Notes under the pieces: generated by a model | Database searches by the model: none | What the model saw: only the letters and a program-made list of their open reading frames with translations | Told to the model about the DNA's origin: nothing | Position numbers and translations under genes: made by a program | In this document: in pieces, positions 1 through 64,000 of the stretch | Layout of the letters: each line of letters begins with the position of its first letter | How positions within the stretch are numbered: position 1 is the stretch's first letter | NCBI GenBank assembly: GCA_965222955.1 | Contig: OZ244974.1 | Span: 1,920,226-1,984,225, forward strand | Direction: 5' to 3' | Length of the DNA stretch: 64,000 nt | Source of the DNA: Hyphomicrobiales bacterium | GTDB taxonomy: Bacteria > Pseudomonadota > Alphaproteobacteria > Rhizobiales > CBDCVD01

Positions 1-403
1 CGCGGCACATGTTAAAGGCATTGTAGGCGGCCACACAGGGAATGCCGACCTTTTGCAGCATCAGCGTCTCGACTTCGGACAGGGCGGCATACGATCCGGT
101 GACGGTGAACAGCTTGCTGTCGGAGGGCACCAGATCTCCCTCTTCGAAGTAGCGCCGGATGGATACATCCGGCACGAGCTTTTCCACCAAACGCAGGGCC
201 GGGCCAAATGCGGCGATGACGCGGCGGCGCATAAATACCGCGTAGGTGACCTGCTGATCGCCGTATTTGCGCGCGATGTTACGCGAATGGGTGAAATACT
301 TGTCTGTCGTCACCGCGATGTCGGTAAACGAGAGCACCGTATCGACGATCCGGTCGATCTGAGTTGGTGGCGGCAATAGCGCCTCAATGGTACGCGCCTG
401 CAT
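1..403 (-). CDS. Nicotinate/quinolinate phosphoribosyltransferase-family protein, N-terminal part (gene runs off the left edge)
   Basis: My translation of the minus strand from ATG 403..401 gives MQARTIEALLPPPTQIDRIVDTVLSFTDIAVTTDKYFTHSRNIARKYGDQQVTYAVFMRRRVIAAFG...LSEVETLMLQKVGIPCVAAYNAF. The TDKYF...vFmRR...sEvEt pattern resembles the NAPRTase family. It is absent from the ORF track because there is no stop inside the window. Confidence 0.5.
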   Translation of the reverse strand, partial: MQARTIEALLPPPTQIDRIVDTVLSFTDIAVTTDKYFTHSRNIARKYGDQQVTYAVFMRRRVIAAFGPALRLVEKLVPDVSIRRYFEEGDLVPSDSKLFTVTGSYAALSEVETLMLQKVGIPCVAAYNAFNMCR

Positions 404-515
404 GACACAACCCTCCCTTTACGCATTGAACCGGCGCGAAGACGACGGTGTCAGCGTCGCCACGGCGACCGGACGGCAATAAACCGCACTGAATTGTGCC
501 GCTCAACCGGCCCCT

Positions 516-839
516 TTATGTCTCGCTCCTGATTTCATCGATGGCGCGGGCAAGAAGCGTATCCATCTGGTGGCGGATCTGGTGGTCCGACTTGACAATA
601 CCGGCGGCGGCCAGATCGCCGCTTAATTTGCGAAACACATCCGCATCACCCGGTTCCTCAAAATCGGAGAGGATTATCGTTTTGGCATACGCCTCGGCCT
701 CTTCACCGGTCTTGCCCATCAACTCCGCCGCCCAGAGCCCGAGCATCTTGTTGCGCCGTGCCTCGGCCTTGAATCGCAACGTCTCATCAAGGACGAATTT
801 TTTCTCGAACGTATCCTTGCGCTCATCAAAACTGCTCAT
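516..839 (-). CDS. DUF1476 protein (F1-ATPase inhibitor zeta-subunit-like)
   Basis: The track ORF is 516..893. The internal start MSSFDERKDTFEKKFVLDETLRFKAEARRNKMLGLWAAELMG matches the alphaproteobacterial DUF1476 pattern. Its position next to purC is typical. AGGGA lies upstream of ATG 839. Confidence 0.7.
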   Translation of the reverse strand: MSSFDERKDTFEKKFVLDETLRFKAEARRNKMLGLWAAELMGKTGEEAEAYAKTIILSDFEEPGDADVFRKLSGDLAAAGIVKSDHQIRHQMDTLLARAIDEIRSET

Positions 840-1052
840 CAATCCCTGCTCCTGTCTGATCTGCCTGGTTTTGCAACGCCCAAGACGCGGCAAACTTGCC
901 GGGATGCGCCTTGCGCGATCCGCTCGCCTTACAGGCGGATGAACGTCCCGCCTGGCCTTTCAAGCCGCCCTTGTGCCTTTTAGACCGATTTTGCCGAATT
1001 GTTCAATGACCTTCACCGTAAATAGGGCTAAATTGGGTCCCAATGCTCTAGT

Positions 1053-1117
1053 TGTGTAATTTCAACAGGGTGTCCCTGATAAACCCATCGGGAACACCCT
1101 GTTAAAAGACCACAACC
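1053..1117. repeat. Family C repeat, short form (inner arms only)
   Basis: Palindrome tgtgtaatttcaacagggtgtccctgataaacccatcgggaacaccctgttaaaagaccacaa. It is flanked by the inverted atgctctag / cagagcat. Confidence 0.8.
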
Positions 1118-1257
1118 AGAGCATGTTGATCCGGTGTCGTCAGTCTGGCGTTGACAAGTGCGGTGAAATGTCCCCAAAAACGTTGTCAAGGCGCCCCTTA
1201 AATGGCAAAAGGAACGACAACCTCAGAGTTCGGTATCATTGAAACGAATATGACATC

Positions 1258-2025
1258 ATGAATCGCAGACGACGCGTTTACGAGGGCAAAGCGAAAATCC
1301 TTTACGAGGGACCCGAACCGGGTACCCTCGTGCAGCACTTTAAGGACGAGGCAACCGCATTCAATGCCCAGAAGAAGGCCGTCATTGAAGGAAAAGGCGT
1401 ACTGAACAACCGCATTTGCGCGCATTTGTTCACTCACTTGAATACCATTGGCATTCCGACCCATTTCATTCGCCGGCTGAATATGCGCGAGCAACTGATT
1501 CGCGAGGTCGAAATCATTCCCCTGGAAGTGATTGTACGCAATGTCGCCGCAGGCACACTGGCACAACGGCTCAAGCTGGATGAGGGCACCCGGTTGCCGC
1601 GCTCCATTATCGAATTTTGCTACAAGAACGATGCGCTTGGCGACCCGCTTGTGGCCGAGGAACATGTTACCGCCTTCGGCTGGGCAAGCCCGCAGGAAAT
1701 CGACGACATCATGTCCCTTGCCATTCGCGTAAACGACTTTCTGAGTGGCTTGTTTCTTGGCATCGGCATTCGTCTTGTTGACTTCAAGCTCGAGTTTGGC
1801 CGCCATTGGGAAAATGACATGATGCGTATTATGCTTGCCGATGAAATCTCCCCCGATTCGTGTCGTCTTTGGGATATTCGCTCCGATGACAAACTCGACA
1901 AGGACCGCTTTCGCCGTGATATGGGCGGTCTGCTGGAGGCGTACAGCGATGTCGCCCGCCGCCTGGGCATTCGCATCGGCAGCGACGGCTTTAACGCGCA
2001 GAGTGGCCCCGTTTTGGTAAAGTAG
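1258..2025 (+). CDS. purC: Phosphoribosylaminoimidazole-succinocarboxamide (SAICAR) synthase
   Basis: 255 aa. [40 protein letters not shown]...[14 protein letters not shown] is a full-length PurC pattern. Confidence 0.95.
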
Positions 2026-2277
2026 ATGCAGCATTTAAAGGCGCGTGTCACGGTTACACTGAAAAATGGCGTGTTGGACCCGCAAGGAGCGGCGATTGCC
2101 GGAGCTTTGCGGGCGCTGGCCTTCGATGAGCTTGACGATGTGCGGCAGGGGAAAATTTTCGATATCAAATTGCGCGCCAGAGATCGCGGACAGGCGCGCC
2201 AGCAGCTGGAGCGCATGTGCGAGCGGCTTCTGGCCAACGCGGTAATCGAAGAATATGCGGTCACGTTCATCGATTGA
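2026..2277 (+). CDS. purS: Phosphoribosylformylglycinamidine synthase subunit PurS
   Basis: 83 aa. ARVTVTLKNGVLDPQGAAIAGALRALAF...ANAVIEEYAVTF. The ATG follows the purC stop directly. Confidence 0.9.
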   Translation: MQHLKARVTVTLKNGVLDPQGAAIAGALRALAFDELDDVRQGKIFDIKLRARDRGQARQQLERMCERLLANAVIEEYAVTFID

Positions 2278-2338
2278 AGGATACCGGCGGGAATAAAGGA
2301 ATGCAGGTTCGGAATATGGCGGAAAAAAGGAAAGAATC

Positions 2339-2929
2339 GTGAAATTTTTGCGTGGCATTCTTGTGTGCGTTACAGGATTGGTTCTGCTTGCCGGCTGCGG
2401 CCTCGAATCGATACGCAAGCTCGGCGGAGAGACCAGTTCACCGGATATGAGCAGGTGGGAAAAAACCGCCAATAAAGGATTTCTTTCCTATAGCTGCCAA
2501 AGTTGCAGTGAGGCGGGCGCCGTCGTGCTGTATCGCAGTATCCATGTGGGACCGGACCTGAGCGCGGAGAATTCCCGCGAGGCGATTATCTCGTCCATGA
2601 GTACCGCCTTGACGCCCGGCGCCGTGAAACTGGAAAATGAAAAGGGCCAGGCCGTATTAACCCAGGCGTTTTCCTCCCTGACCGTTGCCGGTCACAAGGG
2701 ATTGCTCGGGCGTTATCACTACGCCCCTGCCGATACCACGGGCGAGAATAACGCCGGCAGCGGTTCCGGCGATGGCGCCGCGCCGTCTTCGCCGGCGCCG
2801 GCTGTGGGCTATATGTTCCTGATACCGAGCGGTGAGACACTTTTGATTTTGCAATCGGTCGCCGCCAATAAAGAAGATGCAGCAAGGTACTTACGCGAAT
2901 TTGCTGCCAGACTGGATAAACTGGCGTAA
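2339..2929 (+). CDS. Hypothetical lipoprotein
   Basis: GTG start preceded by aggaaag. The signal peptide carries the lipobox LLAGCG. No recognisable domain. It sits where purQ is usually found. Confidence 0.6.
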   Translation: MKFLRGILVCVTGLVLLAGCGLESIRKLGGETSSPDMSRWEKTANKGFLSYSCQSCSEAGAVVLYRSIHVGPDLSAENSREAIISSMSTALTPGAVKLENEKGQAVLTQAFSSLTVAGHKGLLGRYHYAPADTTGENNAGSGSGDGAAPSSPAPAVGYMFLIPSGETLLILQSVAANKEDAARYLREFAARLDKLA

Positions 2930-2930
2930 T

Positions 2931-3263
2931 AGAGCGTGTCAGGTCTTGATAGAACCATTCTGACGGAGCGATTTTGCGACAAGGCCAAGCAAAGTCTCGC
3001 AGGATATAGTGGGGCTGTTTGCAAGAGACTTAAGGTTCGTATTGGATCAGCCTGGCGTTAGCTGTACCCGTCTTGCCAGGGGCAATGCTAACGCCATAAA
3101 GCGATTGCCCTGAAATCTATAGCAAAAGCGCCCGTCCCTTCGGGTTTGCCGATTGGCGGACGCCCACACCCAAGCCGCTCTCGAGAGATGGATAAACATC
3201 GCTCTTCGATCGCCTTGAGCCTGGGTATCGCCTCGCCAATCGGGAAACGAAAATTGCTTCAGT
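2931..3263 (-). repeat. Family D MITE-like element, long form, one terminus missing
   Basis: It starts with the TIR agagcgtgtcaggtcttgatagaa. The interior is the reverse complement of 23236-23509. It carries an extra roughly 75-bp hairpin insert at about 3047-3122. The far TIR is replaced by an R98 copy. Confidence 0.8.
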
Positions 3264-3367
3264 TATACCAGCGGTATTGGCGTTTTGTACACGCTGACTT
3301 GTGTATAGTGTTGATAAGACAACGGTTTTAAGCCAAGTCAGGAGTCAAACGCAAAGCCCCTTGGTAT
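3264..3367 (+). repeat. R98 element, single copy
   Basis: tataccagcggtattggcgttttgtacacgctgacttgtgtatagtgttgataagacaacggttttaagccaagtcaggagtcaaacgcaaagccccttggtat. Confidence 0.9.
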
Positions 3368-3441
3368 TAAAAACTGAAAAGCTCCAGAAGCCCGACCTGG
3401 GTGGTGGGTGCGGGCCAGGTTTCCTGACTGAATGGGAAAAA

Positions 3442-3495
3442 GTTGAATGTGAAAAAGTCCCTCGGCTTCGCCCCGGTCCACTTTTCCCATTCAAC
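3442..3495. repeat. Family B hairpin element
   Basis: gttgaatgtgaaaaagtccctcggcttcgccccggtccacttttcccattcaac is a near-perfect palindrome. Confidence 0.85.
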
Positions 3496-3603
3496 GATTT
3501 AAGGTGCGACCGGCTGCACGTTTGCCCCCCGCGCCGGTCGCACCCCATGTCATGAATGATCTTGCTGGATCAGATCAGCGGATCATGACATGTTGTCTGT
3601 TTG

Positions 3604-3831
3604 TCAGCCCAGGCGCTGACTTCGTATGACTTTTTCCAGCTTTTCCGGCGTGTCGACCAAAGCGGAGTCCTCGTTCAGAGTCGCCGCTTCAGAACGCAAT
3701 TGCCAGACGTGAAAGTAAATCCAGAACGCCAGACCCGCGATCCAAAGAATAAACTCGGTGCCGACGAAAGGATAAATGGGACCCAGTTGAGCGATGTCCG
3801 TGGCCCAGTTTTCAACGATGGTCGTTGACAT
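3604..3831 (-). CDS. Small membrane protein co-oriented with and downstream of amt
   Basis: 75 aa with one clear hydrophobic helix (FILWIAGLAFWIYFHVW). It starts 37 bp after the amt stop. No family recognised. Confidence 0.5.
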   Translation of the reverse strand: MSTTIVENWATDIAQLGPIYPFVGTEFILWIAGLAFWIYFHVWQLRSEAATLNEDSALVDTPEKLEKVIRSQRLG

Positions 3832-3867
3832 GATCTTGTCTCCTGATTTGCCATTTGCGTTAAACGA

Positions 3868-5289
3868 TTAACCGCTGATCAGACCGCGCCTGCGCGCCTC
3901 ATCCAGTTCGGCCTGGGTAACCTCGCTTTCGTTGAGGTACCGGTCATGATATTCCGCCAGATCCAGACCGATCAATTCAATTTCAGCGGGAATTCTGAGC
4001 ACACCCATACGCTTGAGAACCGAAGCCAGTATAAATGACGGCAAAAAGCCCAGCACGCCAAACATGATAACCGCGCCAGCGAACTGTCCCCACGGGGTAA
4101 TCGACGCCGCATCCACGCCCCCCATTGCCGCCGGGTGTCCCCAAAGCATAAAACCGGCAATAACCAGGCCGATAAAGCCCGCATAGCCATGTACCGCGAC
4201 CGCACCGACAGCATCATCAATCATAAAGCGCCGCTCTATCCAGTTATGCAGCTTGTACGCGCTGACAGCGCCAATACCACCGATAAACATCGACTGAATC
4301 GGATGATACAGATCGTTTCCGGCAGAGGCGGCAATAATCCCCGCCAGACCGGCCGAATACGTCCAGAATGCATCGCCGCGTGATACGATATACCCCGCAA
4401 CAAGGCCGCCCGATAATGACATTAAAAAGTTGAACACGATCGCCGACAATGTCGTCGGGGTCAGATAGATGGTCGTGGCCGTATAGCTCGTGCCCTGGGC
4501 ACCAATATCGCCCGCGCCGATGATCGGCACGTTGCAGGCAACATAAAATCCCCAGAAGCCCGTATAGATCAAAAACAGACCGACCGTCACAAGCCACGGG
4601 TTATGGGGAACAATGTTGCGCGGCGTGCCGTCTTCGCGAAACTTCCCGATGCGGGCCCCAAGGGGAATAAGAACCCCTAATGCGGCGCCTCCGGCAATCG
4701 CGTGAATCACGCCCGAAGCATAGGCATCATGATAGCCCAGCAGCTTTACCATCCAGCCATCGTAGTGCCAGCCCCAGGCAGCGTCGATGATCCATGTGAA
4801 CGAACCCACCAGAACAGCAATCAGCCAGAACGCGCCAGAACGGATACGCTCAATCACGGCGCCCGAAACAATTGACGCGGCGGTCCACGAAAACAGCAAG
4901 AACGCAGCCCAGAACACGCCATTAATGCGTGCCCAGAAAGCGTTATCGTCAGCCGTTGTGGTAGCCGTTTGCGGGGCGCCACCCAGATGCGTGCCCATTA
5001 ACTCCGACCACGGTACCGCGTTCGGTGCGTCGATCAACCCTTGTCCCTTGTAAATAAACGGACCATTGGGGAAAGCAAAATAAATCCACCAGCCAAAGAA
5101 GAAAAATGTAATCGTCACCAACGGGATCAACATGGTGTTCTTCATTAGCGTATGCATCATGTTCTTGGTACGGGAAGCTCCGACTTCGTACATGCAAAAG
5201 CCTACGTGAATCAAAAACATCAACGGCACGGTTACCCAATAGTAAAACTCGCTGAAGATAACCGTCAGTGCACCGATATCGGTATCCAT
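3868..5289 (-). CDS. amt: Ammonium transporter (Amt/MEP/Rh family)
   Basis: 473 aa and polytopic. Motifs include VHAIAGGAALGVLIPLGARIGKF and AVAVHGYAGFIGLVIAGF. GGAGG lies 5 nt upstream of the ATG. Confidence 0.9.
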   Translation of the reverse strand: MDTDIGALTVIFSEFYYWVTVPLMFLIHVGFCMYEVGASRTKNMMHTLMKNTMLIPLVTITFFFFGWWIYFAFPNGPFIYKGQGLIDAPNAVPWSELMGTHLGGAPQTATTTADDNAFWARINGVFWAAFLLFSWTAASIVSGAVIERIRSGAFWLIAVLVGSFTWIIDAAWGWHYDGWMVKLLGYHDAYASGVIHAIAGGAALGVLIPLGARIGKFREDGTPRNIVPHNPWLVTVGLFLIYTGFWGFYVACNVPIIGAGDIGAQGTSYTATTIYLTPTTLSAIVFNFLMSLSGGLVAGYIVSRGDAFWTYSAGLAGIIAASAGNDLYHPIQSMFIGGIGAVSAYKLHNWIERRFMIDDAVGAVAVHGYAGFIGLVIAGFMLWGHPAAMGGVDAASITPWGQFAGAVIMFGVLGFLPSFILASVLKRMGVLRIPAEIELIGLDLAEYHDRYLNESEVTQAELDEARRRGLISG

Positions 5290-5428
5290 ACGTTCCTCCC
5301 TTTCACCTCATTATTATGCGCGTATGTCGTTTGCCGTCCTTCGGGTCAGGAACAATATGACGACTGGCTACGGACAGTCATTTTCGGGTGATACGCGCTT
5401 TGCCACCCGTCCGTTATCAGAGCCATTT

Positions 5429-5817
5429 TGCACAGCCAATGCACGTTTATGCGCCGATTCATCGAAAACGTGCCCCCCCTACATGTGACGCTCGTGGAAC
5501 GCAATTGACATTTGGGTCCCGTTTGCCGCCGGGGGCGCAAATGTAGAAATCGAACCATTAACAGGTGCCTAACAATTATCTTACTGTTATTCAACAATTT
5601 CCATGTGCAGGAAATCTCTCCCATGGCGCTTTTATCGCCGCTTGAATGTCGTTTTGCCGCAACATCACGCCGATTGGAAAACATAATTTACGGACCACGC
5701 GAAGCGTTCTGCACAACCAGCGCACGTTCATGCTCAGATTGGTTGAAAAGCATGCGCCGGTGTTATTTGTGACATCAATATGTGTCTAACAATTATCTTA
5801 CTGTTATTCAACAATTT
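5429..5817 (+). repeat. Two-block direct duplication in the amt upstream region
   Basis: The 32-bp block ctaacaattatcttactgttattcaacaattt is identical at 5569-5600 and 5786-5817. A related block starts tgcacagccaatgcacgtttatgc at 5429 and tgcacaaccagcgcacgttcatgc at 5710. Confidence 0.8.
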
Positions 5818-6140
5818 TGATGCACAGGAAACGTATCCCGTAGCGTTGTTGACCCATTTTGGCACAATGCCACTGCCGTTGAAACAACACAATCGTATCG
5901 GGGCTCGTTGCGGTGCGGGATTGAAGCCTCCCATCGCAGGAGGTTCTGAGGAGCAAAACGCACTTGGCGAGCGCGCCTTGCATATGGGTCTGGATGGAGC
6001 CGATGGGGTTCGGCGAGGCAGGTGATTCTTGACACACAGGCGGTATCGCCGTCTGTTTGTGATGGAATCGGTTGGTTTGGCGGTTTTTGGCGGACAGGCC
6101 CTTGATGCCGGCGGGATGATTGATGCACGCTGATGCGCGC

Positions 6141-6373
6141 TAGAGCCTTTCAGCAGGTTGTTCCTGAGGCAGGCAAACCGGAAGGGGGTACCTCTTGCGC
6201 CATTGCCCCCAGGATGGCCACCTGCACCCGACAGGTTTACCAGGGACAACCTGTACCTGTCAGGTGCGGATGGATGGCCGGGTATGGCCATCCTTGCGGC
6301 CCTTGCGGCCCTTGCCGCCAGGGTGGCCTTCAGACCTGTCCGTCCCGGGCATAACCTGCTGAAAGATCACAAC
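6141..6373. repeat. Family C MITE-like element, full form
   Basis: Outer arms are tagagcctttcagcaggttgttcctgaggcagg and cctgtccgtcccgggcataacctgctgaaagatcacaac. The inner palindrome is cacccgacaggtttaccagggacaacctgtacctgtcaggtg. Confidence 0.85.
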
Positions 6374-6470
6374 TCGCCATGATAACGTTCTCGTGGCCCT
6401 TTGAATGTGACCTGACACGCTCCAGAACGAGGCCAGCGGCAACGGGGACGCAAATGTCACATGTGTTTCG

Positions 6471-6674
6471 TTAGTCTTCCAGCACAAAGGTGACTTTGAG
6501 ATTGACGCGGTATTCGCTGATGTCGCCGCCCCTGACGACGATCTTGACGTCCTGGACCCAGGCACCCTCGACGTTTTTCAGGGTTTGATTGGCGCGTTTG
6601 ATGCCGTTTTCGATGGCGTCCTGGATGCTGGATTTCGATGAAGCGATGATTTCGGTAACGCGAGCGACGGACAT
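6471..6674 (-). CDS. Dodecin-family flavin-binding protein
   Basis: 67 aa. MSVARVTEIIASSKSSIQDAIENGIKRANQTLKNVEGAWVQDVKIVVRGGDISEYRVNLKVTFVLED matches the dodecin pattern. Confidence 0.8.
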   Translation of the reverse strand: MSVARVTEIIASSKSSIQDAIENGIKRANQTLKNVEGAWVQDVKIVVRGGDISEYRVNLKVTFVLED

Positions 6675-6904
6675 GGGGACCTCATTTTCCTGTGTTGGTT
6701 GTAAGAGCGCATTTTAACCCGCTGTTGCTACACTATCGCCAAATGTATCGCTGGCGGCGTGTCTGGCGGCTGAACGCCCGCCTGCGTGGGGTATGCGCCG
6801 GATAAATGTCGCACCTTAGCGCGATTTTTGCAAACGTTCAATCGCTTCATCGACGGCATCTGTGAAGATCCTGGCGCCTGGCAGGGGAGGGGGGTTGCTA
6901 CTTT

Positions 6905-6963
6905 AGGGCGTACATGTATTGATAGAAATGAAAATTGCTTCTATTAAGGACATGATACGCTCT
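6905..6963. repeat. Family D mini element (TIRs only)
   Basis: agggcgtacatgtattgatagaa ... ttctattaaggacatgatacgctct, flanked by the inverted ctacttta / taaagtag. Confidence 0.7.
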
Positions 6964-6974
6964 AAAGTAGCATT

Positions 6975-9467
6975 GTGGCGCAAGGGGGAGCGGTTGTGCC
7001 GGAGTCCATGGGAGAGAAATACAGGGAGGTCATGGCCCTTGCCGGTCATGTGAACGGCGCATCGGATGGTGTGCGTACACTTTGGCTTGGCTTTCTCGCC
7101 TTTATGACGTTTCTGGCTCTGGCGGTGTTTGGCACCACCCACGAGGATTTGTTTCTTGAGACGCCTCTGGCGCTGCCGCCGCCGGTATCCGTTGAGATCA
7201 ATCTATGGGGATTTTACTTCATTGCGCCGCTTATTCTGGTGGTGATTCACGGCTATCTGTTGTTAAAGCTGCTTTTTCTCAAATACGTTTATGATGACTT
7301 CGAGGCGCAGGTCAGGAAAGATATTGGCCTTCGTATTGACAGAGTGCAGGCGCGCAAGCACTTGAACATCACCCTTTTTACGCGCGTTCTCATGTCCCTT
7401 GGCGGTTTTATCAGTGACGCGCCCTTGAACGGGGCGGAATGGAGACGCCGTTATACTGTTCGGGTGGCGACGCTGTTTTTGGCGGTGACGGTGATCGTAC
7501 TCCCATTGAGCGCGCTGCTGTTTATCTGGATAAGGTTTCTGCCCTATCAGTATGAGGCGGCGACCCTGTGGCACCGGGTTTTGTTCGCCATCGACATGAT
7601 CGCCATTGTCTGGGCGGTATGGATGATTGCCGGTTTTCGCCTTCTGGCGCGGATGTGTCTTGTCCTGTTTGTTTTATTGATTCTAGCTGCATTATCGATA
7701 CGCCATGACGTAATCGGTCGTCTTGTTCAGTTTGCTCAGAAGGGAGGGGAAATGCCGGACTGGCAGCAATGGCTGATTGTAGTCATCCTCTTCGCTATTG
7801 TTCTCGCGGGTATCGTTTTTCGAAAGTTACTTGGAAATGTGATTCGTTATATTTTCAAGATTGTCGAACGCGTTTGGACTGATTTTGTAGCTCTTCTGTC
7901 CGATGGATTCCGGCACTTTGCGGAACAGTCTTTTTCGTATTTTGTCAAAACGATGGGGTTGTTTTTCATTTTCTGCGGTCCGGCGCTGGTTGTTTTGCCG
8001 GCGTGGTTCCTGTTTACCTTTCCACGGGAGTGCTTGCAGGATGATCGAAAATGGGATGATGGGCGCTATCAATGGACTGGCGGCGAGGCGTGGTGCTGGG
8101 ACAGGAATGCCGTCTCAACGGGACTTGTCGATACACTCAAATTGCGGCGTATCACAGACCGCAAGCGTAGCACAGATGGTAAGGAGGCTCCAAAAATGGA
8201 CTTTGGTACGGATGCCCTTCTTTGGCCACCGGTGACGCTGAACGTGGCATCGCAACAGATTGTTTATCATCGCTTTGTGCGTGAGCAGGGCGGTGACCTG
8301 ACGGCGTTAAAACGCACCCTGAATTTGGAGGGCCGTTCTTTTGTCGGCGCTGATCTGCAGGACGTGGACTTGCGAAAAGCCTATCTGGTTGGCGCTGACT
8401 TACGCGGCATCATCGGTAAAAACCTGAACCTGAAAGGCGCAGCATTGCAGGGGAGCCACCTGCAGGCGGCGAATATGCGGGAGGCCGAACTGCAGGGGGC
8501 GGATTTGCTGTTTGCTAACCTGCAGGAGGCGGAATTGTGGGAGGCCCAGCTGCAGGGGGCGAATTTGCGGTCGGCCCGCTTGCAGGGGGCGAAGTTGGGT
8601 TCTGCCCGCCTGCAGGGGGCGAATTTGCGGGGTGCTAACCTGCAGGGGGCGGATTTGCTGTTTGCTAACCTGCAGGGGGCGGATTTGGAGGGTGCCCAGC
8701 TGCAGGGGGCGGATTTGCTGTTTGCTAACCTGCAGGGGGCGAATTTGGAGTGGGCTGAGCTGCAGGGGGCGGATTTGGTGGGTGCCCACCTGCAGGGGGC
8801 GGATTTGCTGTTTGCTAACCTGCAGGGGGCGAATTTGGTGGGTGCCTACCTGCAGGGGGCGCTAATGTACAAAACGGCCCTGTGGCGGGCGGAACCGCCA
8901 GGGGACCTAAAGGGCGTAACAGGTGTTGCGCTGGACTTTACCCCCCTGAACAATGCCGCAAGCCAGATAAGTGCATGGCTGAAAAACGTGCCTGATGGAG
9001 ACGAAAAAGCAGCAAATGGAAACACAAAAAAAGCAGCAAAAGAACGCCTTGAAGTGCTGACGCGCAGTGCGAAACAACAGGACAAGGAAAACAAAAAGCG
9101 CTGGGAGGCTCAGACGGCCATCAACATCTCCGATTCAGAGGAGCGCAACAAGGCCATAGATGATCATTTAAAGGCGCAATATGACATATATAAAGCGCTC
9201 TTGTGTCCCCCAGGTGACCAGATCGGCGATGAACGCAAAAATTTCCTGGTCGAAACCGATGCCATCGCCACAGCCGTGACAGAGCGATGGTCACTAATTT
9301 TGCAGTTACGCAAAGCGTCGCTCAATGTCCAGGCAAGCGCCGTCGAAAAATTCTTGTACGAGCTGGCTTTTAAAACACTCCAAACCTATAGCAAGCTTTT
9401 GCAACATATCCGCGCCTGCCGGGCGGAAAAGCCCGCCACGGCCAACACCGCGGTAACCAACGAATAA
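6975..9467 (+). CDS. Polytopic membrane protein with a C-terminal pentapeptide-repeat domain
   Basis: 830 aa. There are about 7 hydrophobic helices in the first 390 aa. About 190 aa of A(D/N)LxG-type pentapeptide repeats follow (ADLQDVDLRKAYLVGADLRG ... ANLQGANLVGAYLQGA). The protein ends in a Lys/Glu-rich helical tail. The start is uncertain: GTG 6975 or ATG 7008. Confidence 0.75.
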   Translation: MAQGGAVVPESMGEKYREVMALAGHVNGASDGVRTLWLGFLAFMTFLALAVFGTTHEDLFLETPLALPPPVSVEINLWGFYFIAPLILVVIHGYLLLKLLFLKYVYDDFEAQVRKDIGLRIDRVQARKHLNITLFTRVLMSLGGFISDAPLNGAEWRRRYTVRVATLFLAVTVIVLPLSALLFIWIRFLPYQYEAATLWHRVLFAIDMIAIVWAVWMIAGFRLLARMCLVLFVLLILAALSIRHDVIGRLVQFAQKGGEMPDWQQWLIVVILFAIVLAGIVFRKLLGNVIRYIFKIVERVWTDFVALLSDGFRHFAEQSFSYFVKTMGLFFIFCGPALVVLPAWFLFTFPRECLQDDRKWDDGRYQWTGGEAWCWDRNAVSTGLVDTLKLRRITDRKRSTDGKEAPKMDFGTDALLWPPVTLNVASQQIVYHRFVREQGGDLTALKRTLNLEGRSFVGADLQDVDLRKAYLVGADLRGIIGKNLNLKGAALQGSHLQAANMREAELQGADLLFANLQEAELWEAQLQGANLRSARLQGAKLGSARLQGANLRGANLQGADLLFANLQGADLEGAQLQGADLLFANLQGANLEWAELQGADLVGAHLQGADLLFANLQGANLVGAYLQGALMYKTALWRAEPPGDLKGVTGVALDFTPLNNAASQISAWLKNVPDGDEKAANGNTKKAAKERLEVLTRSAKQQDKENKKRWEAQTAINISDSEERNKAIDDHLKAQYDIYKALLCPPGDQIGDERKNFLVETDAIATAVTERWSLILQLRKASLNVQASAVEKFLYELAFKTLQTYSKLLQHIRACRAEKPATANTAVTNE
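8455..8870 (+). repeat. Coding tandem repeat (30-bp unit) within the pentapeptide domain
   Basis: Reiterated ctgcagggggcggatttgctgtttgctaac (LQGADLLFAN) with minor variants. A CTGCAG occurs at each unit. Confidence 0.9.
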
Positions 9468-9555
9468 TACGCCAATCGCGAAAAAGGGTGCGCCCAAAGC
9501 CAGTGCAAAGCTCTTTCCACAGGCAGGTTTTGGGGGCCCGGGCTTTTCGCGCCGC

Positions 9556-11745
9556 CTACGACACCAGCCCGTGCCGTGCCATGGGCAATTCGCGCACCCG
9601 CTTATTCGTCGCCCTGGCGATGGCGTTCGCCAAAGCCGGCCCGATGGGCGGCGTGCCCGGCTCGCCAATACCCGTCGGCGCCACGCTTGAGGGCACAATA
9701 TGCACATCAATGCGCGGCATGTCCGACATGCGCAAGGGCATATAGTCGTAAAAATTCGACTGATCCACCTCGCCGTCCGTCAGACTCAGTTCCTCCCGCA
9801 GGATCGCCGAAAGCCCATAGCCCACCGCGCCCTGTACCTGCGCACGGATAATGTCGGGATTGATGGGAACGCCGCAATCCACCGCGCAGGTAACGCGCTC
9901 AAGTTTTACAGTGCCGTCATCGTTCATGGAAATCTCGGCAATTTCGGCCACAATCGAACCGAAACTCTTGTGCACCGCAACCCCGCGGCTGCGCCCCGCT
10001 GGCGGCGGTTGATGCCAGCCCGCCTTCTCGGCGGCAAGGCGCAGAACCGCCGCCTTGCGCGGATCGTCGTGAAGCAGATCAAGGCGATAATCCACCGGAT
10101 CCAGCCCGGCGGCGCTCGCCAACTCGTCGATCATCGTCTCCACCACATAGGCGGTGTGGGTGTGCCCCACCGAGCGCCACCACAGGGTCGGAGTGCCGTT
10201 GTCGGGATGGTGCACATCGATATTGAGCGCGGCCGTGCGATACGTCATGTCGTCAATCCCCTCAATGGAGGAGTGATCAACGCCGTCCTTTACTATAAAC
10301 GCCTCAAAGGCGGTGCCCTTGAACATGCTTTGGCCGACGATCCGATGCTCCCAGCCGACGATATTGCCCCCGGCATCAACGCCGGCGCGCACGCGGTGGA
10401 CATGCAGGGGACGATAGTAGCCGCCCTTTACATCGTCCTCGCGGGTGTAGACAAGCTTGATCGGCTGGCGGCGCCCGGAAACCCTGGCGATCGTCGCCGC
10501 CTCCGCCACATAGTGGGAATCGTAAATGGCGCGCCGACCAAACGAGCCGCCCGCCCACAGGGTGTTGATCCTCACGTTCTCCGCCGAAATTCCCAACACC
10601 GCCGCCGCCACGTTCTGATCCAGGGTCTGCAATTGCGAGCCGTGCCAGAAAGTCGCCGTGCTGCCATCGAACTGCACCGTTACGTCAATGGGCTCCATGG
10701 GCGTGTGGGCCAGATAGGGAAAGACGTAGTCCGCCTCGATCACGTGGGCGGCATCTTTCAGCGCCGCCGCCGAATCGCCGCGCGCAACCGCGACCGTACC
10801 CGGCTTGTCAAGCAGCGCCCTGTATTCCCCGATCATCGTGGCGCTGCTGCGCTGTTCCGCCTGCGAGAAGTCCCATTCAATCTCCAGAAGATCGCGCGCC
10901 TTGATGGCAGGCCAGGTGGACGTGGCCAGCACGCTAACGCCCTGGGGGATTTGGATCACATCCACAACCCCGCGCACGTTGCGCGCCGCATCGGCGTTGA
11001 AACGCTTCACAGTACCGCCGAACCGGGGCGGGCGCGCCGTCACCGCAACAAGCATGTCCTCCATCTGTACGTCCATACCATAGAGGCCGACGGAGCCGGT
11101 GGTTTTCTGCGCCAGTTCGATACGGGGGAATTCCTTGCCGATATAACGCCATTGGGCGGGGGCCTTCAGGGGGGCGTCTTTCGGTACGTCCAGTCCGCCC
11201 GCCCGCGCCGCCAGATCGCCAAGGGGCGCCGACTTGCCGCTCCCATGGCTGAGCACGCCGTTATCGATCGTGATTTCGCCCGCCGCAACACCCCATTCGG
11301 CCGCCGCCGCCGCCATCAGCATGGCGCGCGCCGTCGCACCGGCGCGCCGGTATTGCTCGAACGAATTGGCCATGGCGGTGGAGCCGCCGGTGCCCTGCAC
11401 GCCGAACGCAAAGTTCTTGTAAACGGCCACATCGGCCGGGGCGAAGTCCACCCGCATCTGCGCAATGGACGCATCGAGTTCCTCGGCCACGAGGGTTGCC
11501 AGTCCTGTCGCCGAGCCCTGTCCCTTGTCCAGGTGCTTGGCAATCACCGTGACCATATTGTCCGGCGAGATATGCACAAACGGCATAACAAGCGAATCCG
11601 CCTGTGCCTTCGCCGCAGCGCCGGTGGAAGAGCCCGGCAGCCTGGCACCGATCAGCAGGCCACCAACAGCGCCCGCAGACAGTGTGACAAACGTGCGCCG
11701 GTCCGGCCGGGCAGCGGTAAGGGGTTTTTCAAGATAGTTTAGCAT
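9556..11745 (-). CDS. Molybdopterin-binding large subunit of a xanthine dehydrogenase-family oxidoreductase (IorB/aldehyde oxidoreductase-like)
   Basis: 729 aa. Twin-arginine signal [19 protein letters not shown]. Motifs include [11 protein letters not shown] and WAGGSFGRR. It directly follows the 2Fe-2S subunit gene. Confidence 0.85.
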
Positions 11746-12204
11746 TTAACCCTCCAGAAGGTCAGCGGCGCGATGGATGGCGTCGCGAATGCGCACATAA
11801 GTCGCGCAGCGGCACAGATTACCGGACATGGCTTCATCGATATCCGCATCGCTGGGCCTGTTATTTTCCTCCAGCAGGCGGCTCGCCGACATGATCTGCC
11901 CCGATTGACAATAGCCGCATTGGGGGACATTCAACTCGACCCAGGCCTTGCGTATGGCGGTTGCGGCAGGCGACTCCAGCCCCTCGATTGTCGTCACGGT
12001 GGCGCCGTCGACGTCCTCAATGGCCGTTTGACAGGCGCGCACCGGCTCGCCGTTCACATAGACCGTGCAGGCGCCACACGAGGCGACGCCGCAGCCGAAT
12101 TTGGTGCCGGTCATTTTAAGCGAATCGCGAATCACCCACAACAGGGGCGTGTCAGCATCGACATCGACGCGCGCCCGGGTGCCGTTAATCGTAAATTTCA
12201 CCAT
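11746..12204 (-). CDS. [2Fe-2S]-binding small subunit (IorA-like)
   Basis: 152 aa with cysteine motifs CGVASCGACTV and QCGYCQSGQIM...CRCATY. Confidence 0.9.
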   Translation of the reverse strand: MVKFTINGTRARVDVDADTPLLWVIRDSLKMTGTKFGCGVASCGACTVYVNGEPVRACQTAIEDVDGATVTTIEGLESPAATAIRKAWVELNVPQCGYCQSGQIMSASRLLEENNRPSDADIDEAMSGNLCRCATYVRIRDAIHRAADLLEG

Positions 12205-12424
12205 AGAAAATCTCCCTGATGAACGGTTGAAAGATCAAAATCGCCGTCAACTGCAATAATACCGGCGGTATAGGCTTTGTGGACGCGCCGGCTGGTGTCC
12301 TGCCGGTGTAACATCACGCGTTAATGCCGGGTTGTGAGCGACCGGCAAGCGCTTTTGGTGTAATCCTGAAGAAACAGCGCAAGGCGAAGGCGCGCCGTCC
12401 GGATAATGTGTCGTACAACCGGAA

Positions 12425-12796
12425 CTACTCGCCAACGAATTTGCCGTACACCCAACCGCGATTACCATCGTATACGACCTTGCACCAGCGCATTTTCGCC
12501 GCCAAACGCTGCTCGGCGCCGGTTAATTTCTGCCACTCGCCATAATTGTACTCCGGATAGCACCCTGCGTTGGTCAGGCCCGTGGCATTATGGGGGATAC
12601 GCGCAACAATACGGAATTCCGTCGAGGGACCGCGGCGAAGGTTCAAATAATCATTGGCACGAACACCGACCACACGCCACGTATCGGGGCCGTCGGCGTC
12701 CGCCAGCACGCTCCCAACAACCCCCAGGCCAGCAAGCAACAGGGCAAAAACCATCAGATGCAGAGCCTTTATCGGAAATACGCGACGGATATACAT
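12425..12796 (-). CDS. Secreted SH3b-domain protein
   Basis: N-terminal signal/TM segment LHLMVFALLLAGLGVV. WRVVGVRANDYLNLRRGPSTEFRIVARIP...WCKVVYDGNRGWVYGKFV is a bacterial SH3 pattern. The start is either ATG 12796 or GTG 12808. Confidence 0.65.
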   Translation of the reverse strand: MYIRRVFPIKALHLMVFALLLAGLGVVGSVLADADGPDTWRVVGVRANDYLNLRRGPSTEFRIVARIPHNATGLTNAGCYPEYNYGEWQKLTGAEQRLAAKMRWCKVVYDGNRGWVYGKFVGE

Positions 12797-13055
12797 GGCG
12801 ATCCCCACGGGTTGTGGTGCATTCGTCTATAGCGATTCCCCCCGTGCGGGAAATCACCTCCTGATGCTAGACTGGATTCACGTCAGCGGTCAAGACGGGA
12901 ACCGGTCAAAACGATGCCGCAGTTTGACCATAGCCTTCGTTGTAGCACCCCCTTGCCGGATCATCCCGGCCGCACACGGCCCTGGCGATCACAACGGGCA
13001 GCGCATTATAGCAGATCGTATCCCTGTAGAGCCATCGCTTTAATGGAGTAAACTC

Positions 13056-13880
13056 ATGAAACTGTTCAGGAAAACAAGGGAATTGACCAGGTTCTCGCTG
13101 CTTTGCGGTCTTTGCATGATCGTCCTGGGGTGTTCGGGATATAGCGAAAACGATACCAGGGTCCAGATACAGCTAACGGGTAAGACGTTGTATTTTGCCG
13201 GTGATTTCACCCCGCAGACCATTCGGCGATTTCGCGATGTGACCGCAAAACTCGATGCCGGCGTGCTCGATCGCATCATCATCAACTCCGGTGGCGGCAG
13301 TACCGAAATCGGCCGCGAGATCGGACGGTGGGTTTATCGATTGGGCCTGGATGTGGAGATCGAAGGGAAGTGTTTTTCCTCCTGTGCAAACTACGTCTTT
13401 CCGGCAGGTGCAAGAAAGGTAATCCGTGACGGTGCCTTTGTCGGCTGGCATGGGTCTGAAACGCAGTACGAGATATTGGCGCTGAGTGATCCCAGGCGAT
13501 CGGCTGCAGAACTTGAGCGGCAAGAGCTTCAGCGTGCGTTGCTCCAGGCAAATAACATGTCGGTTTCGAGCCCGGAGTTCAGGGCAATGCTTGGCGAGCA
13601 ACTAAAACGTATGGAGGTGTCCCGCCAGGACGAGGCGGCCTTCTTCAACGAGATTGGTATTGATCGGGAGTTCACGCTTCACGGGCATCGTCCGAAACAT
13701 TTTCCCGGATTGAAGGCGAGTGGCAAGCCCGGATGGACCTACAGCATCGCTGATATGGCGCGCCTGGGACTGCGTCGCGTCCTGTACGCCGGTTCGGGCA
13801 ACTACGCGGACTCACCGGCTGTTCGCAGAAATGTCAAAGTGCTGAACTACATTTCTTCAATCGTACCGGGCAAAAGCTAA
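13056..13880 (+). CDS. Hypothetical lipoprotein, possibly ClpP/SppA-like fold (COG3904-like periplasmic protein)
   Basis: Lipobox VLGCSG. The segment IIINSGGGSTEIGREIGRWVYRLGLDVEIEGKCFSSCANYVFPAG resembles periplasmic ClpP-fold proteins. Confidence 0.45.
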   Translation: MKLFRKTRELTRFSLLCGLCMIVLGCSGYSENDTRVQIQLTGKTLYFAGDFTPQTIRRFRDVTAKLDAGVLDRIIINSGGGSTEIGREIGRWVYRLGLDVEIEGKCFSSCANYVFPAGARKVIRDGAFVGWHGSETQYEILALSDPRRSAAELERQELQRALLQANNMSVSSPEFRAMLGEQLKRMEVSRQDEAAFFNEIGIDREFTLHGHRPKHFPGLKASGKPGWTYSIADMARLGLRRVLYAGSGNYADSPAVRRNVKVLNYISSIVPGKS

Positions 13881-13916
13881 AGTGTCTTGCATATAGAGCG
13901 GATCAGGCGCTGCCCG

Positions 13917-15395
13917 CTATGAGATGTCCAGTTTGCGGCGCAGCGCATCGTTGACCGCCTGGGGGTTCGCCTTGCCCTTGCTGGCCTTCATGACCTGACC
14001 AACAAACCAGCCGATCAGTCCGGGTTTGGTGGCAACGCGCGCCACTTGTTCCGGATTGGCGGCGATGACGTCATCAATGATGGCGTCGATGGCGCCGGTG
14101 TCGGTGATCTGTGTCAGGCCGCGAGCGGCGACGATGGCCGCCGGATCGCCCCCCTCGCGCCAGACGATCTCGAACACGTCCTTGGCGATCTTGCCGGATA
14201 TGTCGCCGCGCGCGATCAGATCCAGAATGGCGCCCATCTGATCGCTGGAGACCGGGCTTTCGGAAATCGTCAGCCCCTCGCGATTAAGCCGGCCGAACAG
14301 GGTGTTGATCACCCAGTTGGCCACCTGTTTCGGCTCGCGCCCGCCAACGACGCTCTCAAAGTAATCGGCCGCCTCGCGTTCGGCCGTCAGAATGCCGGCG
14401 TCATAGGCGCCAAGGCCGAATGCGTCCATAAAACGCTGCCGTTTGTCGTCGGGGAGTTCGGGAAGAGATGCCGCAAGAGAATCAACAAATGACGGATCGA
14501 GCGTTAATGGCAACAGATCGGGGCAGGGGAAATAGCGATAATCATGGGCCTCCTCCTTGGAGCGCATGGAACGGGTGATCCCTTTCGCCGCATCGAAAAG
14601 GCGCGTTTCCTGCTCGATCGTACCGCCATCTTCCAGAATATCGATCTGCCGCCGCGCCTCGTAATCGATGGCCTGGGCGGCAAAGCGCATGGAGTTGACA
14701 TTTTTTATCTCGCAACGCGTCCCCAGGTCTCCCCCCGGGCGGCGCACCGAAATATTGACATCGGCGCGCAAGTGGCCCTTTTCCATATCCGCCTCCGAGG
14801 TACCCAGGTACTTCAGGATTGAGCGCAGTTTGGCGATATAGGCACGCGCCTCGTCGGCGGATCGCAGGTCCGGTCTGGAGACGATTTCCATGAGCGCCAC
14901 GCCGGAGCGGTTCAGATCGACAAAACTCATTGTCGGGTGTTGATCGTGCATGGACTTGCCAGCGTCCTGTTCCAGGTGCAGGCGTTCGATGCCGATCGTG
15001 ATCGGCGCCCGGTCCTTCATATGGAGGGTGATTTCTCCCTCGCCGACAATGGGGTCCTTGTACTGGGAAATCTGATAGCCCTGCGGCAGATCGGGATAGA
15101 AGTAGTTCTTGCGATCAAAGACGGAGCGCAGATTGATTTTGGCGCGAAGGCCCAGACCAGTGCGCACCGCCTGGGCGACGCAGGCCTTGTTGATGACCGG
15201 CAACATGCCCGGCATGGCCGCATCGACAAGGGAGACGTGATCGTTCGGCTCACCGCCAAAGGCCGTCGGGGCGCCGGAAAAGAGCTTGGCGCGGGAAGCC
15301 ACCTGGGCGTGTACCTCAAGACCAATGACCACTTCCCAGTCGCCGCTGGCGCTGCGAATCCAATCTTTCCTGCTGGCGATACGTTCCGCACCCAT
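13917..15395 (-). CDS. gatB: Asp/Glu-tRNA amidotransferase subunit B
   Basis: [28 protein letters not shown] and a C-terminal YqeY-like tail. I prefer ATG 15395 (AGGA 7 nt upstream) over the track start at 15431. Confidence 0.93.
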
Positions 15396-15490
15396 GAGCC
15401 CATCCTGACTTAAACAAAGGGACGTCTGCATCGCCGTTGATAGCCAAGCACAGTACGAACTGCAATCAAAAAGATCGCTGGCGGCCGTGG

Positions 15491-15550
15491 GTGTGATCTT
15501 TCAGCAGATTGTGCCCGGGACGGGCGATCCTGAAGCGACCCGTTGCGCCT
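15491..15550 (+). repeat. Family C, outer-left arm only
   Basis: gtgtgatctttcagcagattgtgcccgggacgggcgatcctgaagcgacc. Confidence 0.75.
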
Positions 15551-15611
15551 TTTGGAAGCGCCATTTTGGAAGTAAGAGAATGGATCGAATTCGCGGAAGC
15601 CGCCAAATGAT

Positions 15612-16203
15612 TTATACCAGCGGTATTGGCGTTTGTACGCGCTGACTTGTGTGTCGTGCTGATAAGACAACGGTTGTAAACCGGGTCAGGAGTCAAACGC
15701 AAGTCCCTTGTATGCCAGCGGTATTGGCGTTTGTACACGCTGACTTGTGTGTCGTGCTGATAAGACAACGGTTGTAAACCGGGTCAGGAGTCAAACGCAA
15801 GTCCCTTGTATGCCAGCGGCATTGGCGTTTGTACGCGCTAACTTGTGTGTCGTGCTGATAAGACAACGGTTGTAAACCGGGTCAGGAGTCAAACGCAAGT
15901 CCCTTGTATGCCAGCGGTATTGGCGTTTGTACGCGCTAACTTGTGTGTCGTGCTGATAAGACAACGGTTGTAAACCGGGTCAGGAGTCAAACGCAAGTCC
16001 CTTGTATGCCAGCGGTATTGGGGTTTGTACGCGCTGACTCGTGTGTCGTGCTGATAAGACAACGGTTGTAAACTGCGCCGGGAGTCAAACGTAAGTCCCT
16101 GTATACCAGCGGTATTGGGGTCGGTACGCGCTGACTTGTGTGTCGTGCTGATAAGACAACGGTTGTAAACCGGGCCAGGAGTCAAACCAAAGCCCCCTGG
16201 TAT
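15612..16203 (+). repeat. Tandem array of 6 head-to-tail R98 units (period 97-99 bp)
   Basis: Unit starts (tat[ag]ccagcgg) are at 15612, 15710, 15809, 15907, 16005 and 16102. The units abut with no unique spacers. Confidence 0.95.
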
Positions 16204-16268
16204 TACAGATCGGTGTCCGTGTTTTCGCGACCCTGGTTCCTACTCTTGTTTGCGGCCTTTCTCTGAGC

Positions 16269-17393
16269 CTAATTCTGAGCCGCTTTAGCCTTGTTCCGGG
16301 CCTTGTTCCGGGCCTTGTTCCTGGCTTTGCTCCGGGCCTTGTTCTGAGACGCTTTAGCCTTATTTCGGGCCTTGTTCCTGGCTTTGCTCCGGGCCTTGTT
16401 CTGAGACGCTTTAGCCTTATTTCGGGCCTTGTTCCTGGCTTTGCTCCGGGCCTTGTTCTGAGCTGCTTTTGCCTTCCTCCGGGCACTTTTGGCCTTACTC
16501 TGCGCGGCGCGCCTTGTCTTTTTTTCTGCTGTCCTGGTCTGGCGTGTGGCCTGCTTCCTTGCCTGTTTGGCGGCCCTTGCGGTACGCCTTGCTTCGCGTT
16601 GCGCCCTGGCAGCGGTACGTTTCGCCGCCTTTGTGGCCAGTTTTTCCGCCCGCGCAGCGGCCCGGTCGGCCTTACGCGCTGCACGTTTTGCGACCCTCTC
16701 GGCCTTCAGCGCCTCCCGCCTGGCCTTGCGTGCGGCCTGTCTGGCGCGTTTGGCAACGGCGCGCTGATTGCGAACGGAAGCATTTCGCCGCGTCTTGCGC
16801 TTTTTGACGCGCCGCTTTTTGCCGCCGGATTTTACGCGCAATCCGCGAAATACGCCTGATTTTGTTGTCGCCCGCTCGCCCTTGCGCAAGACGGTCGTTT
16901 CGCCACTGGCGTTGTCGTCGACTTCAACCGCGCCGCGGTTAACGTCAACCCGCGAGTTTTTCGCATTGACGCTAACCAGGAAACGGGTTCCCTTGACGGC
17001 CGCCACCAGATGGGGCGTATGCACGGAAAAATGCTGCGCCTTTCGCTTCTTTACCTCGTATTCAACCTTGCCGCGCGCCTGAATAATGATCGTATTCGCC
17101 ATCGAGCGGTTTTCGGGTGAAATCGTGATATGCGATCCCGGCGCCAGCATGATAAGTTCCTTGCCGCGCTTGATTACCGCGCGGGCGCGCTCACCGGTTG
17201 CCACTTTATCGCCGGCACGCAGTTTCATACCGGTGCGCGACTTGTACCACGTCTTGCCTTTCGCCGGAAAAACGTGCACATCTCCGGTGGTACGGCCCAG
17301 TATCCAGTCGGCGGCCGGCGCCATCGATACCGGTGCAAGCGCGCAGAACGCAACAAGGAAAAGACGAGATATGAGGGGAACTTTACAGCGCAT
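16269..17393 (-). CDS. Secreted FecR-domain protein with a roughly 190-aa Lys/Arg/Ala-rich repeat tail
   Basis: 374 aa. Signal peptide LFLVAFCALAPVSMAPAADW. FecR-like core RTGMKLRAGDKVATGERARAVI...VHTPHLVAAVKGTRFLV. A polycationic tail follows, ending in reiterated KAKASQNKARSKARNKARN. Confidence 0.75.
   Translation of the reverse strand: MRCKVPLISRLFLVAFCALAPVSMAPAADWILGRTTGDVHVFPAKGKTWYKSRTGMKLRAGDKVATGERARAVIKRGKELIMLAPGSHITISPENRSMANTIIIQARGKVEYEVKKRKAQHFSVHTPHLVAAVKGTRFLVSVNAKNSRVDVNRGAVEVDDNASGETTVLRKGERATTKSGVFRGLRVKSGGKKRRVKKRKTRRNASVRNQRAVAKRARQAARKARREALKAERVAKRAARKADRAAARAEKLATKAAKRTAARAQREARRTARAAKQARKQATRQTRTAEKKTRRAAQSKAKSARRKAKAAQNKARSKARNKARNKAKASQNKARSKARNKARNKAKASQNKARSKARNKARNKARNKAKAAQN
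16273..16470 (-). repeat. Coding tandem repeat (57-bp, 19-aa unit) in the FecR-protein tail
   Basis: ttctgag unit starts are at 16273, 16342, 16399 and 16456. Confidence 0.85.
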
Positions 17394-17919
17394 GGATCAC
17401 CAACAGTTTTTTCTTTTGTGCAGGCTTCGAATGGCCTGATAGTTTATTGTTTGGCGGACCCTCGATCCGATCGGGCGCGATAGTTTCGATTTTCTCCGAC
17501 AACCTCTTGCACAATCGCGATCGGGTATCCCTGGTACCGGCGGCATTTGCTCACAAATTCGCTGCGTGGCGTATTGCCTTGATAAAACCCTTTGTAACGC
17601 CACACTGTTTGTCATGGCTATGCGGCTTTGGTCTGAGCCGTGAAATTTGAGGAAAACGCCAATACGAATTAAATCATAGGTTTATTTTCTTCAAATTTCG
17701 CCTTATGCTAGTATCAGTCCGTTAACAGAAACTTACCCCAATAGTATAACCTCGATTGTTACGGCGTTTCGGGGGCGCGATTATGGGAAATTGACGAAGA
17801 ATGCATTAATTTGAACCAATACCGAGATAAATATGTTATATATTTCAATGTTTTAAAATTGTTGGAGATTGCCCGTCGACATCTTAACCATGACCACATA
17901 TAGTTCCGTCACGCGCGCG

Positions 17920-18036
17920 TTGTGACCTTTCAGCCCGTTGTATCCAGGACAGGCAAATCTGAAGCGATACCTATTGTGGCCGTGGCGAGCAGCACCCGAC
18001 GGGTTTCATCGAGAACAACCTGTTGCAATTGCACAC
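17920..18036 (+). repeat. Family C (outer-left arm plus inner-right arm)
   Basis: gtgacctttcagcccgttgtatccaggacaggcaaatctgaag ... cacccgacgggtttcatcgagaacaacctgttgcaattgcacac. Confidence 0.8.
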
Positions 18037-18116
18037 CCGGGCGCGGGGGTATCGGGCGCTGGGGTATATTGTCGAGACGCCCAGCGGGTTTATGTACTAT
18101 GCCAAAAGCGCTTATA

Positions 18117-18415
18117 ATACCAGGGGGCTTTGCGTGTGACTCCTGGCTCAGATTAAAACCGTTGTTTTATCAGCACGATACACAAGTCAGCGTGTACAAA
18201 ACGCCAATACCGCTGGTACACAGGGACTTACGTGTGACTCCTGGCTCAGATTAAAACCGTTGTCTTATCAGCACGATACACAAGTCGGCGTGTACAAAAC
18301 GTCAATACCGCTGGTATACAGGGACTTACGTGTGACTCCTGGCTTGGTTGAAAACCGTTGCCTTATCAGCACGACACACAAGTCAGCGCGTACAAAACGC
18401 CAATACCGCTGGTAT
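18117..18415 (-). repeat. Tandem array of 3 R98 units, inverted relative to 15612-16203
   Basis: Three consecutive reverse-complement units, each ending ...gtacaaaacg[ct]caataccgctggta. Confidence 0.95.
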
Positions 18416-18458
18416 CAGTCCGCCGGGTTGCCCCAGGGACTGATTTGTCCTTGGTGTT

Positions 18459-18510
18459 CACTGGGAAAAAGCAGACCGAGGCGAAGCCGAGGGACTTTTT
18501 CACATTCAAC
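18459..18510. repeat. Family B hairpin (with the longer left extension from about 18420)
   Basis: cactgggaaaaagcagaccgaggcgaagccgagggactttttcacattcaac. The upstream ccgccgggttgccccagggactgatttgtcc is shared with the copies at 58941 and 33996-34038. Confidence 0.85.
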
Positions 18511-18585
18511 GCAATACATCGTATTGCCCGGTGCCTGATGCGGATACCGCTGATACAACGGCCTGCGAACGGTTATGAGGTCACC

Positions 18586-18792
18586 ATGCAACAAGCCGAC
18601 AAGGATGCGTTGGTTCAGCAACTCAATACGTTGCGTGCGTTGCACCAGAAGTTGAGCGAGGAGATTGTGTTGTTGTCACGCGCAGCAAACGCCGATCGCT
18701 TTGAGGTTCTGCGCTTGAAACGGGAAAAGGTGCAGCTCAAGGACAGGATTTCCGTTCTTGAAGACAAGATTACGCCGGATATCATCGCCTGA
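18586..18792 (+). CDS. Small coiled-coil protein, DUF465 (YdcH)-like
   Basis: 68 aa from ATG 18586, with GAGG 5 nt upstream. MQQADKDALVQQLNTLRALHQKLSEEI...LRLKREKVQLKDRISVLEDKITPDIIA. The 5' part of the track ORF (18358..) lies in repeat sequence. Confidence 0.55.
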   Translation: MQQADKDALVQQLNTLRALHQKLSEEIVLLSRAANADRFEVLRLKREKVQLKDRISVLEDKITPDIIA

Positions 18793-18795
18793 TTT

Positions 18796-18848
18796 GGTGA
18801 ATGTGAACATTTCCTCGGCTTCGCTTGGGTGTACTTTTCACATTCAAC
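18796..18848. repeat. Family B hairpin
   Basis: ggtgaatgtgaacatttcctcggcttcgcttgggtgtacttttcacattcaac. Confidence 0.8.
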
Positions 18849-18879
18849 CAATGCATTTCACAGCATTATCAGAGCGCTA

Positions 18880-19161
18880 TCAGACTTTTGTAAAGCAAAA
18901 TACAAACCAGCAAACGGCGATCGCCAAAGGCACCCAAAGGGGCATGCCGAACAAACCCAGCCAGGCCAGAAAAATATACGCCGATCCCAAAAGACTCAAA
19001 AACAGGCGATCGCCGCGCGTCGTCACCAGACCGAACACCCCATGGCGCTCGCTCGTGCCCGGATAGCGGATTTCGATTATCGTGATAATCGCCATCGCGG
19101 TGAAAATAAAGATAAAGAACAGACCCGTCGGCCATGTCCAGGCCATCCAGCCAAGCATCAC
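18880..19161 (-). CDS. DUF2160 small integral membrane protein (ABC-operon associated)
   Basis: 93 aa with three hydrophobic segments. It overlaps the permease stop by 4 nt. This family accompanies glycerol-type CUT1 ABC operons in Rhizobiales. Confidence 0.65.
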   Translation of the reverse strand: MMLGWMAWTWPTGLFFIFIFTAMAIITIIEIRYPGTSERHGVFGLVTTRGDRLFLSLLGSAYIFLAWLGLFGMPLWVPLAIAVCWFVFCFTKV

Positions 19162-19955
19162 ACCCTGCCCATCGCGAAACCCTTCGCGATATAATTGCGA
19201 ACAAAATAGATAACGATGGCGCCAGGAATAATCGTCAGCGTTCCCGCCGCCGCGAGAAGACCCAGTTCATACCCCGCACTGGACGCCGTCTTTGTCATCG
19301 TCGCCGCGATTGGCTTGGCGGCAACTGCGGTGAGAGTTTTTGCCAGTAACAGTTCCACCCACGAAAACATAAAGCAAAAGAACGCCGTCACCCCGACGCC
19401 GGAGCCTATGGCGGGAATGAAGATCCTCACAAAGAATCTCGAAAACGAATATCCGTCCACATAAGCCGTTTCATCCAGCTCCCTCGGTACACCGCTCATA
19501 AAACCCTCCAGTATCCACACCGCCAGGGGGATGTTGAAAAGACAATGTGCCAGGGCAACAGCAAGATGGGTGTCAAATAGTCCAACCGCCGAGTAGAGCT
19601 GGAAAAAGGGCAATGCAAACACAGCCGCCGGCGCCATCCGATTGGTCAGCAGCCAAAAGAACAGCGTTTTGTCTCCCAAAAACCGGTAGCGGGAAAAAGC
19701 ATAGGCAGCGGGCAGCGCCACGACAACCGAGACCACGGTGTTGAGCGAGACATAAATCAGCGAATTTATATACCCCCAGTACCAGGTGGGATCGGTGAAA
19801 ATCGTCCGATAGGCATCCAGCGTAAACGTCTGCGGGAACAGGGAAAACCCGGCCAGAATCTCGTTCGTGGTCCGAAAACTCATGGTCACAAGCCAGTATA
19901 TAGGCAGCAGCAGAAACAGGATATAGAGGATCGGCAGGATGGATCGCTTGCGCAT
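19158..19955 (-). CDS. CUT1 sugar/polyol ABC transporter permease
   Basis: MRKRSILPILYILFLLLPIYWLV. It carries an EAA-like loop. Its ATG overlaps the upstream stop (TAATG). Confidence 0.85.
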   Translation of the reverse strand: MRKRSILPILYILFLLLPIYWLVTMSFRTTNEILAGFSLFPQTFTLDAYRTIFTDPTWYWGYINSLIYVSLNTVVSVVVALPAAYAFSRYRFLGDKTLFFWLLTNRMAPAAVFALPFFQLYSAVGLFDTHLAVALAHCLFNIPLAVWILEGFMSGVPRELDETAYVDGYSFSRFFVRIFIPAIGSGVGVTAFFCFMFSWVELLLAKTLTAVAAKPIAATMTKTASSAGYELGLLAAAGTLTIIPGAIVIYFVRNYIAKGFAMGRV

Positions 19956-20833
19956 TATTTCTCCCCCGCCTGGCCGGTGTCTTCCCTGGTCATGATCGTA
20001 TAAAACAGCCACGATGCCAAAAGCGTGATGGCGAAATAGATCAGACTCATCGCCGCCGCGGGCCCAAGATCGAACTGGCCGAGCGCGATCTTAACCAGAT
20101 CAATTGAAAGCAGTGTCGTTGCATTTCCCGGCCCGCCGCCCGTCAACACAAACGGCTCGGTATAAATATTGAAAGAATCCATAAAGCGTAAAAGCACCGC
20201 GATCGTCAGCACGTTCCGGATTTTCGGCAGTTGGATAAAACGAAATACCGACCAGTTGGAGGCGCCATCGATCTTCGCCGCCTGGTAATAGGCATCCGGG
20301 ATAGACACCAGGCCCGCATACGCCAAAAGCACCACGAGCGATGTCCAATGCCATACATCCATTGCGACGATGGTCACCCAGGCGGCAACTGGGTTCTGCG
20401 TCATGTCGTAGGGAATGCCCAGCACGTGATTGAAGAAATAGCCGAGCAGGCCGATGTCCGGCAGGGTGAAAATATTCCACATCGCCCCCACCACGTTCCA
20501 GGGAATGAGCATCGGCAAAGACATCAGAACCAGACAGACGGAAACCCAGATACCCTTACGCGGCATCGACAAGGCAATCGCGACGCCTAAGGGAATTTCA
20601 ATCGCAAGAATCATAAACGTAAAGAGAAACTGCCGGCCAAGGGCATTATGAAACCGGTCGGAACGCAGGATATTCTCAAACCATGTGAGCCCTTCCCAGA
20701 AAAAAACATTGTCGCCAAATGTCTCCTGGACCGAGTAATTGACCACCGTCATCATGGGGATGAGGGCATTGAACGCCACCAGCACTAACACCGGCAAGAC
20801 GAGAAACCACGCCCGTTGATTTTCAGTCTTCAT
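19955..20833 (-). CDS. CUT1 sugar/polyol ABC transporter permease
   Basis: MKTENQRAWFLVLPVLVLVAFNALIPMM...YYQAAKIDGASNWSVFRFIQLP. It has an ATGA overlap with the ATPase gene. Confidence 0.85.
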   Translation of the reverse strand: MKTENQRAWFLVLPVLVLVAFNALIPMMTVVNYSVQETFGDNVFFWEGLTWFENILRSDRFHNALGRQFLFTFMILAIEIPLGVAIALSMPRKGIWVSVCLVLMSLPMLIPWNVVGAMWNIFTLPDIGLLGYFFNHVLGIPYDMTQNPVAAWVTIVAMDVWHWTSLVVLLAYAGLVSIPDAYYQAAKIDGASNWSVFRFIQLPKIRNVLTIAVLLRFMDSFNIYTEPFVLTGGGPGNATTLLSIDLVKIALGQFDLGPAAAMSLIYFAITLLASWLFYTIMTREDTGQAGEK

Positions 20834-21948
20834 GTTGCCGCTCTTTGCGATTCGCTCTGGTGTGCCTGCGTGGCGAGCCACCCATCCACATAGAGGCGTG
20901 TCTGACTGCGATCGAATTGAAGCCTGATCAGCGCACCCTGCTCGGGCGTATCGCCTTCAACAATGGCGGATACCCCATAATCACCGATCATGGCTTCGAT
21001 AACATTGTGGCGTCCCACATCGGATACTTTGCCGACCCGCGCTGTAAACCCCGCGTTGTCATCGGTGTCGCTTGTCGCCAGCGACACGAATTCAGGCCGT
21101 ATGCCGATCTCCGCGACGCCGGTTCTGCCATCGGCAATGGGGCCCTCCAGAGGCACATGCTGTCCGTTGAGAAAGGCGCCGCCCTGGCGCAATTCGCACG
21201 GCAGTACGTTCATGCCGGGAGAGCCGATGAAGTGGCCCACAAATGTGTGCGCGGGCCGCGCAAAAAGCTCAACGGGGGTGCCGATCTGAACGACCTGGCC
21301 AAGGTCCATGACAACCACCTGATCGGCAAAGGTGAGCGCCTCCGTCTGATCGTGGGTCACATAGATCATCGTATGGCGAACACGCTGATGCAACTCCTTC
21401 AGCTTTGAGCGCAGCTTCCATTTCAGGTGAGGGTCAATCACGGTGAGGGGTTCATCGAACAGGATGGCGTTGACATCATCGCGCACCAGGCCCCGCCCCA
21501 TCGACAGTTTTTGCTTGTTGTCGGGGCTTAGCCCCGCCGCGCGCCGCTTGAGCATGTCGGTCACTTCAAGCATTTCGGCAATTTCCATCACCCGCTTGTC
21601 GATCACGGCGGCGCTGGCGCCCCTGTTTCGCAGCGGAAACGCCAGATTGTCGTAGATGGTCATCGTGTCGTAGATCACCGGGAACTGGAACACTTGCGCA
21701 ATGTTACGCTTGTCCGGCGAAAGGGGTGTTACGTCCCGATCATCGAAGAACACCCTGCCTTCGGTGGGGGTACGCAAGCCCGAAATCAGGTTCAAAAGCG
21801 TGGTCTTGCCGCATCCCGAGGGGCCGAGCAACGCGTAGGCGCCGCCGTCATCCCAGACGAGATTGATGTGCTGCAAGGCGTAGTCCTGCGCCCGTTGCGG
21901 GTTCGACAGATAGCTGTGTCGCATCTTTGAGAGTGTGATTTTCGCCAT
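20830..21948 (-). CDS. ABC transporter ATP-binding protein (second ATPase)
   Basis: Walker A GPSGCGKTT, signature-like LSPDNKQKLSMGR, Walker B ILFDEP. Confidence 0.85.
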   Translation of the reverse strand: MAKITLSKMRHSYLSNPQRAQDYALQHINLVWDDGGAYALLGPSGCGKTTLLNLISGLRTPTEGRVFFDDRDVTPLSPDKRNIAQVFQFPVIYDTMTIYDNLAFPLRNRGASAAVIDKRVMEIAEMLEVTDMLKRRAAGLSPDNKQKLSMGRGLVRDDVNAILFDEPLTVIDPHLKWKLRSKLKELHQRVRHTMIYVTHDQTEALTFADQVVVMDLGQVVQIGTPVELFARPAHTFVGHFIGSPGMNVLPCELRQGGAFLNGQHVPLEGPIADGRTGVAEIGIRPEFVSLATSDTDDNAGFTARVGKVSDVGRHNVIEAMIGDYGVSAIVEGDTPEQGALIRLQFDRSQTRLYVDGWLATQAHQSESQRAAT

Positions 21949-21956
21949 CGCGCGCC

Positions 21957-23018
21957 TCACGCCAGCCGGGAGCCGTCGGGCGCAAAATACAGGCATGCCG
22001 ATGGGTCCATGTAAAATGTATGCGCGGCGCCGCTGGAATAGGGGTGTACGCCGTGGGCAAGCGAAACCCAGTCGTTGCCCTCGAATTCGAAATGGGCGCT
22101 GCTTTCAGAACCGCTCAGTTCGGTAACACCCACGCGCCCGGCGAGAGGGATTGTCGCCTTGTCGCTTTTTATCGGCACAATGTGATGGGCGCGCACGGCG
22201 ACGTGATAGTCTCCATCGGCCAGCCCGCTAACGCTGGCCGGCAGCGGCCAGGTGACGCTTCCCATATGCATCGTCCCGCCCCGCTTTTGCACCCGCGCAT
22301 GGTTTATCGGTGGATCGGAAAAAATCATTGATGCGGCAAGGGAAACCGGGTTGCGATAGATGTCTGCCGTGACGCCAAACTGACGAATGTATCCATCCTG
22401 CATCAGGGCCGTCCGGCCACCGAGAAGAAGCGCCTCCTCAGGTTCCGAAGTGGCGTATACCACGACGGCACCACGGCCGGCGAAAAGTTCAGGCAGTTGT
22501 TCGCGCAGTTCCTCTCGCAATTTATAATCGAGATTGGCCAACGGCTCGTCCAGAAATACGGCATTGCTCTCCTTGGCAATAGCCCGCGCCAACGCTGTTC
22601 GCTGTTGCTGGCCGCCGGACAGTTCGTGGGGCCGGCGCTGCAACAGGGGGCGCAATTTTAAAATATCGGCGGTTTCCTGCACACGCCGTTCGATTTCGGT
22701 TTCCCCCATACCGGCAACGCGCAACGGCGATGCGATATTGTCATAGACCGTCATCTGCGGATAGTTCACAAAGAACTGGTGAACCAGGCTGATATTGCGC
22801 TTTTGGGTGGAAAGGCGGGTAACATCCCTGCCGTTCATGATGATCGAGCCGGAGGCAACCGCATCCAGACCGGCCATCAGTTTGATCAGCGATGTCTTGC
22901 CGGCACCGGTCTCGCCGAGAAGCACGTTGAAGTGTCCAGGCTCCAGCAGCAGCGCGGTTTTCTTGATGTGGGCCCGCCCACGAACAACTTTTGTGACGTC
23001 CCTTAGTTCAAGCGCCAT
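21957..23018 (-). CDS. ABC transporter ATP-binding protein (first ATPase)
   Basis: Walker A GETGAGKTS, signature LSGGQQQR, Walker B VFLDEP. Confidence 0.9.
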   Translation of the reverse strand: MALELRDVTKVVRGRAHIKKTALLLEPGHFNVLLGETGAGKTSLIKLMAGLDAVASGSIIMNGRDVTRLSTQKRNISLVHQFFVNYPQMTVYDNIASPLRVAGMGETEIERRVQETADILKLRPLLQRRPHELSGGQQQRTALARAIAKESNAVFLDEPLANLDYKLREELREQLPELFAGRGAVVVYATSEPEEALLLGGRTALMQDGYIRQFGVTADIYRNPVSLAASMIFSDPPINHARVQKRGGTMHMGSVTWPLPASVSGLADGDYHVAVRAHHIVPIKSDKATIPLAGRVGVTELSGSESSAHFEFEGNDWVSLAHGVHPYSSGAAHTFYMDPSACLYFAPDGSRLA

Positions 23019-23044
23019 TTTGCACCATGTTCGTTACGCCAGAT

Positions 23045-23674
23045 GTGATCTTTCAGCAGGGTGTTCCCGGGACAGGCAGGTCTGAAGGTACATCTCTTGC
23101 GCCCTTGCCACCTTTGCCGCCAGGGAGGCCGTACCGGGCCACTCATCCGCACCCGACAGGTTTACCAGGGACACCCTGTTGAAATTACACATCTAGAGCG
23201 TGTCAGGTCTTAATAGAAACAGAGTTTCTTCTATTAGAGCGTGTCAGGTCTTAATAGAAGCAATTTTCGTTTCTCGATTGGCGAGGCGAACCACGCCCAA
23301 GGCGATCGAAGAGCGATGGCGACCCATCTCTCGAGAGCGGCTTGGGGGTGGGCGTCCGCCAATCGGAAACCCGAAGGGACGGGCGCTTTTGCACCAATAC
23401 GAACCTTAAGTCTCTTGAAAATAGCCCCACTATATCCTGCGAGACTTAAGGTTCATCTTGGTGCAAAATCGCTCCGTCAGAATGGTTCTATTAAAACCTG
23501 ACACGCTCTAGCGCTATGGCATTTTCGCACAAGCCGGATAGCCAGGTGGGTAATTTCAACAGCTTGTTCTCGAAAAGGCCATGACCAGAGGGTTGACCCG
23601 AACCGGCCCTGCCGCAGCTACGGCGGCAAGAGAATCCCTTCAGATTTGCCCGTCCCGGGAACAACGCCGAAAGG
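23045..23674. repeat. Nested repeat: a family C element split by a family D element, inside the ABC operon
   Basis: The C left half is at 23045-23192. D is at 23195-23509, comprising a partial mini copy at 23195-23235 and then a full copy with the TIRs agagcgtgtcaggtcttaatagaa and ttctattaaaacctgacacgctct. The C right half is at 23548-23674. Confidence 0.85.
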
Positions 23675-23833
23675 CCGCGGCCAGGCACACTCCGGTATTG
23701 AAAGCCACTTGCAAGATACGTCTGGAGCGCCTGGGGCTTCGGCGACACGCCAATCGCCAGCCCCGCCGCACTGAATTGTCCCGGTTCAATGCGGCGGAAT
23801 ACAGGGGATTGATGGCAACGCCAGACCTTGGCC

Positions 23834-25567
23834 TTACTGGGCCCAGCGGGTTATCAGTTCGTCATAATTGACGGTCTTGCCCTGGGGCTTCTCGTTTGCA
23901 AGTTTTGCTTTCGCGCCGCCCTTGCCGAGCCACTCGGAAGGGTCTTTAGGTTCGTTCAGCCGGGGTCCGCAGCCGCCATAGACATTTTGCGCCTCGTCGG
24001 CACGTTGCATCCGCGCCATGGTGACGTCCATTTCCTCGGCGAGACGATCCATCGCCTGCTGCGGCGTAAACGCGCCGGAGTTCACATCCCCGATCTGCTG
24101 CCACCAGATTTGCGCCAGTTTCGGATAGTCGGGCACATTCACGCCCGTGGGCGACCAGGCGACACGATCGGGCGAGCGGTAGAATTCCACAAGACCGCCG
24201 AGTTTTGGGGCGCGCTCGCTGAAGCTCTCGTGGTTGACGGTGGAGTTGCGAATGAATGTAAGGCCCACATGGGATTTCTTGACATCAACGGTTTTGGATA
24301 CGACAAACTGGGCGTAGAGCCAGGCGGCCCTGGCCCGATCCTCCGGTGTGGATTTCAAAAACGTCCAGGATCCCACGTCCTGATAGCCGACTTTCTGGCC
24401 TTCTTCCCAATAGGGACCATGGGGAGATGGCGCCATGCGCCACAGGGGGTTCCCGGCATCATCGACGGTATTGTTGCCCTCGGATTTCGGCTTTACCATA
24501 TCCGCGGTAAAGGCGGTGTACCAGAAGATCTGCTGGGCGACATTGCCCTGACTTAGCGCTGGCAAGGACTGGTAGAAGTCAAAGCTCGCGGCGCCTGGGG
24601 GGGCATATTTGCGCAACCACTCGTCCCATTTGCGGATGGCGTAAACCGCCGCCGGGCCGTTTGCCGCGCCGCCGCGGGACACGGATGCCCCGGCCGGATT
24701 ACACGAACCCGCCTCCATACGGATGCCCCATTCGTCGATGGGCACCCCGTTCGGCTCCCCCTTTGAGCCGGCGCCCGCCATGGAAAGCCATGCATCCGTC
24801 ATGCGCCATCCCAGATCGGGGGCCCGTTTGCCGTAATCCATATGGCCGTAGATATCCACACCATCGATGTTTTTGACATCGTTGGAGAAAAACTCGGCGA
24901 TATCCTCATAGGCAGACCAGTTGACCGGTACTCCCAGATCGTAACCGTATTTGGCCTTGAACGCCGCCTTGTGTTTGGGATCATCGAACCAGTCCTTGCG
25001 AAACCAGTAAAGGTTGGCGAACTGCTGGTCCGGAAGCTGGTAGAGTTTTCCATCCGGTCCGGTGGTAAATTGCGTGCCCATGAAATCGTCAAGGTCGAGT
25101 CCCGGATTGGTTACGCTTTTCCACGGACCGGCAATAGCATCGCTCAGATTGTAGGTCAGTTGCAGACGCGAATGCGTCCCGATCAGATCCGAATCGTTGA
25201 CATAGGCATCATAGAGATTTCGTTTGGTTTGCATTTGCGTCTGCACCGCCTGGACAACTTCGCCTTCGCCCAGGATTTGGTGATTGACCTTGATGCCGGT
25301 GATTTCCTCAAAGGCCTTTGTCAGAACCTCGGATTCGTAGCTATGGGTCGGAATGCCTTCGGACAGGACATTGATTTCCATACCCTTGAAAGGCTCTGCC
25401 GCCTTGATGAACCATTGCAATTCGGCAAGCTGCTCCGCCTTGGTTAGCGTCGAGGGCTGAAACTCGTTATCGATCCACTTTTTTGCCGCAGCCTCATCCG
25501 CCTGCGCAGTGGTACCGCCGGCCATCAGCGCCATGCTCGTGATGGCGCAAAGAAGATGCTTTCGCAT
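23834..25567 (-). CDS. Extracellular solute-binding protein of the CUT1 ABC transporter (large, about 577 aa, glycerol/polyol type)
   Basis: Signal peptide MRKHLLCAITSMALMAGGTTAQA. Family-1 SBP pattern. It is the first gene of the co-oriented cluster. Confidence 0.8.
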   Translation of the reverse strand: MRKHLLCAITSMALMAGGTTAQADEAAAKKWIDNEFQPSTLTKAEQLAELQWFIKAAEPFKGMEINVLSEGIPTHSYESEVLTKAFEEITGIKVNHQILGEGEVVQAVQTQMQTKRNLYDAYVNDSDLIGTHSRLQLTYNLSDAIAGPWKSVTNPGLDLDDFMGTQFTTGPDGKLYQLPDQQFANLYWFRKDWFDDPKHKAAFKAKYGYDLGVPVNWSAYEDIAEFFSNDVKNIDGVDIYGHMDYGKRAPDLGWRMTDAWLSMAGAGSKGEPNGVPIDEWGIRMEAGSCNPAGASVSRGGAANGPAAVYAIRKWDEWLRKYAPPGAASFDFYQSLPALSQGNVAQQIFWYTAFTADMVKPKSEGNNTVDDAGNPLWRMAPSPHGPYWEEGQKVGYQDVGSWTFLKSTPEDRARAAWLYAQFVVSKTVDVKKSHVGLTFIRNSTVNHESFSERAPKLGGLVEFYRSPDRVAWSPTGVNVPDYPKLAQIWWQQIGDVNSGAFTPQQAMDRLAEEMDVTMARMQRADEAQNVYGGCGPRLNEPKDPSEWLGKGGAKAKLANEKPQGKTVNYDELITRWAQ

Positions 25568-25827
25568 ACTTGTCCTCCCATGGGTTTATGTAAGATCGCC
25601 GGTTTTTCCCGGCCCGCTTAATTCATCCGAACACGAAAGGCTTGTCAACTATTATTTTAGTACCGGCGATTTTATTGGTGCCTTGCTGCGTAATTTCAGC
25701 GGATTGAGACAGGTAAATCTGAAGCAACACCGCTCGCAGCGAAGCCTCTGAAAACTGTGAACCCTGTCCGGCATGGTGATCTCGCCGTCTCCACAGCCAC
25801 GTTCCGCAGGTCCTTCCGCGGCACTGA

Positions 25828-26973
25828 TCAGCGCAGGGGCGGTACGCCAAAACCGTTGATACGATCCAGTCGTTCCAGATTAACGACGCTTGAGAGCATG
25901 AGCCGGTCATGACTCCATTCCGAGGGCCGCGAGAACGCCGTAACAACCACCACAATCAGGGAAATCAGCGAAACGGCGAGCAGGGTGTCAAGATAACGAT
26001 TGCCGCTGTTGCCCAATCGTCCATCATTTGCGCTCCGGTTCGATAGTGCCAGAACCCGCCGCCCCAACGCGCTTTTTTTAAAGCCCCGCGGAGAGCGCCC
26101 CGAACGCCCCGGATCAAGCCCAAAGAGTGGTACGCTCATGGCGCCCAGGCGCGTATTCCGGGGAGAAGCAGCGGCCCTTGTTGCCAGTTCCAACAGCAAC
26201 AGGGCGTAGCGCCTTGGGTGGAAATTTTTTCGCGCAAGAAACGCCGCATCGCAACTGTATTCGCGATAGCGGCGGATCCTGTCCGAGATGAACCAGAAAG
26301 CCGGATTGAGAACCAGCAGCGGAGAGAGCAGTGACAATAGAATTTCCCAATCCACATCCCGCTGCCGAATATGCTGTATTTCGTGTCCCAGCGCCATGCG
26401 CATCGCCTCGCGATCGGATAAAAATGTGTCCGGTAGAACGATGTGGTATCTGGTCAGCCCCCGGCTTGAAAACGCGATAGTAATACGATTCGAGACCAGA
26501 ATGTTCAGCCTGCCACACGAACGCAGCGGCCTTGCATTGGATACGATTTTTATCAATCGTGCGGCGCTTATAGCGACGTAGCCGGCGCGCAGCAGCCCTG
26601 CAAGCGCCAGCGCGGCAGCCAGAACCAGCGAAGAGGGTGATGAAAGACCTGTAAGGTTGTCCATCAGGCTGTTTTTCGCCGTGAGCAGCTCGGCAAGCTG
26701 TGTTGCCGAAATGGCGATGTTGCCCTTCAGGTATTGCGCCACGACGACATCGGTGACATTGACGCCGAAAGACAATTTTGCGGGCGCGATTATCGGCAGC
26801 ACGACAAGGGATACAAAGGCGGCGCACAGTGCAGCGATCGACAGGTTCAGCCGCAGTTTATAGGCGTATCGCAAGCGGGTATGTTTTAGGGCGTATTCAG
26901 CGGTCCACACCGCCAGAAACGAAGCGATCATGATAAAATTGAGCACCAGCAAGAGTTCCAGAACCCTGCCCAT
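25828..26973 (-). CDS. M56-family (BlaR1-like) membrane metalloprotease/signal transducer
   Basis: HEIQHIRQRD zinc motif between TM helices. It lies immediately downstream of a BlaI-type repressor gene. No penicillin-binding sensor domain is apparent. Confidence 0.8.
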   Translation of the reverse strand: MGRVLELLLVLNFIMIASFLAVWTAEYALKHTRLRYAYKLRLNLSIAALCAAFVSLVVLPIIAPAKLSFGVNVTDVVVAQYLKGNIAISATQLAELLTAKNSLMDNLTGLSSPSSLVLAAALALAGLLRAGYVAISAARLIKIVSNARPLRSCGRLNILVSNRITIAFSSRGLTRYHIVLPDTFLSDREAMRMALGHEIQHIRQRDVDWEILLSLLSPLLVLNPAFWFISDRIRRYREYSCDAAFLARKNFHPRRYALLLLELATRAAASPRNTRLGAMSVPLFGLDPGRSGRSPRGFKKSALGRRVLALSNRSANDGRLGNSGNRYLDTLLAVSLISLIVVVVTAFSRPSEWSHDRLMLSSVVNLERLDRINGFGVPPLR

Positions 26974-26975
26974 AC

Positions 26976-27365
26976 CTACCTCCCGATTTTTGTATCGATA
27001 ATGTCCCTTATTTCCCTGATCATCTCCTCGCTCAGTTCCTCGTCGTCGACGAGGCGGGCGACGAGAGCGGTTGGCGCGCCGTTAAAGAGCGTGTCCGAAA
27101 GGCTTTTGAGCGATTTGCCTTCATACGCCTGCCTGTCGAGGGTTGGCGCGTAGATGAGCGTGCCGTCGGGTTTTTCCGCGTTCAGATAGCCTTTTTCCTG
27201 CAGGACTTTCAGGACGGTTGCCACCGACGTATAAGCGCGTGTTTCCTTTTGATTGAGGATATCCAGAACTTCGCGTACCGTGCCGGAGCCGATGTCCCAG
27301 AGCACTTTCATGAATTCGAGCTCAACGGACGTCAATAACTCGCTTTTTCCCTTGGGCCTGGGCAT
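26976..27365 (-). CDS. BlaI/MecI/CopY-family transcriptional repressor
   Basis: 129 aa. LTSVELEFMKVLWDIGSGTVREVLDILNQKETRAYTSVATVLKVLQEKGYL is a winged-helix pattern. Confidence 0.85.
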   Translation of the reverse strand: MPRPKGKSELLTSVELEFMKVLWDIGSGTVREVLDILNQKETRAYTSVATVLKVLQEKGYLNAEKPDGTLIYAPTLDRQAYEGKSLKSLSDTLFNGAPTALVARLVDDEELSEEMIREIRDIIDTKIGR

Positions 27366-27605
27366 TCAGAGTTTTCCATGGTTCTGGCGGGACGGCCGCT
27401 ATCAACGGGTTTAAGTCTGGCAGCTGTTTAATTGCAGCAGGTTGTTCCTGGCAAACGCATCGGGTAAAGATGACCGTTCATCTGATCATGGCGCGAACCG
27501 GCCTCCCAGTGGTTCCATTAACACCCGTGGTTCTATTAATAAGTGACCCACAGCGCGCAGACAAGGGCAAAATCGGATCGCGCGATCATCCCCGTGGCGG
27601 ATAAT

Positions 27606-28027
27606 GCGTTGATCGTGAAGAAAGGTGCTTCGCTCCGCTCAGCGCACTTTTCTTCATTTAAAACAATGAGAAAGCAACGATTAGGAAGGCGCGGCGCTTT
27701 GTTTTCCCCTGGGCTTGTTGCAAGGTTTTGGCGCATTTGCGCGTAAAGCCCGGGTGTCGCCTTTCAGTAGGTTGTTCTCGAAATCTCCGTCGGGTGCTGC
27801 TGGCCATTCATCTGATCATTAGAGATGTCACGTCCGGTTTGCCTGTACCGGGAACAACCTGCTGGAAGATCACAACCAGGGGGCTTTGCGTTTGACTCCT
27901 GGCCCGGCTTACAACCGTTGTCTTATCAGCACGACACACAAGTCAGCGCGTACAAAACGCCAATACCGCTGGTATTGTTGGGAAAAAGTGGACCGAGGCG
28001 AAGCCGAGGGACTTTTTCACATTCAAC
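27606..28027. repeat. Pile-up of four abutting repeat families (E, C, R98, B)
   Basis: E is at 27606-27746, C at 27754-27876, R98 (minus orientation) at 27875-27975, and B at 27977-28027. Confidence 0.85.
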
Positions 28028-28049
28028 TAATACCTCCCGCCGAAGCGCT

Positions 28050-29438
28050 TTAAAAGCTGTCGGTAGTCGTAAAGTCACCGCCACCACCGCCGAAGCCACC
28101 GCCGAATCCGCCACCGCCGCCAAACCCGCCTGGCCAGCCCTGGTCATCGTCCCAGTGGCGCCGCCGCCAACGCTGATCCTCGCGCATACCGTCCCAGTAC
28201 GTGCCGCTGTTGATCATCCCTTTTAGAAACTCGCCCAGCAAAACGCCGGTCATGGAACCAAAGACCGAGCCGTAATCATCAAACCGGCGGCGCTTGAAGC
28301 GATCACGAACATGCTCCAGTTCGCTGCGTTTTTCGCCGATTGCCTGCAAGCGCTGCTCTTCGCTGTGTTTTTCGCGCTCTACATGGTCCGATTTGGCGCG
28401 GATCGACTGAATACGTGCGACAATACGGTCATCGTCCTGCGATTGGGTGCGCCGGGCACGCCGGTAGAGTTGCGCAACCGGCTCTTGCGCCACCACTGCC
28501 TGAAGTTGCGCCAGCCCGTCAGAATAGGCGTCATCCTCCCCCTTTGCCAGGTCAGCGCGCGCCTGGCGAAGACGCGCCAGGTCTTGCGTAACCGCATTGA
28601 TGCGGGCATCGATCACCTCCTTTTCCGCCCGCAACCGCTCCACGTGAGCCACCATCTCTCCCTGGCCGATTTCCTTTAAAGCCTGCTCCTCGGCAGCCGC
28701 CAGCGCCTTCGCCTGCTCCCTGGCCAGCGTTCGCATGCGTTGTGCATGGGCGCCAAGGCGTTTCGGAATTTCGTTGAGCATAAAGTAATTCGCCCGCGCT
28801 TCGGCATAGCCCACCAGTCGCGCCACCCAGCCATCGAGCAGGCGGACCAGACCGCCGCCCTTGTAGGTACTGGTGCCATAGGCGTTGTTCCACAGGTACA
28901 TGAACAGGGGATCGGACTGGTACCGCTCGCCCTTGGCAAGTTGATCGGCTTGCGCCTGAACGATTTTTTCCTCTGCCGCATCGGCCCGCCTGGTCGCTGT
29001 ACGGGCGGTCTCGGCCGATCTCCTGTAGACCGGATGACGCATCAACTCATCGCGCATGCCGATAAGTTCGTTATCGAGGCGCTCCTCGGCGTCCTCAAGC
29101 TGCGAAGCCGTTTCCTCTCGCCGGGTGTTCAGTTGCGTCAGTTCGCTCTCACCCGCGCTGACACCCGTTTCGGTTTCGTCGTATCGCTGCGCATGGGCCA
29201 ATATCAACCCGGCAGCGTGGCGTTCGGCGCGCGAAAGTGTATCGACAATGTCGCCGCGGGTAATCGCCTCCGCCCGTACCTCGGCGAGGGCACGATATTC
29301 GATGGCCAGTTCCTGGCCGAGACGGATCAACTGCTCGCTTAATGTGCGCAGGCGGGCGCTTGTTTCGCGTTCGTCATGCTGAATTTGTCCGACCGCCTTG
29401 TCGATGGAGCCAAGGGTGTCACGACCACTGGTAAACAT
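28050..29438 (-). CDS. Coiled-coil protein with a glycine-rich C-terminal tail (third gene of the TelA-like operon)
   Basis: About 462 aa from ATG 29438, with GAGG 4 nt upstream. Long heptad-like regions. A conserved-looking block reads DPLFMYLWNNAYGTSTYKGGGLVRLLDGWVARLVGY. The tail is GWPGGFGGGGGFGGGFGGGGGDF. Confidence 0.6.
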   Translation of the reverse strand: MFTSGRDTLGSIDKAVGQIQHDERETSARLRTLSEQLIRLGQELAIEYRALAEVRAEAITRGDIVDTLSRAERHAAGLILAHAQRYDETETGVSAGESELTQLNTRREETASQLEDAEERLDNELIGMRDELMRHPVYRRSAETARTATRRADAAEEKIVQAQADQLAKGERYQSDPLFMYLWNNAYGTSTYKGGGLVRLLDGWVARLVGYAEARANYFMLNEIPKRLGAHAQRMRTLAREQAKALAAAEEQALKEIGQGEMVAHVERLRAEKEVIDARINAVTQDLARLRQARADLAKGEDDAYSDGLAQLQAVVAQEPVAQLYRRARRTQSQDDDRIVARIQSIRAKSDHVEREKHSEEQRLQAIGEKRSELEHVRDRFKRRRFDDYGSVFGSMTGVLLGEFLKGMINSGTYWDGMREDQRWRRRHWDDDQGWPGGFGGGGGFGGGFGGGGGDFTTTDSF

Positions 29439-29495
29439 GGGACCTCGCATGGTTCAGTATCGGCAACGCAGCGGTTGGCGCGAACGGGATGCCGT

Positions 29496-30470
29496 TCACC
29501 ACGCGGTGATCGAACCGCCGCCAACGCCGCGGGAATATTCGGGCGCTAGTCTGCCCAATCGCTTGTGACCGACAACAGCGTTGTTGACGATACCATCGGC
29601 CAGTTTGTCGGTGCGCACGGCGTCGAACACGCGCTTTTCGACGCGGATGCCCCACTTTTTCACGTGTTCGGCGGCGCTGCTTTCGTCATTGCGAATGGGA
29701 ACGCTAAGCGCCTTACCGTCGGCGTCCAGCGCCTCGACGATGAGATAATGCGCCTTGCCCCCCGATGTATGAGTGCGCTCAAGGCCGCTTTTCTCGCCCG
29801 AGCGGGAAACGATGCGAATGGTATATTCCTGTTTGAGCTGCGCCAGCAGGGCGGTGAGTTTGGTGATCTGCTCTTGCGCTGCGGTGCTGTTCTCGTTTCT
29901 GGCCGCTGCAATTCCGGCATTCGCCAGGGCGGCGGCGCGGGTGAGGGCTTCCTCGTCTCTGGCGATCGCCGAGATTTGTGCGCTCAGGGCCTCGATCTGT
30001 TTTGGCATCTGCTGCGTAACAGCAATACGCGCTTGGGTTTCCTGATAGCTGTTATAGCGGCCAACGGCAAACAGGGCGGCAACGGCCACGACGCCGGCAA
30101 GGGCAACGATGGCAACTTTGCGGCCCCACTGATGGCGCGTGACATAGGCGTGGGCGAGGGTGCGGCGCAGGCCTGACGCGGGCGGGGTATAGGTAAAGCG
30201 ATCCTCTTTCAGTGCCGCCACCCCATCCGCAATGACATGATCGGGAACCTCGATCCCCTGTTTGGCATAAACGGCGCGCAGACGCTCGACGAGTTGATGC
30301 TCGCGCGCTTCTTCATTGAGTTCGCGCTCGACCAGTTTTTCCTCGTGGCGCAGGGTATCGACCACGTCCATGGCAAGCATTAACTCATCGAGGCCGATTT
30401 TATCATTGCGTGCCGCGCCCGTCCCGGCTGTGACAACGCCTGTGGACGCATCGGCTGTGATATCCGCCAT
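29496..30470 (-). CDS. Single-pass membrane protein of unknown function (second gene of the TelA-like operon)
   Basis: 324 aa. N-terminal helical region (LMLAMDVVDTLRHEEKLVEREL), one TM helix (VAIVALAGVVAVAALFAV), a coiled coil, and a C-terminal beta-looking domain (YTIRIVSRSGEKSGLERT...HYLIVEALDADGKAL). Confidence 0.6.
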   Translation of the reverse strand: MADITADASTGVVTAGTGAARNDKIGLDELMLAMDVVDTLRHEEKLVERELNEEAREHQLVERLRAVYAKQGIEVPDHVIADGVAALKEDRFTYTPPASGLRRTLAHAYVTRHQWGRKVAIVALAGVVAVAALFAVGRYNSYQETQARIAVTQQMPKQIEALSAQISAIARDEEALTRAAALANAGIAAARNENSTAAQEQITKLTALLAQLKQEYTIRIVSRSGEKSGLERTHTSGGKAHYLIVEALDADGKALSVPIRNDESSAAEHVKKWGIRVEKRVFDAVRTDKLADGIVNNAVVGHKRLGRLAPEYSRGVGGGSITAW

Positions 30471-30508
30471 GTGGTTATTCCTCGTAACGTCGCCCCCGGG
30501 CGTTTCGG

Positions 30509-30657
30509 TTGTGATCTTTCAACAGATTGTTGCAAGGACGGGCAAATCCGAAGCGATCCCTGGTGCGGCCCTTGCCGCAGATGGCGAGCAGCAAGACCAT
30601 ACCGGGTCATTCATCTGATCATCGCTTTTTTCGAAAACAACCTGTTAAGGGTTACAA
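30509..30657 (+). repeat. Family C element inside the TelA-like operon spacer
   Basis: ttgtgatctttcaacagattgttgcaaggacgggcaaatccgaag ... attcatctgatcat ... cgaaaacaacctgttaagggttacaa. Confidence 0.85.
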
Positions 30658-30856
30658 ACCTGGTGGTTCGATTCCAATATTTGCACCTTCCAAGCGCAGC
30701 CTTGCATGCACATGCCGCAATCAAGATTCCACTGGCAGCGCCATATCGTCAACGCACGTCACGCGAAACCGCTTCCGCCTGATCGTCCGTAGGGCATCAC
30801 CGCGCCGGGCTTGTCGACGTTCTCCCTTACGCTTCTCCGCTGGCCATGGCCGATCC

Positions 30857-32041
30857 TCAGGCGGACAGATCCAGAACAAGCGCGTTGCCCTCGGAGGCCA
30901 GGCGCGCCAGCCGTTGTTTGCCATCTTCCACGGCTACGCGAATTTCCTTTGAGTTCTCGGTGGCGAGAACGCGCATTTCGTTGATGATTTCGCGCGAGCG
31001 TTCCTGGAAGTTGACCACCGAATCGACCAGCTTTTGAACCGATTCCGCCCGCACAGTGGGGCCATAGCCCGCCCTGATGGCCTCTTCCTGCACCGCATCG
31101 CCAATCTCGGCCAGGGTTTCGAGACTTTTCGAGACACCCTCTTTCATGGCTTCCAGGGTCTGGGTGGATTCGTGCAGGCCATGCAAGCCGGTAAAGCTGG
31201 CTTTAAGCGCCGTCAGAACGGTCTCGTTGGTGGAGAAGAAGCTGATTGCCTGCGCATAGACCCGCTCCTTGGCGTTGGTCGTCTGCATTAAGCGCGCCAT
31301 GACAACCTCCGACGTATTGTAGCCGATGGTCAGGTTGTCGGAGAGGTCCTTGGCGATCTGGTAGCGTTTTTCCTCGTCCTGCATGGCGCGCACCTTTTCA
31401 TCGCGCGCCATTTCCAGGCGCGCCCGGGCGGCCGCATCGCCGTCCTGGGATGATGCGATCTCTTTATTTGCCTGGTCCAGAAGTCCCTTGGCGTTCTCCA
31501 GTTTTTTCTCCGCCTGTTCCAGCACTTCAAACGCCAGCACCTCGGACTGTTTCAGGGCGCCGCGAAAATCCGCATAAGATTCCAAAATCGTATGTTCGCG
31601 TTCGATCTGCTCCTTGGTATCGCGGGCGACATCGAGATAGGTGCCGCGGATGGCATCGAAACGTGCCGCGACATCGCCGCGCGTGACTTTCATCCATACA
31701 TTGGAAAGCCGCTCGAAGGTCGAGATGGTGCCGTCTTCGAGCTGATCGACCATGGATTTGGCGTCTTCGCGGATGGAATTGAATGCGTCGGTGATTTCTT
31801 CGTAACGCTGGCCGATATTCATGGCCTCGATCTGATTGCGCACCACATCATTAAAGACGCTTTGCTGGTTGAGGGTGCGGGCAATGGCGAGTACGCGGTC
31901 CTGATCGAGATCGGATATTTTCTCCAGCAGCGGAACAATCGGTTGCTCCTGCACTGTTTCCGGCATCAGCCCGAGTTCGCGCAGCGAGCCAAGGGCCTTG
32001 TCGAGATATTGCATCGGCTTTAGGGCCATATCTGAGTTCAT
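30857..32041 (-). CDS. TelA-like (toxic anion resistance family-like) protein, distant
   Basis: 394 aa, all-helical. The segment YQIAKDLSDNLTIGYNTSEVVMARLMQTTNAKERVYAQAISFFSTNETVLTALKA aligns by eye with the TelA/YceH core (L.LSRQI.IQ.AP.IRLIQ..N..L..KI...I...IPLWK.Q...AL). Confidence 0.45.
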   Translation of the reverse strand: MNSDMALKPMQYLDKALGSLRELGLMPETVQEQPIVPLLEKISDLDQDRVLAIARTLNQQSVFNDVVRNQIEAMNIGQRYEEITDAFNSIREDAKSMVDQLEDGTISTFERLSNVWMKVTRGDVAARFDAIRGTYLDVARDTKEQIEREHTILESYADFRGALKQSEVLAFEVLEQAEKKLENAKGLLDQANKEIASSQDGDAAARARLEMARDEKVRAMQDEEKRYQIAKDLSDNLTIGYNTSEVVMARLMQTTNAKERVYAQAISFFSTNETVLTALKASFTGLHGLHESTQTLEAMKEGVSKSLETLAEIGDAVQEEAIRAGYGPTVRAESVQKLVDSVVNFQERSREIINEMRVLATENSKEIRVAVEDGKQRLARLASEGNALVLDLSA

Positions 32042-32176
32042 GGGGATTACTCCGAACGATTAAAACGATTGAATTAGGTCGAAAGGGTCAAACTTGCCGT
32101 ACAACCGGCACCGGACCGGCAGTTTCGAATTTCATGAAGCCGCAGCAACACGCCCGTGCCCCGGGCGGTTGGACCA

Positions 32177-32279
32177 ATACCAGCGGTATTGGCTTTTGTA
32201 CACGCTGACTTGTGTATCATGCTGATAAAACAGCGGTTTTTAAACCAAGCCAGAAATCACACGCAAAGTCCCTTGGTAT
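32177..32279 (+). repeat. R98 element, single copy
   Basis: ataccagcggtattggcttttgtacacgctgacttgtgtatcatgctgataaaacagcggtttttaaaccaagccagaaatcacacgcaaagtcccttggtat. Confidence 0.9.
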
Positions 32280-32433
32280 AAACGCTCCTTACCTTGCCAC
32301 ATATGAAAACGGAATCCAATATTTATAGCCGATTTTATCCCGCCGGTTAGCGCTTGCCAAGATTCGCTGTATGATGTGTTGCCGCGTCTCCCGGGCGACT
32401 GCTCCCGGTACGGCATGCCAGCCCGGCCCTTTC

Positions 32434-33624
32434 TCAGTTCATGGGTTTGCCGTCGAGATAATCGCTGACGCGTTTCAGGGCGCGTTCGATGTTCTGGCGC
32501 GAATTGGCATAGGAGAAACGCAAATATCCCTCGCCATTGGCACCAAAGTCCGTCCCGGCGATCACCGCGACGCCGGCCTTTTCGAGAAGTTCACTGGCCA
32601 GGGCTCTTGAGGCGCGCCCCTTGCGGGTGTGCGCCGTAACATCGGCGAAGGCATAGAACGCTCCCCCCGGCAGGAGACACGAGACCCCGTTTATGGCGTT
32701 AAGCCCATCGACAATAACCGTGCGCCGTTCGGCAAAGGCGGCCATCATGGTCTCAACCGCGTCCAGGGGGCCTGTAAGGGCGGCGATGGCGGCATATTGC
32801 GCCGCTGTATTGACGCACGACCAGGCGTTGACGGCGAGTTTTCGTACCGGCTCCAGGAGCGCGTCGGGCCAGATGGAAAAGCCCAGACGCCAGCCGGTCA
32901 TGGCAAACGTTTTCGAGCAGCCATCGAGGTGGATTAACTGCCGGCGAAGATGGGGATAACGCAACAGGCTGGTATGAACGTTGCCGTCATAACACATGCG
33001 CCCGTAGATTTCGTCGGACAGTATGGCGATATCGGGGCGCCGCGCCAGGCCGGCGGCCAGCGCATCAATTTCGGCGCGCGGGGTGACGCCGCCGGTGGGA
33101 TTGGCTGGCGAGTTCAGGATGATCAGGCGGGTATGAGGCGTGATGAGATCGAGAACGTCACGCGCCCTGAAGGCAAAGCCGTTGGCCTGGGTGATAGGGA
33201 CAGGAACCGGCCGGGCGCCGCTGAAGGCGATCATGGAATGATAGATGGGAAAGCCGGGATCGGGATAGAGGATATCCGCGCCGGGCGCGCCAAACAGGGT
33301 GATGGCGGCGTACATGGCCGGCTTGCCGCCTGGCATGATCATGACATTGTCGGGGTTGATTTCAACGTCTGTAAAGCGCAGGGTCCAGGCGCAAACGGCT
33401 TCGCGCAGGGCGCGAATGCCGCGCGCGTCCGTATAGCCGTGATGGCCATCGCGCAGGGCCTTGACGGCGGCCTCGACGATATGCGCCGGTGTTGCGAAGT
33501 CAGGTTGTCCGATACCAAGATTGATGATATCGCGACCCTGGGCCTGCAAGTGCTGGGCGCGGGCGAGGACGGCGAAGGCGTTTTCATCGCCGAGGCGGGA
33601 GAAGGCGGATATGGTGCGGAGCAT
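32434..33624 (-). CDS. Class I/II pyridoxal-phosphate-dependent aminotransferase (aspartate aminotransferase-like)
   Basis: 396 aa. INLGIGQPDF, NSPANPTG and CSKTFAMTGWRLG (PLP lysine motif). Confidence 0.85.
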   Translation of the reverse strand: MLRTISAFSRLGDENAFAVLARAQHLQAQGRDIINLGIGQPDFATPAHIVEAAVKALRDGHHGYTDARGIRALREAVCAWTLRFTDVEINPDNVMIMPGGKPAMYAAITLFGAPGADILYPDPGFPIYHSMIAFSGARPVPVPITQANGFAFRARDVLDLITPHTRLIILNSPANPTGGVTPRAEIDALAAGLARRPDIAILSDEIYGRMCYDGNVHTSLLRYPHLRRQLIHLDGCSKTFAMTGWRLGFSIWPDALLEPVRKLAVNAWSCVNTAAQYAAIAALTGPLDAVETMMAAFAERRTVIVDGLNAINGVSCLLPGGAFYAFADVTAHTRKGRASRALASELLEKAGVAVIAGTDFGANGEGYLRFSYANSRQNIERALKRVSDYLDGKPMN

Positions 33625-33670
33625 TGTGGCGTTCCCGATAGAGTGGTGGAGGACGATGGCGCGCTCTAGC

Positions 33671-34297
33671 TGTGATCTTTTAGCAGGTTGTTATCGGGAC
33701 GGGCAAATCTGGAGGGATACCTGGTGCGGCCCTTGCCGCAGATGGTGGCCAGCAGCACCCGATGGGTTTTCGAGAACAACCTGTTGAAATTACACATCCA
33801 ACTGCCGCTTTCAGTAATACGCGTTTACATAACAATCGCGCCAGGCGCAATTATTGTCGCGTTCGGGATGTTGTTGAGAGCAGGGCCGCAAAGCCGCCCG
33901 GTCGCCTGACCGGCCGAGCCCGTCGCCGGTTGTGTAGTTTCAACAGTTGAATTTGAAAAAGCCCCTCGGCTTCGCCCCGGTCCACTTTTTCCCAATAAAA
34001 TAAGGACAAATCAGTTCCCGGGGCGGCCCGGCGGACTGATTTGGCATTAAAACCTTGCAATAAAGCCCAAGCGAAAACAAAGCGCCACACCTTCCTGAGC
34101 GCTGTTTTCTCATTGTTTTAAATGAGGAAAAGTACACGCAAGCGGCGCGAAGCACCTTTCTTCGCGATCAACTCAACAGGGTGTTGCCGAAAAAACCATC
34201 AGATGGATGGTGGGGTATGGCCTCCCTGACGGCAAGGGCGCAAGAGATGTACCTTCAGACGTGCCTGTCCTGGACACACCCTGTTGAAAGGTCACAA
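33671..34297. repeat. Pile-up of repeat families (C, B-long, E, C)
   Basis: C is at 33671-33797, B with extension at 33946-34038, E (minus orientation, truncated) at 34045-34172, and C (inverted) at 34172-34297. Confidence 0.85.
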
Positions 34298-34338
34298 ACG
34301 GTGCGCCGATACAGCCGGTACGGAAGAATTTGCCCTTG

Positions 34339-34950
34339 CTACGCCGCCTGCTGGCGGTCCCGGGCGAGTTTGGCGCGGGCACGCGCCATAAGGGCATCGA
34401 CGGGCTCATGGGCGACCGCGGTAGCGGTGCCGACGGCGATACGAATATCCATGGGCGGCAGCCCTTCGAGTTGCGTCTGCGCCTCGATTTCGCGCTTTAT
34501 CTCACCGGCGCGACGCTCGCAGTCGAACTTTTCCGCATACCACAGAATAACCGACAGCTCATGCTTTTCCGTTCGTCCGATGATATCGGAGGTGCGTACG
34601 CGTTGCCGCAGGCCATCAGCGATCTGCGCCAGAACCTGCAGCGGAATATCGGCGCCATAGACCTGCTCAAGATGATCGATCTGCAGCAACTCGATGGTCA
34701 GAACGGAGACCGGAATATCGTGCCGCTTCATCAAGGCACAGGCGCGGGTGAGTTCTTCGAAAAACGCCGTCACACTGATCGCACCGGTCGCGCTGTCGTG
34801 GCGGGCGTCCTCCTCGATTTCCGTCAATGTGAGCCGCAAGTCCTCGGAACTCTCCGCAAGGGCGTTGTATTTGGCCAAAAGGTCCTCGAACTGCTCGCGA
34901 ATACCGGGGGGCAATCCGCTCAGATCATCCCGATCATGCTTTGCATTCAT
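34339..34950 (-). CDS. Stand-alone degenerate GGDEF-domain protein
   Basis: 203 aa. The GGDEF-domain topology is recognisable (TGAISVTAFFEEL...SVLTIELLQIDHLEQVYG...RTSDIIGRTEKHELSVILW). The position of the GG(D/E)EF signature reads TEKHEL. Confidence 0.6.
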   Translation of the reverse strand: MNAKHDRDDLSGLPPGIREQFEDLLAKYNALAESSEDLRLTLTEIEEDARHDSATGAISVTAFFEELTRACALMKRHDIPVSVLTIELLQIDHLEQVYGADIPLQVLAQIADGLRQRVRTSDIIGRTEKHELSVILWYAEKFDCERRAGEIKREIEAQTQLEGLPPMDIRIAVGTATAVAHEPVDALMARARAKLARDRQQAA

Positions 34951-35173
34951 AGCCGAAACCCTCTATTCCTAACCGCCAGAGCGTGTCATGTCCTAATGGA
35001 ACCGTTATATGACTTGACCATGCAGGTTTATCGTTTTCACATATGTCAAGCAGGATAAACCCGGTGTCGTTAACGAGCCGTTACATCGTGCCTGGCGCGG
35101 AACAAGCCAACAGGCCTTCGGTTGCCCGGCAGACACGTTCACAGGTAAAACAACAAGGGATAAACAAAAACCA

Positions 35174-35671
35174 ATGAATGCCGTAAGCCCCTGCGTGGCC
35201 ATTCTCATGGGCAGCCAGTCCGACTGGCCGACAATGCGCCATGCGCGTGATACACTGGATGCCTTGCAGATCCCCTCTCATACGCGGATCGTTTCGGCCC
35301 ATCGCACACCGCAGCGCCTGTATACCTTTGCGCAAAGTGCCGCCGATACAGGCTATCGCGTCATACTTGCCGGCGCCGGCGGGGCGGCGCATCTGCCGGG
35401 AATGGTGGCGGCGCAGACCCATTTGCCGGTCTTTGGCGTGCCGGTTCGCACGCAAACCCTGGCGGGAAGCGACAGCCTGTTGTCCATTGTCCAGATGCCG
35501 GCGGGGGTGCCCGTCGGCACCCTGGCCATCGGCCGGGCCGGGGCTGTCAATGCCGCCTTGCTGGCCGCTTCGGTGCTGGCGCTGGACGATGATCCGTTGC
35601 GCCGCCGCCTGATCGCCTGGCGCGCCGCGCAGACCGATGCCGTTGCCGATACGCCTCATGACGATGATTGA
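35174..35671 (+). CDS. purE: N5-carboxyaminoimidazole ribonucleotide mutase
   Basis: [17 protein letters not shown]...SAHRTP...[13 protein letters not shown]. Confidence 0.95.
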
Positions 35672-36785
35672 ACATACAGCGTTGCAGCGCGGGGCCGTCA
35701 TTGGCATTTTGGGGGGTGGCCAACTCGCCCGCATGTTGGCCATGGCGGCGCTGCGTCTTGGCTTTGGCGTGCATGTATATGCGCCGGGCAGGGAGAATCC
35801 GGCGTTTGAGGCGGCCGCCGCCACGTCGGCCGCTTACGACGATGACGCCGCGCTGCGGGCCTTTGCCGCACATGCGGATGTCGTTACCTATGAGTTCGAG
35901 AACGTGCCAGACCGTGCGGTGCGGATTATCGCCGATCAGTGCGCCGTTCAGCCGCGACCGCAGGCCCTGGCCATTGCGCAGGACCGTCTGTTGGAAAAGC
36001 GTTTTCTGGCGCAACAGGGCTGTCCCATAGCCGAGTATGCCGCTGTGGATACGGGCGATGATCTTCGCGCAGCCACAAAGCATTTAGGATACCCGCTTAT
36101 TCTCAAGGCGCGTCGGGAGGGGTACGACGGCAAGGCGCAATGGCGTCTCGGCGCCGATGTCGACATTGAACCGGCCCTGGAGCAGTTAAACGGGCGGCCT
36201 GCGGTGGTCGAACGGGTCGTTGATTTTGCAATGGAGGTGTCGGTGATCGCGGTGCGTTCGCTGGCCGGTGAATTTACCTGTTACGATGTGGTACACAATA
36301 TCCATGAGAATCACATTCTGCGCCGCTCGATTGTGCCGGCGGCTCTGGGTGAGACGTTTGAGCGCGCCGTGACCATGGCCGCCCGCGATATTGCGACGGC
36401 GCTGGATTATGTCGGTGTGCTGGCGGTGGAGATGTTTGTTGTGGGCGAGGTCGGGGCAGAGCGCTTTATCATCAATGAAATCGCACCGCGGGTGCACAAC
36501 TCGGGCCACTGGACCCTCGATGCCTGTCCCGCATCGCAGTTTGAGAATCATATCCGCGCCATCGCCGGTCTTGGCTTGGGCGATACCAACCGCCAGGCGG
36601 ATGTGCGTATGGAAAATCTGTTGGGCGACGAAATCGTGCAAAAGCGCGCCGTTTACCTGTCCCGGGGCGCGGTGTGGCACGATTATGGCAAGCGCACCGT
36701 TCGCGCCGGGCGCAAGATGGGACATGCGACATTTTTGTCGGTGCCGGCGGCGTCATGTGATGACACGCTCTGGACAGCGCCGTAA
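35658..36785 (+). CDS. purK: N5-carboxyaminoimidazole ribonucleotide synthase
   Basis: [15 protein letters not shown] with an ATP-grasp pattern and [14 protein letters not shown]. The start ATG 35658 overlaps the purE end. Confidence 0.93.
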
Positions 36786-36849
36786 TCGTTTGTTACAGTG
36801 AACTTACGCGATGACAGTGGAGATGTTGGCAGGCAATAATCGCGGTGTT

Positions 36850-37190
36850 TCGGTTGTGGCGGGGCTGCAGCCGCAGTTGTGCGTGGAGTACTATGATTTG
36901 CTACTGGTTCGAGTCCAGTCATTTGCACCCCGCTAAACTGTCGTCTTGCCTGCAAATGTTGGAATCGAACCGTCAGGGAATAAAGCGGCCCTGGCGGGCA
37001 CGGTATTCAGGTATGCCGGCAAATCTGCATGGCGATGGCGGGAGCCTGCATGGGAAATTTATGGTATAAAAGCGAATGCCGCCGGTATCGGGTTTGATGC
37101 TGCGTAGCTGTGTATATGAGACACACGCGGCCTTTAGTTCGTACAATGCAGAAACACAATACGGGAACACGAGGATAATTTTATGGAGAT
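36850..37190 (+). ncRNA. Candidate tRNA-like / circularly permuted (two-piece) tmRNA-like locus, atypical
   Basis: A perfect T-arm ACTGG-TTCGAGT-CCAGT lies at 36903-36919. It is followed by CATTTGC (36920-36926), A, and CCC. The exact complement GCAAATG sits 25 nt downstream (36952-36958), followed by TT-GGAATCGAAC (36961-36970), which resembles the tmRNA 5' GGAUUCGAC box. An A-rich lead then precedes a short frame GCG AAT GCC GCC GGT ATC GGG TTT GAT GCT GCG TAG (37072-37107, ANAAGIGFDAA*). The boundaries are approximate. Confidence 0.35.
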
Positions 37191-37193
37191 GCT

Positions 37194-37418
37194 GTGCAAG
37201 TTGTAGTGCGCGATAACAATGTCGATCAGGCATTGAAGGTGTTGAAAAAGAAAATGCAGCGTGAAGGCATTTTTCGCGAAATGAAGCTGCGGAATTTTTA
37301 CGAGAAGCCATCGGAAAAGAAGGCGCGCGAAAAAGCCGAAGCCGTTCGCCGCGCGCGAAAACTGGCGCGTAAACGCGCCCAGCGCGAAGGCCTGTTGCCT
37401 GGCAAGCGCCGGCGCTAG
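37194..37418 (+). CDS. rpsU: 30S ribosomal protein S21
   Basis: GTG start. [56 protein letters not shown]. Confidence 0.95.
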
Positions 37419-37688
37419 AGCCTTTCACTTAAGACCTGACATGCTCCAGGTATGTCGTTGCAATAGGTTGTTCTTAAAAAAACCATCGAGTGCAGGTGGG
37501 CGGCACGGACAGCCCTGATGCGGCAACCCGCGGCAATTTGTAGCAATGGCCGTAAGAGGGGCAACCCTGGACCTGCCGGCATTGCAGTTTTCAGGTGCAG
37601 CACCTGTTTTCAGGCAAAAGAGGGCATTTGATCAGGACGTATTGGTTGTTGTGTGACGGGCGGGACATATGAATCAAGGGAATTCGCC

Positions 37689-38543
37689 ATGATACGGGCA
37701 CACATGATTGACGTAAAAATTGCAACGCTCGTCAGACAAGTCCTGTCTGCAATCGTTTTGAGTGCCATACTGGCGGGGTGTACCGCCAGGGTGAAGCCGC
37801 CACCGACGGCGATTGGGGGGGAAGCCAGCGCGAGCGCCAATAACATCGCCGCCCTGAGCGCCATTGTTCAGGACAATCCAAATGACGCCGATGCCTACAA
37901 CACACGCGGGGCGGCGTTTGGCGAGGCGGGCCAGCACGAAAAGGCGCTGGCGGATTTCACCACCGCGATAAGACTGGATTCTGCCAACTATCAGGCATAC
38001 TACAACCGGGCCTTGATTTTGCGTCGCCTTGGCCGGCCGGCGGACGCGCTGGAGGACTATAACCGCGCCCTTCGTATTAATGCCTCCTACGCACAAGCTT
38101 ATTCGGGACGCGCCAATCTGTATCGCCAGGCGGGCAAGCCGAACCTGGCGCTGGCCGATTACAATAACGCCATCCGCCTTGGCAGCACGGATGCGCAGAC
38201 CTATTTCGCCCGTGCGCGCCTTTATCAACTGAATGATCTTCACGCCAGGGCGATCGAGGACTTTTCCGAAGCCTTGCGTTACAAGCGCAATGCCGCAGAG
38301 ATTTTTCAGGCGCGCGGGATCAGCCTGCTTCACACGCAGCAGTACGGGGAGGCCTATAACGACTTCACCGATGCCTTGCGTATTGACAACAATAATGCCG
38401 ATATCTGGTATCTGCGCGGGCAGGCGGCGGAGCATAGCGGCAAGATCGACAAGGCGCTGAAATCCTATGAGAACGCCACCCGTCTGCGCCAGGGCCATGC
38501 CGCCGCACTGGAGGCCTTGCGTCGTCTTGGGCGCACCCTCTAG
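37689..38543 (+). CDS. TPR-repeat lipoprotein
   Basis: ATG 37689 after aaggga. Lipobox ILAGCT. Seven or so TPR units follow (AYNTRGAAFGEAGQHEKALADFTTAIRLD...). Confidence 0.8.
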   Translation: MIRAHMIDVKIATLVRQVLSAIVLSAILAGCTARVKPPPTAIGGEASASANNIAALSAIVQDNPNDADAYNTRGAAFGEAGQHEKALADFTTAIRLDSANYQAYYNRALILRRLGRPADALEDYNRALRINASYAQAYSGRANLYRQAGKPNLALADYNNAIRLGSTDAQTYFARARLYQLNDLHARAIEDFSEALRYKRNAAEIFQARGISLLHTQQYGEAYNDFTDALRIDNNNADIWYLRGQAAEHSGKIDKALKSYENATRLRQGHAAALEALRRLGRTL

Positions 38544-38631
38544 GAGCGTGTCGGATTTGTTAGCCAAGTCATTGATTTTATTGAATTCCTTATTTTTCTA
38601 ACAGACCTGTTTCATAGTAAAATCAATGACT

Positions 38632-38735
38632 TATACCAGCGGTATTGGCTTGTTGTACACGCTGACTTGTGTATCGTGTTGATAAGACAACGGTTTTTAA
38701 CCAAGCAAAGAGTCAAACGCAAAGGCCCTTGGTAT
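38632..38735 (+). repeat. R98 element, single copy
   Basis: tataccagcggtattggcttgttgtacacgctgacttgtgtatcgtgttgataagacaacggtttttaaccaagcaaagagtcaaacgcaaaggcccttggtat. Confidence 0.9.
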
Positions 38736-39001
38736 TAGGCAGTTAGCGCCCATCAAACCTGACAGACTGCCAGAGCGTCGGGCGTTTAAGTTGCACCAAT
38801 AACCCCGGTCATGGATTAAGGACCTTTTTCTCATGCTTTATTGGTTCTTTCTCATCGAGCCGGACGTTCCGGTGTAAAGGCGGATCCAGCCATTTATCTG
38901 ATCATAAGCCATAACCGGCGGCTGCGGTGTGTCAAGGGCGCTTCGCGCCGCTTCCAGTGGTTCATAAACCCTTGACAGCGCTGGATAAATCTAACACCTC
39001 C

Positions 39002-39100
39002 AATGATCAGATGAATGGCCACCTGCACCCGATGGGTTTACCAGGGACAACCTGTTGAAATACACCGGGTGTGATCTTTCAGCACGTTGTTCCCAGGACG
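39002..39100. repeat. Family C arms (inner-right arm, then an unrelated outer-left arm)
   Basis: aatgatcagatgaatggccacctgcacccgatgggtttaccagggacaacctgttgaaatacac, then gtgtgatctttcagcacgttgttcccaggacg. Confidence 0.8.
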
Positions 39101-39137
39101 CGAAACGCCGTTTCTTGCAAAGCCGCAAGATGCGTCG

Positions 39138-40016
39138 TCAGTGGGCCTTTGCCGATTTCATGAACACTCCAACCGCGGCAGCGAAGCTCCGATCCTTCAG
39201 ACAGATTGCAAATGTCTGACCGGTGATCTTATGCGCCGCCAATCGCAGGACTTTGGTGTTGAAGCCGGGCAGAACCTCGTTTTCGACAATTACCCCAAGG
39301 CCAAGCCCCGCCGCGGCGGCCGCGCATATGCCTTCGCGGCTACCGACCTCAATGATCGCCTTTGGCTGACAGTTCTTTTCCTCAAGAAATCTCTGGAATA
39401 ATGCCCGGGTTTGCGAGCCTTGCTCGCGCAAAAGCAGCACTTCGTGACGAAGAGATTCAAGAGAGAGCTCCCCGACCGCTGCGGCAGGATGCGCCTCGCT
39501 ACCTATCAGTACAACTTCCGGATTTGACAATGCGATGCACGCGCAGTCAGGGTAGTTGCCATCGCCACCCAGAAAGGCAACATCGACCTCACAGGAGCGG
39601 AGCATATCCAGAACCTGCTGCGAGTTACCGAAATGCATCGATATCTGAATGCCCGGATGGCCCTTGCGGAACGCCGCGATACACCGCGTTGCATCGCTCG
39701 GCGCGCTGGCGGCGATTCGCAGAACGCCCACATGCGCGCTTGCCCCTTCCTTTAGATACTCGACCGCATCATTCTCCAGGGCAAACAGCCGGCTTGTGAT
39801 CTCAAACAGCCCTTCGCCATAGGGCGTTACGCGCAGCTTTCGCCCGCGGCCGCGATCCAGAAGCAAAACCCCATAGCTCTTTTCGAGATTTGACACCTGT
39901 ATTGTCACAGTCGGTTGCGCGCGGCCGATCTTGCTGGCGGCTTTTGAAAAACTGCCGTAGCGGACAACCGCGTTGAAACATCTGAGTTCCGACAGACTCA
40001 CGAGGGCGTTCCTCAA
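39138..40016 (-). CDS. LysR-family transcriptional regulator
   Basis: 292 aa. The N-terminal HTH is LSELRCFNAVVRYGSFSKAASKIGRAQPTVTIQVSNLEKSYG. It is divergent from the ABC/catabolic operon. Confidence 0.9.
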   Translation of the reverse strand: MRNALVSLSELRCFNAVVRYGSFSKAASKIGRAQPTVTIQVSNLEKSYGVLLLDRGRGRKLRVTPYGEGLFEITSRLFALENDAVEYLKEGASAHVGVLRIAASAPSDATRCIAAFRKGHPGIQISMHFGNSQQVLDMLRSCEVDVAFLGGDGNYPDCACIALSNPEVVLIGSEAHPAAAVGELSLESLRHEVLLLREQGSQTRALFQRFLEEKNCQPKAIIEVGSREGICAAAAAGLGLGVIVENEVLPGFNTKVLRLAAHKITGQTFAICLKDRSFAAAVGVFMKSAKAH

Positions 40017-40026
40017 TAATATTTAT

Positions 40027-40049
40027 GCAATAAATATTAATCTAAAAGT
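40027..40049. promoter_or_regulatory. Perfect AT-rich palindrome in the LysR/operon divergent spacer (candidate LTTR operator)
   Basis: TAATATTTAT-GCA-ATAAATATTA has 10-bp perfect arms. It lies 11 bp from the LysR start codon. Confidence 0.4.
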
Positions 40050-40154
40050 TATCAATTATGCAAATGATTTTTCTCTGCGTAAACTCTCCTGGCCTATGAC
40101 GACAACGGGTGTGCAGTCTGTTGGCGTGCGCATTAAAACCTGGGAGGACCCCTG

Positions 40155-41327
40155 ATGAAGAAAACCATTTTGACAACGCTCGCGGCAGCGATGCTCTCAT
40201 CTTTCACCGCCTTTACGGCGTCGGCCGAGCCGATCAAGGTTGCCTGGCTCAGTTTCGGAATAAGCCACGAGTGGTTCCGCTCACTGTCGATATTCGCTGA
40301 AAACGAAGCCAAACGCATCGCCGAACGGGACGGGGTTACGTTCGAGTTTGTCATCAAGGATGGAGCGCGCAATATCCAGACCCAGTTGCAGCAGATCGAC
40401 GATCTGATCGCGCAAGGGGATGTGGATATCATCTATTTCGAGCCGATTGACCAAAATGCCCTGGTGCGCGCCGTTAAACGGGTAAATGACGAACTGGGTA
40501 TCCCCATCGGCGCGGCCGGAATCGTCACCAATGGCGGTCAGTACCTTTATGTGGGTCTCGACAATGTTCAGGCGACCGAACAGGTTGGCACCGCGCTTGC
40601 GGACCTGCTGGATCGCAAATACGGCAAAGGTCAATGGCCCGCAACCGGCAAGATCATTGAAATCTGGGGACCTGCGGGGATATCGATCACCGACGACCGC
40701 CACGCCGGTTTCCGCAATACTTTCGAGCCGCGTCTGGCGGAAAACCCCGGCGTCGAGATTGTAAACGGTACCGGGAACTGGGATCCGGCGACCGCGTTCA
40801 AGGCAGCCAGTGACCTGATCTCACGCTACGGCGATCAGATCATCGGTGTTTACACCCATGACGACCCATCGGCGACGGAAGGGGTGGTCCGCGCCCTGGA
40901 ACTGGCCAATATGCAGTACCCGGTCGGTCACGAAAAGCACATACCGATTGTCAGCTATGATGGCACAAAGACCGGCTTACAGTCGATCCGCGACAGGGAA
41001 GTGGACGTAATCACCGAGCAGCCGGCCCTGGGCTATGCGACGCTGGTCATGCGCTATCTCTATGAGTGGCACAAGAACGGCATCGATGCGCTGCCCAAGG
41101 CAGGAACAACGCTGGAACTGGATACGTTGAGGGAGATGTTCGTCGATGAAACCGGTGTGCAGACCTGGGGGCCGGTTGAAGTGCGCAAGGGTCCGAACTG
41201 GGACGGTATCTGGCTTGCGCCCAAAAGCCCCCTGATTCCAACCGAAGTTGATCCCTATGCGCAAAACCAGTGGGGCAACTACATGTATTTTGTCGACAAG
41301 GGTGAATTCCCCAAAAAAGACAACTGA
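40155..41327 (+). CDS. Periplasmic sugar/polyol-binding protein (PBP type I, CUT2 ABC)
   Basis: Signal peptide MKKTILTTLAAAMLSSFTAFTASA with an RbsB-like fold pattern. Confidence 0.8.
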   Translation: MKKTILTTLAAAMLSSFTAFTASAEPIKVAWLSFGISHEWFRSLSIFAENEAKRIAERDGVTFEFVIKDGARNIQTQLQQIDDLIAQGDVDIIYFEPIDQNALVRAVKRVNDELGIPIGAAGIVTNGGQYLYVGLDNVQATEQVGTALADLLDRKYGKGQWPATGKIIEIWGPAGISITDDRHAGFRNTFEPRLAENPGVEIVNGTGNWDPATAFKAASDLISRYGDQIIGVYTHDDPSATEGVVRALELANMQYPVGHEKHIPIVSYDGTKTGLQSIRDREVDVITEQPALGYATLVMRYLYEWHKNGIDALPKAGTTLELDTLREMFVDETGVQTWGPVEVRKGPNWDGIWLAPKSPLIPTEVDPYAQNQWGNYMYFVDKGEFPKKDN

Positions 41328-41518
41328 TCTTCCCCGACGGGGCGGCAAAAGGGGCGGCCCCGTCACCGGAAATCCAAGACATGACACGCTCCGGGCAGGC
41401 TCACGTGTCGAATTGCGCATATGGATCGTTTGCCGGACCACAGGGTTGGCCAGGCAAGGAAACGGGCATCGGGATGGATACGAAAACCGCACCCGCGCAG
41501 AGAGGATAGACGAGGCAG

Positions 41519-43093
41519 ATGGGCGTGAATGTGCACAATAGCGAAGCGGAGCCTATGCCGCCGTCCGTCTACAAGGTCGATGCCATCGGAAAAAGTTACT
41601 TCGGTACCGAAGTGCTGCGCGATATCAGGTTGGAACTGCGGCGCGGCGAGGTGCATGGCATCATCGGCAAAAACGGTGCCGGTAAATCCACACTGGTCAA
41701 CATCATGCACGGTTCCGAGCCGCCGAATACCGGAACGCTGGAAATCGGCGGCCAGACCGTCGCCCACCTGACACCGAAAACAGCCCATGATATGGGCGTC
41801 GTTCTGATCCCGCAGAAAGCCAGCTATCCCTTGCAACTGACCGTCGCTGAAACACTGTTTCTGGGTGCTCACGCGGCGGGCCGGTTTGGCCTTATCGACA
41901 GGCGCCGTCTGCACGAACAAACGCGCGTTATCCTGGCGCGCATTGGGCTGGATCTCGAGCCGGATGCGTTGCTTGAGGACGTGCCGCTGGAGGAACGCCG
42001 GTTGATCGAGGTAGCCAAGGCGTTGTGGATTTTCGATGCCAGGGTGGTGATCCTTGATGAAACCACCGCCGCGCTGAGTGTCAGGCCGCGCGAGAAACTG
42101 TTCGACATCATGCGCCGGACCACCGCCCGGGAGGGGCGCTGTTTCGTCTTTATCAGTCATCGTCTGGAGGAAATGATCGATATTTGCGATCGCGTTACGG
42201 TGCTGCGTAATGGTCGGCTGGTGGGGACCGAAAATGTGCTCGGACTGACCCGCGAACGATTGGCAGAGTTGATCACCGGCGGGCGCGGCCAGGGCGCCGA
42301 AACCGCGCCCGTCAAACGCAGGATCACCATGCGAAGGTATCTTGAACTGCAAAACGTCGGCCGTAAGGGCGAGTTCTCCGACATCTCGCTTACGGTGGGG
42401 CTTGGGGAGATCGTTGGCATAACCGGTATGGTAGGCTCCGGTTATAGTGAACTCCTGCGCCATATCGGTGGTATCAGCCCCGGCGGCAGCGGCCGGATCA
42501 CCATTGACGGCCGTATGGTTCAGCCGCGTTCTCCCCGCGCAATGAAGCGGCACTCGGTGGGCTATCTGACCCACAAGCGCGAAGAGGAAGCGTTGTTTCA
42601 CGGCCTGTCCATCCAGCACAACGCCATTGGCGCTGCTTTCAGAAACTTTGCTTCAAATACGGGTATCCTCAGCATTCGCGCCGTGCGCAAGGCGGTCAGC
42701 GAGCTGAAATCCAGGCTCGACATTAAAATGGGCGAGCAGTTTGAGGCCATCGACACCCTGAGCGGCGGTAACAAGCAGAAAGTTATCGTCGGTCGTCTGT
42801 TGGGGTATGACCTTGATGTCTATCTTTTCGACGAGATTGCGGAAGGCGTTGATATCAGCGCCCGACGCGTTTTGCTGGAAACGGTGCGCGATCGCGTCAG
42901 CCTTTCGGCGGCGGTCCTCATGGCCTCAAACGTGGTGTCCGATTTAATGGAAATCTGTGATCGGATCCTGGTAATGTATCACGGTCGGATTTCGCAGGAA
43001 TTCCGCAAGGATCAATACGACGAACACGATATATACAGCGCTGTTCAAGGGTTGGATGTTGTTCCACAAGTGCACGCCGCAAAGAGCTTATAA
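41519..43093 (+). CDS. CUT2 sugar ABC transporter ATP-binding protein (fused double ATPase)
   Basis: Walker A GKNGAGKST, Walker B VILDETTAAL, and a second half with the LSGGNKQKV signature. The start is uncertain (41519 or 41555). Confidence 0.85.
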   Translation: MGVNVHNSEAEPMPPSVYKVDAIGKSYFGTEVLRDIRLELRRGEVHGIIGKNGAGKSTLVNIMHGSEPPNTGTLEIGGQTVAHLTPKTAHDMGVVLIPQKASYPLQLTVAETLFLGAHAAGRFGLIDRRRLHEQTRVILARIGLDLEPDALLEDVPLEERRLIEVAKALWIFDARVVILDETTAALSVRPREKLFDIMRRTTAREGRCFVFISHRLEEMIDICDRVTVLRNGRLVGTENVLGLTRERLAELITGGRGQGAETAPVKRRITMRRYLELQNVGRKGEFSDISLTVGLGEIVGITGMVGSGYSELLRHIGGISPGGSGRITIDGRMVQPRSPRAMKRHSVGYLTHKREEEALFHGLSIQHNAIGAAFRNFASNTGILSIRAVRKAVSELKSRLDIKMGEQFEAIDTLSGGNKQKVIVGRLLGYDLDVYLFDEIAEGVDISARRVLLETVRDRVSLSAAVLMASNVVSDLMEICDRILVMYHGRISQEFRKDQYDEHDIYSAVQGLDVVPQVHAAKSL

Positions 43094-43094
43094 G

Positions 43095-44123
43095 ATGATA
43101 CGAAGGAACAGCATCCGTCTTGTCGCAGACCACTATATCTGGTTACTGGTGATCCTGCTCCTGGTGATCGCCTCGTTGACTCTGCCGCGATTTTTCACGA
43201 TCGTGAACTTTCTGAACATTTTCTATCATACGTCGGCCATCGGCATGATGATTCTGGGTATGTCCTTCTGTCTTCTTGTCGGCAGGATGGACCTTTCGCT
43301 GGAAAGCACCTTTGCCATTGCCCCGACAATCGGGGTGTTGATGGTCTATCAATGGGCGCCGGTGCTGCCCGGATGGTCTGCGGTTCCCATCGCCCTGGCC
43401 GTGGGCGCCGCGATCGGCTTTATCAACGCGATGCTGGTGATCAGGCTAAACATCAATTCGTTCCTTGCTACCCTGGCAATGCTGATTATCCTGCGCGGCC
43501 TTCTGGTCTATATTCTGCCGCAGGGCCTGTGGGAAATCCCGGAATTGATCTCGTTCCTGGGCTCGGCACAGTTCTATATCGGCGATATCCGCTTTCCGGT
43601 CACCATTCTGATTTTTGTCTTCTTGTTCCTGCTCGCCGGTTTCATCGTCTCGAACACCGCGTTTGGCAAGGATATGATGGCCGTCGGCGCCAACCCCACC
43701 GCCGCTTTCATCGCCGGAATCAATGTCGAACGCATCTACATCATTGTCTTCGTGATCGCTGGCGCTTGCGCCGCGTTCGGAGGGGTCCTTCTGAGCGGGC
43801 GAATCGGCTCGATCCTGAACGGTATGGGTGAGGGTGATATCCTGTTGGTCTTTGCCGGAACGGTTTTGGGTGGTATCAGCCTTAATGGCGGCAAGGGCAG
43901 GATTTCCAACGCGCTTGGTGGGGCGCTGCTACTGACCACGATCTCCACCATCCTGAACTACGGCGGGTTCAGCCCGTTTCTGGTGCGGGCTTTCCAGGGC
44001 TTCATTCTTTTGGCGGCCATGATCGTCAGCGCTCAGGGGCATCTGCTCGCGCGACTGTTGCCCGCACCCGGTCAGGACGACTCAACCCGCACTGGCGTTA
44101 CAACACAACCTGAAGGCAAGTGA
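43095..44123 (+). CDS. CUT2 sugar ABC transporter permease (RbsC-like)
   Basis: The ATG is 1 nt after the ATPase stop. About 10 hydrophobic segments. Confidence 0.85.
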   Translation: MIRRNSIRLVADHYIWLLVILLLVIASLTLPRFFTIVNFLNIFYHTSAIGMMILGMSFCLLVGRMDLSLESTFAIAPTIGVLMVYQWAPVLPGWSAVPIALAVGAAIGFINAMLVIRLNINSFLATLAMLIILRGLLVYILPQGLWEIPELISFLGSAQFYIGDIRFPVTILIFVFLFLLAGFIVSNTAFGKDMMAVGANPTAAFIAGINVERIYIIVFVIAGACAAFGGVLLSGRIGSILNGMGEGDILLVFAGTVLGGISLNGGKGRISNALGGALLLTTISTILNYGGFSPFLVRAFQGFILLAAMIVSAQGHLLARLLPAPGQDDSTRTGVTTQPEGK

Positions 44124-44124
44124 A

Positions 44125-45537
44125 TTGACACGCAATACTCATACGACACTTAACGAACAACTCGGCGATCTGATCGGCGACAAAAGCAGGGTCAGTACGA
44201 CCGCCGAGGTCATCGCCGCACACAGCCACGATGCCTGGCCCGTTGCCGTCAAGGAACGCCAGGCCGGTGAACAAAACCATGCCCCGGACATTGTGGTCCT
44301 GGCGACGTCAACCCAGGAGGTCTCAAGGGTTCTGGCGTTTGCCAATGCCAATCGCGTTCCCGTTACCGCCTGGGGGCGTGGCTCTTCGGTGGTCGGCGCG
44401 CCCCTGGCGGAGGCCGGCGGCATTTGCCTCGACACATCGAAAATGAATGCGCTCGTCCATATCGATGCGCGCAATTCCACGGTTACGGCACAGGCGGGTA
44501 TCGTCGGCGGTTATCTGGAGGAATTGTTGAACAGGGAGGGGCTGACGATGAATTTCTCGCCCCAGTCGTTGCACCGTTCCTCCATTGGCGGTTGGGTTGC
44601 GACTCGCGCCACCGGCCAGTTTTCAAGCCGCTACGGCGGGATCGAGGACGCTTTGGTCGCCATTGAGGCGGTGCTGGCCGATGGCACGGTCATCAATACG
44701 CTGAAACTGCCGAGGATGTCGGTCGGCCCGGATATCAACAATATTTTCCTTGGATCCGAGGGCTGTTTCGGCGTCGTAACCCAGGTCACGCTGCGCATCT
44801 ACCCGAAGCCCGAGACGCGTCTGTTCAAAACAATCGACTTTCCCGATGTAAAAAGCGGCGTGAACGCCATGCGGGCATTTATGACAACGGGGCTAAAGCC
44901 CTTTCTGCTGCGCTTTTATGACTTGCAGGAGGCACGTTTTGCCATGCATGACGCGGCCTATCCGAATCCGGTGATGTTTCTCGGCACCGATGGGTTGTCG
45001 GACATGGCGGCGGCCGAAATGGCGGCCTGCGTCAGGGCGGCCGAAGCCCATGGCGGTGCCGTTGTGGATAACGGCGGCACCGAGGCCTGGATGAGCCGCC
45101 GATTCGACTTCTCCAAAATCGAAGACGTTCTGGGCGAAGCCGGCGGCGTCGCCGAGACCATCGAGATCAGCAGCGACTGGGATGGAATCCTGAAGACCCA
45201 TGCGATACTCAAGGAGCGGCTTGGACACGTGTCGCAACACGTGTTGGGCCACTTCTCGCACGCCTATGTCAACGGGGTATCGCTCTACATGATTCTTGTC
45301 GGCGAAGAGGCCGATCTGGAGGCTTCGCGGGCACGGATCGACGAAATCTGGCGAATTTCCATGGAAGGCGCGTTGGAAACCGGCGCTTCAATCGCCCACC
45401 ATCACGGCGCGGGTATGGCGCGGTCGCGTTATGTACGCCGATCGCTGGGCCGCGCCCATGACGTGTTAATGCGGCTCAAGGCGAGTCTGGATCCGAACGG
45501 CATCCTGAACCCGGGCAAACTCGGGTTGGGGTGGTAA
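44125..45537 (+). CDS. FAD-linked oxidase (alkyl-DHAP-synthase-like branch of the VAO/PCMH family)
   Basis: 470 aa. FAD-binding N-terminal domain (VTAWGRGSSVVG). The C-terminal GHFSHAYVNGVSLYMIL...SIAHHHGAGMARSRY resembles the AGPS-type SHxYxxGxxLYF...SHHHGVG pattern rather than the GlcD GHxGDGNxH pattern. Confidence 0.65.
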   Translation: MTRNTHTTLNEQLGDLIGDKSRVSTTAEVIAAHSHDAWPVAVKERQAGEQNHAPDIVVLATSTQEVSRVLAFANANRVPVTAWGRGSSVVGAPLAEAGGICLDTSKMNALVHIDARNSTVTAQAGIVGGYLEELLNREGLTMNFSPQSLHRSSIGGWVATRATGQFSSRYGGIEDALVAIEAVLADGTVINTLKLPRMSVGPDINNIFLGSEGCFGVVTQVTLRIYPKPETRLFKTIDFPDVKSGVNAMRAFMTTGLKPFLLRFYDLQEARFAMHDAAYPNPVMFLGTDGLSDMAAAEMAACVRAAEAHGGAVVDNGGTEAWMSRRFDFSKIEDVLGEAGGVAETIEISSDWDGILKTHAILKERLGHVSQHVLGHFSHAYVNGVSLYMILVGEEADLEASRARIDEIWRISMEGALETGASIAHHHGAGMARSRYVRRSLGRAHDVLMRLKASLDPNGILNPGKLGLGW

Positions 45538-45541
45538 AGCC

Positions 45542-47083
45542 ATGGTGCAGACCGTCCAAAACGCCGAATACGATCTGGCCGTTATTGGCGGTGGCATCAA
45601 CGGCGCCGGTATTGCCGCCGACGCGGCCGGTCGCGGCCTGAAGGTTGTCCTGCTGGAAAGCGACGATTTCGCCAGCGGGACCAGTTCGGCCTCATCCAAG
45701 CTCCTGCACGGCGGATTGCGTTATCTTGAGCAGTATGCGTTCCGGCTGGTGCGTGCAGCGCTGGTCGAACGCGAAGTGCTGCTGCACAAGGCCCCGCATC
45801 TGGTCAAACCGCTTCGCTTCGTTCTGCCGGTAACGCCCGGTATGCGGCCGGCCTGGCTGTTGCGGCTCGGGCTGTTCCTGTACGATACCATGGCGCGGCG
45901 CACGCTGCCGGCAACGCAAAGTGTCCGGCTGTCGCGCTTTGCCGACCGAATGGGGTTTCAGCCCCATCTGGAGCGGGCGTTTGTTTATTCGGACTGCTGG
46001 ACCGACGATGCGCGGCTGGTCATCGCCAATGTCCTGACCGCCCAACGTCACGGGGCGACCATCCTCGCCCGCAACCGGTTGGTCTCCGCCCGGCGCGAGA
46101 GTGATGCGTGGGCTATCGAGACGAAGAACACCGTGAACGGCGCTACCGGCACCATGCGCGCGCGCGGCGTGGTCAATGCCGCCGGGCCCTGGGTTGAACC
46201 TGTAGCCAACGCTCTGGGTATGCAATCGCGGGATTTTGCCATCCGCAAGATCAAGGGCTCGCATCTCGTTGTTCCGCGACTCTGGGAGGGCGATCATGCC
46301 GCCTTTCTGCAACTCAGGGACGGGCGCATTCTGGTCATCGTGCCATTTCACGATGACTATACGCTGGTAGGCACCACCGATGTCGAAACCGACGGGGATA
46401 TGCGCGGCATCGACATCTCGGATGCCGAAACCGAGTATCTGCTGGAGGCAATCAACAGCTATTTCGCGCGCCAGACCCGCAAGGAAGACATCGTCTGGTC
46501 CTTTGCCGGTGTGCGGCCGCTGTTCGAAACCATCGAGGCCAACACTGATAACCCCTCGGCGATCACGCGCGACTACGCGTTTCGCATTGACGACGAGGCG
46601 GGCGGAACGCCGATTCTGACCGTGCTGGGCGGTAAATTGACCACGTATCGGGAACTGGCCACCCAGGCGTTGGACAAGCTGAAGGCGTATTTTCCCCGCA
46701 TGAGCGCATCGCGCACGCAGACCGAGCCATTGGCCGGAGGGGAACTCGGCAATCTGACATTGGCGGATTTCACCCGGGAACTGCAAGGGGACTATCCGTT
46801 CCTTGCCAATACCCTGGCCTGGCGTCTGGCAAGTACTTACGGCAGCCGCGCCAGGGAACTGCTGGGTGATGCGCGCTCAATGGCTGATTTGGGGGCAAAT
46901 CTCGGTGCCGATTTTACCGAAATGGAGCTGGCGTTCCTCGTGCGGACCGAATGGGCGTACACGCTGGACGACGTGATCTGGCGGCGTACCAAACTCGGCC
47001 TTCGCCTCGATGCATCGGAAAAATCCGTCATTGCTGACCGTTTGGCGCGGCTGCATCGCAAGGGGAAACAGTTCAGTGCTTGA
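45542..47083 (+). CDS. glpD: FAD-dependent glycerol-3-phosphate dehydrogenase family (GlpD/EryB-like)
   Basis: YDLAVIGGGINGAGIAADAAGRGLKVVLLESDDFASGTSSASSKLLHGGLRYLEQ. Confidence 0.85.
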   Translation: MVQTVQNAEYDLAVIGGGINGAGIAADAAGRGLKVVLLESDDFASGTSSASSKLLHGGLRYLEQYAFRLVRAALVEREVLLHKAPHLVKPLRFVLPVTPGMRPAWLLRLGLFLYDTMARRTLPATQSVRLSRFADRMGFQPHLERAFVYSDCWTDDARLVIANVLTAQRHGATILARNRLVSARRESDAWAIETKNTVNGATGTMRARGVVNAAGPWVEPVANALGMQSRDFAIRKIKGSHLVVPRLWEGDHAAFLQLRDGRILVIVPFHDDYTLVGTTDVETDGDMRGIDISDAETEYLLEAINSYFARQTRKEDIVWSFAGVRPLFETIEANTDNPSAITRDYAFRIDDEAGGTPILTVLGGKLTTYRELATQALDKLKAYFPRMSASRTQTEPLAGGELGNLTLADFTRELQGDYPFLANTLAWRLASTYGSRARELLGDARSMADLGANLGADFTEMELAFLVRTEWAYTLDDVIWRRTKLGLRLDASEKSVIADRLARLHRKGKQFSA

Positions 47084-47897
47084 GGCGGCGATACCGGCCG
47101 ATCGGGCCATTGAGATCTATGACGGCTATTTCTTCGATCTTGACGGAACGATTTATCTTGGCGACCGGCTGCTGCCCGGCGTCCTGGAGCTTTTTCGCTG
47201 GCTCGATGACAGTGGGCGGCCCTACGCGTTTGTCACCAACAATCCCACAAAGTCGCCGACGGACTACGAAGCGCGGCTCGGCGCCCATGGCATAAATGCC
47301 GCCGGGCGGATCGTCACCTCGGCGACTGCCACCATCGCCTGGCTGACCAGGAACATGCCCGACGCGGTCGTCTATGCGGTTTCGGAACAGCCCCTGCGGG
47401 ATGCATTCGAGGCGGCGGGGTTCGAAATTTCCGATGATCCCGCGCGCATCGACGTGGTGGTGGCGAGTTTTGACAGAACATTCGAATATTCAAAACTCGA
47501 TATTGCGTTCCAGGCGCTGGCCGAGGAAAAGCGGGCCATCCTGGTGGCCACCAATCCCGACCGTTACTGCCCGATGGAGGGCCGCCTCGGCGTTCCTGAT
47601 GCAGCAGCCATTATTGGCGCCATCGAAAGCAGCACCGAAGTAAAATGCAGCCACATCTTTGGCAAGCCATCGCCCCTTCTCGCCCAGATCACCGCCGACC
47701 TGCTACAGGTCGATCTTCTGCGTTCCGTTATGGTGGGCGACCGGCTTTACACCGATATTGCCATGGCCATCGCCGCGGGAATGAGCAGCGCGCTCGTCTT
47801 GACCGGCGACAGTAATCTTGGCGAAGTCGAGGCGCTGCCCGCTGCGGATCGGCCGACGCTTTGCCTTTCTCAAATCGACGCTCTGATCCCGGCATGA
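47076..47897 (+). CDS. HAD-superfamily subfamily IIA phosphatase (NagD/AraL-like)
   Basis: GTG 47076 overlaps the glpD end. YFFDLDGTIYLGDRLLPG (DxDGT motif). ...VMVGDRLYTDIAMA. Confidence 0.8.
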   Translation: MLEAAIPADRAIEIYDGYFFDLDGTIYLGDRLLPGVLELFRWLDDSGRPYAFVTNNPTKSPTDYEARLGAHGINAAGRIVTSATATIAWLTRNMPDAVVYAVSEQPLRDAFEAAGFEISDDPARIDVVVASFDRTFEYSKLDIAFQALAEEKRAILVATNPDRYCPMEGRLGVPDAAAIIGAIESSTEVKCSHIFGKPSPLLAQITADLLQVDLLRSVMVGDRLYTDIAMAIAAGMSSALVLTGDSNLGEVEALPAADRPTLCLSQIDALIPA

Positions 47898-47913
47898 ATT
47901 GAGGGCTCCGTGG

Positions 47914-49359
47914 ATGCAAACGCCGAATTTCAAGTTCGACCCTACTGATATCGACACGTTCTATACCCGGGCCGAAGCCGTGGAGGGGCGCGCGCTTGGA
48001 GCGTCGGAACTGCGCAAGGTCATCTGCAACGAGAACGCCATCCTCGAATTACCCGGGATCATTCGGCTCTGCCAGCACGACGACCGGCCACGGGCGATCA
48101 TCATTCAGGATGCCACGCCCATGCGGCGCGGCGACTGTGCGTTGAAACCCCTGGTGCGGCGCATACTCGAAGAGGCGGGAATTGCTGTCGAGACACATAC
48201 ATTCGAGACGGCAGGCGATCAGTTGAAGACCACGCCCGAGACAATTGCCGAGGCCCGTTCAAAAATTGATCCAGGTGCGGCGATTGTCGCTCTGGGTTCA
48301 GGCTGTATAACGGACATCGTAAAACACGCATGTTTCGAGGTTGAGGAACAACGTGGCGTCCAGCCGGTTCTGATTGCCGTTCAAACCGCCAACTCCGTTT
48401 GCGCGTTCACCTCGCGGATGACGGTTATTACGAAAAACGGCGTCAAACGCACTGTGCCGAGCCGCCTGGCGAATACACTGATATTGGACACGCAGATCCT
48501 GCGGGACGCACCGGCGCTATACAGGACAGGCGGGCTTGGCGATGTCGCCGTCGGTGCCTCGACGTTCGCCGATTTGCAGCTTGCCGACGATCTGAATATG
48601 GGCGCGTGGAACCAGACCGCCTACGAAAGCAGCGTCGATTTGCGCGAAATCCTGCTATCGGGTCATCCGGTAATTCGCGATACGGGGCTTGCGGGACAGG
48701 AGGCGGCAGGAAAGCTGTTGACCATTGCCGGACTGGCCCTGACCGTATCCGGCGACAGCGCGCCGCTGTCCGGATATGAACACGTTACGTCTCATATGCT
48801 CGACATGGTGGCAAAGGCAAATGCGCGGCCCGTGTCCAATCACGGTCATCAATGTGCCCTGGCCACTGTTCTGACCCTGTTGCTTTATGACGAGGTGAGG
48901 GCGCGTCTGGAGCCGTCGACTTTGTCTCTTCAGGCGTGTTTTCCCGAACAGGCGGACATGGAAGAGCGGATCGGAAACACGTTCAGGCATATCGACGCCA
49001 CGGGCGATGCCGCACGGGAGTGTCTTTCCGACTACACGCAAAAACTGGCGAACTGGAAGAAAAATCGCCCCGTATTCGAGAACTACCTCGCCAATTGGAA
49101 GGCGCATCGCGTGGCGCTCGAGACGCATTTGATGCCCGTCGACGCCTTTGTCAACATCCTTCGCAGCTTCGGACACCCGATGCGCTTTGAAGACCTTGAG
49201 GTTCCGTTGACGCGCGAGGAGGTTCGCTGGGCATTTTTCAACGCCCACCTGATGCGAAAACGGTTTACGATCGGCGATTTTGCCTATTTTTGCGGCATGT
49301 TCGATGAAGAAACCTGCACCAGGATATTCCAAAAGTTCGACGCATTGACATCAACCTGA
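47914..49359 (+). CDS. Iron-type alcohol dehydrogenase superfamily; sn-glycerol-1-phosphate dehydrogenase (AraM/EgsA)-like
   Basis: ALGSGCITDIVKHA, SGYEHVTSHMLD and NHGHQCALA are metal/NAD motifs. It has a longer C-terminus than typical AraM. The start is ATG 47914 (or TTG 47899). Confidence 0.6.
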   Translation: MQTPNFKFDPTDIDTFYTRAEAVEGRALGASELRKVICNENAILELPGIIRLCQHDDRPRAIIIQDATPMRRGDCALKPLVRRILEEAGIAVETHTFETAGDQLKTTPETIAEARSKIDPGAAIVALGSGCITDIVKHACFEVEEQRGVQPVLIAVQTANSVCAFTSRMTVITKNGVKRTVPSRLANTLILDTQILRDAPALYRTGGLGDVAVGASTFADLQLADDLNMGAWNQTAYESSVDLREILLSGHPVIRDTGLAGQEAAGKLLTIAGLALTVSGDSAPLSGYEHVTSHMLDMVAKANARPVSNHGHQCALATVLTLLLYDEVRARLEPSTLSLQACFPEQADMEERIGNTFRHIDATGDAARECLSDYTQKLANWKKNRPVFENYLANWKAHRVALETHLMPVDAFVNILRSFGHPMRFEDLEVPLTREEVRWAFFNAHLMRKRFTIGDFAYFCGMFDEETCTRIFQKFDALTST

Positions 49360-49373
49360 AACAGGGGAGCGCC

Positions 49374-50876
49374 ATGACGCACTATATCGCAGCGGCCGAC
49401 AGCGGCACGACAGGGGCCAAGGCAGTTATCTACGATCTTGCCGGTGAGCCCATGGCGGCGGCCTATCGGGAATACGGGCTGATCTTTCCGAAACCCGGCT
49501 GGGTCGATCAGGATGCAAATATGCTGCGCGATGTATGCTTCGAGGTTATCCGCGAAGCCGTGACCAAAAGCGCGATCGATCCTGCGGAGATCGTTGCCGT
49601 TTGCCTGTCGACGCAGCGGTGCACGATGGTACCGGTCGATGAGGCGGGCAACGCGCTTCGCGAGGCGATCTCCTGGCAGGACAATCGCACCGATGCGCAG
49701 TGCGAGGAAATCAGGGCCAAAATCGGCGGCGATGAATTCTACGATCGCACCGGGCTACCGGTTGCCAATGTCTGGACGTTGCCAAAGATCATGTGGCTGC
49801 GCGAACATGAGCCCACGCTCTATGCGAAGGCCCACAAGTTCGTGAATGTGCAGGCCTATCTGAACAGAGCCCTGGGCGCGGAAGGCTTCGTCGATGATTA
49901 CTCGAACGTGTCTCTTCACGGGCTCATGTCGCTGACCGATCTGGAGTGGATCGATGCGTACATTCAGGCCCTTGGCCTTGATGCGGCAAAACTGCCCCGG
50001 CTTGTCGGATCAGGCGAAAAGGTCGGTAACGTCAGTAGCAACGGCGCGGCGGCGACCGGGCTGCTGGCGGGAACCCCGATCATTTCAGGTGCCGGGGACC
50101 AGCAATGCGCCGCTGTCGGATGCAACGTCCTGAAAGAGGGGGACTGCGAGGTTACGCTGGGCACCGCCGGTGTTGCGATCTGTTCACTGGACAGACCCAA
50201 TCTCGATCCGGACCGCACCATGCCGTGCCTTGTTCATGCGCTGGCGGGGAAATACACCTGCGAGGGGCTGCAGAACGCCGCTGGCGCCTCATTCAAATGG
50301 CTTCGCAACGTGTTGCAGGAGGCGCAGGACGGCTCCGAGGTCGACTATGATCACCTGACCGGGCTGGCTGCGAGTTCGGTGCGCGGCGCGAACGGCCTGC
50401 TCTTTCTGCCCTATCTCGCAGGCGCTGCCGCCCCGCTCTGGGACGGCTCGGCACGGGGAAATCTCTTTGGCATGTCGCTTGCCAACGGCCTTGCCGATGT
50501 GTCGCGCGCGGTATTGGAGGGCATTAGCTTCGAGACGGCGATGATCCTTGAAAACTTTGCCCGGCGCGGGATCAATATTGAGAAAGTGCGTGCCTCCGGT
50601 GGCGGTGCAAAGTCGGAATTCTGGGGCCAACTCCAGGCGGACATCTACGGCTTGCCGGTTCAGCGCCTGAAGGTTGACGATGCGACCATTCTTGGGGCTG
50701 CGATACTTGGCGCAGCCGGGGCCGGCGCTTATGGGTCGGTTGAGGAGGCGGCCGATGCCATGGTTCATGCGATCAGCGAATATGTGCCCGATAAAAGTGC
50801 TTCGTGTGAATATGGTCACATCCGCAAGAGATTTACCAGTCTTTACGTCTCGCTGAAGGACGGTGGCATGTTCTGA
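49374..50876 (+). CDS. FGGY-family carbohydrate/polyol kinase
   Basis: 500 aa. IAAADSGTTGAKAVIYD, ISWQDNRT and GGGAKSEFWGQLQADIYG. Confidence 0.85.
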   Translation: MTHYIAAADSGTTGAKAVIYDLAGEPMAAAYREYGLIFPKPGWVDQDANMLRDVCFEVIREAVTKSAIDPAEIVAVCLSTQRCTMVPVDEAGNALREAISWQDNRTDAQCEEIRAKIGGDEFYDRTGLPVANVWTLPKIMWLREHEPTLYAKAHKFVNVQAYLNRALGAEGFVDDYSNVSLHGLMSLTDLEWIDAYIQALGLDAAKLPRLVGSGEKVGNVSSNGAAATGLLAGTPIISGAGDQQCAAVGCNVLKEGDCEVTLGTAGVAICSLDRPNLDPDRTMPCLVHALAGKYTCEGLQNAAGASFKWLRNVLQEAQDGSEVDYDHLTGLAASSVRGANGLLFLPYLAGAAAPLWDGSARGNLFGMSLANGLADVSRAVLEGISFETAMILENFARRGINIEKVRASGGGAKSEFWGQLQADIYGLPVQRLKVDDATILGAAILGAAGAGAYGSVEEAADAMVHAISEYVPDKSASCEYGHIRKRFTSLYVSLKDGGMF

Positions 50877-50922
50877 GGCTGCATCGCAGGGCCCATGCCC
50901 ACTATTGCGATCAGGCAGGATA

Positions 50923-51187
50923 GTCGAATGTGAAAAAGTCCCTCGTCTTTGCCTTGGTCTAATTTTCCCATTCAACTATAGCGTCGGGCGTTTAAATTGC
51001 AACAATAGCCCCGGTTCCGGATGAGAGAAAGGCGAAAATGGGGCCTTGGACAGTGGTCTCGCTATCCTTTTTCAGCCCATTGTCCCTGATAAACCCATCG
51101 GGTACAGGGGGCCATTCTGGCGGCAAGGGTGTTCAGAGATATTACTTCCGGTGTGCCTGTCCCGGGAACAACCTGCTGAAAGATCGC
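50923..51187. repeat. Repeat cluster (B hairpin, a 45-bp motif shared with 38772-38815, and family C)
   Basis: B is at 50923-50976. atagcgtcgggcgtttaaattgcaacaatagccccggt is at 50978-51015. C is at 51066-51187. Confidence 0.8.
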
Positions 51188-51189
51188 AT

Positions 51190-51573
51190 CTAAAGGGATG
51201 TATCGAACGCACCCGTGATATGCCGCGGCCAGGTGCGGGGCGCCATGGCGACCACATCAAAGCGCAAATCCCGGGCCGCCCAGGCCGGATTGGCAGCAAG
51301 CCAGCCGTTGGCAGCCGCCACAATGCGCGCCCGCTGGCGCGCCGTGAGCGCGTTAAGGGCCTCATCCATGGTGCGCCGCGCCTTGACCTCCACAAAGGCC
51401 ACCAGGTGCCCGCGCCGGGCAATGAGATCAATCTCGCCATAAGTGTTACGATAGCGCCGCGCCAGGATCCGATAGCCCTTTAGACGCAGCATGATCATGG
51501 CGCCCATCTCCGCCGCAACGCCGGTATCGTAGGCCCGTCTGTTTGATGTTTTGTGTCCTGCGCTTTCAGACAT
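51190..51573 (-). CDS. yraN: YraN-family (UPF0102) endonuclease-like protein
   Basis: GVAAEMGAMIMLRLKGYRILARRYRNTYGEIDLIARRGHLVAFVEVKAR. Confidence 0.85.
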   Translation of the reverse strand: MSESAGHKTSNRRAYDTGVAAEMGAMIMLRLKGYRILARRYRNTYGEIDLIARRGHLVAFVEVKARRTMDEALNALTARQRARIVAAANGWLAANPAWAARDLRFDVVAMAPRTWPRHITGAFDTSL

Positions 51574-52507
51574 CCGGCTCTTTCTCCCCGGTCACGGGCT
51601 CTGCCCGCATCGCCAACGCCCTTTGATACACCATTCGGCGGGGCACATCCATCTGGCTGGCGATCATTGCGGCAATCGTCTTCAGGGGCAGACCCCGGGC
51701 TGCGAGGGCGCTAATCCGTGCCTCCATTGATAGTGCCGCCAGGGAGCGCTCCGCTGACGTAGGCTCACCAGCACCCTCCAGCACAATCACGTGCTCGCCC
51801 CGAATGGCCGCGTCCGGCTGTATAGTGGCCACCATTTCGCCCAGCGGCCGGCGCTCCCATGTCTCGAACTTCTTGGTCATCTCGCGCGCCACAACGGCGC
51901 GGCGGTCGGCGCCACAATGGTGCAACAGGTCGTTCAGCGTTTTGTGAAGCCGATGGGGCGCCTCAAACAATACCACCGTCACTGTCGCGCGCGCCACGCG
52001 GGTGAGCATTCTGCGACGCGCCTTTCCCCGTGTGGGCAGGAATCCGGCGAAATAAAACTGATCGACCGGCAGCCCCGCGCCCACCAGCGCCGTGAGCACC
52101 GCACTGGCCCCGGGAACCGCAACGAGCGGATGGCCAGCCGCGATAACCGCTGCTACCAGACGTGCTCCGGGGTCTGATATCAGCGGCGTTCCCGCATCGC
52201 TAACCAGCGCGACGGCTTTTCCGTCCTGCAGCGCGTCAATGATTCTCGGGATCTGCCGCGCGGCGTTTTGGGGACGGTAGCTGCGCGTAGGTGTGATGAT
52301 GGAGAAATGCGCGAGCAACTGACGTGTCCGGCGAGTATCCTCGCACCAGCACGTATCGACTCCGGCCAGGGTTTGCAACGCTCGCAGACTTGTATCGGCC
52401 AGATTGCCGATGGGCGTTGCGACGACGTACAGGCCGCTGGTCAGGGCAGGGGCGCTAAGTTGGTGGCCATCGATCGTAAACGTGGTGATTCGTTCCACTT
52501 GCGTCAT
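51566..52507 (-). CDS. rsmI: 16S rRNA (cytidine1402-2'-O)-methyltransferase
   Basis: LYVVATPIGNLADTSLRAL...CEDTRRT with a tetrapyrrole-methylase fold. It overlaps yraN by 8 nt. Confidence 0.9.
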   Translation of the reverse strand: MTQVERITTFTIDGHQLSAPALTSGLYVVATPIGNLADTSLRALQTLAGVDTCWCEDTRRTRQLLAHFSIITPTRSYRPQNAARQIPRIIDALQDGKAVALVSDAGTPLISDPGARLVAAVIAAGHPLVAVPGASAVLTALVGAGLPVDQFYFAGFLPTRGKARRRMLTRVARATVTVVLFEAPHRLHKTLNDLLHHCGADRRAVVAREMTKKFETWERRPLGEMVATIQPDAAIRGEHVIVLEGAGEPTSAERSLAALSMEARISALAARGLPLKTIAAMIASQMDVPRRMVYQRALAMRAEPVTGEKEPDV

Positions 52508-52823
52508 AAATTCGTGTTCCGGAGTGATGTATTCTTAAAGTTGTAGAAAATACGATGAAAATACACTTATATAGTGCAGTCAAAGAACATTCCCGTATGT
52601 CACGAATGCGTAAGGTAAAACGCTAAAACCGGATGGTCCGCACACCGCCGGGTGCGAAAAGATTCGCTGGAGACGAACGAAAACCTTTGACAAACAGTGG
52701 GAAAGGCGATCAAAATAGTTAACATATAACTAACGCAGATACCAGTTCGAATAAGAATAAACAAATATTCAAGGAGATGGTATTGACTCAGACAGGTTGA
52801 TCTCACACGCGGTGGAGGCAGGA

Positions 52824-54164
52824 ATGCATAATTTGGGTTTCAGAAAATACACTAAAATAGCGAAATATACTACTTTAACAGCACTTACTGGAGTAAGCGC
52901 ACTCTTAGCTGGATGCAACAACCCGGTGATTACCGGCAGCAACGCCTTGTCGGATTTGGGCGGCACCGCCCCGTCGCAGTTCCAACAGGTGAGTGCTGGC
53001 CTTTTATCCGGCGCAATACGCGGCAACAGCGACTGTACAGCGCTTGCGTCCGCAGGACCTTTCGGCGGGCAGGACGTGTTTGGCAACGGGCCGACAAACA
53101 TCGCCTTTTTGCTGCCACTCTCATCACCGGGCCCGACGGGAAGACTTGCCAGAGACCTGCGCAATGCCGCCGAACTGGCGGTCAAGGAGAACGTTGCACG
53201 AAAAGTGACCGTCTTTGTCAAGGACACCTGCGGCAGTCCGGCGGTTGCCGCGAAAGTGGCCCAACAGGCCATCGCCCAGGGCGCAAGGGTCCTTATTGGC
53301 CCATTGCAACCCGAGAGCGTTGCCAGTGTGGCGCAACTGGCGCAGCGGGCCTCGGTTCCGGTTCTCGGCTTTTCCGCCGATGCCGGCGTTGCCGGTGCCA
53401 GTGTGTATCTGATGTCGCTGTTGCCGCAGAATTCCATCGATCAGGTCGTGCGATATGCCCACGGGCAGAACCTGCGCCGTTATGCTGCCGTATTACCCCA
53501 GAGCCGTTACGGTCAACTGGCGGCACGGCAGATGCAGACAACACTTGACAACCTCGGGGGAACCATCGAAACGGTTGTCCAGTATGGTGCTTCGCGCCAG
53601 GCAATGCAGCGGGCAGCGGTGCAGGCGGCGCGCCAAATCCAGGCCGGAGGGGGTGTTGATGCCATTCTCGTCCCCGATGCCACGGAAAAAGCGGCTGCCG
53701 TTGTAGAAGCCCTGTGTTATGCCGGCATTGATACCAAGAAGGTTCGCGTGCTGGGCTCTGGTCAGTGGTCGAACTCGGCTGCGTTAAAGAGCGATGCGCT
53801 GGACGGAGCATGGTATCCGGGGTTATCATCAGGTGGCTATGAAGCGTTCGCAGGGCGTTATTTACAGGCATTTGGCGCCGAGCCCCTGCGCCGCGCCGGC
53901 TTCGCCTATGATGCGACGCTGCTGGCGGCCGCCATTACCGACAACGGACGGTTGGTGCCGAATTATCGTGAAGTCCTTACCTCCGGGCAGGGCTTTCGCG
54001 GCGTCGATGGCATTTTCCGGCTGCGCCCGAACGGCGCCAATGAGCGCGGCATGGCCATTTACCGCGCCGCCAAAACCGGTGCTACCATCATTAGCGACGC
54101 GCCGGCAGACTTTTCAGGCAGTCAAATCGGGTCAAACGCTCAAACCGCGCTGACGATCGAATAG
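52824..54164 (+). CDS. LpoA-like penicillin-binding-protein activator / PBP-type-I lipoprotein, paralog 1
   Basis: GGAGG, then 5 nt, then the ATG. Lipobox LLAGCN. It is divergent from rsmI, as lpoA is from rsmI in enterobacteria. Leu/Ile/Val-binding-protein-like fold. Confidence 0.65.
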   Translation: MHNLGFRKYTKIAKYTTLTALTGVSALLAGCNNPVITGSNALSDLGGTAPSQFQQVSAGLLSGAIRGNSDCTALASAGPFGGQDVFGNGPTNIAFLLPLSSPGPTGRLARDLRNAAELAVKENVARKVTVFVKDTCGSPAVAAKVAQQAIAQGARVLIGPLQPESVASVAQLAQRASVPVLGFSADAGVAGASVYLMSLLPQNSIDQVVRYAHGQNLRRYAAVLPQSRYGQLAARQMQTTLDNLGGTIETVVQYGASRQAMQRAAVQAARQIQAGGGVDAILVPDATEKAAAVVEALCYAGIDTKKVRVLGSGQWSNSAALKSDALDGAWYPGLSSGGYEAFAGRYLQAFGAEPLRRAGFAYDATLLAAAITDNGRLVPNYREVLTSGQGFRGVDGIFRLRPNGANERGMAIYRAAKTGATIISDAPADFSGSQIGSNAQTALTIE

Positions 54165-54416
54165 CCCGAATCGCACGCCGTCGGCTTGAGTTTGCGGGCT
54201 CGCGGGCCGTTCCGGCTATGTCCCTGGAACGCTTGTGCGCCCGCCTTCGCCGTGGCTGAGCCGCCGGAATTTGTTGTTTATTATCAATTCCCTTGAACGC
54301 CATATTGGTCTAAAATAAAGCAGGCACTGGCGCTGTTGCGGCGCGCGAGCGGAGTGCTGCTCGCACACGGTGGCTGTTTTGATGCGGGATCAACACAATA
54401 AGCGGTGGAGGCGATT

Positions 54417-55751
54417 GTGAATACATTGGGCGTTGACAGAGCAAACAATCAAGGTAATCCGGCGGCATTTGCACGGCATATAGCGCTGGCAGCGGGGGTC
54501 GCAATTGTGAGTGGGTGCAACGGCATTTCCCTGCCCGCCGGGCTGTCCAATATCGGCACGCAGCGTGGGAGCACCGAAGTTCGCGCCGCGGCCACCACGG
54601 TTGGCTGTGCGGCGCTGGCGGCGAGGGGGCCAGTGCGGGCGCCGGATACATTTGGCAATGGCCCGACCCGTGTTGCCATGCTGGTTCCCTTGTCGGCGCC
54701 GGGGGTTACAGGAGAATTGGCGCGGGATTTGCGTAATGCGGCGGCGTTGGCGGTCAATGAAAGTGCCGCGCAACGCATAAGTGTCGTTGTCAGGGATACA
54801 TGCGCCGATCCGGCAGCGGCGGCGCGCGCGGCAGAGCAGGTGATTGCCCAGGGCGCGCGGGTTATCGTCGGACCGCTGCGGCGCGAGACTGTCGCCGGTG
54901 TGGCGCGTATCGCCGCCGGCGCTGGCGTGCCCGTATTGGGGTTTTCCTCCGATACCGGTGTTGCCGGCCAGGGGGTGTTTTTGATGTCGCTGTTGCCGCA
55001 GAATTCCATTGATCGGGTTTTGCGTTATGCCTACGGGCAAAAGGCCAGGCGCTTTGCGGCGATCCTGCCGGCGGGCCGTTATGGGGAGCTGGCGGCGACG
55101 CAGATGCGTACAACCCTTAACCGTCTGGGCGGCTCCATTGAGGCGCTCGCTGAATACGGCGCCGCCAGCGGCGATTTGCAACGCGCCATCAGCCGGGTTG
55201 TCAATCTGGTGCGGGCCGGGGGCGGGGTTGACGCCATTCTTGTTCCCGATATCGCCGACAAGGCTGTGGCGATCGCGCAGGCCCTGCGCGCGGGTGGGAT
55301 CGACACCACGAAAACCCGTCTTCTCGGCTCCAGCCAGTGGACGGGCGCCACGGCTTTGCGAAACGGCGCTCTTGACGGGGCGTGGTACGCCGCCTTTGGG
55401 GCGCGCGGCTTCGATAATTTTGCCGCGCGCTATCGCCAGGCTTTCGGTTCCAGGCCGCTTCGCAATGCCGCCTTTGCCTATGATGCGACCCTGCTGGCGG
55501 CCGCCATTTCCGAGGGGGGACGATTGACCCCGAATTATCGCCAGATGTTGACGACCGAGCGCGGCTTTAACGGCGTGGACGGCATTTTCCGCCTTAAGGC
55601 GAGTGGCGCCAATGAGCGCGGCCTGGCCATTTATCGCGCCGCACCGGCGGGGGCCACGGTTATCGACAATGCGCCGACAAGTTTTCCGACGGCACATTCG
55701 GGGTCTCTGGCAGGCTCGTTGCTTGACGGTGCCGCGATGGCAACGCAATGA
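54417..55751 (+). CDS. LpoA-like lipoprotein, paralog 2 (tandem duplicate)
   Basis: GGAGG, then 5 nt, then GTG 54417, mirroring paralog 1. Lipobox IVSGCN. Roughly 60% identical to paralog 1 by eye, with long shared blocks such as LMSLLPQNSIDxVxRYA and GGGVDAILVPD. Confidence 0.65.
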   Translation: MNTLGVDRANNQGNPAAFARHIALAAGVAIVSGCNGISLPAGLSNIGTQRGSTEVRAAATTVGCAALAARGPVRAPDTFGNGPTRVAMLVPLSAPGVTGELARDLRNAAALAVNESAAQRISVVVRDTCADPAAAARAAEQVIAQGARVIVGPLRRETVAGVARIAAGAGVPVLGFSSDTGVAGQGVFLMSLLPQNSIDRVLRYAYGQKARRFAAILPAGRYGELAATQMRTTLNRLGGSIEALAEYGAASGDLQRAISRVVNLVRAGGGVDAILVPDIADKAVAIAQALRAGGIDTTKTRLLGSSQWTGATALRNGALDGAWYAAFGARGFDNFAARYRQAFGSRPLRNAAFAYDATLLAAAISEGGRLTPNYRQMLTTERGFNGVDGIFRLKASGANERGLAIYRAAPAGATVIDNAPTSFPTAHSGSLAGSLLDGAAMATQ

Positions 55752-55769
55752 GGAACCGGCCCTGCTGCG

Positions 55770-55835
55770 GCCGGGCCGCAAGAGATGTACTCCCGGGTTT
55801 GCCTGTCCCGGAAACAACCTGCTGAAAGATACCAA
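55770..55835 (-). repeat. Family C, outer-right arm only
   Basis: ccgcaagagatgtactcccgggtttgcctgtcccggaaacaacctgctgaaagataccaac abuts the msrP stop codon. Confidence 0.75.
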
Positions 55836-56819
55836 CTAGCGATACAAATGATCGCCTTTCATATCCTTGTACAAATGCGCCACCTGCTCGCTGTAACCGT
55901 TGAATAAAAGGGTCGGAACACGCTCGCGAGTGTGCAGGACGCGCTCGCTCTTCTGACTCCAGCGCGAATGGGGAACTTCCGGATTAACATTCGCCCAAAA
56001 GCCGTATTCGCCCGCCCCGGTTTCCTCCCAAAACGTTACCGGCCGCTTCCTAACGAAGGAAAACCGCACAATAGACTTAATGGACTTAAAGCCGTATTTC
56101 CACGGCACCGCCAGGCGTAAGGGCGCGCCCATCTGCTTGGCGACAGGCTTGCCGTAAGCGCCGCAGGCAAGAAAAGCCAGATCGTTCGTCGCCTCCGCCA
56201 TGGTCAGCGCCTCCACATAGGGCCACGGCAGCCAGCTCTGCTTTTGATTGGAGGCGACCTGCGGATCGTGAAACGTTTCCATGCGCACATATTTCGCCGA
56301 CGACAATGGTTTGGCAAACGCCACCAGCTTTCTCAAGGGAAAGCCCGACCAGGGAATGGTCATCGACCACGCCTCGACGCAGCGATGGCGGTACAGGCGC
56401 TCCTCAATGCCCATTTTCGCGATCAACGTGGCGGCATCGATGGTAATATCGCGTTCGACTTCCCCATCAATCGTTATCGACCAGGGTACAACGCGCAGCG
56501 CCTGCGACGCCTTCGCAATCGACTTGTGGGAGCCGAATTCATAAAAGTTGTTGTACATCAGATTGATTTCTTCCGGCGTCACATCGCGATCGAGCGTAAA
56601 GGCGCTATTGCGTTCGGCCGGATAGAGCGCCGCCGTGGGGCGCTCCGCAGTGGTATCCAAAGGGGTGTCTTTTGCATAGGGCTTGGCAAAAGCGCCAACC
56701 GCAATCGAACCGGCGGCAACGCCGCCACCGGAGAGAATGTCACGGCGCGAGAAGTAAATTTTCTGCGGTGTGACATCGCGGTGGCGAATGTCCCATACTT
56801 TGGCCTGTTTGATAAGCAT
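55836..56819 (-). CDS. msrP: Protein-methionine-sulfoxide reductase catalytic subunit (YedY/MsrP)
   Basis: From ATG 56819: MLIKQAKVWDIRHRDVTPQKIYFSRRDILSGGGVAAG (Tat signal). ...NNFYEFG...HRCVEAWSMTIPWSGFPL. Confidence 0.9.
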   Translation of the reverse strand: MLIKQAKVWDIRHRDVTPQKIYFSRRDILSGGGVAAGSIAVGAFAKPYAKDTPLDTTAERPTAALYPAERNSAFTLDRDVTPEEINLMYNNFYEFGSHKSIAKASQALRVVPWSITIDGEVERDITIDAATLIAKMGIEERLYRHRCVEAWSMTIPWSGFPLRKLVAFAKPLSSAKYVRMETFHDPQVASNQKQSWLPWPYVEALTMAEATNDLAFLACGAYGKPVAKQMGAPLRLAVPWKYGFKSIKSIVRFSFVRKRPVTFWEETGAGEYGFWANVNPEVPHSRWSQKSERVLHTRERVPTLLFNGYSEQVAHLYKDMKGDHLYR

Positions 56820-57024
56820 TCTAACCTCGCTGACGTATTCTGTGACGATTCGCTGTCTCATGTGTATTGTGGGCAAAACCCGTAAACGCGCTCCGGGTGC
56901 AATACGCGCAGTATTCGCAAGAGGGTGACGAAATACCCGATATGCATCCATTATACACGTGGCTCGATACCAACATTCGCACTCCACTAACCATAGTATT
57001 ACATGCAAATGTTATCGTTCCACT

Positions 57025-57079
57025 AGAGCGTATCATGTCTTAACAGAAACAGAATGGTTCTATTAAGACATGACGCGCT
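57025..57079. repeat. Family D mini element
   Basis: agagcgtatcatgtcttaacagaaacagaatggttctattaagacatgacgcgct. Confidence 0.8.
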
Positions 57080-57266
57080 GTAGACGTTTATGGGCGTATA
57101 TGTTCCGATGCCGGCGGTAAACAGATGTCGCGCGGCATTTCAGAGGAACGGGATTTTGCGTTGAAAGCGCCCCATTGTACCATAGTCACCATAGCACGTT
57201 TTAGGGCTTAAACGCCTCTCATCGATTCACGTTATTGTGATACGCGCAACTTTTGGGAGACCGGGC

Positions 57267-58694
57267 ATGGATAGCGAAGAAAATTCCGCATCGCTGAAGG
57301 CGGCATCCGCAACGCCACCGTCTTCGCCGGGGCCGTTGCGCGATGACGATGATGCGCTGCGGGAAAATTTCGTCGATGCGCTAATCGCCGCGCTCGATAG
57401 CGAGAATGTTGTTGCGGTCCGGGATCTGATCGGCGAATTGCACGAAGCGGACATCGCCGATCTCCTTGCAGCGTTAAAGGCGGAATACAGGCCCGCTCTG
57501 GTACATCTGGCAGGGGATGCCTTCGATTACTCCGCGCTCACCAGCGTTGACGAGACCATCCGGCTGGAGGTCTTGCAGGCGCTGCCCGAGGACGTGGTGG
57601 CGCGGGGGCTGCGCGATCTGGACTCCGACGATGCGGTCTTCATCCTTGAGGACCTCGACGACGAGACGCAGAACTCGATTCTGGCGCGCATTCCGGCGAT
57701 TGATCGCATCGCACTAAAGCGCAGTCTCGATTATCCCGAAGACAGTGCCGGACGGCGCATGCAATCGGACTTTATCGCCGTGCCGCCGTTCTGGTCGGTG
57801 GGCCAGACAATCGATCACATGCGCGAGCAGGATGATCTGCCCGATGAATTTTACGAACTATTCGTGGTCGATCCAAATTTTCACTTACGCGGCACGGTCG
57901 CGTTGAACCGGCTTTTGCGTACAAAGCGCGTCGCCAGAATTCGCGACATCATGGACGCGCCCCTGCACCAGATCAGCGCCGAGGAAGATCAGGAAGAAGC
58001 GGCGCGAACCTTTGAGCGCTACGATCTGGTATCGGCTGCGGTGGTCGATGAAGCGGGCCGCCTGGTGGGCGTGCTTACGATCGATGATGTGGTGGATGTG
58101 ATCCAGGAGGAAGCCGGCGAGGATTTGATGCGTATGGGCGGTGTGGGCGATGAGGATATATCCGGCAACGTATTCGAGACCATGAAAAGCCGCTTTTCCT
58201 GGTTGTTCATCAATCTCATCACCGCCATTCTCGCCTCGATTGTGATCAAGATGTTCGATACCACCATCGAACGGATGGTCGCGCTGGCGGTATTGATGCC
58301 CATCGTCGCTTCCATGGGCGGCAATGCGGGCACCCAGACCATGACGGTCGCCGTGCGCGCCCTGGCGATGCGCGACATTGATACGTTTAATGCCGCCCGG
58401 GTCATTACCCGCGAGACGATTATCGGCCTCTTGAACGGTCTCGCCTTTGCCGCCATTGCCGGGATTATCACCTGGATGTGGTTCGAAAACGTTCAGTTGG
58501 GCTTTATCATTGCCGCCGCCATGATCGTTAACATGCTGGTGGCCGGGCTGGCGGGCATTCTGATCCCCATCGTGCTCGATCGATTTGCTGTCGATCCGGC
58601 GGTCGCCTCGGGCGTGTTTTTGACGACGGTGACTGATGTGGTGGGCTTTTTTGCCTTTCTTGGTCTGGCGGGCTGGTGGTTCGGGTATTTTTAG
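57267..58694 (+). CDS. mgtE: Magnesium transporter MgtE
   Basis: N-terminal domain, tandem CBS domains (VVDEAGRLVGVLTIDDVVDVI), and a TM domain with MGGNAGTQT. Confidence 0.92.
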   Translation: MDSEENSASLKAASATPPSSPGPLRDDDDALRENFVDALIAALDSENVVAVRDLIGELHEADIADLLAALKAEYRPALVHLAGDAFDYSALTSVDETIRLEVLQALPEDVVARGLRDLDSDDAVFILEDLDDETQNSILARIPAIDRIALKRSLDYPEDSAGRRMQSDFIAVPPFWSVGQTIDHMREQDDLPDEFYELFVVDPNFHLRGTVALNRLLRTKRVARIRDIMDAPLHQISAEEDQEEAARTFERYDLVSAAVVDEAGRLVGVLTIDDVVDVIQEEAGEDLMRMGGVGDEDISGNVFETMKSRFSWLFINLITAILASIVIKMFDTTIERMVALAVLMPIVASMGGNAGTQTMTVAVRALAMRDIDTFNAARVITRETIIGLLNGLAFAAIAGIITWMWFENVQLGFIIAAAMIVNMLVAGLAGILIPIVLDRFAVDPAVASGVFLTTVTDVVGFFAFLGLAGWWFGYF

Positions 58695-58751
58695 GGGGGG
58701 TATTTTGGCGTAAAGCATCTGTTAACCATAATGAAACAGCTTGGGGCTACT

Positions 58752-59029
58752 CTGTTGATCGTGAAGAAAAGTCCTTTGCTCCGCTTGCGTGTACTTTTCT
58801 TCATTGAAGCAATGAGAAAACAAGGTTCAAGAAGGTGCGGCGCTTTGTTTTCGCCCGGGCTTATTGCAAGGTTTTGGCGCATTTGCGCGTAATACCTTGC
58901 AATTTCCGATCATGATCGGTTCCCATGGGTGTCAAATCGATCCGCCGGGCTACCCCAGGGACTGATTTATCCCTATTTTATCGGGAAAATTAGACCGAGA
59001 CGAAGCCAAGGGACTTTTTCACATTCAAC
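58752..59029. repeat. Repeat cluster (family E, then family B long form)
   Basis: E is at 58752-58892, ending ttgcaaggttttggcgcatttgcgcgtaa. B-long is at 58941-59029. Confidence 0.85.
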
Positions 59030-59108
59030 TACTCCGTGATCGCCTTATCCCGATTTGTCACCCGTCAGCCTACGCCAACGGAACATACGTGTTTTGGAAT
59101 GTCCGCCC

Positions 59109-59894
59109 ATGAACAGATTTTATCCCTTCCGCTGGAGGCGTGCCGGATGCCTTGTTGTCCTGTCTATCCTGGCGGCTATCGCGCCGATGAACGGTGGCGA
59201 CGGGCGCGCTGCGGATACAAACACGGCCTTTCTTGAGACGCGGCGGCAGGACGTCCTGAAGGTCTTCGTCGATGGTGGCGTATTCGCCAAAGGCGATCTG
59301 TATAATGTGACACAGGTCCTTGCCGATGATTTTGCCAACGGCGAGGCGCGCCGGGGGTTGCGCACGCGCGCGCAATGGCAAGCGCTTGCGAGCAGGTTGC
59401 AGCGCGAACTCGAGCCCGGGGAGGCCGTCTGGCTGATTGAGCGTTCCGGTGTACCATTTATGATTGCCATGGCGGGCAGGGGGGATGCAGTTCACACGAT
59501 CCGCTTTGTCCTGCGCGATGGGAAAGTTTCGCGCCGCGCCGGCAGGAAACTGATGGATCTGATTGGCGCTGCGTACGAGAAGGCACTACCGCAATTTAAG
59601 GGTGCCCGGCGCTGGCCGCGGGCGGCCCTGATCCGCTCCTATCTGGCGCGCAAACAGCTCGGCAAAAGCATCGCCGAGCGATCCAAAGGGCAATTCGACA
59701 GGCAGACCTTGCGCCTTACACGACAAGACGCCGTTCTTTTGCAGAAAGTCTTTGCTGCGCACACCATTGGCGATATTGCTCTGGGTGCGGTGCGGGTTCC
59801 TGGCGTGGCGTCTTATTTTACGGTCACCGGCCGGCGCCGCTGTGCATCGACACCGCGCAGAGGGCGCGATATTCTCCGCAGCGTGAGTTGCTGA
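59109..59894 (+). CDS. Hypothetical secreted protein
   Basis: 261 aa from ATG 59109. Signal-like segment CLVVLSILAAIAPMNGG. No family recognised. The gene is bounded on both sides by family B hairpins. Confidence 0.45.
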   Translation: MNRFYPFRWRRAGCLVVLSILAAIAPMNGGDGRAADTNTAFLETRRQDVLKVFVDGGVFAKGDLYNVTQVLADDFANGEARRGLRTRAQWQALASRLQRELEPGEAVWLIERSGVPFMIAMAGRGDAVHTIRFVLRDGKVSRRAGRKLMDLIGAAYEKALPQFKGARRWPRAALIRSYLARKQLGKSIAERSKGQFDRQTLRLTRQDAVLLQKVFAAHTIGDIALGAVRVPGVASYFTVTGRRRCASTPRRGRDILRSVSC

Positions 59895-60019
59895 GTTGAA
59901 TGTGAAAAAGCAGACCGAGGCGAAGCCGAGGGGCTATCTCACATTCAACGGTTTAAAACCATTGTCTTATCAGCACGATACACAAGTCAGCGTGTACAGA
60001 AAGCCAATACCGCTGGTAT
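59895..60019. repeat. Family B hairpin fused to a truncated R98 copy
   Basis: B is at 59895-59949. A 3'-truncated R98 (minus orientation) is at 59950-60019. Confidence 0.85.
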
Positions 60020-60036
60020 AAGACGCGCCGGAGAGA

Positions 60037-60822
60037 TCATCTTCCGATCAGGTCCAAAAGCTGCGGGTGGATGTGTTCATTGGCACATACCACACTGCCT
60101 TCGCTGAGCATCGCGTCGTTCCCCTGGTCATCGGTGACGATACCACCTGCCTCGCGCGCAATCAGGATGCCGGCCGCCATATCCCATGGCGCCAGGCCGC
60201 GCTCCCAATAGGCATCGAAACGGCCCGCAGCCGTCCAGGCAAGATCAAGAGCCGCCGAGCCGCACCGGCGCACCCCGGCAAAATGGCCCATAACCCGCTC
60301 AAGCTGGCGCAAATACTCCCCATGATCGCCACGCCCGATATGAGGAATGCCCGTAGCGATGACGCAGTCGTGGCTCCTTCGGCGGGCGGCGACGCGAATG
60401 CGCCGGTCATTCAGATACGCTCCCTTGCCGCGCTCGGCGACAAAGAGGGCATCGGCAATCGGGTCATAAATGAGGGCCGCGCGCAATATTCCATCGCGCT
60501 CCAGCGCGATGGCAATGGCGAAAATCGGAATGCCATGGAGAAAATTGGTGGTCCCGTCAAGGGGATCAACAATCCAGCGATGAGTCGTATCAGTGCCTTC
60601 AATACTGCCCGATTCCTCCATCAGGAACCCATAGCCAGGGCGCGCCTGCGCCAGCGTTTCATAAATGATCTGCTCGGCACGCTTGTCGGCGGCGCTGACA
60701 AAATCCCCCGGCCCCTTGATGGAAACCTGCAGGTTCTCCACCTCGCCGAAATCGCGCACCAGCGAGCGGCTCGCCTTGCGCACCGCCTTTAACATCACAT
60801 TGATAATTGCCGAGCGCGCCAT
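60037..60822 (-). CDS. suhB: Inositol monophosphatase family protein (SuhB-like)
   Basis: FLMEESG...WIVDPLDGTTNFLHGIP...WDMAAG. Confidence 0.85.
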   Translation of the reverse strand: MARSAIINVMLKAVRKASRSLVRDFGEVENLQVSIKGPGDFVSAADKRAEQIIYETLAQARPGYGFLMEESGSIEGTDTTHRWIVDPLDGTTNFLHGIPIFAIAIALERDGILRAALIYDPIADALFVAERGKGAYLNDRRIRVAARRRSHDCVIATGIPHIGRGDHGEYLRQLERVMGHFAGVRRCGSAALDLAWTAAGRFDAYWERGLAPWDMAAGILIAREAGGIVTDDQGNDAMLSEGSVVCANEHIHPQLLDLIGR

Positions 60823-60882
60823 GTTTCACCGTAAACCAACAGATCTTCGCCACGGGCGGGTAATCAGAGTCCCCATCGTCGC

Positions 60883-61446
60883 TCATTCGCCGCGACGAAC
60901 ATAGGTAACGTCGTTGGTATCCACCACAATCGTCTCGCCAGGAGAAATGAAGGGCGGCACCATCACGCGCACGCCATTCTCCAAAACAGCCGGCTTGTAA
61001 GAGGACGATACTGTCTGGCCCTTGACCACAGGGTCCGCCTCGGCAACTTTCAGCGCCACCTGAACAGGTAAGGCAATGCCAATCGCCTGCCCCTCGTGAA
61101 ACTCCAGGGTAACCGTCATACCGTCCTGCAAAAACGCGCTGCGCTCGCCGACGAAGTCACGTTGCAACTCAATCTGCTCATAAGATTGCGCGTCCATAAA
61201 CACCAGCATCTCGCCCTCGGCATAGAGATACTGGAAATCACGCTGTTCAAGCCGTACCCGCTCCACCGTCTCATCGGCGCGAAAACGCTCGTTGAGTTTC
61301 GTCCCGTTGAGGAGATTTTTCAACTCGACCTGGTTGAACGCGCCGCCCTTGCCCGGCTTGACGGCCTGGGTCTTTACCGCCGCCCAAAGCGAGCCCTTGT
61401 GCTGCAAGACATAGCCCGGACGAATTTCATTACCGTTGATCTTCAT
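60883..61446 (-). CDS. efp: Elongation factor P
   Basis: [45 protein letters not shown]. Confidence 0.95.
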
Positions 61447-61455
61447 CGCTTTTCC

Positions 61456-62505
61456 TTAATCGGTCATAGCGCCAAATGTGCGCGCGGCGAAAAGACGTTG
61501 CACATGTACCACCGCCAGCGCCAATACGATGATCGCCCCCGCCTGGTGGACCACGCCCGGCAAAACAGGCACCCCATGCACCAGAACCAGCACACCAAGC
61601 GCCGCCTGAGCTACTGTCGCCACTGCTAACGCCATCCCATAGCGCCGGGTCAGGGGGTCCGCGGACCATACAGCGATGGCGTGCCCTAACGCTCCAAGTA
61701 TTAGGATATAAGCGAGCAGGCGATGGCTGAATTGAACGAATATGGGGTTTTCAACAGCATTCAACCAGATGGGGCGCCATTGCCACAGACCCTCCGGCAC
61801 CCACTGCGCGCCCATACGCGGCCATGTGTTATACGCCTGCCCGGCGTGCAGCCCGGCGACAAGTCCCCCCAGTGCAATCTGGGCGAAAATCATGAAAAGC
61901 AGGATCAGCGCGCCCGCTGCCACCCGGTTTGACACATTGCCCGCCCGCCAGTCAGCGCGCAAAAGACCACGCCCCACCCATATCAGGGCGGCAAAGATCG
62001 CACACGCGAGCAGCAAATGCGCCACCAGCCGATAATGGGAAACGTCCACCCGATCCACCAGGCCGCTTTGCACCATATACCAGCCCAGAAGTCCTTGCAT
62101 CCCGCCCAGCACAAACAGGCCGAGCAGCGGCAGGCCCAGCCTTTGCGGCAAACGGTGGGTGGCGAAAAACACCAAAAATGGCAGCAAAAATGCAAGACCA
62201 ATGACAACGCCGAGGCGTCGGTGCCCCCATTCCCACCACCAGATGGTCTTGAAGTCCGCCAGGCTCATACCGTAGTTGACCTGCACATACTCCGGCGTTT
62301 TCCGATAAAGCGCAAACACCCGTTGCCATTCGGCATCGCTTAAGGGGGGGATCATGCCCAGAATGGGCCGCCACTCGGTGATTGACAGGCCTGAATCCGT
62401 CAAGCGGGTCGCCCCGCCGACGATCATCATGACAAAAACCAGCCCGGCCATCCCGTATAGCCAAAGGCGCACCGGTCGCGCGGTATCGTTACCGGGTAGT
62501 GCCAT
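61456..62505 (-). CDS. ctaA: Heme A synthase (COX15/CtaA)
   Basis: 349 aa with 8 TM helices and conserved His residues (WGHRRLG, VAHLLLA, FSHRLLA). Confidence 0.85.
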   Translation of the reverse strand: MALPGNDTARPVRLWLYGMAGLVFVMMIVGGATRLTDSGLSITEWRPILGMIPPLSDAEWQRVFALYRKTPEYVQVNYGMSLADFKTIWWWEWGHRRLGVVIGLAFLLPFLVFFATHRLPQRLGLPLLGLFVLGGMQGLLGWYMVQSGLVDRVDVSHYRLVAHLLLACAIFAALIWVGRGLLRADWRAGNVSNRVAAGALILLFMIFAQIALGGLVAGLHAGQAYNTWPRMGAQWVPEGLWQWRPIWLNAVENPIFVQFSHRLLAYILILGALGHAIAVWSADPLTRRYGMALAVATVAQAALGVLVLVHGVPVLPGVVHQAGAIIVLALAVVHVQRLFAARTFGAMTD

Positions 62506-62544
62506 TGATGCCTCCTGGACAGGTTTTCACGGGCGCTCCTGATT

Positions 62545-62660
62545 GTGTTCTTTCAGCAGGTTGTGTCCGGGACGGACAAGCCTGAGGGGCACTTCTTGCG
62601 GCTATAGCTGCGGCGTGGCCGGTTTGGATCATTCATCTCACAGGTTTTTTCAGAGCGGCC
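62545..62660 (+). repeat. Family C element (degenerate right half)
   Basis: gtgttctttcagcaggttgtgtccgggacggacaagcctgagg ... ggatcattcatctcacagg. Confidence 0.7.
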
Positions 62661-63111
62661 TGATACCATTGCACAACTGGCCATTATAACATTCCAGCGG
62701 TACTTTCCAGTGGTACTTTAAATGTGACACTTGAGAACGCCCGCAGCGGCAAAGCGGCAAACGGAACTCAAATGTCCAATTCATCCCACTCGCGCAAACG
62801 AACTACTTCGTGTCATGCCATCATGCCGAAACGCCTACAATGCGCGCATTAATTGTTAATGAAACTACAGTATATTATTTAGTGCATATTTCTTTTTGAA
62901 TCTGTTGATTTCCCTTTCGCGCCGTCGTAGCATATTGTTAGCCAATTGTGACAGATTTATCCTGGCAATCACATACGGACACTTCATCAGCCATAGAGCG
63001 TGGAAACGACTGTATAGCCGGTGTTAGTATGCGGGCTCACCGCAGGCGGCAATGTAGCAGCAAAAGTAAATGTAAAAAGTAAAGAAGAATGCGTATTGGG
63101 AGCGTATCGGT

Positions 63112-64000
63112 GTGACTGAGTGGATCATGATATTCGGCCTTGGTGCCCTGGTTAGTGGAGCCGTGGCTTTTGCCCTTGCGCCCGGTTTGTGGCGGCGGGC
63201 GGTACGGGTTACGCGTGAACGTATACGAACAACAATCTGGACGGATCAGGCATCATTGCGAGCACAGGCGGATGCGCTGGCGGCAGCCCATGGCATGCGG
63301 GTGCGCCGGCTTGAGCGTGCCATCGAGATGCTGCAACGCCAAAGGCGCAAGCAAGCCATCGCGCTGGCCCTGGCGCGACAGGACACGGCACAATTGCGCG
63401 CCGTTGAAAAACGGCAGGCACAAACCATTAGCGCCCTTGAGCATGTCAAGGCGGAACTCAAGCATGATATCGTTCGCCTTGACAAGGCACGCGCCGATAC
63501 GCATCGCAAGCTGCAAACCCGTGGACAGGCGCTGGCGAATGCGCAGGCTTTGCTGGGCGAGCGCGACGAACGCATAGAGGCGTTGGGCGATGAAGTGAAC
63601 ATGTACCAGCGGCGCATCGACGAAATGACCATCGAGCGCGTCTCCCAACAAACGCGAAACCATGTGCTGGAATCCGACGTTCGGCGCTTGAACGGGCTAC
63701 TCCAGGAGAATGCGCGCAAGGAGACCGGGCACGTTCATCGCACGCACCCGCAGCATGTACGGATTGCCCCGCCTGCGGCACAAACGGACGCAGCTGCGAC
63801 GGCCGCCGGGCATCAGGCTGGCGGCCGCGCTATCAAAGACAACGTGCATGAAACGGCAGAGGCGACACAGCGACGCGTCAACACGCTCACCGAGGCTTTG
63901 AGGAAAGAAACCCGGCTTCGCAAGACCCTGGCGGCCGAAATGAGTGCGCGTAACTATACCCTTGAGGTTCAGAGATCCCATATCGCCAAGCTAAAGCGCG
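63112..64000 (+). CDS. Membrane-anchored coiled-coil protein, N-terminal part (runs off the right edge)
   Basis: My translation runs from GTG 63112 or ATG 63127: (VTEWI)MIFGLGALVSGAVAFALAPGLWRRAVRVTRERIRTTIWTDQASLRAQADALAAAHG...LEVQRSHIAKLKR. The frame stays open to the window end. It is absent from the ORF track because there is no stop. Confidence 0.55.
   Translation, partial: MTEWIMIFGLGALVSGAVAFALAPGLWRRAVRVTRERIRTTIWTDQASLRAQADALAAAHGMRVRRLERAIEMLQRQRRKQAIALALARQDTAQLRAVEKRQAQTISALEHVKAELKHDIVRLDKARADTHRKLQTRGQALANAQALLGERDERIEALGDEVNMYQRRIDEMTIERVSQQTRNHVLESDVRRLNGLLQENARKETGHVHRTHPQHVRIAPPAAQTDAAATAAGHQAGGRAIKDNVHETAEATQRRVNTLTEALRKETRLRKTLAAEMSARNYTLEVQRSHIAKLKR

Follow-up and report, generated by a model that had tools for sequence, protein, structure and literature searches.

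Bacterial MITEs such as Correia/NEMIS, ERIC, RUP, and Nezha are non-coding elements of ~100 bp that have terminal inverted repeats and a short target-site duplication; they occur as many dispersed intergenic copies, have a narrow host range, and nest among other repeats (PMC3184786). Here, we describe a repeat with all of these traits, R98, in a stretch of 64 kb (64,000 nucleotides, hereafter "the window") from an uncultured Hyphomicrobiales lineage. R98 differs from these elements in that its sequence is unrelated to any Rfam family, and in that it is found as head-to-tail multimers of three and six complete elements. To our knowledge, such multimers are not the usual form of Correia/NEMIS, ERIC, RUP, or Nezha.

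Tandem arrangements of mobile DNA are nevertheless known. BrickBuilt, from Porphyromonas gingivalis, resembles R98 in being a bacterial MITE with a spacer-less tandem array inside it, always intergenic, with a variable repeat number and inverted-repeat ends; it repeats an internal 23-nt "brick" between a leader and a tail (PMC4596501), whereas the R98 arrays repeat the entire 98-101-bp element with both of its terminal repeats. Complete transposons are joined head to tail, as in R98, in tandem transposon dimers and satellite arrays (PMC5932611; PMC6947457; IS tandem dimers cited therein). Transposon-derived satellites further resemble the R98 arrays in having units that are more alike than the dispersed copies and, probably, in their expansion by unequal exchange (PMC5932611; PMC6947457), but they are mostly eukaryotic and much larger. 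There is also a precedent for the bracketing of other DNA by such elements: TIME-COMP1 and TIME-COMP2 were captured experimentally, and the MITE pairs were found to mobilise the intervening DNA (PMC4133298). As in the locus described below, two inverted MITEs surround DNA without a transposition function, and the core of TIME-COMP1 is 1945 bp long, compared with ~1.9 kb here.

Three other groups of systems share individual features with this locus. In fimS, hin, the shufflons, and the Bacteroides promoter inversions, a segment is bracketed by inverted repeats; those switches use short (~9-30 bp), specific repeats with an adjacent site-specific recombinase, and they invert a promoter or alternative gene ends, whereas the repeats here are transposon arrays of 300-600 bp with a whole gene inside. 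REP/BIME sequences are clustered, imperfectly palindromic intergenic repeats that can form arrays between genes and affect mRNA 3' ends. REPs, however, measure 20-40 bp, and REP/BIME and REPIN elements leave no target-site duplication and depend on RAYT (IS200/IS605-type) transposases; R98 has 3-bp duplications, and neither a Pfam transposase nor another RAYT candidate was found among the scanned ORFs of the window. Duplications of 3 bp with the sequence TNA are made by IS5-family elements and by the Tourist MITEs (PIF/Harbinger superfamily). R98 has the T-N-A duplication (TTA, TGA, TAA) in common with these, which is a lead rather than a claim of membership; its terminal sequence, TACCAGCGG, was matched to no IS.

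The two R98 arrays lie on either side of a single gene that encodes a FecR-domain protein (Table 1). An earlier note on this DNA had described six head-to-tail units on the plus strand and three on the opposite strand, mutually inverted around this gene alone, and had stated that the units abut without spacers and are therefore not a CRISPR array. This description stands, with array limits refined from Tandem Repeats Finder, an nhmmer profile search, and the flanks and junctions. Tandem Repeats Finder detects an array with a 98-bp period at 15613-16187 (5.9 copies, 95% matches, score 1024) and a second at 18133-18415 (2.9 copies, 92% matches, score 489), the consensus sequences of the two being reverse complements; nhmmer finds six full units on the plus strand (15614-16199) and three on the minus strand (18120-18415). 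A 34-nt core of R98 has nine matches in the window, compared with 0.00 expected from 100 shuffles. The 5' ends of both arrays point outward. The direct abutment of the units, with no spacers, rules out a CRISPR array, and a single array split by inversion is likewise ruled out, as both arrays have complete natural 3' termini followed by TTA. ORFs that cross R98 units are artefacts of the repeat.

Table 1. Features of the FecR-gene locus and R98 copies in the window (positions are those of the window)
Feature	Position	Strand	Remarks
R98 single copy	3266-3366	+	perfect TTA/TTA duplication
R98 degenerate copy	12259-12354	+	nhmmer E 1.1e-4; TAA/TAA flanks
gatB, left neighbour	13917-15395	-	Pfam GatB_N and GatB_Yqey; 492 aa
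Partial family C copy	15489-15547	+	between gatB start and array A
Array A	15615-16202	+	six R98 units, starts 15615, 15713, 15811, 15909, 16007, 16104
Array A flanks	TTA 15612-15614, TTA 16203-16205		perfect duplication around whole array
FecR-domain gene	16269-17393	-	374 aa; Pfam PF04773, E 7.7e-13
57-bp in-frame tandem repeat	16300-16475	-	3.1 copies, 95% matches; encodes end of polycationic tail (TRF, ORF translation)
Low-GC non-coding region upstream of FecR gene	17394-17918	.	0.5 kb (525 bp)
Family C repeat copy (~130 bp type)	17919-18042	+	unrelated to R98; belongs to families D7/D8/D10
Array B	18118-18414	-	three R98 units, minus-strand starts 18414, 18316, 18218
Array B flanks, element strand	TGA 18415-18417, TTA 18115-18117		one-base mismatch
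Third dispersed repeat, hairpin type GAAAAAG..CGAGGCGAAGCCGAGG..	18414-18517	+	abuts array B outer end
DUF465 small gene, right neighbour	18586-18792	+	Pfam PF04325, E 4.4e-8; divergent from FecR gene
R98 single copy	27875-27974	-	3' end cut by 1-2 bases against family C copy; 5' end adjoins hairpin-family copy
R98 single copy	32178-32278	+	CAA/TAA flanks
R98 single copy	38634-38734	+	perfect TTA/TTA duplication
R98 fragment, 5' 71 nt	59949-60019	-	abuts hairpin-family copy

The enclosed segment (about 16206-18114, 1.9 kb) has the contents that had been ascribed to it, namely the FecR-domain ORF, a low-GC stretch, and one family C copy. The encoded protein has a signal-peptide-like N-terminus, the FecR domain at residues 62-157, and a low-complexity tail rich in K, R, and A. 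An exhaustive search returned 4855 homologues at E<=1e-3, the best of them 43% identical, and the eight top homologues that were inspected have the same hydrophobic N-terminus, FecR domain, and low-complexity tail; a word-indexed protein search with the N-terminus gave no match. Upstream of the gene, the GC content falls to 0.40-0.46 (17400-17999), compared with ~0.55 around it. The non-coding region at 17394-17918 has small ORFs without a Pfam match and no Rfam match at E<=1, and it presumably holds the promoter of the FecR gene. Array A is located between the stop codon of the FecR gene and the start codon of gatB, which is on the same strand. Array B is in the divergent intergenic region on the other side, upstream of the AT-rich region.

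R98 has the anatomy of a MITE. It is 101 bp long (the class extends to about 500 bp), non-coding, and present at eight loci in the window. Its terminal inverted repeats are imperfect and ~20 bp long, with ends that read TACCAGCGG... and ...CCYTGGTA; when the 5' end (TACCAGCGGTATTGGCGTTT) is aligned with the reverse complement of the 3' end (TACCAAGGGGCTTTGCGTTT), 15 of 20 positions match, and the outermost TACCA is invariant across all full copies. The target-site duplication is a 3-bp TNA. Of 11 complete elements, 7 have it in perfect form, and in 3 more a single base differs. The perfect cases comprise TTA at two single copies (3266 and 38634) and on either side of the complete array A, TGA at three copies outside the window (L001:1023, L002:382, and L003:17591), and TAA at the degenerate copy (12259). 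No autonomous element with R98-like ends was found in the window or in the relatives' loci that were compared. We consider it probable that R98 is a non-coding, non-autonomous DNA transposon on which a transposase encoded elsewhere acts in trans, and that the arrays are its whole-element multimers. This MITE family has not been described previously.

The distribution of R98 in the window is that of a dispersed element. All copies are intergenic; of the 26 gaps that measure 100 bp or more, they occupy 8, three of them consecutive. A profile search of the window agreed with the earlier note that R98 outside the two arrays occurs as single copies only, and these have either orientation relative to the neighbouring genes. 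R98 shares its intergenic space with other families, and dispersed repeats of several families make up ~9% of the window. The family C copy inside the segment matches 27876-27748 (75%), 34297-34253, and 33745-33796, while the hairpin-type repeat beside array B matches 34040-33946, 58941-59029, 59895-59950, 27979-28033, 3489-3442, and 50970-50923.

Our survey of R98 covers these 64 kb from the source genome, together with 37 kb from one relative. An exact R98 21-mer had its sole match in the genome collection in the metagenome-assembled genome OZ245032.1, which is also the nearest relative found (GatB 80% identical); the 37 kb read from it contain four full-length and three partial copies. R98 had no match in the metagenome, viral, and plasmid collections that were searched, and among the relatives' loci L003-L007 there are copies in L003 alone, the gatB locus of OZ245032.1. 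The copy at L001:1023-1123 of this genome interrupts the C-terminus of a transposase, a remnant with a weak Pfam match (DDE_Tnp_1_6, E 7e-4). Removal of the element and one TGA gives a continuous frame, ...RRRAAIEPVMGHLKSGHRMDRNYLAHEQGDAINPILAAAGYNFRLILKWI, a predicted rather than an observed empty site. No orthologous neighbourhood of the FecR gene was found, as there is no synteny at the gatB locus L003, in a second relative (L004), or at three glycerol-transporter loci (L005-L007).

The history of the arrays is recorded in their units, which we number A1-A6 and B1-B3. Units A1-A4 are mutually 97-99% identical, and A5 and A6 match the other A units at 87-92% identity; among the B units identity is 85-91%, and the dispersed copies are 75-91% alike. 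A one-base deletion (GCG-TTTG) is common to all A units and absent from the B units. Natural 3' ends of R98 all read AAAG(C/T/G)CCC(C/T)TGGTA, followed by the flank. All seven internal junctions, in contrast, share one derived sequence, in which AAGTCCCT(T)GT(A/G) is joined directly to T(A/G)CCAGCGG and a duplication is absent. For 29 bp, the A5/A6 and B1/B2 junctions are the same, and a terminal variant, CCCCCTGGT, is common to A6, B3, and the single copy at 27875. Because this 29-bp junction is identical in both, arrays A and B appear to descend from a common multimer. The near-identity of A1-A4 points to a recent, local amplification of array A; set against the dispersed copies, it also means that the copy-number change envisaged in the earlier note has evidently occurred.

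We infer that the arrays arose in a few steps. An ancestral R98 dimer or trimer would have formed, in which the 3' end of each element ran straight into the 5' end of its neighbour, without an intervening duplication. Copies of that multimer would then have reached two adjacent intergenic regions in opposite orientation, the likeliest route being short-range transposition of the multimer by its outermost ends, after which array A may have enlarged in place via unequal recombination or replication slippage. Double insertion of an element predicts a target-site duplication between units (PMC5932611; PMC6947457); the R98 junctions have none and are thus a poor fit to a simple second insertion into a duplicated target. 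As R98 fills 8 of the 26 gaps, including three consecutive ones, it is expected that two neighbouring gaps are both occupied. That the two array loci fall in adjacent gaps by chance alone (~2/26, 8%) is mildly unusual, and for this reason we invoke a local hop. Alternatively, gene conversion between the arrays, and not the movement of a multimer, could account for the shared junction. On balance, the inverted bracketing of the FecR-domain gene is probably not purpose-built, but an incidental result of two selfish insertions in adjacent DNA that is free of genes.

The earlier note had preferred a composite or switchable cassette to random MITE scatter, a preference not borne out now that the unit itself is seen to be a MITE that is common in the gaps. 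It is unlikely that the arrays are the ends of a 2.8-kb MITE-bounded composite transposon (15615-18414), with the FecR gene as its cargo and the R98 transposase moving the whole in the manner of IS-bounded or TIME-COMP elements. Two copies do flank a cargo, 15615-16202 (+) and 18118-18414 (-) with 1.9 kb between them, and MITE pairs of the TIME-COMP kind are known to mobilise such DNA (PMC4133298). As inverted repeats, the outer ends also match each other better than the two ends of one unit do (17 identical bases, then an indel of one base and 35 identical bases). Further, synteny around gatB and the glycerol transporter operon is not kept in the nearest genomes, and the position of the FecR gene is thus not demonstrably ancestral. 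The TIME-COMP elements, however, were seen transposing and have matching 5-bp duplications, whereas here the outer flanks are TTA (15612-15614) and TCA (18415-17), which match at two of three bases; an independent insertion of array B would fit its flanks no better, and with one mismatch under each model the triplets favour neither. Array A bears a perfect TTA/TTA of its own. With a difference of 12-19% between the arrays, a joint movement would have to be old. Finally, the cargo includes a copy of another repeat family that is native to the chromosome, the FecR gene has a GC content (0.55-0.67) no lower than its flanking genes have, and there is no second copy of the gene or segment in the window. 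We attach equally little weight to a broader proposal: that whole-MITE multimers are mobile as units, a dimer or trimer of directly joined units being excised and reinserted by its outermost repeats, that two inverted multimers form a 2.8-kb composite able to move or flip a chromosomal gene, and that the locus is a bacterial counterpart of the transposon-to-satellite transition with gene capture.

It is similarly improbable that the arrays are kept for a function, whether as a terminator or insulator, as a stabiliser of mRNA 3' ends between the FecR gene and gatB, or as a platform for nucleoid proteins, by analogy to enterobacterial REP/BIME clusters. The exact placement of array A between the stop of one gene and the start of the next on the same strand is in keeping with such a role, as is the lack of a terminator-like site in the 65 nt that precede the array. 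Each unit is able to fold into a hairpin of about -25 to -30 kcal/mol, and 21 terminator-like motifs were found in the region, compared with 5.4 expected, the excess being mostly one per R98 unit. These motifs, however, have stems of 5-8 bp and weak T tracts, and the single copies elsewhere take no consistent orientation to the adjacent genes. The folding tests also speak against such a role. Fold z-scores of R98 range from -0.06 to -1.7 (including -0.7 and -1.2), no more stable than shuffled sequence; none of 21 predicted pairs has a compensatory change among 11 R98 copies; and Rfam has no match to R98 at the gathering score or at E<=1. The element had been called structured, a term that has no support beyond the hairpin implied by its terminal inverted repeats. 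An RNA gene or riboswitch is ruled out by the want of an Rfam match and of covariation and by the ordinary stability.

It is very unlikely indeed that the 1.9-kb segment is flipped by homologous recombination between the inverted arrays, with a resulting change in expression of the FecR gene or a neighbour. Inverted repeats of ~300 bp do lie 1.9 kb apart, with exact tracts of 35, 32, 29, and 27 bp, and the B-type junction in A5, within an A-type array, is a possible trace of exchange. That patch is only ~20-29 nt long, however, and is simpler to explain as the ancestral junction type. The earlier note had proposed this inversion on the premise that the arrays are near-identical. In fact, A and B units are 81-88% identical with no exact match above 35 bp, a poor substrate for homologous inversion. 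Efficient RecA-dependent exchange needs a minimum exact tract, and 35 bp is close to it. By Pfam, no site-specific recombinase, invertase, or transposase was found in the 48 ORFs scanned across the window. The complete ORF and 525 bp upstream of it are both inside the segment, so that inversion would not uncouple the gene from its promoter, the position of which is presumed, and one orientation is present in the single assembly inspected. The long double-stranded RNA and cruciforms that had been suggested for the arrays fare no better. One transcript over both arrays is unlikely, because array B is in a divergent region upstream of the presumed FecR promoter, and a cruciform that spans a 1.9-kb spacer is mechanistically implausible. 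Least credible of all is that the assembler created the tandem copies or miscounted them: although the source is apparently one metagenome-derived contig in a single assembly, the arrays (0.3 and 0.6 kb) fit well inside single long reads, their units have individual substitutions and two distinct junction types, and both are bounded by complete natural termini, each with a target-site triplet.

The R98 arrays are no pointer to a new biological mechanism. R98 adds a new MITE family, with a 3-bp TNA target and TACCAGCGG termini, for this uncultured Hyphomicrobiales lineage, and it accounts for numerous spurious small ORFs and repeats in these genomes. Less routine is the occurrence of complete MITEs as head-to-tail multimers with one junction at two loci, a pattern suggesting that multimers are able to spread as units, with local growth afterwards. 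For such a path from transposon to minisatellite there is ample documentation in eukaryotes, but little in bacteria. Likely side effects of the arrays are copy-number instability and occasional gene conversion or rare inversion between them. The arrays possibly alter the 3'-end processing of the FecR transcript or insulate gatB. If the copy number of array units varies between cells, it could modulate read-through from the FecR gene into gatB.

The complete R98 element, a repeat unit of about 98-101 bp, begins in the alignment of its copies with TACCAGCGG and closes with CC(C/T)TGGTA. Its first 20 bases agree at 15 positions with the reverse complement of its last 20; thus, R98 has imperfect terminal inverted repeats. 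A 3-bp direct repeat flanks seven of the 11 complete elements, and the triplets of three more differ by a single base. A footprint of insertion is found in the nearest relative available, the Hyphomicrobiales MAG OZ245032.1, whose GatB is 80% identical to that encoded here. At one locus of this MAG (L001; 2,928,001-2,936,000), a copy of R98 flanked by TGA/TGA (L001:1023-1123) splits what is left of the C-terminal part of a DDE transposase gene. Deletion of the 101-bp element and one TGA yields the presumed empty site, with a continuous frame, ...RRRAAIEPVMGHLKSGHRMDRNYLAHEQGDAINPILAAAGYNFRLILKWI, and the restored fragment has a weak Pfam match to DDE_Tnp_1_6. Since R98 has terminal inverted repeats, a target duplication of fixed length, a trace of insertion and numerous dispersed copies, all defining features of a MITE (a miniature transposable element with inverted repeats), it is a MITE, and it constitutes a new family. 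Among the genome, metagenome and viral collections and the fetched loci that we searched, MAG OZ245032.1 is the only related genome to carry it. At the FecR locus, none of the relatives compared (L003-L007) showed synteny. The 3-bp TNA duplication recalls those of some IS5-family subgroups and of Tourist/PIF-Harbinger, a resemblance that we regard as a lead only.

A profile built from the copies places six R98 units on the plus strand (array A) and three on the minus strand (array B), and Tandem Repeats Finder returned the same inverted arrays around one FecR-domain gene; the arrangement described in the earlier note is thus confirmed. The 34-nt core of R98 has nine matches in the window and none in 100 shuffles. 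The enclosed segment also proved to hold what had been claimed for it, namely the FecR ORF, a low-GC stretch upstream of it (0.40-0.46 vs about 0.55 in the surroundings) and a single copy of another dispersed repeat, family C. Outside the arrays, R98 occurs in the window as single copies, as had been stated: four complete, one fragmentary and one degenerate.

Repeats and related features of the R98 locus (window positions unless a locus of MAG OZ245032.1, L001-L003, is named)
Feature	Position	Strand	Details
Array A, tandem repeat	15613-16187	+	Tandem Repeats Finder: period 98 bp, 5.9 copies, 95% matches
Array B, tandem repeat	18133-18415	-	Tandem Repeats Finder: 2.9 copies, 92%; consensus is the reverse complement of that of array A
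FecR-domain ORF	16269-17393	-	374 codons; Pfam FecR, E 7.7e-13
In-frame tandem repeat	16300-16475	-	57 bp, 3.1 copies, 95% matches; end of FecR-protein tail, C-terminal 19-residue K/R/A/N-rich unit
Complete single R98 copies	3266, 27875, 32178, 38634		
R98 fragment	59949		71 nt
Degenerate R98 copy	12259		
R98 with TTA duplication	3266, 38634, around array A		
R98 with TGA duplication	L001:1023, L002:382, L003:17591		
R98 with TAA duplication	12259		
Family C copies	6147-6377, 15489-15547, 17919-18042, 23041-23228, 27748-27876, 30507-30584, 33671-33796, 34231-34297, 39066-39110, 51080-51191, 55773-55835, 62543-62602		17919-18042 lies between the arrays
Hairpin-family copies	3438-3495, 18414-18517, 18794-18851, 27973-28033, 33938-34040, 50907-50976, 58941-59043, 59895-59950		

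The ends of the arrays and the junctions within them bear on their origin. Array A as a whole (15615-16202) has TTA on both sides, and the triplets beside array B (18118-18414), read on the element strand, are TGA and TTA; judging from these triplets, each array looks like the occupant of one insertion site. All seven internal junctions read AAGTCCCT(T)GT(A/G)|T(A/G)CCAGCGG, in which the slightly shortened 3' end of one unit is fused directly to the next 5' end, with no target triplet. The natural 3' ends, including that of the last unit of each array, all read AAAG(C/T/G)CCC(C/T)TGGTA. Further, the A5/A6 junction is the same as the B1/B2 junction over 29 bp, and the terminal units A6 and B3 have the variant CCCCCTGGTA-TTA in common. 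Since it is unlikely that the same shortened junction arose twice independently, both arrays are descendants of one ancestral multimer. That multimer may have moved as a unit by means of its outermost ends, or the junction may have been copied from array to array through gene conversion. Random placement among the usable gaps would make the two array loci neighbors with a probability of roughly 2/26; given the junction that they share, a short-range hop accounts for their adjacency most simply.

Units A1-A4 are 97-99% identical to each other, and their junction is derived, with a T inserted and an A changed to G in the 5' end; for A5, A6 and the B units, identity to other units is 81-92%. This pattern indicates that one variant unit of array A was amplified locally and recently. 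The textbook explanation of such amplification is unequal recombination or replication slippage. The junctions contain no duplication between units, which disagrees with the simple model of double insertion for dimers of transposons (PMC5932611). The first dimer could have been produced by a microhomology-mediated duplication at the TAT common to end and flank; another possibility is an abutted-end junction resembling those of IS dimers.

The window is otherwise ordinary Hyphomicrobiales chromosomal DNA, with gatB, a glycerol-type ABC transporter with DUF2160, purE/purK, efp, ctaA and similar genes. Dispersed repeats of several families, mainly intergenic, make up about 9% of it (5.8 kb), and of the 26 gaps between genes that are 100 bp or longer, R98 is present in eight, three of them consecutive. 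At its outer end, array B touches a repeat of a third family, the hairpin family (18414-18517). Repeats of these several families also surround the single R98 copies at 27875 and 59949. From this repeat share, gap occupancy and nesting, the background of the arrays is a dense MITE mosaic. Family C is about 130 bp long, with the core TGTGATCTTTCAGCAGGTTGTTCCCGGGACGGGCAAATCTGAAG, and is found between genes in both orientations, often adjoining R98 or the hairpin family. The latter (about 55-100 bp; GAAAAAGTCCCTCGGCTTCGCC..GGTC..TTTTTCACATTCAAC) repeatedly abuts R98 copies. An inverted pair of repeats of about 140-160 bp (3122-3260 and 23234-23392; 82-nt arms 3143-3224/23291-23372, 89% complementary) has a homolog beside the transposase remnant in MAG OZ245032.1 (L001:770-926) and may belong to a larger mobile element; its copy at 3122-3260 directly adjoins the R98 copy at 3266. 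Direct repeats of 139 bp (27608-27746 and 58754-58892), 83-88% identical, occupy two intergenic regions, with copies of R98 and the hairpin family next to each repeat.

Composite transposition, in which the two arrays served as the ends of a mobile unit with the FecR gene as its cargo, is improbable. The outer flanks of the whole 2.8-kb unit, TTA and TCA, differ by one mismatch, and an independently inserted array B would match its flanks just as imperfectly. Against the composite reading, array A has a perfect duplication of its own, the arms are 12-19% diverged, a resident repeat family lies within the cargo, and the GC content of the cargo is not anomalous. The earlier note had also read the locus as a switchable cassette between near-identical arrays; the inverted multimers around one gene stand, but the cassette or switch finds no support. 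Arrays A and B are not near-identical but 81-88% identical, their longest exact matches being 35, 32, 29 and 27 bp; a Pfam scan of 48 ORFs across the window turned up no recombinase, invertase or transposase; and the bracketed segment contains the whole FecR gene with its upstream region, such that inversion would leave the promoter with the gene.

The FecR-domain protein is one of a large family (4855 homologs at E<=1e-3, the best 43% identical). The eight top homologs inspected have a common layout of hydrophobic N-terminus, FecR domain and low-complexity tail of variable composition; the tail here is K/R/A-rich. We found no link between the function of this gene and the arrays. The 57-bp repeat in its coding sequence is another recent tandem expansion, the second at the locus. 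Elsewhere, an array with 30/60/90-bp periods (8458-8893; 13 copies, 77-80% matches) inside the ORF at 6975-9467 (+) encodes the repeats of a pentapeptide-repeat protein of 830 aa (Pfam Pentapeptide, E 3.7e-47). A direct repeat with a spacing of 1572 bp (53367-54107 and 54939-55679; 72% over 261 nt plus shorter matches) spans an ANF_receptor/LppC-like ORF (52797-54164, +) and a region called as ORF 54390-55835 (-), which suggests that the plus strand carries a tandem paralog and that the minus-strand ORF is spurious. The permease (19158-19955) of the glycerol-type transporter operon with DUF2160 (18880-25567, -) is 89-92% identical to proteins of many Rhodobacteraceae (Sulfitobacter, Roseovarius and others), and for the GatB of this genome no other database entry exceeds 80% identity; the operon reflects either very strong conservation or horizontal acquisition. 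A BlaR1-like M56 peptidase gene and, next to it, a BlaI/Penicillinase_R repressor gene (together 25828-27365, -) adjoin an R98/family C/hairpin mosaic at 27.4-28.0 kb.

The R98 unit had been described as structured. Its fold is the long hairpin implied by its terminal repeats (-25 to -30 kcal/mol), which is no more stable than shuffled sequence (z -0.7 and -1.2). We detected neither compensatory change (0 of 21 predicted pairs among 11 diverse copies) nor an Rfam match, whether with gathering scores or with E<=1 as the cutoff. Folded in the direction in which the FecR gene and gatB are transcribed, the edges of the arrays gave similarly ordinary values (z -0.06 and -1.7). Enrichment of terminator-like motifs is due solely to one weak motif repeated in each unit. 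The best sigma-70-like match in the region (17876-17904, +; TCGACA-17-TATAGT, 10/12), where the count of such sites equals chance expectation, points rightward via family C and array B to the DUF465 gene. By analogy with REP/BIME, one might speculate that the arrays act as a terminator, insulator or mRNA stabilizer.

The closest known bacterial parallels to the R98 arrays are BrickBuilt, a MITE with internal minisatellites (PMC4596501), the MITE-bounded composites termed TIME-COMP (PMC4133298), and IS tandem dimers. The literature on the transition from transposon to satellite in eukaryotes supplies the model of array growth that we apply here (PMC5932611, PMC6947457). The arrays, inserted in two neighboring intergenic regions, are multimers of a whole element, of common origin and with recent expansion in place.

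Follow-up and report, generated by a model that had tools for sequence, protein, structure and literature searches.

Positions 28,050 to 32,041 of the window (the whole 64,000-nucleotide stretch of Hyphomicrobiales DNA that was analysed) carry three adjacent genes without a housekeeping assignment, and the question they raise is whether they belong together and what they do. An earlier note on this DNA had read them as a co-oriented unit coding for a TelA-like protein (g1), a membrane protein (g2) and a coiled-coil protein (g3). All three are real ORFs of the minus strand and lie where that note had placed them: g1 at 30857–32041, g2 at 29496–30470 and g3 at 28050–29438. A GAGGA sequence is found 8 nt 5′ of the g2 ATG. 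The longest ORF for g3 (28050–29450; 466 aa) begins at an upstream ATG at 29450. The start at 29438 (462 aa), chosen earlier, is preferred because it is preceded by GAGG 4 nt upstream and because the amino-termini of homologues align from this methionine.

A conserved three-gene unit

The three genes are one conserved unit. Their grouping is much beyond chance since the same genes, in the same order, are found at every related locus of sufficient length. The order g1-g2-g3 is constant in 83 of 83 related loci; g1 and g2 are present in all of them and g3 in 79, the only four loci without it being those in which the contig ends 119–499 bp past g2. The 83 loci are spread over Alpha-, Beta- and Gammaproteobacteria, Desulfobacterota and Bdellovibrio. 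The synteny that the earlier note proposed to look for is thus kept, while its restriction to Alphaproteobacteria was too narrow. The triad was confirmed in at least 583 genome stretches and is present in at least several hundred bacterial species. It is also carried by megaplasmids (P. aeruginosa IncP, pMPPla107, M. extorquens AM1, and rhizobial megaplasmids) and by the jumbo phage phiR1-37. The genes are inherited and transferred jointly; the neighbours of triad loci are not conserved, and no stress-related gene was a consistent neighbour in the flanks examined. Sequence identity declines along the operon, from 62–72% for g1 to 40–48% for g2 and 28–36% for g3.

The view that this is not a described system held. 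In the library of papers searched in full text, none mentioned DUF6384 or PF19911, the Pfam family of g2, and NCBIfam returned only weak matches to the triad proteins, far under the cut-off. The search of PADLOC-DB 2.0.0 gave sub-threshold matches only (g2 with PD-T4-6, E 0.0046; g3 with the JetC coiled coil, E 0.0025).

A weakly supported candidate promoter lies 5′ of g1 on the minus strand (32332–32360; TTGGCA-17-TAAAAT), matching 10 of 12 consensus positions, in a region where the count of such sites equals the shuffle expectation. The spacer between g1 and g2 (30471–30856) is 386 bp long; at 81 other loci this gap never exceeds 227 nt, and its median is 24 nt. It holds the MITE reported earlier, a MITE-like dispersed repeat of ~145 bp with terminal inverted repeats (30506–30650), of which about ten related copies are found in the window (aligned termini AACAGGTTGTT ... 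AACAACCTGTT). No terminator-like site was identified on the coding strand of this spacer. Downstream of g3, a hairpin followed by a U-rich tract (27961–27977, minus strand), 73 nt past the stop codon, is a candidate terminator. It is embedded in a repeat element of ~100 bp, and its hairpin motif, expected 0.01 times in the window, is found there 9 times.

Features of the three proteins and of their phage counterparts

The product of g1 is a cytoplasmic, acidic (pI 4.8) protein of 394 aa, most constrained of the triad by far: more than 8000 homologues were found (612 cluster representatives), with ~70% identity across Hyphomicrobiales and the 62–72% given above holding between phyla. Its AF2 model, of moderate confidence (pLDDT 67.6), is all-helix, as had been proposed, with long helices at residues 124–197, 203–284 and 332–393. 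No transmembrane segment or signal peptide was found in g1 (hydropathy maximum 0.84 in a 19-residue window). The protein is acidic throughout, which argues against direct binding of anionic lipids. NCBI and UniRef name its relatives “cell surface protein”, others “merozoite surface protein 3b” or “phosphoribosyl-AMP cyclohydrolase”, an inconsistency which shows that names have spread automatically.

The claim that g1 is TelA-like survives in a weakened form. The Pfam TelA model (PF05816) did not match g1 at E ≤ 1, nor any of about 44 diverse members of its family at E ≤ 0.1, while the positive control KlaB matched with E 3.2e-86; by this standard test g1 is not a member of the TelA family. Profile comparison with hhalign gave E 0.067 for a 7-sequence TelA profile against g1, a value for which 7 of 40 shuffled controls scored equally high. 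The signal rose when the profiles were widened: 13 TelA sequences against 47 g1 sequences gave E 0.0014 with a probability of 17.6%, below the usual acceptance threshold, over 332 columns aligned end to end. None of 40 shuffled controls reached this score, and the reversed control gave 19.0 as compared to 34.3. A search of BFVD with the g1 model placed phage TelA models at ranks 5, 7, 15 and 22, although these fold matches are weak (E 0.008–0.04, TM-scores 0.28–0.36) and start from a model of moderate confidence. Together the profiles and folds make g1 a likely remote TelA-like branch outside PF05816.

The g2 protein (324 aa) matches PF19911 (DUF6384) over its full length (residues 23–324 on model positions 4–308 of 308; E 3.1e-111). 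It is a bitopic inner-membrane protein whose layout, modelled with confidence (pLDDT 81.7), is a cytoplasmic helical domain (residues 27–110), one transmembrane helix, a periplasmic helical bundle and a basic beta-rich domain (residues 216–321). The model and the hydropathy profile bear out the arrangement proposed before (N-terminal domain, single membrane helix, compact C-terminal domain). The membrane helix is encoded at 30051–30119, minus strand (residues ~118–140; Kyte-Doolittle 19-residue peak of 2.73 at 119–137), and the basic residues of the RHQWGRK sequence that precedes it would place the amino-terminus in the cytoplasm by the positive-inside rule. Invariant columns are found mostly in residues 27–112, the cytoplasmic helical domain; the periplasmic helical spacer has a lineage-dependent length. 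The fold search of the PDB gave no match to g2.

Homologues of g3, a cytoplasmic coiled coil, number 529 (29–37% identity). Across 38 members Pfam identified no family, giving coiled-coil noise only, and no signal peptide or membrane helix was found in g3 (hydropathy maximum 1.18). The alignment of 38 homologues showed conservation of both elements singled out by the earlier note, a globular block and a Gly/Phe tail. The block (28731–28940, minus strand; residues 171–240 in the 466-aa numbering) is basic (pI 9.9), reads KG..Y..DPLFMYLW...YGT..Y.....R.LDGWVA... and has as invariant residues K173, Y177, L182, F183, Y185, L186, W187, Y196, D206, V209, N221, L225, P229 and R231. The Gly/Phe-rich low-complexity tail and its tip are encoded at 28053–28130, minus strand. 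The tip is DFTTTDSF here and GGF[RK]TGGxF in most homologues. In a set of 120 homologues the tip motif F-x-T-G-G-x-F is near-invariant (F(-7) and T(-5) in 120, F(-1) in 118 and G(-4) in 116 of them), following a linker of 31–158 aa with 34% Gly; phage and Pseudomonas versions have a Ser-rich linker and retain the tip. A more apt description of the tail is a disordered linker bearing a conserved C-terminal peptide. The likeness to TPM/YgcG-type tails suggested before is one of composition only, g3 having neither a TPM domain nor a membrane helix.

Phage phiR1-37 carries the triad as g190-g192. Its g190 is 42% identical to g1, g191 matches DUF6384 (E 4.7e-26), and g192 aligns with the g3 profile (hhalign probability 89%, E 2e-6) in the part that corresponds to the basic block. 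None of the three is annotated as a virion protein. Their transcription is constitutive, strong from the earliest time points through infection (PMC4848604, Table S2), and places the triad among the more strongly transcribed of the phage genes listed. Mean gene reads are 33–42k for g190, 14–16k for g191 and 16–24k for g192 in the same table, so that, in the only expression data set available, the g1 counterpart is the most transcribed of the triad.

Possible functions of the triad

The reading that we prefer, and hold only tentatively, is that the triad forms a membrane-anchored complex around the remote TelA-like protein and may guard the integrity of the inner membrane under envelope stress. 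The g2 protein would be the anchor, its cytoplasmic domain recruiting g1 to the inner membrane face, where g1 would be present as an abundant, acidic, elongated helical bundle on the cytoplasmic side. The g3 protein may act as a coiled-coil adaptor that binds g1 or g2 through its basic block and its tethered C-terminal peptide; docking in the manner of FtsZ or SSB tails could join several units into a lattice close to the membrane. The periplasmic spacer and the basic beta domain of g2 would extend toward the cell wall and couple the assembly to envelope state. Its role, if TelA operons are a guide, would be to keep the inner membrane intact against toxic anions, pore-formers and phage-related damage. 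A role of this kind would account for the presence of the triad on chromosomes, megaplasmids and a jumbo phage. Because we know of no established mechanism for TelA proteins themselves, the analogy predicts a phenotype and not a mechanism. Several observations count against this explanation: the weakness of the TelA link, the uniform acidity of g1, the absence of a constant stress-gene neighbour, the lack of relationship of KlaA, KlaC and XpaC to g2 or g3, and a remote g1 relative (28% identity) that adjoins a gene without a match to any of the triad's family profiles and, by eye, glycosyltransferase-like.

It is also possible, though doubtful, that these genes encode a trans-envelope scaffold not recognised before, a new membrane-associated assembly of bacteria. 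In it the extremely conserved g1 would assemble at the cytoplasmic side of the membrane on a DUF6384 anchor extending into the periplasm, and g3 would organise the structure by its terminal peptide, TelA proteins being distant cousins and the genes having spread among chromosomes, megaplasmids and jumbo phages. If this were true, solving the triad would also disclose the function of the TelA superfamily.

A cytoskeleton-like or positioning scaffold without a stress role, which would organise the membrane or large replicons (megaplasmids, a jumbo-phage genome), appears unlikely. Here g1 would polymerise, g2 would anchor it as RodZ does MreB, and g3 would tether it by its terminal peptide in an FtsZ-like manner. 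A helical protein that lacks catalytic motifs is indeed seldom as conserved between phyla as g1 is, the top read count of g190 within the phage triad and the occurrence on very large replicons fit such a role, and a disordered linker with a conserved tip is the typical design of a tethered cytoskeletal partner. However, searches of Pfam, NCBIfam and PDB folds found no NTPase or known polymer fold, most model bacteria lack the triad, which is therefore not a core morphogenetic system, and the TelA kinship of g1 points elsewhere.

We consider it improbable that the triad is a conflict system of mobile elements (anti-phage defence, abortive infection or superinfection exclusion) in which g1 would be kept in store as a membrane-damaging, ClyA-like effector, with g2 and g3 mediating its release or activation. 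Among PDB folds, g1 comes closest to components of tripartite and bipartite alpha-pore-forming toxins (SmhB, AhlB, XaxA, YaxA, MakA), but only with E ≥ 0.02 and TM-scores of 0.33–0.43, and g1 has no hydrophobic head, as its hydropathy maximum indicates. Megaplasmids carry the triad, in one case at a distance of 7 kb from a type IV CRISPR gene, and so does a phage, yet the chromosomal copies are flanked by housekeeping genes and not by defence islands, and the PADLOC matches of g2 and g3 are sub-threshold. g1 evolves very slowly, in direct contrast to conflict genes, and strong early expression by a lytic phage is ill-suited to a killing effector, exclusion being still compatible with it. That the proteins form a secreted or surface-exposed set, as the NCBI and UniRef names of g1 relatives would have it, is very improbable, because both g1 and g3 lack signal peptides and hydrophobic segments and the “cell surface protein” label has no curated NCBIfam model behind its automatic propagation.

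The triad would represent a distinct, very strongly conserved TelA-like branch with two partners of its own. Its proposed architecture (anchor, abundant helical subunit, adaptor with a tethered peptide) is testable, and phiR1-37 with Yersinia enterocolitica is a culturable phage-host pair that makes genetics of the triad feasible. Understanding it would give DUF6384 a function and allow two misleading labels, “cell surface protein” and “merozoite surface protein 3b”, to be put right.

Comparison with known systems

Several known systems resemble parts of the triad. E. coli YgcG, a TPM protein, shares with g3 a Gly-rich C-terminal tail with an aromatic last residue (...GGFSGGGGSSGGGGASGRW). Identity was rejected since g3 lacks the signal peptide, the TPM domain and the membrane segments that precede the tail of YgcG and has a different terminal motif; Pfam detected no TPM domain in g3 and 37 homologues. 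The organisation of g3 (a folded part, then a low-complexity linker that varies in length and composition, then a short, near-invariant peptide with Phe at the C-terminus) resembles that of FtsZ and SSB (the SSB C-terminus ends ...DDDIPF), although neither has a sequence relation to g3.

The ClyA-family toxins (SmhABC, AhlABC, XaxAB, YaxAB, MakA) resemble g1 in having long helices packed into an elongated bundle, with a “head” at the far end, and are encoded in two- or three-gene operons. A ClyA-type identity of g1 was rejected because the fold matches are not significant and g1 has neither a hydrophobic head nor an export route; moreover, no paralogy links g2 and g3 to g1, profile comparison between them giving coiled-coil noise only. 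The PspA-PspB-PspC and LiaH-LiaI systems offer a probable parallel in a cytoplasmic helical protein brought to the membrane by small bitopic proteins. They differ in that g1 is acidic, without a basic membrane-binding face. Identity with PspA/IM30 was discarded: Pfam and NCBIfam found no PspA/IM30 or PspB/C, and neither PspA nor Vipp1 is among the top 50 PDB folds.

The XpaC-TelA pair of Firmicutes (YaaN-type) combines a TelA-type helical protein with a membrane-associated partner, encoded adjacently on a Clostridium butyricum plasmid. Its partner belongs to the XpaC family and not to DUF6384, a third coiled-coil gene is lacking, and XpaC is absent from the triad. TelA proteins have been familiar since the RK2 kilA work, and the kilA operon of IncP plasmids (klaA-klaB-klaC/telB) differs in its partners. 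KlaA is a short TelA paralogue, unlike g2 or g3, while KlaC has 2–4 hydrophobic segments (four in two of three proteins) and is of the four-TM type; the three KlaC proteins showed no DUF6384 match and no BLAST similarity to g2 or g3. The kilA operon nevertheless also has three genes, coding for helical cytoplasmic proteins and a membrane protein. TelA/KlaB proteins and g1 are of similar length (362–390 and 394 aa), both are all-helical, and their widened profiles give a suggestive end-to-end alignment. TelA genes are frequent passengers of plasmids, with 890 records, and of phages, with 168 records that include many jumbo phages, and TelA and the triad share their distribution over chromosomes, large plasmids and jumbo phages.

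Gene organization and conservation of the triad

Three co-oriented ORFs of the minus strand form the operon found in the window. They are g1 (30857-32041, 394 aa), g2 (29496-30470, 324 aa) and g3 (28050 to 29450 or 29438, 466 or 462 aa), and lie exactly where the earlier note had located them. The g3 start at 29438 proposed there is preferable because a GAGG sequence is found 4 nt upstream and the homologues align from that Met. The ATG of g2 is preceded by GAGGA at 8 nt. The exact g3 protein, with either start, is absent from the protein collection and no Rfam family was found in the operon region. A motif scan identified a promoter-like site upstream of g1 (32360-32332, minus strand) and a terminator scan a hairpin with a U-rich tract 73 nt past the g3 stop codon (27977-27961, minus strand); no terminator-like site was found on the coding strand of the g1-g2 interval. 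Both scans are weak evidence since the number of sites is no higher than in shuffled sequence. The 1184 residues of g1, g2 and g3 include no cysteine.

The next genes downstream of g3, on its strand and beyond 684 bp of repeats, code a BlaI-type repressor and a BlaR1/M56-type membrane protease-sensor (25828-27365, minus strand; Penicillinase_R 4.5e-27, M56-type 3.2e-17). An aminotransferase gene lies upstream of the triad. Neither the pair nor the aminotransferase gene accompanies the triad in other genomes. The window also codes a stand-alone short GGDEF-domain protein (34339-34950, minus strand, 203 aa, E 2.6e-13) that has repeats on both sides.

A search with the DUF6384 alignment, using one genome per species, yielded at least 583 confirmed stretches. 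Synteny was assessed in 80 retained loci plus three Desulfobacterales contigs. The g1 gene is directly upstream of g2 in 83/83 loci and g3 directly downstream of g2 in 79 of the 83; the contigs of the four exceptions stop 119-499 bp after g2. The three genes are thus a conserved unit, as had been proposed. The loci are labelled Devosia, Maritalea, Rhodobiaceae, Hyphomicrobiaceae, Rhodospirillales, Thiodiazotropha, Sedimenticolaceae, Chromatiales, Hydrogenophaga MAG, Desulfobulbaceae, Desulfobacterales and Bdellovibrio MAG. Identity to the window proteins is graded, with 62-72% for g1 (full-length matches), 40-48% for g2 and 28-36% for g3. The flanking genes vary by lineage, and the search for conserved neighbours revealed only lineage-specific synteny. 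BON-LysM, DUF1269, DUF533 and rhomboid genes were rejected as partners: they adjoin the Desulfobacterales copy and do not recur elsewhere. In one related locus (L102, local coordinates) a remote g1 relative (80-1267, 28% identity) is followed by a gene (1641-2738) that matches no g1, g2 or g3 profile and is glycosyltransferase-like by eye. Members of the wider g1 superfamily may therefore exist outside triads as well.

No usable match to the triad proteins came from NCBIfam, PADLOC or PHROGs, and PDB sequence searches with single proteins and profiles returned only coiled-coil or Gly-linker noise. Full-text literature searches under DUF6384, PF19911, the gene names of the phage copy and "merozoite surface protein 3b" turned up no discussion of the triad. 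Its novelty, suggested from the sequence alone, holds, and it is uncharacterised, widespread and experimentally approachable.

The g1-g2 junction and dispersed repeats

The g1-g2 gap of the window spans 386 bp and carries a dispersed repeat (30506-30650), of which the window has about ten related copies. Alignment of the copies delimits its termini as the inverted repeats AACAGGTTGTT ... AACAACCTGTT, so that the element reported earlier as a MITE is indeed MITE-like. Across 81 related loci the gap never exceeds 227 nt (median 24 nt); that of the window is the largest seen and the insertion is therefore specific to its genome. The repeat RNA forms a long hairpin without a U tract that is not significantly better folded than shuffles (z -1.7). 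A conserved attenuator hairpin was sought at the junction in other genomes and none was found (median z -0.6). Unrelated, very strongly structured inserts are present at the junction in a Devosia MAG (168 nt; L016, local position about 2838-3052; fold z -9.3) and a Rickettsiales MAG (227 nt; L018, about 6707-7001; z -11.0), and at this position the record of phage phiR1-37 annotates a terminator. Structured elements seem to be tolerated by the junction or attracted to it, and could adjust the ratio of g1 to g2.

Another repeat family, about 100 bp long, includes the palindrome CAATACCAGCGGTATTG, a motif found 9 times where 0.01 are expected. Two copies in inverted orientation relative to each other flank the operon (27875-27977, minus strand; 32175-32277, plus strand). 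The family also occurs in head-to-tail arrays of six copies (15614-16203) and at least three copies (18117-18421), and at 3265-3370, 38633-38735 and 59949-60021. The intergenic region between g3 and blaI (27366-28049) is a patchwork of short dispersed repeats from at least three more families, with 85-95% identity to copies elsewhere (a first set at 27605-27746, 34049-34175 and 58754-58892; a second at 27979-28036, 18462-18520, 33945-33998, 3441-3488 and 58983-59031). MITE/REP-like elements are unusually plentiful in the window.

Features of the encoded proteins

The g1 protein is uniformly acidic (pI 4.8) and has neither a signal peptide nor a hydrophobic segment (maximum hydropathy 0.84). 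Its AF2 model (pLDDT 67.6) is all-helical with three very long helices (124-197, 203-284, 332-393) and a poorly predicted distal region (281-331). More than 8000 close homologues bear labels such as "cell surface protein", "merozoite surface protein 3b" or even "phosphoribosyl-AMP cyclohydrolase", names supported by no curated NCBIfam model. The full HMMER scan gave 612 cluster representatives with a lowest identity of about 28%.

The likeness to TelA noted earlier stands only as a probable remote relationship and fails at the level of family membership. The Pfam TelA model does not match g1, nor any of 44 diverse members of its family at E <= 0.1; RK2-type KlaB, the control, matches at 3e-86. 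A first profile-profile comparison with a TelA reference alignment built from plasmid genes was end to end (E 0.067, probability 0.8%), with a score reached by 7/40 block-shuffled controls. The profiles were then widened with six phage TelAs on one side and the phage and plasmid copies of g1 on the other. This comparison aligned g1 residues 14-384 with KlaB residues 18-370 over 332 columns (E 0.0014, probability 17.6%) with a score of 34.3; the 40 shuffled controls reached 29.2 at most, and the reversed one scored 19.0. In an independent Foldseek search of viral predicted structures with the g1 model, TelA/"tellurite resistance" proteins rank 5, 7, 15 and 22. These matches are full-length with probability 0.80-1.00 but have E 0.008-0.04 and TM 0.28-0.36. 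The best PDB matches, none with E below 0.02, are ClyA-type toxins (SmhB, AhlB, XaxA, YaxA, MakA), followed by chemoreceptors and F-BAR domains. By the standard test g1 is outside the TelA family; it is probably a very remote TelA-like protein forming its own family.

The g2 protein is a DUF6384 protein over its full length (3e-111) with a confident AF2 model (pLDDT 81.7, most of the periplasmic part above 90). The model has cytoplasmic helices (27-110), a membrane-crossing helix (112-169), a three-helix bundle and a beta domain (216-321). The amino-terminus is placed in the cytoplasm because basic residues precede the membrane helix. The cytoplasmic domain holds most of the invariant columns (MLAMDVVDTLRH, QGIEVPDH). 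In the periplasmic part, which is basic (pI 9.4), the helical region varies in length: most genomes code a g2 of 305-330 aa, and the copies of the Desulfobacterales, the Pseudomonas plasmids and the phage have 424-492 aa. Foldseek of the model against the PDB matched only designed three-helix bundles and marginal ZinT/YodA-like barrels, so that the periplasmic domain was left without an assigned fold.

Searches of Pfam with g3 and its relatives (38 members) found no family, only coiled-coil noise, and g3 has no membrane segment. A long N-terminal coiled coil is followed by a conserved basic block (171-240), a second coiled coil, a conserved segment (F.R..YD...S.F..LLG.FL.G...YW) and a Gly-rich tail. 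The tail of 120 homologues consists of a linker (31-158 residues, 34% Gly) and a near-invariant end peptide (F -7 in 120/120, T -5 in 120/120, G -4 in 116/120 and F -1 in 118/120). The window variant of this tip is DFTTTDSF. Phage and Pseudomonas plasmid linkers have Ser in place of Gly and end in GFSSSDSF, GFSSSDSF and SFSTSDSL. A tip that stays fixed while the linker composition is free marks the tail as a putative tethered docking peptide. This arrangement differs from the TPM/YgcG architecture, where the tail comes after membrane segments, a TPM domain and a signal peptide, and the earlier likening of the g3 tail to YgcG is not borne out.

Mobile copies, proposed assembly and relation to TelA operons

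The triad is mobile. It is carried by a 398-kb P. aeruginosa IncP megaplasmid, pMPPla107 and the M. extorquens AM1 megaplasmid. Five further Pseudomonas megaplasmids, and plasmids of Microvirga, Bradyrhizobium and Rhizobium leguminosarum, have at least the g1-g2 pair, the two genes compared there. Among the viral contigs scanned, the only carrier of the triad was the 262 kb Yersinia jumbo phage phiR1-37 itself. Its g190 shares 42% identity with g1 over 97% of the length, g191 is a DUF6384 protein (4.7e-26) and g192 aligns over the conserved block with the g3 profile including the Pseudomonas copies (hhalign 89%, E 2e-6). The "phage structural protein" note of the phage record is on none of the three. 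Their entries in Table S2 of the phiR1-37 RNA-seq study (PMC4848604) give mean early/middle/late gene reads of 32.7k/39.0k/42.0k for g190, 13.9k/14.6k/16.0k for g191 and 16.3k/20.9k/24.4k for g192, and class all three as not regulated; just 2 of the first 83 phage genes in the list reach the level of g190. A metallophosphoesterase gene is found a few genes upstream of the triad in both pMPPla107 (L093, local coordinates 4704-5465) and phiR1-37 (g187; L100, 5857-6468), and a StiP-domain cysteine protease is also near the pMPPla107 triad. This is a hint of a larger block common to the plasmid and phage copies.

Co-inheritance, topology, graded constraint, relative transcript levels and the tethered tip suggest a membrane-anchored assembly. 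The g2 protein would be its anchor, abundant g1 would be recruited to the cytoplasmic domain of g2, g3 could cross-link units via its basic block and terminal peptide, and the periplasmic arm of g2 would couple the assembly to the envelope. Extreme conservation, abundance and a tethered-peptide design would also suit a cytoskeleton-like scaffold, a rival reading for which the triad lacks any NTPase or known polymer fold. A conflict or abortive-infection module, to which the ClyA-like fold matches of g1 and the carriage on mobile elements could point, fits poorly in part: g1 evolves slowly and has no hydrophobic head, the flanks are housekeeping genes, PADLOC was empty and a lytic phage expresses the genes strongly and constitutively. 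A secreted "surface protein" is contradicted by the sequences. For the membrane-anchored assembly we infer that protection of inner-membrane integrity is the likely role, because of the remote TelA kinship and the shared carriage on large plasmids and phages.

TelA genes share with the triad the habit of travelling on large plasmids, with 890 records, and on phages, with 168 records of which many are jumbo. The partners differ: in known TelA operons they are either KlaA with KlaC (2-4 hydrophobic segments in the three KlaC copies read) or XpaC, and the triad is therefore a new variant rather than another kilA operon.

Follow-up and report, generated by a model that had tools for sequence, protein, structure and literature searches.

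Correia- or IS630-type MITEs duplicate TA, and Harbinger elements duplicate TWA. In Brucella, the repeats Bru-RS1 and Bru-RS2 reportedly go back to Halling & Bricker 1994. They are related palindromic repeats of 103-106 bp and are favoured insertion sites of other mobile elements (PMC10800456, PMC3163539, PMC2266754). The features that define a MITE have been listed (PMC3184786), and among insertion sequences the IS1031 group is described as having three-nucleotide insertion sites, with a duplicated TAA for IS1237 (PMC2516522). For tandem arrays derived from transposons, the usual model is that a first dimer forms and the array then grows by unequal exchange (PMC5932611).

Here we describe R98, a repeat found as single copies and as tandem arrays in a 64-kb window, by which we mean the whole stretch of DNA that was analysed. 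R98 is most probably a family of MITEs, non-autonomous DNA transposons, a reading to which we assign a probability of about 80%. Compared with the published list of MITE features (PMC3184786), R98 has the small size, the terminal inverted repeats, the target duplications and the lack of a transposase ORF, and it is also multi-copy and dispersed, with signs of past mobility. A consistently stable long stem-loop is the one sequence-based feature on the list that its copies did not all show.

Copies of R98 and other repeats in the window

The window is an ordinary chromosomal region of ~57% G+C that includes gatB, amtB, purC/purK, ABC transporters, ctaA and mgtE. Searching it by BLAST and nhmmer with the R98 consensus yielded 14 units at 8 loci and, in addition, a 15th, diverged copy and a decayed relic. 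A 25-nt core of R98 has 8 matches at three or fewer mismatches in the window, compared with 0 in 100 shuffles. The consensus given in the preliminary description was correct, and the copies it listed are all present, with coordinates right to within 2 nt (BLAST, nhmmer, TRF). The loci are as follows.

38634..38734, + strand: full-length copy of subfamily A (TACCAGCGG...GCCCTTGGTA), with a direct repeat of TTA on either side (38631-38633 and 38735-37); 88 nt past the stop of a TPR gene, with convergent genes on either side
3266..3366, + strand: full-length A copy, flanked by TTA at 3263-3265 and 3367-3369; convergent genes on either side
15615..16202, + strand: array of 6 units, head-to-tail, period 98, flanked by TTA (15612-14) and TTA (16203-05); it lies between the stop of a FecR-domain gene and the start of gatB and is antisense to both genes
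18118..18414, - strand: array of 3 units, head-to-tail, flanked by TGA and TTA (element orientation)
27875..27974, - strand: copy without its last 4 nt and 3' flank; at the 3' terminus the copy breaks off against an unrelated ~115-nt repeat (...GAAGATCACAAC), and a 56-nt hairpin repeat adjoins its 5' end without a gap
32178..32278, + strand: full-length A copy, flanked by CAA and TAA, in the spacer after an aminotransferase gene
59950..60018, - strand: copy truncated after ~nt 70 (the 3' 30 nt are gone), with a 5' flank of TTA; the place of its 3' part is taken by a 56-nt hairpin repeat (59895-59950)
12260..12360, + strand (12258-12359 in the searches): diverged copy of subfamily B, flanked by TAA and TAA; 62-70% identical to the B copies of a related MAG
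17535-17589, + strand: decayed relic of the R98 5' half (nhmmer E = 4e-4)

The last two entries were absent from the earlier list, and they show that the R98 family is a long-standing resident. All of the previously listed copies had been placed between genes, and on our gene map, which draws on ORF length and GC3 with Pfam as a check, every copy does lie in a spacer. With a period of 98 nt, which is not divisible by 3, the ORFs that run through the arrays are artefacts, and we rejected a coding repeat as an explanation. The density of R98 is ~1 locus per 7 kb in the window and in the related MAG alike, which extrapolates to several hundred copies, or ~1.5% of a 3.4-Mb genome.

To define the element we aligned 21 complete units, taken both from the window and from the 51 kb of the related MAG covered by loci L001, L002 and L004. 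R98 proper is TACCAGSGG...CCSCTGGTA, 101 nt in length, with individual units that span 98-104 nt and contain no ORF. The termini TACCAGSGG and CCSCTGGTA are near-perfect inverted repeats in every complete copy, as the preliminary description had claimed for the ends, and the terminal stem forms in folds of single copies. The ends had been drawn as TATACC...GGTAT; of these, TACCAG...CTGGTA belongs to the element, but the outer T and A are part of a flanking 3-nt duplication. A unique central core lies between the arms. When the halves of the subfamily A consensus are aligned, imperfect inverted arms continue ~25 nt further inward; in that of subfamily B, the inverted match is confined to the terminal 11 nt.

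R98 falls into two subfamilies: the 13 units of A in the window have a mean identity of 86% among themselves and the 7 units of B in the related MAG one of 88%, compared with 65% between A and B. Between subfamilies the 5' 60 nt of R98 are much better conserved than the 3' 40 nt, and the conserved part comprises ATACC-AGC-GGTAT, TACRC-N8-GTGTR and a TGATAA block. Substitutions had earlier seemed to concentrate in central and loop regions. They are instead concentrated in the 3' 40 nt, and few parts of the element are as well conserved as the central block GTGYTGATAAGACAACGG. This asymmetric 5' conservation is not predicted by a model of symmetric transposon ends, and it counts against the MITE reading.

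R98 is one of several repeats in the window. A second abundant intergenic repeat, of ~115 nt with inverted ends (TGTGATCTTTCAGCAGGTTGTTCCCGGGAC...CCAGGGACAACCTGT), occurs at at least 12 loci, often adjoining R98, and is probably another MITE family. Its positions in the window, together with one in locus L001 of the related MAG, and those of the 56-nt hairpin repeat are as follows.

1041-1096, 6137-6380, 15488-15552, 17915-18023, 23038-23179, 27413-27494 and 27762-27883: ~115-nt repeat
30506-30615, 33667-33785, 34202-34305, 39015-39110, 51051-51197, 55757-55843 and 62540-62611, and ~2600-2670 in L001: ~115-nt repeat, continued
3441-3498, 18456-18511, 18794-18851, 27973-28028, 33945-34002, 50922-50979, 58975-59030 and 59895-59950: 56-nt hairpin repeat

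The entry at 6137-6380 consists of two ~115-nt units in inverted order. The window spacer at 30471-30856, which contains one unit, is only 45 bp long at its orthologous position in the related MAG (13384-13428 of L004). The 56-nt repeat is a strong hairpin (GTTGAATGTGAAAAAG, ~24 nt, CTTTTTCACATTCAAC), several copies of which lie directly past stop codons; three of the four copies folded gave z-scores of -3.6 to -5.2, and the stretch at 27971-28030 gave -1.7. A repeat of ~150 nt is present at 27599-27746 and 58745-58892 (83-88% identical to each other) and also in the related MAG, at ~2290-2415 of L001, beside an R98 copy; it had no Rfam match, and it folds no better than shuffles. Three further pairs appear to be intergenic: an inverted pair of 82 nt (3143-3224 and 23291-23372, 89%), a direct pair of 43 nt (38774-38816 and 50980-51022, 86%) and a direct pair of 78 nt whose members are 217 nt apart (5556-5633 and 5773-5850, 81%). 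Tandem repeats also occur within genes, with periods of 57 nt and 12 nt in the 3' part of the FecR-domain gene (16273-16475) and with a period of 30 nt inside the gene for an 830-aa pentapeptide-repeat protein (8458-8893).

Target sites, a related genome and the transposition reading

We compared the flanks of R98 at the 12 loci, in the window and in L001, L002 and L004, at which both ends are present. At 8 of the 12, the same triplet stands just outside both termini (TTA five times, TGA twice and TAA once); at the other four, which as imperfect duplications count against the MITE reading, the flanking triplets are one mismatch off. TNA makes up 25 of 28 flanks, compared with a background of 4.3%. 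When right flanks were shuffled among loci, at least eight matching pairs were obtained with p = 0.015, although this test is of limited power because TTA dominates the flanks. The middle base of the triplet matches as a direct repeat at 10 of 12 loci and as an inverted repeat at 1 of 12; because the match is direct and not inverted, the triplet is a duplication that lies outside the terminal inverted repeat. We rejected an IS630-type duplication of TA, as it would leave the matching third base on both sides unexplained. We also rejected as a filled and empty site pair the window segments 27590-28045 and 58736-59050, whose shared part is another repeat family.

The nearest relative, available for comparison, is the Hyphomicrobiales MAG OZ245032.1, whose GatB and aminotransferase are 80% and 71% identical to the window proteins. 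It was the only match among 185,579 GTDB species genomes in an exact scan with a degenerate R98 core pattern. The core pattern and family-wide patterns had no match in JGI metagenomes and none in IMG/VR, A and B copies had no match among PLSDB plasmids (blastn, up to E = 1), and a search of the full-text literature for fragments of the sequence returned only a chance match in a yeast paper. R98 was absent from 21 kb of each of two more distant relatives (L003 and L005).

In the related MAG we identified 7 complete R98 units at 5 loci, plus one truncated copy and one fragment. No insertion site is common to the window and the relative. Near gatB, for example, the six-unit array of the window is upstream of the gene, and in L002 of the relative one B copy is downstream of it. 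A further case is a syntenic block, shared by the window and L004, of an aminotransferase gene, a gene for a 394-aa protein, a DUF6384 gene and a gene for a 466-aa protein: in the window, the spacer after the aminotransferase gene contains one A copy, which is flanked by CAA and TAA, and in L004 it contains two B copies, at other positions and with flanks TGA/TGA and TTA/TTA. Because both subfamilies occur in both genomes, these insertions into the same spacer were independent. The B copies of the window are all decayed, and the relative has one A copy, which is truncated. This distribution indicates that lineage-specific subfamily bursts, of A in the window genome and of B in the related MAG, were followed by decay. 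The A-type copy of the relative is 79-86% identical to the window copies, compared with 71-80% for the proteins; identity at this level needs constraint or horizontal transfer, and it counts against the MITE reading.

At 17589-17690 of L002, a B-type R98 is located between lptE and holA, within a row of leuS, lptE and holA. The lptE ORF as called ends ~15 nt into this copy, such that the element supplies the stop codon.

The preliminary description had offered a MITE as one of three options, and it is this option that the evidence supports: the termini are inverted, the flanks are 3-nt TNA duplications, the element has no ORF, and insertion sites differ between relatives, to which are added the lineage-specific subfamily bursts, the decayed relics and the copies that are truncated or interrupted. 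From these features we infer the following course of events. A transposase encoded elsewhere in the genome would bind both ends of R98 and insert the element, by a 3-nt staggered cut, at TNA sites, mostly TTA; repair of the cut would leave the direct TNA repeat on either side. After a burst, copies decay, become truncated, or come to be abutted or interrupted by other repeat families. Since a 3-nt TNA/TAA duplication is found in the IS1031 and IS427 groups (PMC2516522), we propose that the enzyme acting in trans may be a DDE-type transposase of the IS5 family, IS1031/IS427-like. Among the 40 largest ORFs of the window, searched with Pfam, there was no transposase, and no autonomous element with R98 termini was present in the 115 kb made up of the window and 51 kb of the relative. 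IS5-family ends begin with G; because those of R98 begin with TA, assignment of the transposase to this family is weak. A terminus search of the window revealed no further pairs of R98 ends.

Tandem arrays, folding and competing explanations

The two arrays of the window were recovered by TRF as 98-nt repeats, with 5.9 copies and 95% matches at 15613-16187 and with 2.9 copies and 92% matches at 18133-18415. Array units are 86-99% identical, and the four central units of the six-unit array are 97-99% identical. The inner junctions of both arrays read ...AAGTCCCT(T)GTA/TRCCAG, with the slash marking the boundary between units; no spacer and no TNA separate the ends. In a B dimer in L001, a single base lies between them (GGTA-A-TACC). 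The variant 3' end AAGTCCCT is common to all non-terminal units of both arrays, and AAAGCCCC is the 3' end of array-terminal units and of singletons. Either a multimer may have been copied from one site to the other, or sequence may have been exchanged between the arrays. Because the six-unit array is flanked by TTA/TTA as a whole, it represents one insertion site at which the array grew. The arrays would most likely have arisen by one dimer-forming event, followed by expansion in place through unequal exchange or slippage.

The two arrays are inverted with respect to each other, 1.9 kb apart, and bracket the FecR-domain gene (16269-17393), an arrangement like that of a composite transposon. 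On the + strand, the bracketed segment (15613-18415) is flanked by TTA and TCA, an imperfect match.

That R98 is more than a selfish MITE is an idea that we consider unlikely. It could take any of three forms. In the first, the multimers would themselves be mobile, and the abutted-end junction common to both arrays would be the trace of a circle- or dimer-type transposition intermediate. In the second, the conserved 5' 60 nt, with their two hairpins and the TGATAA block, would be a host-factor or RNA module under selection. In the third, R98 would be exchanged horizontally among co-resident Hyphomicrobiales lineages.

A related proposal accepts the MITE origin and holds that some copies or arrays, such as the six-unit array upstream of gatB, have since been adopted by the host in a regulatory, mRNA-stabilising or VNTR role. 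We judge this unlikely. The arrays do sit in a 5' leader or an operon spacer, the two subfamilies share a strongly conserved 5' block, and other bacterial MITEs supply promoters, terminators or processing sites (PMC3184786). Nothing in the sequence requires such adoption, however: the arrays follow no pattern in position or orientation, their units diverge, and no transcription signals were found.

The preliminary description had also stressed the multi-hairpin potential of R98, and we counted its proposed helices over 20 units. In these, 98% of cells are paired in ATACC-AGC-GGTAT, 84% in GCGTTTG/CAAACGC and 72% in CTGAC/GTCAG. The inner hairpin CGGTT-GTA-AACCG has 78% of cells paired and is absent from subfamily B. 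For all of the proposed helices together the value is 86%. For some A copies the fold of lowest energy is a hairpin over the whole length (z = -2.7 and -5.0); the folds of B copies are different.

On such grounds R98 might be taken for a family of small RNAs or for a cis-acting structured RNA, with its function in the 5' hairpins or in the long hairpin, a proposition that we find highly improbable. Both ATACC-AGC-GGTAT and TACRC-N8-GTGTR, the latter with A-U/G-U alternation, are 97-98% paired in the two subfamilies; the helix 18-25/85-91 has compensatory changes (U-A, A-U and G-C at one pair, G-C/U-G at another); and one copy, on the minus strand, folds with z = -5.0. Most single copies nevertheless fold no better than shuffles (z of -0.4 to -1.8), and the consensus fold across subfamilies, at -8.3 kcal/mol, is weak and limited to the two small 5' hairpins plus a weak long-range helix (columns 51-58/88-96) that is mostly G-U. 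In the 20 units, 9 of 27 pairs are changed on both sides. Those that recur (pairs 20-89 and 23-87) split A from B and the remainder are single-sequence cells; a split of this kind would also be produced by co-evolving transposon arms. Rfam 15 had no match to R98 at the gathering threshold and only one, at chance level, at E <= 10. There are no promoter-like sites in or beside the copies beyond marginal consensus matches, the terminator-like matches are likewise marginal, and orientation is mixed (between co-directional genes, 4 copies are sense and 5 antisense), all of which speaks against the earlier option of a small RNA. Moreover, flanking 3-nt duplications and insertion sites that are not shared between genomes would not be expected of an RNA gene. 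A dedicated RNA function is thus unlikely, and the multi-hairpin appearance stems mostly from long inverted arms, which make the transposon an imperfect palindrome.

The remaining option in the preliminary description was a REP-like element, that is, a REP/BIME-type extragenic palindrome maintained by the host and either spread by a RAYT, a single-strand transposase of the IS200/IS605-like kind, or retained because a host protein (IHF or gyrase, for example) binds to it. R98 does resemble these repeats: it is intergenic and palindromic, has a small terminal hairpin, forms tandem clusters and clusters with other palindromic repeats, and its invariant TGATAA block is, by eye, one mismatch from the IHF core. 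We regard this origin as very unlikely all the same. The unit is 101 nt with target-site duplications, compared with a palindrome of 20-40 nt for REP; single-strand transposition by Y1 enzymes makes no duplications, and R98 has direct ones of 3 nt. Its arrays are head-to-tail, without the alternating orientation of REP/BIME, its insertion sites differ between related genomes, and neither a RAYT nor another transposase was found in the window or in the related loci. Two further classes were rejected: an integron attC, given that R98 occurs on both strands between housekeeping genes and that no integrase was found, and an IS200/IS605-type element, given that both flanks of R98 are duplicated.

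Comparison with known systems

R98 is a genuine, previously undescribed MITE family of an ordinary kind and not a new RNA or regulatory system. It is mildly unusual in its density, its asymmetric 5' conservation, its identity across genomes and its abutted-end multimers. With it, an uncultured Hyphomicrobiales lineage gains a very dense MITE family. R98 opens no new mechanism; it offers a small and clean example of subfamily bursts that differ between sister genomes, of repeated colonisation of one spacer and of the passage from a dispersed transposon to tandem arrays. R98 is worth masking in annotation, where it gives rise to spurious ORFs and mimics sRNA candidates, and its arrays could be used as strain markers.

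The nearest analogue from the same order is Bru-RS1/Bru-RS2 of Brucella, a comparison made by description only; the R98 core pattern had no match in Brucella among GTDB representatives. Other repeats abut or truncate some of the R98 copies, in keeping with the role of Bru-RS as insertion sites, whereas target-site duplication and tandem multimers are undescribed for Bru-RS (PMC10800456, PMC3163539, PMC2266754) and R98 has both.

With regard to the target site, R98 resembles the IS1031 and IS427 groups of the IS5 family, and PIF/Harbinger with its Tourist MITEs, in that 3-nt sites of the TNA/TAA type are duplicated. With regard to its arrays, it resembles those explained by the double-insertion model (PMC5932611) and the mycobacterial MIRU, in which a dispersed mobile unit is also found in short head-to-tail intergenic arrays. 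The R98 junctions differ from those of double-insertion arrays (PMC5932611) in having 0-1 nt between ends and not a shared target duplication, and the R98 arrays, compared with transposon-derived arrays and MIRU, are only 2-6 units long.

In overall form, R98 resembles Correia/NEMIS of Neisseria, ERIC, RUP, Nezha and Chunjie (PMC3184786), with which it shares a length of ~100 nt, terminal inverted repeats and a non-coding core. As is the case for bacterial MITEs more broadly (PMC3184786), it has short target duplications, many intergenic copies, some of them inside operons, and, in some A copies, the potential to fold into a long stem-loop. Nothing related to its sequence was found in Rfam, PLSDB plasmids, JGI metagenomes or IMG/VR. 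It differs from Correia- or IS630-type MITEs in that it duplicates 3 nt (TNA), and it forms head-to-tail multimers with abutted ends.

Follow-up and report, generated by a model that had tools for sequence, protein, structure and literature searches.

Gene content and layout of the locus

Within the window (i.e., the whole 64-kb stretch of DNA that was analysed), nine ORFs were confirmed between positions 39138 and 50876. They are given here with two noncoding features and a separate transporter:

18910-25567, minus strand: GlpSTPQUV-type CUT1 ABC transporter, 14 kb upstream and outside the operon
39138-40016, minus strand: LysR-family regulator (HTH_1 and LysR_substrate), divergent from the operon
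40015-40063, no strand assigned: putative LysR operator in the 138-nt divergent promoter region, read from sequence
40155-41327, plus strand: periplasmic solute-binding protein (SBP) of CUT2 type (Peripla_BP_4, Pfam)
41336-41364, plus strand: GC-rich hairpin (RNA fold) with no T-run, just past the SBP stop codon
41519-43093, plus strand: CUT2-type ABC ATPase with two fused ABC domains (two ABC_tran stretches)
43056-44123, plus strand: ABC permease (BPD_transp_2; Pfam and NCBIfam AraH/RbsC-like matches)
44125-45537, plus strand: AGPS-like FAD enzyme of the short bacterial YgcU family (FAD_binding_4 and FAD-oxidase_C)
45542-47083, plus strand: GlpD, aerobic sn-glycerol-3-phosphate (G3P) dehydrogenase (DAO and DAO_C; NF008899 equivalog)
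47010-47897, start codon uncertain, plus strand: HAD-IIA phosphatase of AraL/NagD/PGP type (TIGR01460)
47899-49359, probable start 47914, plus strand: AraM/G1PDH-like NAD(P) oxidoreductase (Fe-ADH_2)
49374-50876, plus strand: FGGY kinase (FGGY_N and FGGY_C)

Downstream of the divergent LysR gene and a palindromic operator-like site, the genes are closely packed into a single unit. The SBP and ATPase genes lie 191 nt apart, and from the ATPase to the kinase gene the successive junctions are a 38-nt overlap, +1 nt, +4 nt, an overlap, +1 (or +16) nt and +14 nt. The original prediction was therefore correct in stating that these genes overlap or are spaced by at most 16 nt, and its proposal of a single LysR-linked transcription unit with a CUT2 transporter is supported. 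Its domain calls were each confirmed by Pfam and NCBIfam, and the family calls survived profile, structure and fold tests. The start of the HAD gene is uncertain since its homologues are shorter (276 aa) than the ORF (295 aa), and that of the AraM-like gene is probably 47914 since the database copy of the protein (P0001) counts 481 aa. Because the flanking genes are of a housekeeping nature (purK, a TPR protein, rsmI, an LppC-like gene and mgtE), the cluster boundaries were placed as listed. The same nine-gene operon was found at 55-77% protein identity in Paracoccaceae, Marinosulfonomonas, Gammaproteobacteria MAGs and independent metagenome contigs; since the gene order recurs in such independent contigs and MAGs, the operon is real, not a product of chance, and conserved in bacteria.

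The LysR regulator is 61% identical to the copy in a related locus (L003) and ca. 40% identical to the LysR genes adjoining the AGPS-like gene in Nitratireductor (L061) and Bradyrhizobium (L062), while its best NCBIfam match (phn_lysR, 230 bits) stayed under the cut-off of 341. The divergent promoter region contains a 27-bp near-palindrome (40015-40041) with a T-N11-A core (ATTTATGCAATAAAT, 40021-40035), a repeat of the half-site TTATGCAA at 40056-40063, and one sigma-70-like match on the minus strand (40083-40055). Judged from the letters alone, the 40015-40063 element is a putative LysR operator; related loci carry AT-rich palindromes in the same position, but different ones. Finally, the RNA fold of 41326-41380 reached -25.9 kcal/mol (z = -2.56; an equally stable fold arose in 3 of 200 shuffles), and the hairpin at 41336-41364 likely acts as an intra-operon stabiliser or attenuator raising SBP over the downstream genes.

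Transporter, AGPS-like flavoenzyme and GlpD

The SBP belongs to a rare family (of 5.8 billion sequences, only about 20 clusters are at least 48% identical), for which no close solved structure was found (best match 2ioy, E 1.6e-16). The best NCBIfam matches of the ATPase (AraG, AlsA and RbsA) were all under their cut-offs. SBP homologues (48-55% identity) occur in clusters with TIM, RpiB and a GlpK-type kinase. At one such locus (L068), orthologues of the transporter (SBP 55%, permease 51% and ATPase 43% identity) accompany a kinase scoring 629 bits on the GlpK equivalog model, above its cut-off of 590, together with a G3P-oxidase-like DAO protein and TIM. The transporter relatives at L068 and L069 are also linked to TIM plus RpiB, and this RpiB additionally scores on the D-erythrulose-4-phosphate isomerase model. 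The separate CUT1 transporter at 18910-25567, which no catabolic enzyme genes adjoin, matches that of a Nitratireductor operon by tblastn (SBP 57%, permeases 54% and 70%, ATPases 39% and 53%, DUF2160 39%) and is possibly linked functionally to the operon.

The AGPS-like call for the flavoenzyme held, with AGPS as best PDB sequence match (2uuu and 4bby; E 8e-48 vs. 4.5e-35 for D-lactate dehydrogenase) and the predicted C-terminal motif present as FSHAYVNGVSLY...AHHHGAG. Residues R263, H379, Y381, Y388 and H425-427 are invariant, and AGPS residues R419, Y578 and HHH615-617 are all conserved, mapping to these invariant positions. In contrast, other residues stand at the positions of the LDHD metal ligands H405 and E442: the enzyme has the active site of AGPS, not that of D-lactate dehydrogenase. 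Its AF2 model (pLDDT 86) superimposes on AGPS with a TM of 0.85-0.87, but the AGPS N-terminal domain is missing and the alignment begins at AGPS residue 183. It is 34% identical to the uncharacterised E. coli YgcU, placing it in a common short bacterial family.

Among 54 metagenomic loci (of at least 6 kb) with an AGPS-like gene, GlpD was present in 28, a GlpK-like kinase in 18 and a Cof-type HAD in 11. The order is FADox-GlpD-GlpSTPQUV-type transporter-FGGY in the Nitratireductor operon and FADox-hyp-GlpK-GlpD on a Microbacterium plasmid, and a further locus (L007) follows the same glycerol-gene pattern. The LysR/AGPS-like/GlpD module is a widespread satellite of glycerol operons, and its AGPS-like member recurs in this role. 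Nevertheless, the family is not tied to glycerol alone, since it is also found with PdxA2-like and DUF1537-kinase genes, a neighbourhood that we read as a four-carbon acid-sugar context.

With 49% identity to its E. coli counterpart over 492 residues and 667 bits on the NF008899 equivalog model of NCBIfam (cut-off 360), GlpD is a canonical sn-glycerol-3-phosphate dehydrogenase, which makes G3P to DHAP one step of the route. These values go against the original proposal of a GlpD/EryB-type enzyme forming an eryA-eryB mirror with the kinase, although the comparison with EryB is indirect (plasmid GlpD paralogues form a separate tier at only about 31% identity). EryC, TpiA2 or RpiB equivalents were absent from the 64-kb window.

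The kinase, phosphatase and AraM-like trio

The FGGY kinase stayed under both relevant NCBIfam cut-offs (XylB, 332 bits vs. 380; GlpK, 272 bits vs. 590) and, unlike GlpK, lacks three glycerol-binding residues (E84C, Y135V and F270V at E. coli GlpK positions). It belongs to a distinct subfamily that is neither GlpK nor XylB. Its orthologues (43-52% identity) adjoin an AraM-like gene at two loci (L007 and L059) and also end the Nitratireductor operon, and no plasmid homologues above 35% identity were found.

As predicted, the phosphatase is of the HAD-IIA type, with all four motifs (DLDGT, VTNN, GKP and GDRLYTD) intact and 124.7 bits on TIGR01460 (cut-off 100). It also reached 141 bits on TIGR01452 (the phosphoglycolate/pyridoxal-phosphate phosphatase family), under the cut-off of that model; one member of this family is a glycerol-3-phosphate phosphatase. 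The G1PDH/AraM-like assignment of the next gene holds by fold: its AF2 model (pLDDT 92) best matches B. subtilis AraM (9h4x, TMt 0.86) and then M. jannaschii G1PDH, and the protein is closer to G1PDH than to GldA. Its three putative metal ligands, D210, H294 and H310, are invariant. Nevertheless, the G1PDH model NF002022 was matched weakly (95.6 bits vs. a cut-off of 413), and because of this distance sn-glycerol-1-phosphate (G1P) is perhaps not its substrate. With only 118 representative clusters at E<=1e-30 (among 1.84 billion), the enzyme represents a rare, distinct subfamily of ca. 485 aa.

The FGGY, HAD and AraM-like genes form a coupled trio, lying side by side in Proteobacteria, Solirubrobacterales, Rubrobacterales, Anaerolineales and Shinella. 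In other lineages, including other phyla, the HAD makes up the N-terminal part of a fusion with the AraM-like enzyme (P0040, P0059 and P0082), and one FGGY-FeADH fusion was found (P0284), both of which strengthen the proposed parallel with araL-araM. The AraM-like gene further adjoins a GpsA-type G3P dehydrogenase gene in Pseudonocardia and an aquaporin gene in Rubrobacter. In other lineages class II aldolase-fold proteins take the place of the flavoenzyme beside the AraM-like core, the two never occurring together, and the Shinella locus carries an extra class II ketose-bisphosphate aldolase; a formaldehyde dehydrogenase gene follows 2 kb downstream.

Proposed route and its comparison with known pathways

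Our tentative reading, to which we assign a probability of roughly 0.4, is that the operon serves to degrade glycerol, or a polyol resembling it, to DHAP via two stereo-complementary dehydrogenases. Of the substrates originally suggested, the commonest neighbours of the flavoenzyme (GlpD and a GlpK-like kinase) and the transporter orthologues that accompany a GlpK-equivalog kinase (L068) speak for glycerol or an analogue of it rather than a tetritol; a C4 polyol is less favoured. Under LysR control, glycerol or a small polyol with a glycerol skeleton would be imported and converted to DHAP through phosphorylated intermediates, the FGGY kinase presumably carrying out the phosphorylation. Two non-homologous dehydrogenases may then oxidise the carbon beside the phosphate ester with opposite stereochemistry, GlpD acting on G3P-type centres with electrons passing to quinone and the AraM-like enzyme on G1P-type centres with NAD(P), so that both branches would meet at DHAP or a C1-substituted DHAP. 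The flavoenzyme could act on a DHAP-type ketone at the carbon beside the carbonyl (i.e., the position activated by AGPS), and the phosphatase might strip the phosphate from a G1P-type ester, thereby serving as a relief valve or ending a side branch. What three of the enzymes do, and on which substrate the operon acts, is inferred. With glycerol itself, the kinase, GlpD, G1PDH-like enzyme and phosphatase would constitute a futile cycle, which implies that the substrate is not plain glycerol or that some of the enzymes are accessory. Against this reading also stand the seeming redundancy of up to three dehydrogenases for similar substrates, the lack of three GlpK glycerol-binding residues in the kinase, the low G1PDH-model score of the AraM-like protein, the linkage of transporter relatives to TIM plus RpiB (together the hallmark of tetrose-phosphate isomerisation), and the PdxA2-like/DUF1537-kinase context of the AGPS-like family.

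The linkage of transporter relatives to TIM plus RpiB instead suits a rather unlikely tetritol (erythritol/threitol) pathway, in which the kinase and GlpD would act like Brucella EryA and EryB to give a tetrulose phosphate (hydroxymethyl-DHAP), the AraM-like enzyme would take the opposite enantiomer, and the flavoenzyme, by enolising the carbon beside the ketone, would replace the EryC/TpiA2/RpiB isomerases or a ketotetrose-phosphate aldolase. The larger kinase pocket compared with GlpK, the isomerase-model score of RpiB, the exchange of the flavoenzyme for aldolase-fold proteins and the Shinella aldolase and formaldehyde dehydrogenase genes agree with it; the E. coli-like GlpD, the GlpK-type kinase beside the L068 transporter, and the lack of TIM, RpiB, EryC-like and aldolase genes from the window do not. 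Another reading is an ordinary glycerol operon with protective accessories, in which transporter, FGGY (as atypical glycerol kinase) and GlpD catabolise, the HAD disposes of surplus glycerol phosphate, and DHAP-derived by-products fall to the AraM-like and AGPS-like enzymes. For B. subtilis AraL a role in detoxification has been put forward, the flavoenzyme and Cof-/HAD-type phosphatases recur beside glpK-glpD, the window's GlpSTPQUV-type transporter has no enzymes of its own, and in Nitratireductor the FADox, GlpD and a kinase of the window type surround such a transporter. We nevertheless hold this unlikely: the flavoenzyme has no metal site of the D-lactate/2-hydroxyacid dehydrogenase kind, the AraM-like enzyme is closer to G1PDH than to GldA, the kinase lacks the glycerol-binding residues of GlpK, and the fusions favour consecutive catalytic steps over loose housekeeping.

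Quite unlikely, too, is a metabolism of G1P in which the trio makes or removes this compound (glycerol to G1P to DHAP, or DHAP to G1P to glycerol) while GlpD handles G3P, both enantiomers being used or interconverted. AraM and archaeal G1PDH are the best structural and sequence relatives, the phosphatase resembles the TIGR01452 family, and the AraM-like gene neighbours GlpD here and GpsA in Pseudonocardia; moreover, bacterial PlsY and PlsC accept G1P, G1PDH is its sole known source (PMC13400652), and marine bacteria import it (PMC12718374). However, the AraM-like protein fell far short of the G1PDH cut-off, the CUT2 transporter is of the sugar/polyol kind and does not import phosphate esters, routing glycerol via G1P brings no evident benefit, and this scheme gives no account of what the flavoenzyme does. 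Ether-lipid biosynthesis would have the AGPS-like enzyme make alkyl-DHAP, the AraM-like enzyme reduce it and the HAD dephosphorylate the product to alkylglycerol, with glycerol uptake, kinase and GlpD supplying DHAP. A reductase and a phosphatase are the steps expected after alkyl-DHAP, and the catalytic residues of AGPS are retained. A contribution of Agps to the ether lipids of M. xanthus is cited in a preprint (bioRxiv 10.64898/2026.06.23.733905). This is very improbable given the missing AGPS N-terminal domain, the absence of acyltransferase and fatty-acyl reductase genes in or near the operon, the catabolic layout (a LysR regulator, and a gene start 1 nt past a sugar-type permease gene), and a family that accompanies glpK-glpD, PdxA2 and ETF genes but not lipid genes.

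No characterised pathway matching the operon gene for gene was found, in agreement with the original remark that no catabolic route could be named for it. The AGPS-like flavoenzyme and the kinase/phosphatase/G1PDH-like trio stand as two uncharacterised enzyme sets. In E. coli, YgcU is encoded near an FGGY kinase (YgcE), together with a putative antiterminator (YgcP). In our view, the operon joins two modules that are also found apart, i.e., LysR/AGPS-like/GlpD and FGGY/HAD/AraM-like.

Layout, control elements and recurrence of the operon

Nine genes were reproduced by ORF listing at the coordinates that had been claimed for them, and each of the family assignments in the original prediction was upheld by Pfam and NCBIfam.

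Features of the operon (genes from the ORF listing)
39138–40016, minus strand, LysR
40155–41327, plus strand, substrate-binding protein (SBP)
41336–41364, plus strand, GC-rich hairpin without a T-run, directly 3′ of the SBP stop (–25.9 kcal/mol, z = –2.56)
41519–43093, plus strand, ATPase
43056–44123, plus strand, permease
44125–45537, plus strand, FAD oxidase (AGPS-like flavoenzyme)
45542–47083, plus strand, GlpD
47010–47897, plus strand, HAD (start ambiguous)
47899–49359, plus strand, Fe-ADH_2 (AraM-like) protein (start probably 47914)
49374–50876, plus strand, FGGY kinase

The tight gene packing was found as predicted, with a gap of 191 nt between the SBP and ATPase genes and all later junctions either overlapping or spanning at most 16 nt. 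The later start of the Fe-ADH_2 gene was preferred because its database copy (P0001) is 481 aa long. Since the flanking genes (i.e., purK, a TPR protein gene, rsmI, an LppC-like gene and mgtE) are housekeeping genes, the cluster boundaries also proved to have been drawn correctly. The G+C content of the window is 57%.

The divergent region between the LysR and SBP genes contains a near-palindrome of 27 bp, with ATTTATGCAATAAAT (40021–40035) as its T-N11-A core and a repeated half-site. Among curated models, the LysR protein itself matched best to the 2-aminoethylphosphonate-catabolism model TIGR03339 (230 bits vs. a cut-off of 341), well clear of the next model at 145 bits. The hairpin at 41336–41364 probably acts inside the operon by stabilising the mRNA or by attenuation, a hairpin after the SBP gene being the usual way to obtain the binding protein in excess of the membrane components. 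Downstream of the kinase gene, no convincing, strong intrinsic terminator was found.

The same nine-gene order recurs on four freshwater metagenome contigs (L003–L006; 59–77% protein identity) and, at 55–74% identity, in a Marinosulfonomonas MAG (L012) and on one more metagenome contig (L071), with partial copies in Paracoccaceae and Gammaproteobacteria MAGs. The nearest relatives of the operon proteins likewise stem from Paracoccaceae, Marinosulfonomonas and Gammaproteobacteria MAGs. Taken with the G+C content, such relatives suggest an alphaproteobacterial host from the Rhodobacterales/Paracoccaceae group. The operon is real, conserved and rare, and not a chance assembly. Moreover, IS transposase or phage-integrase genes flank the copies on L003 (169–971 and 13496–15236), L004 (14806–15993) and L006 (1–898), suggesting that the nine-gene operon moves horizontally as one unit. 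A megablast search of the operon against plasmids yielded no match.

GlpD and the AGPS-like flavoenzyme

GlpD scored 667 bits with the equivalog model NF008899 (cut-off 360) and 650 bits with NF009906 (cut-off 352), and is 49% identical to the characterised E. coli GlpD over its full length (492 aa), while plasmid-borne (rhizobial) GlpD paralogues form a distinct tier at about 31% identity. Judged by its sequence, the operon GlpD is a canonical sn-glycerol-3-phosphate (G3P) dehydrogenase and, because of the equivalog score and the identity with the E. coli enzyme, oxidation of G3P to DHAP was taken as a real step. The original "GlpD/EryB-type" reading found no support in these values, and an EryB assignment was set aside on an indirect comparison, made with E. 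coli GlpD and the paralogue tier.

The flavoenzyme is composed of FAD_binding_4 and FAD-oxidase_C domains (Pfam), and its predicted AGPS-like nature held in profile and sequence searches: AGPS is its closest solved sequence relative (25–26% identity; phmmer E-values of 7.9e-48 for 2uuu and 2.6e-45 for 4bby, vs. 4.5e-35 for LDHD), and the catalytic residues are kept. Specifically, AGPS residues R419, Y578 and H615–H617 (guinea-pig numbering) align with R263, Y381 and H425–427, which are invariant across 13–14 members of the flavoenzyme family. In an alignment with mouse LDHD (8jdc), two of the three metal ligands are lost just as in AGPS (H405 being replaced by Y388 and E442 by H426), and the third (H398) is kept as H379. 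D-lactate/glycolate dehydrogenase was rejected because of this missing metal triad; scores with the GlcD models were far under the cut-offs. In Foldseek comparisons, the AF2 model of the flavoenzyme (pLDDT 86) matched AGPS with a TM of 0.85–0.87 (rmsd ~2.9 Å) and LDHD with 0.81–0.82 (3.8 Å); the fold comparison alone does not tell the two apart. The AGPS alignment begins only at residue 183 (mammalian) or 131 (Dictyostelium), i.e., the ~180-residue N-terminal domain of AGPS is absent, and the flavoenzyme measures 470 aa vs. 584–658 aa for AGPS. Since the active site agrees with AGPS while this domain is missing and the context is catabolic, the flavoenzyme was filed as AGPS-like, and not as AGPS. 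E. coli YgcU is 34% identical to it and carries the same motifs.

The AGPS-like family far exceeds the AraM-like family in size. Its partners in a set of 54 metagenomic loci (each at least 6 kb long) were GlpD (28/54), a GlpK-like kinase (18/54), a Cof-type HAD (11/54) and a PdxA2-like protein (9/54), and only two loci carried an AraM-like gene. One typical layout is a DeoR or YhfZ regulator followed by the flavoenzyme, a hypothetical gene in some cases, GlpK and GlpD; another is a LysR followed by the flavoenzyme and a PdxA2-like gene. In Bradyrhizobium cajani (L062, 9001–12403), the AGPS-like gene lies directly upstream of a PdxA2-like dehydrogenase gene and then a DUF1537 kinase gene, with a related LysR (41% identical) nearby. 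We read this PdxA2-like neighbourhood as a four-carbon acid-sugar context that likewise ends in DHAP. In Nitratireductor kimnyeongensis, a LysR is followed by the flavoenzyme, GlpD, an embedded GlpSTPQUV-type ABC transporter and an FGGY kinase, the identities with the window proteins being 53% (flavoenzyme), 52% (GlpD), 52% (kinase) and 39% (LysR). The YgcU/AGPS-like family is a satellite of glycerol operons, widespread in several phyla.

In E. coli K-12 (NC_000913.3, 2892657–2903374), YgcU is encoded together with the FGGY kinase YgcE, the ETF-like YgcQR, YgcN/YgcO, a putative antiterminator (YgcP) and two MFS transporters. As a model of the flavoenzyme family, this ygc cluster is tractable.

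The kinase, HAD phosphatase and AraM-like enzyme

The prediction of an AraM-like, glycerol-1-phosphate-dehydrogenase (G1PDH)-like enzyme stood for its fold and putative metal ligands, while the curated archaeal G1PDH model (NF002022) was matched only weakly (95.6 bits vs. a cut-off of 413). When the AF2 model of the Fe-ADH_2 protein (pLDDT 92) was compared by Foldseek, B. subtilis AraM came first (9h4x; E-value 1.4e-16, TMt 0.86), followed by a putative glycerol dehydrogenase of C. acetobutylicum (3ce9) and the G1PDH of M. jannaschii. Residues D210, H294 and H310, which from their spacing relative to A. pernix G1PDH we take to be the metal ligands, are invariant. The family is small, with 118 representative clusters at E ≤ 1e-30 among 1.84 billion. 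The adjoining HAD exceeds the cut-off of the HAD-IIA subfamily model TIGR01460 (124.7 vs. 100.15) and retains all four catalytic motifs (DLDGT, VTNN, GKP and GDRLYTD).

The FGGY kinase scored below the cut-offs of both the XylB (TIGR01312; 332 vs. 380) and the GlpK model (TIGR01311; 272 vs. 590). Of the glycerol-binding residues of E. coli GlpK, R83, W103 and D245 are retained in it, and three are altered (E84C, Y135V and F270V). Because of these scores and changes, the kinase was not considered an ordinary glycerol kinase: GlpK was rejected on the equivalog score and the altered binding residues, and XylB on its score and on the at most 35% identity with annotated XylB proteins. No plasmid-borne kinase homologue exceeded 35% identity.

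The surroundings of the AraM-like gene were examined at a sample of 45 GTDB-species loci and on metagenome contigs. A core of FGGY kinase, HAD and AraM-like enzyme is conserved in Proteobacteria, Solirubrobacterales, Rubrobacterales, Anaerolineales and Shinella, and the coupling of this trio is confirmed by fusion proteins joining HAD to the AraM-like enzyme (750–783 aa, e.g., P0082) or FGGY kinase to it (P0284, 1001 aa). Its further partners vary by lineage and never occur together in the sampled loci, an exclusivity that is suggestive only, because it follows phylogeny.

Partners of the kinase/HAD/AraM-like core
AGPS-like enzyme plus GlpD- or DAO-type dehydrogenase
Class II aldolase-fold proteins (Solirubrobacterales)
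228-aa phosphate-binding TIM barrel (Anaerolineales, locus L056)
GpsA-type NAD-dependent G3P dehydrogenase (Pseudonocardia)

Transport genes accompanying the core are of the CUT2 type in the window and in Shinella, of the CUT1 type in L056, and an aquaporin gene on a Rubrobacter plasmid; loci L007 and L059 have none. The window operon therefore consists of two modules (AGPS-like enzyme/GlpD and kinase/HAD/AraM-like enzyme) joined behind a CUT2 transporter.

The TIM-barrel protein of Anaerolineales (228–233 aa; L029 11444–12130, L056 4956–5657 and ~17 further loci) shows only a C-terminal standard phosphate-binding TIM-barrel motif and weak HisA/HisF-type matches. Its gene always adjoins the AraM-like gene, and lies between it and the FGGY kinase gene where both occur; it is a local alternative to the AGPS-like enzyme or the class II aldolase. 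On a Shinella plasmid (NZ_OZ000533.1, 202774–225116), the core is found with a CUT2 transporter, GlpD, a class II ketose-bisphosphate aldolase and the E1, E2 and lipoyl parts of a 2-oxo-acid-dehydrogenase-like complex, with a formaldehyde dehydrogenase gene 2 kb downstream.

Substrate, proposed route and comparison with known systems

The predicted CUT2 ABC transporter was confirmed by Pfam and NCBIfam: the SBP belongs to Peripla_BP_4, the permease to BPD_transp_2, and a single ATPase carries two ABC domains. With about 20 clusters the SBP family is tiny, and no close solved or liganded structure was found to indicate its ligand. Distant SBP relatives (48–55% identity) are found at two loci (L068 and L069). 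At L068, orthology extends to the permease and ATPase, the kinase passes the GlpK equivalog model (629 bits; cut-off 590), and genes are present for a G3P-oxidase-like flavoprotein with partner genes, TIM, RpiB, transaldolase and transketolase. By analogy with this GlpK-type context, glycerol is the favoured ligand of the SBP family. Both L068 and L069 (each with TIM and RpiB) have a conserved gene for a URO-D-family protein (376–401 aa; L068 13930–15135, L069 10262–11392) between the CUT2 permease and GlpK-type kinase genes, without an NCBIfam match.

The window harbours a further transporter, complete and 14 kb upstream of the operon:

18910–25567, minus strand, GlpSTPQUV-type CUT1 ABC transporter (577-aa SBP, two ATPases, two permeases, DUF2160)

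No catabolic enzyme genes lie next to it, and neither a canonical GlpK nor a class II aldolase gene is present within the 64-kb window. By our estimate, glycerol stands about an even chance of being the operon substrate, some other glycerol-like compound is a doubtful candidate, and a tetritol an unlikely one.

We tentatively propose, at a probability of about 0.42, that the operon converts glycerol or a glycerol-like polyol to DHAP by means of two stereo-complementary dehydrogenases. Established as a basis are a regulated operon with CUT2 uptake genes, a canonical GlpD, an AGPS-type active site, intact phosphatase motifs, a non-GlpK kinase, and an AraM-type fold (AF2 model) with putative metal ligands. 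The imported polyol would be phosphorylated by the FGGY kinase, after which GlpD (G3P-type) and the AraM-like enzyme (sn-glycerol-1-phosphate (G1P)-type) would oxidise the carbon beside the phosphate ester with opposite stereochemistry and meet at DHAP or at a DHAP substituted on C1. That ketone might be acted on by the AGPS-like enzyme, at the carbon which AGPS activates, and the HAD would remove phosphate from the G1P-type ester.

With plain glycerol, the kinase, dehydrogenases and phosphatase would together close a futile cycle. This leaves two options, a true substrate with a chiral or substituted structure or an accessory role for some of the enzymes; it is for this reason that confidence stays low and that four rivals were kept. 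A plain glycerol operon with accessory enzymes would suit the recurrence of the flavoenzyme and Cof-type HADs beside glpK-glpD genes, and sits less easily with the altered glycerol-binding residues of the kinase. For a tetritol pathway, the TIM and RpiB pair of the L068 relatives is compatible also with tetrose-phosphate metabolism, and the 64-kb window contains no TIM or RpiB gene. G1P-centred metabolism is invited by the AraM-type fold, set against the weak G1PDH score. Ether-lipid synthesis would make use of the AGPS-type active site; no acyltransferase or fatty-acyl reductase was present among the window genes examined.

A far less probable alternative is that the operon degrades sn-3-substituted glycerols, i.e., small glyceryl ethers (e.g., a deacylated betaine-lipid backbone) or similar C1-substituted glycerols. 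The kinase would then form a G1P-type phosphate ester, to be oxidised to a 1-substituted DHAP by the AraM-like enzyme, and by GlpD in the case of the mirror-image substrate. In the flavoenzyme, AGPS chemistry would follow with water acting as the nucleophile, so that the substituent leaves and DHAP is freed. If true, bacteria would possess a non-redox "etherase" that depends on flavin, and would put G1P-type stereochemistry to catabolic use.

Regarding significance, three of the five operon enzymes belong to conserved subfamilies without an assigned function. Knowledge of the flavoenzyme reaction would close a gap in a catabolic system that is among the best studied, and reveal a use of AGPS-type covalent flavin chemistry beyond ether-lipid synthesis. 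On how ordinary bacteria deal with G1P-type stereochemistry, no better lead than the trio is available, and this question bears on the "lipid divide", the bacterial G1P source and archaeal lipid head-group recycling. For both questions the operon is a compact, regulated and transferable test bed. PlsY and PlsC of bacteria accept G1P, and bacterial G1P sources remain unknown (PMC13400652); marine bacteria are reported to import G1P via dedicated transporters (PMC12718374). Together, these reports give the trio timely context.

In the literature searched, no description of this gene set was found and, in line with the original prediction, no characterised pathway matched it gene for gene; a paper on tetrose catabolism held no genes relevant to the operon. 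The erythritol pathway of Brucella and rhizobia (EryA, EryB, EryC, TpiA2 and RpiB) shares an FGGY kinase, a GlpD-family dehydrogenase and CUT2 polyol uptake, whereas the operon GlpD is canonical and EryC, TIM and RpiB genes are absent from the window. The E. coli ygc cluster (YgcU, YgcE, YgcQR, YgcNO, YgcP, YgcS and YqcE) likewise combines the flavoenzyme with an FGGY kinase and sugar-type transporters. However, YgcE is only 25% identical to the window kinase, and the cluster, likewise uncharacterised, includes partners of the ETF and ETF-QO type and lacks genes for GlpD, a HAD or an AraM-like enzyme. With AGPS of eukaryotes and Myxococcus xanthus, the flavoenzyme shares the two-domain flavoprotein fold, the catalytic Arg/Tyr/His-His-His loop and the absence of the D-2-hydroxyacid dehydrogenase metal site; it differs in its low identity, its missing N-terminal domain and its context of transporter, kinase and GlpD without lipid genes.

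The predicted parallel with araL-araM, which B. subtilis carries with araB and araD in its arabinose operon, was borne out in that a HAD-IIA phosphatase adjoins an enzyme of G1PDH fold, with AraM as the best fold match. Across lineages, FGGY, class II aldolase-fold, HAD-IIA and Fe-ADH_2 proteins cluster, i.e., the same four families as araB/araD/araL/araM. Nevertheless, the window enzyme is ~90 aa longer than AraM, is roughly 19% identical to it and fails the G1PDH model, the operon lacks arabinose genes, and AraM-like proteins are fused to HAD or kinase in other phyla. The AraM-like protein represents a subfamily of its own.

Finally, the glycerol regulon (GlpF-GlpK-GlpD in E. coli; glpD-glpSTPQUV-glpK in rhizobia) has an orthologous GlpD and the same overall scheme, in which DHAP is reached by way of uptake, a kinase and a G3P dehydrogenase, and its GlpSTPQUV-type transporter is represented in the window. 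In contrast, the operon kinase is not GlpK, its transporter is CUT2, its regulator is a LysR instead of DeoR/GlpR, and AGPS-like, HAD-IIA and AraM-like enzymes are added. The operon works like the glycerol regulon, with only the GlpD step belonging to that system, and represents a novel form of polyol/glycerol catabolic system.
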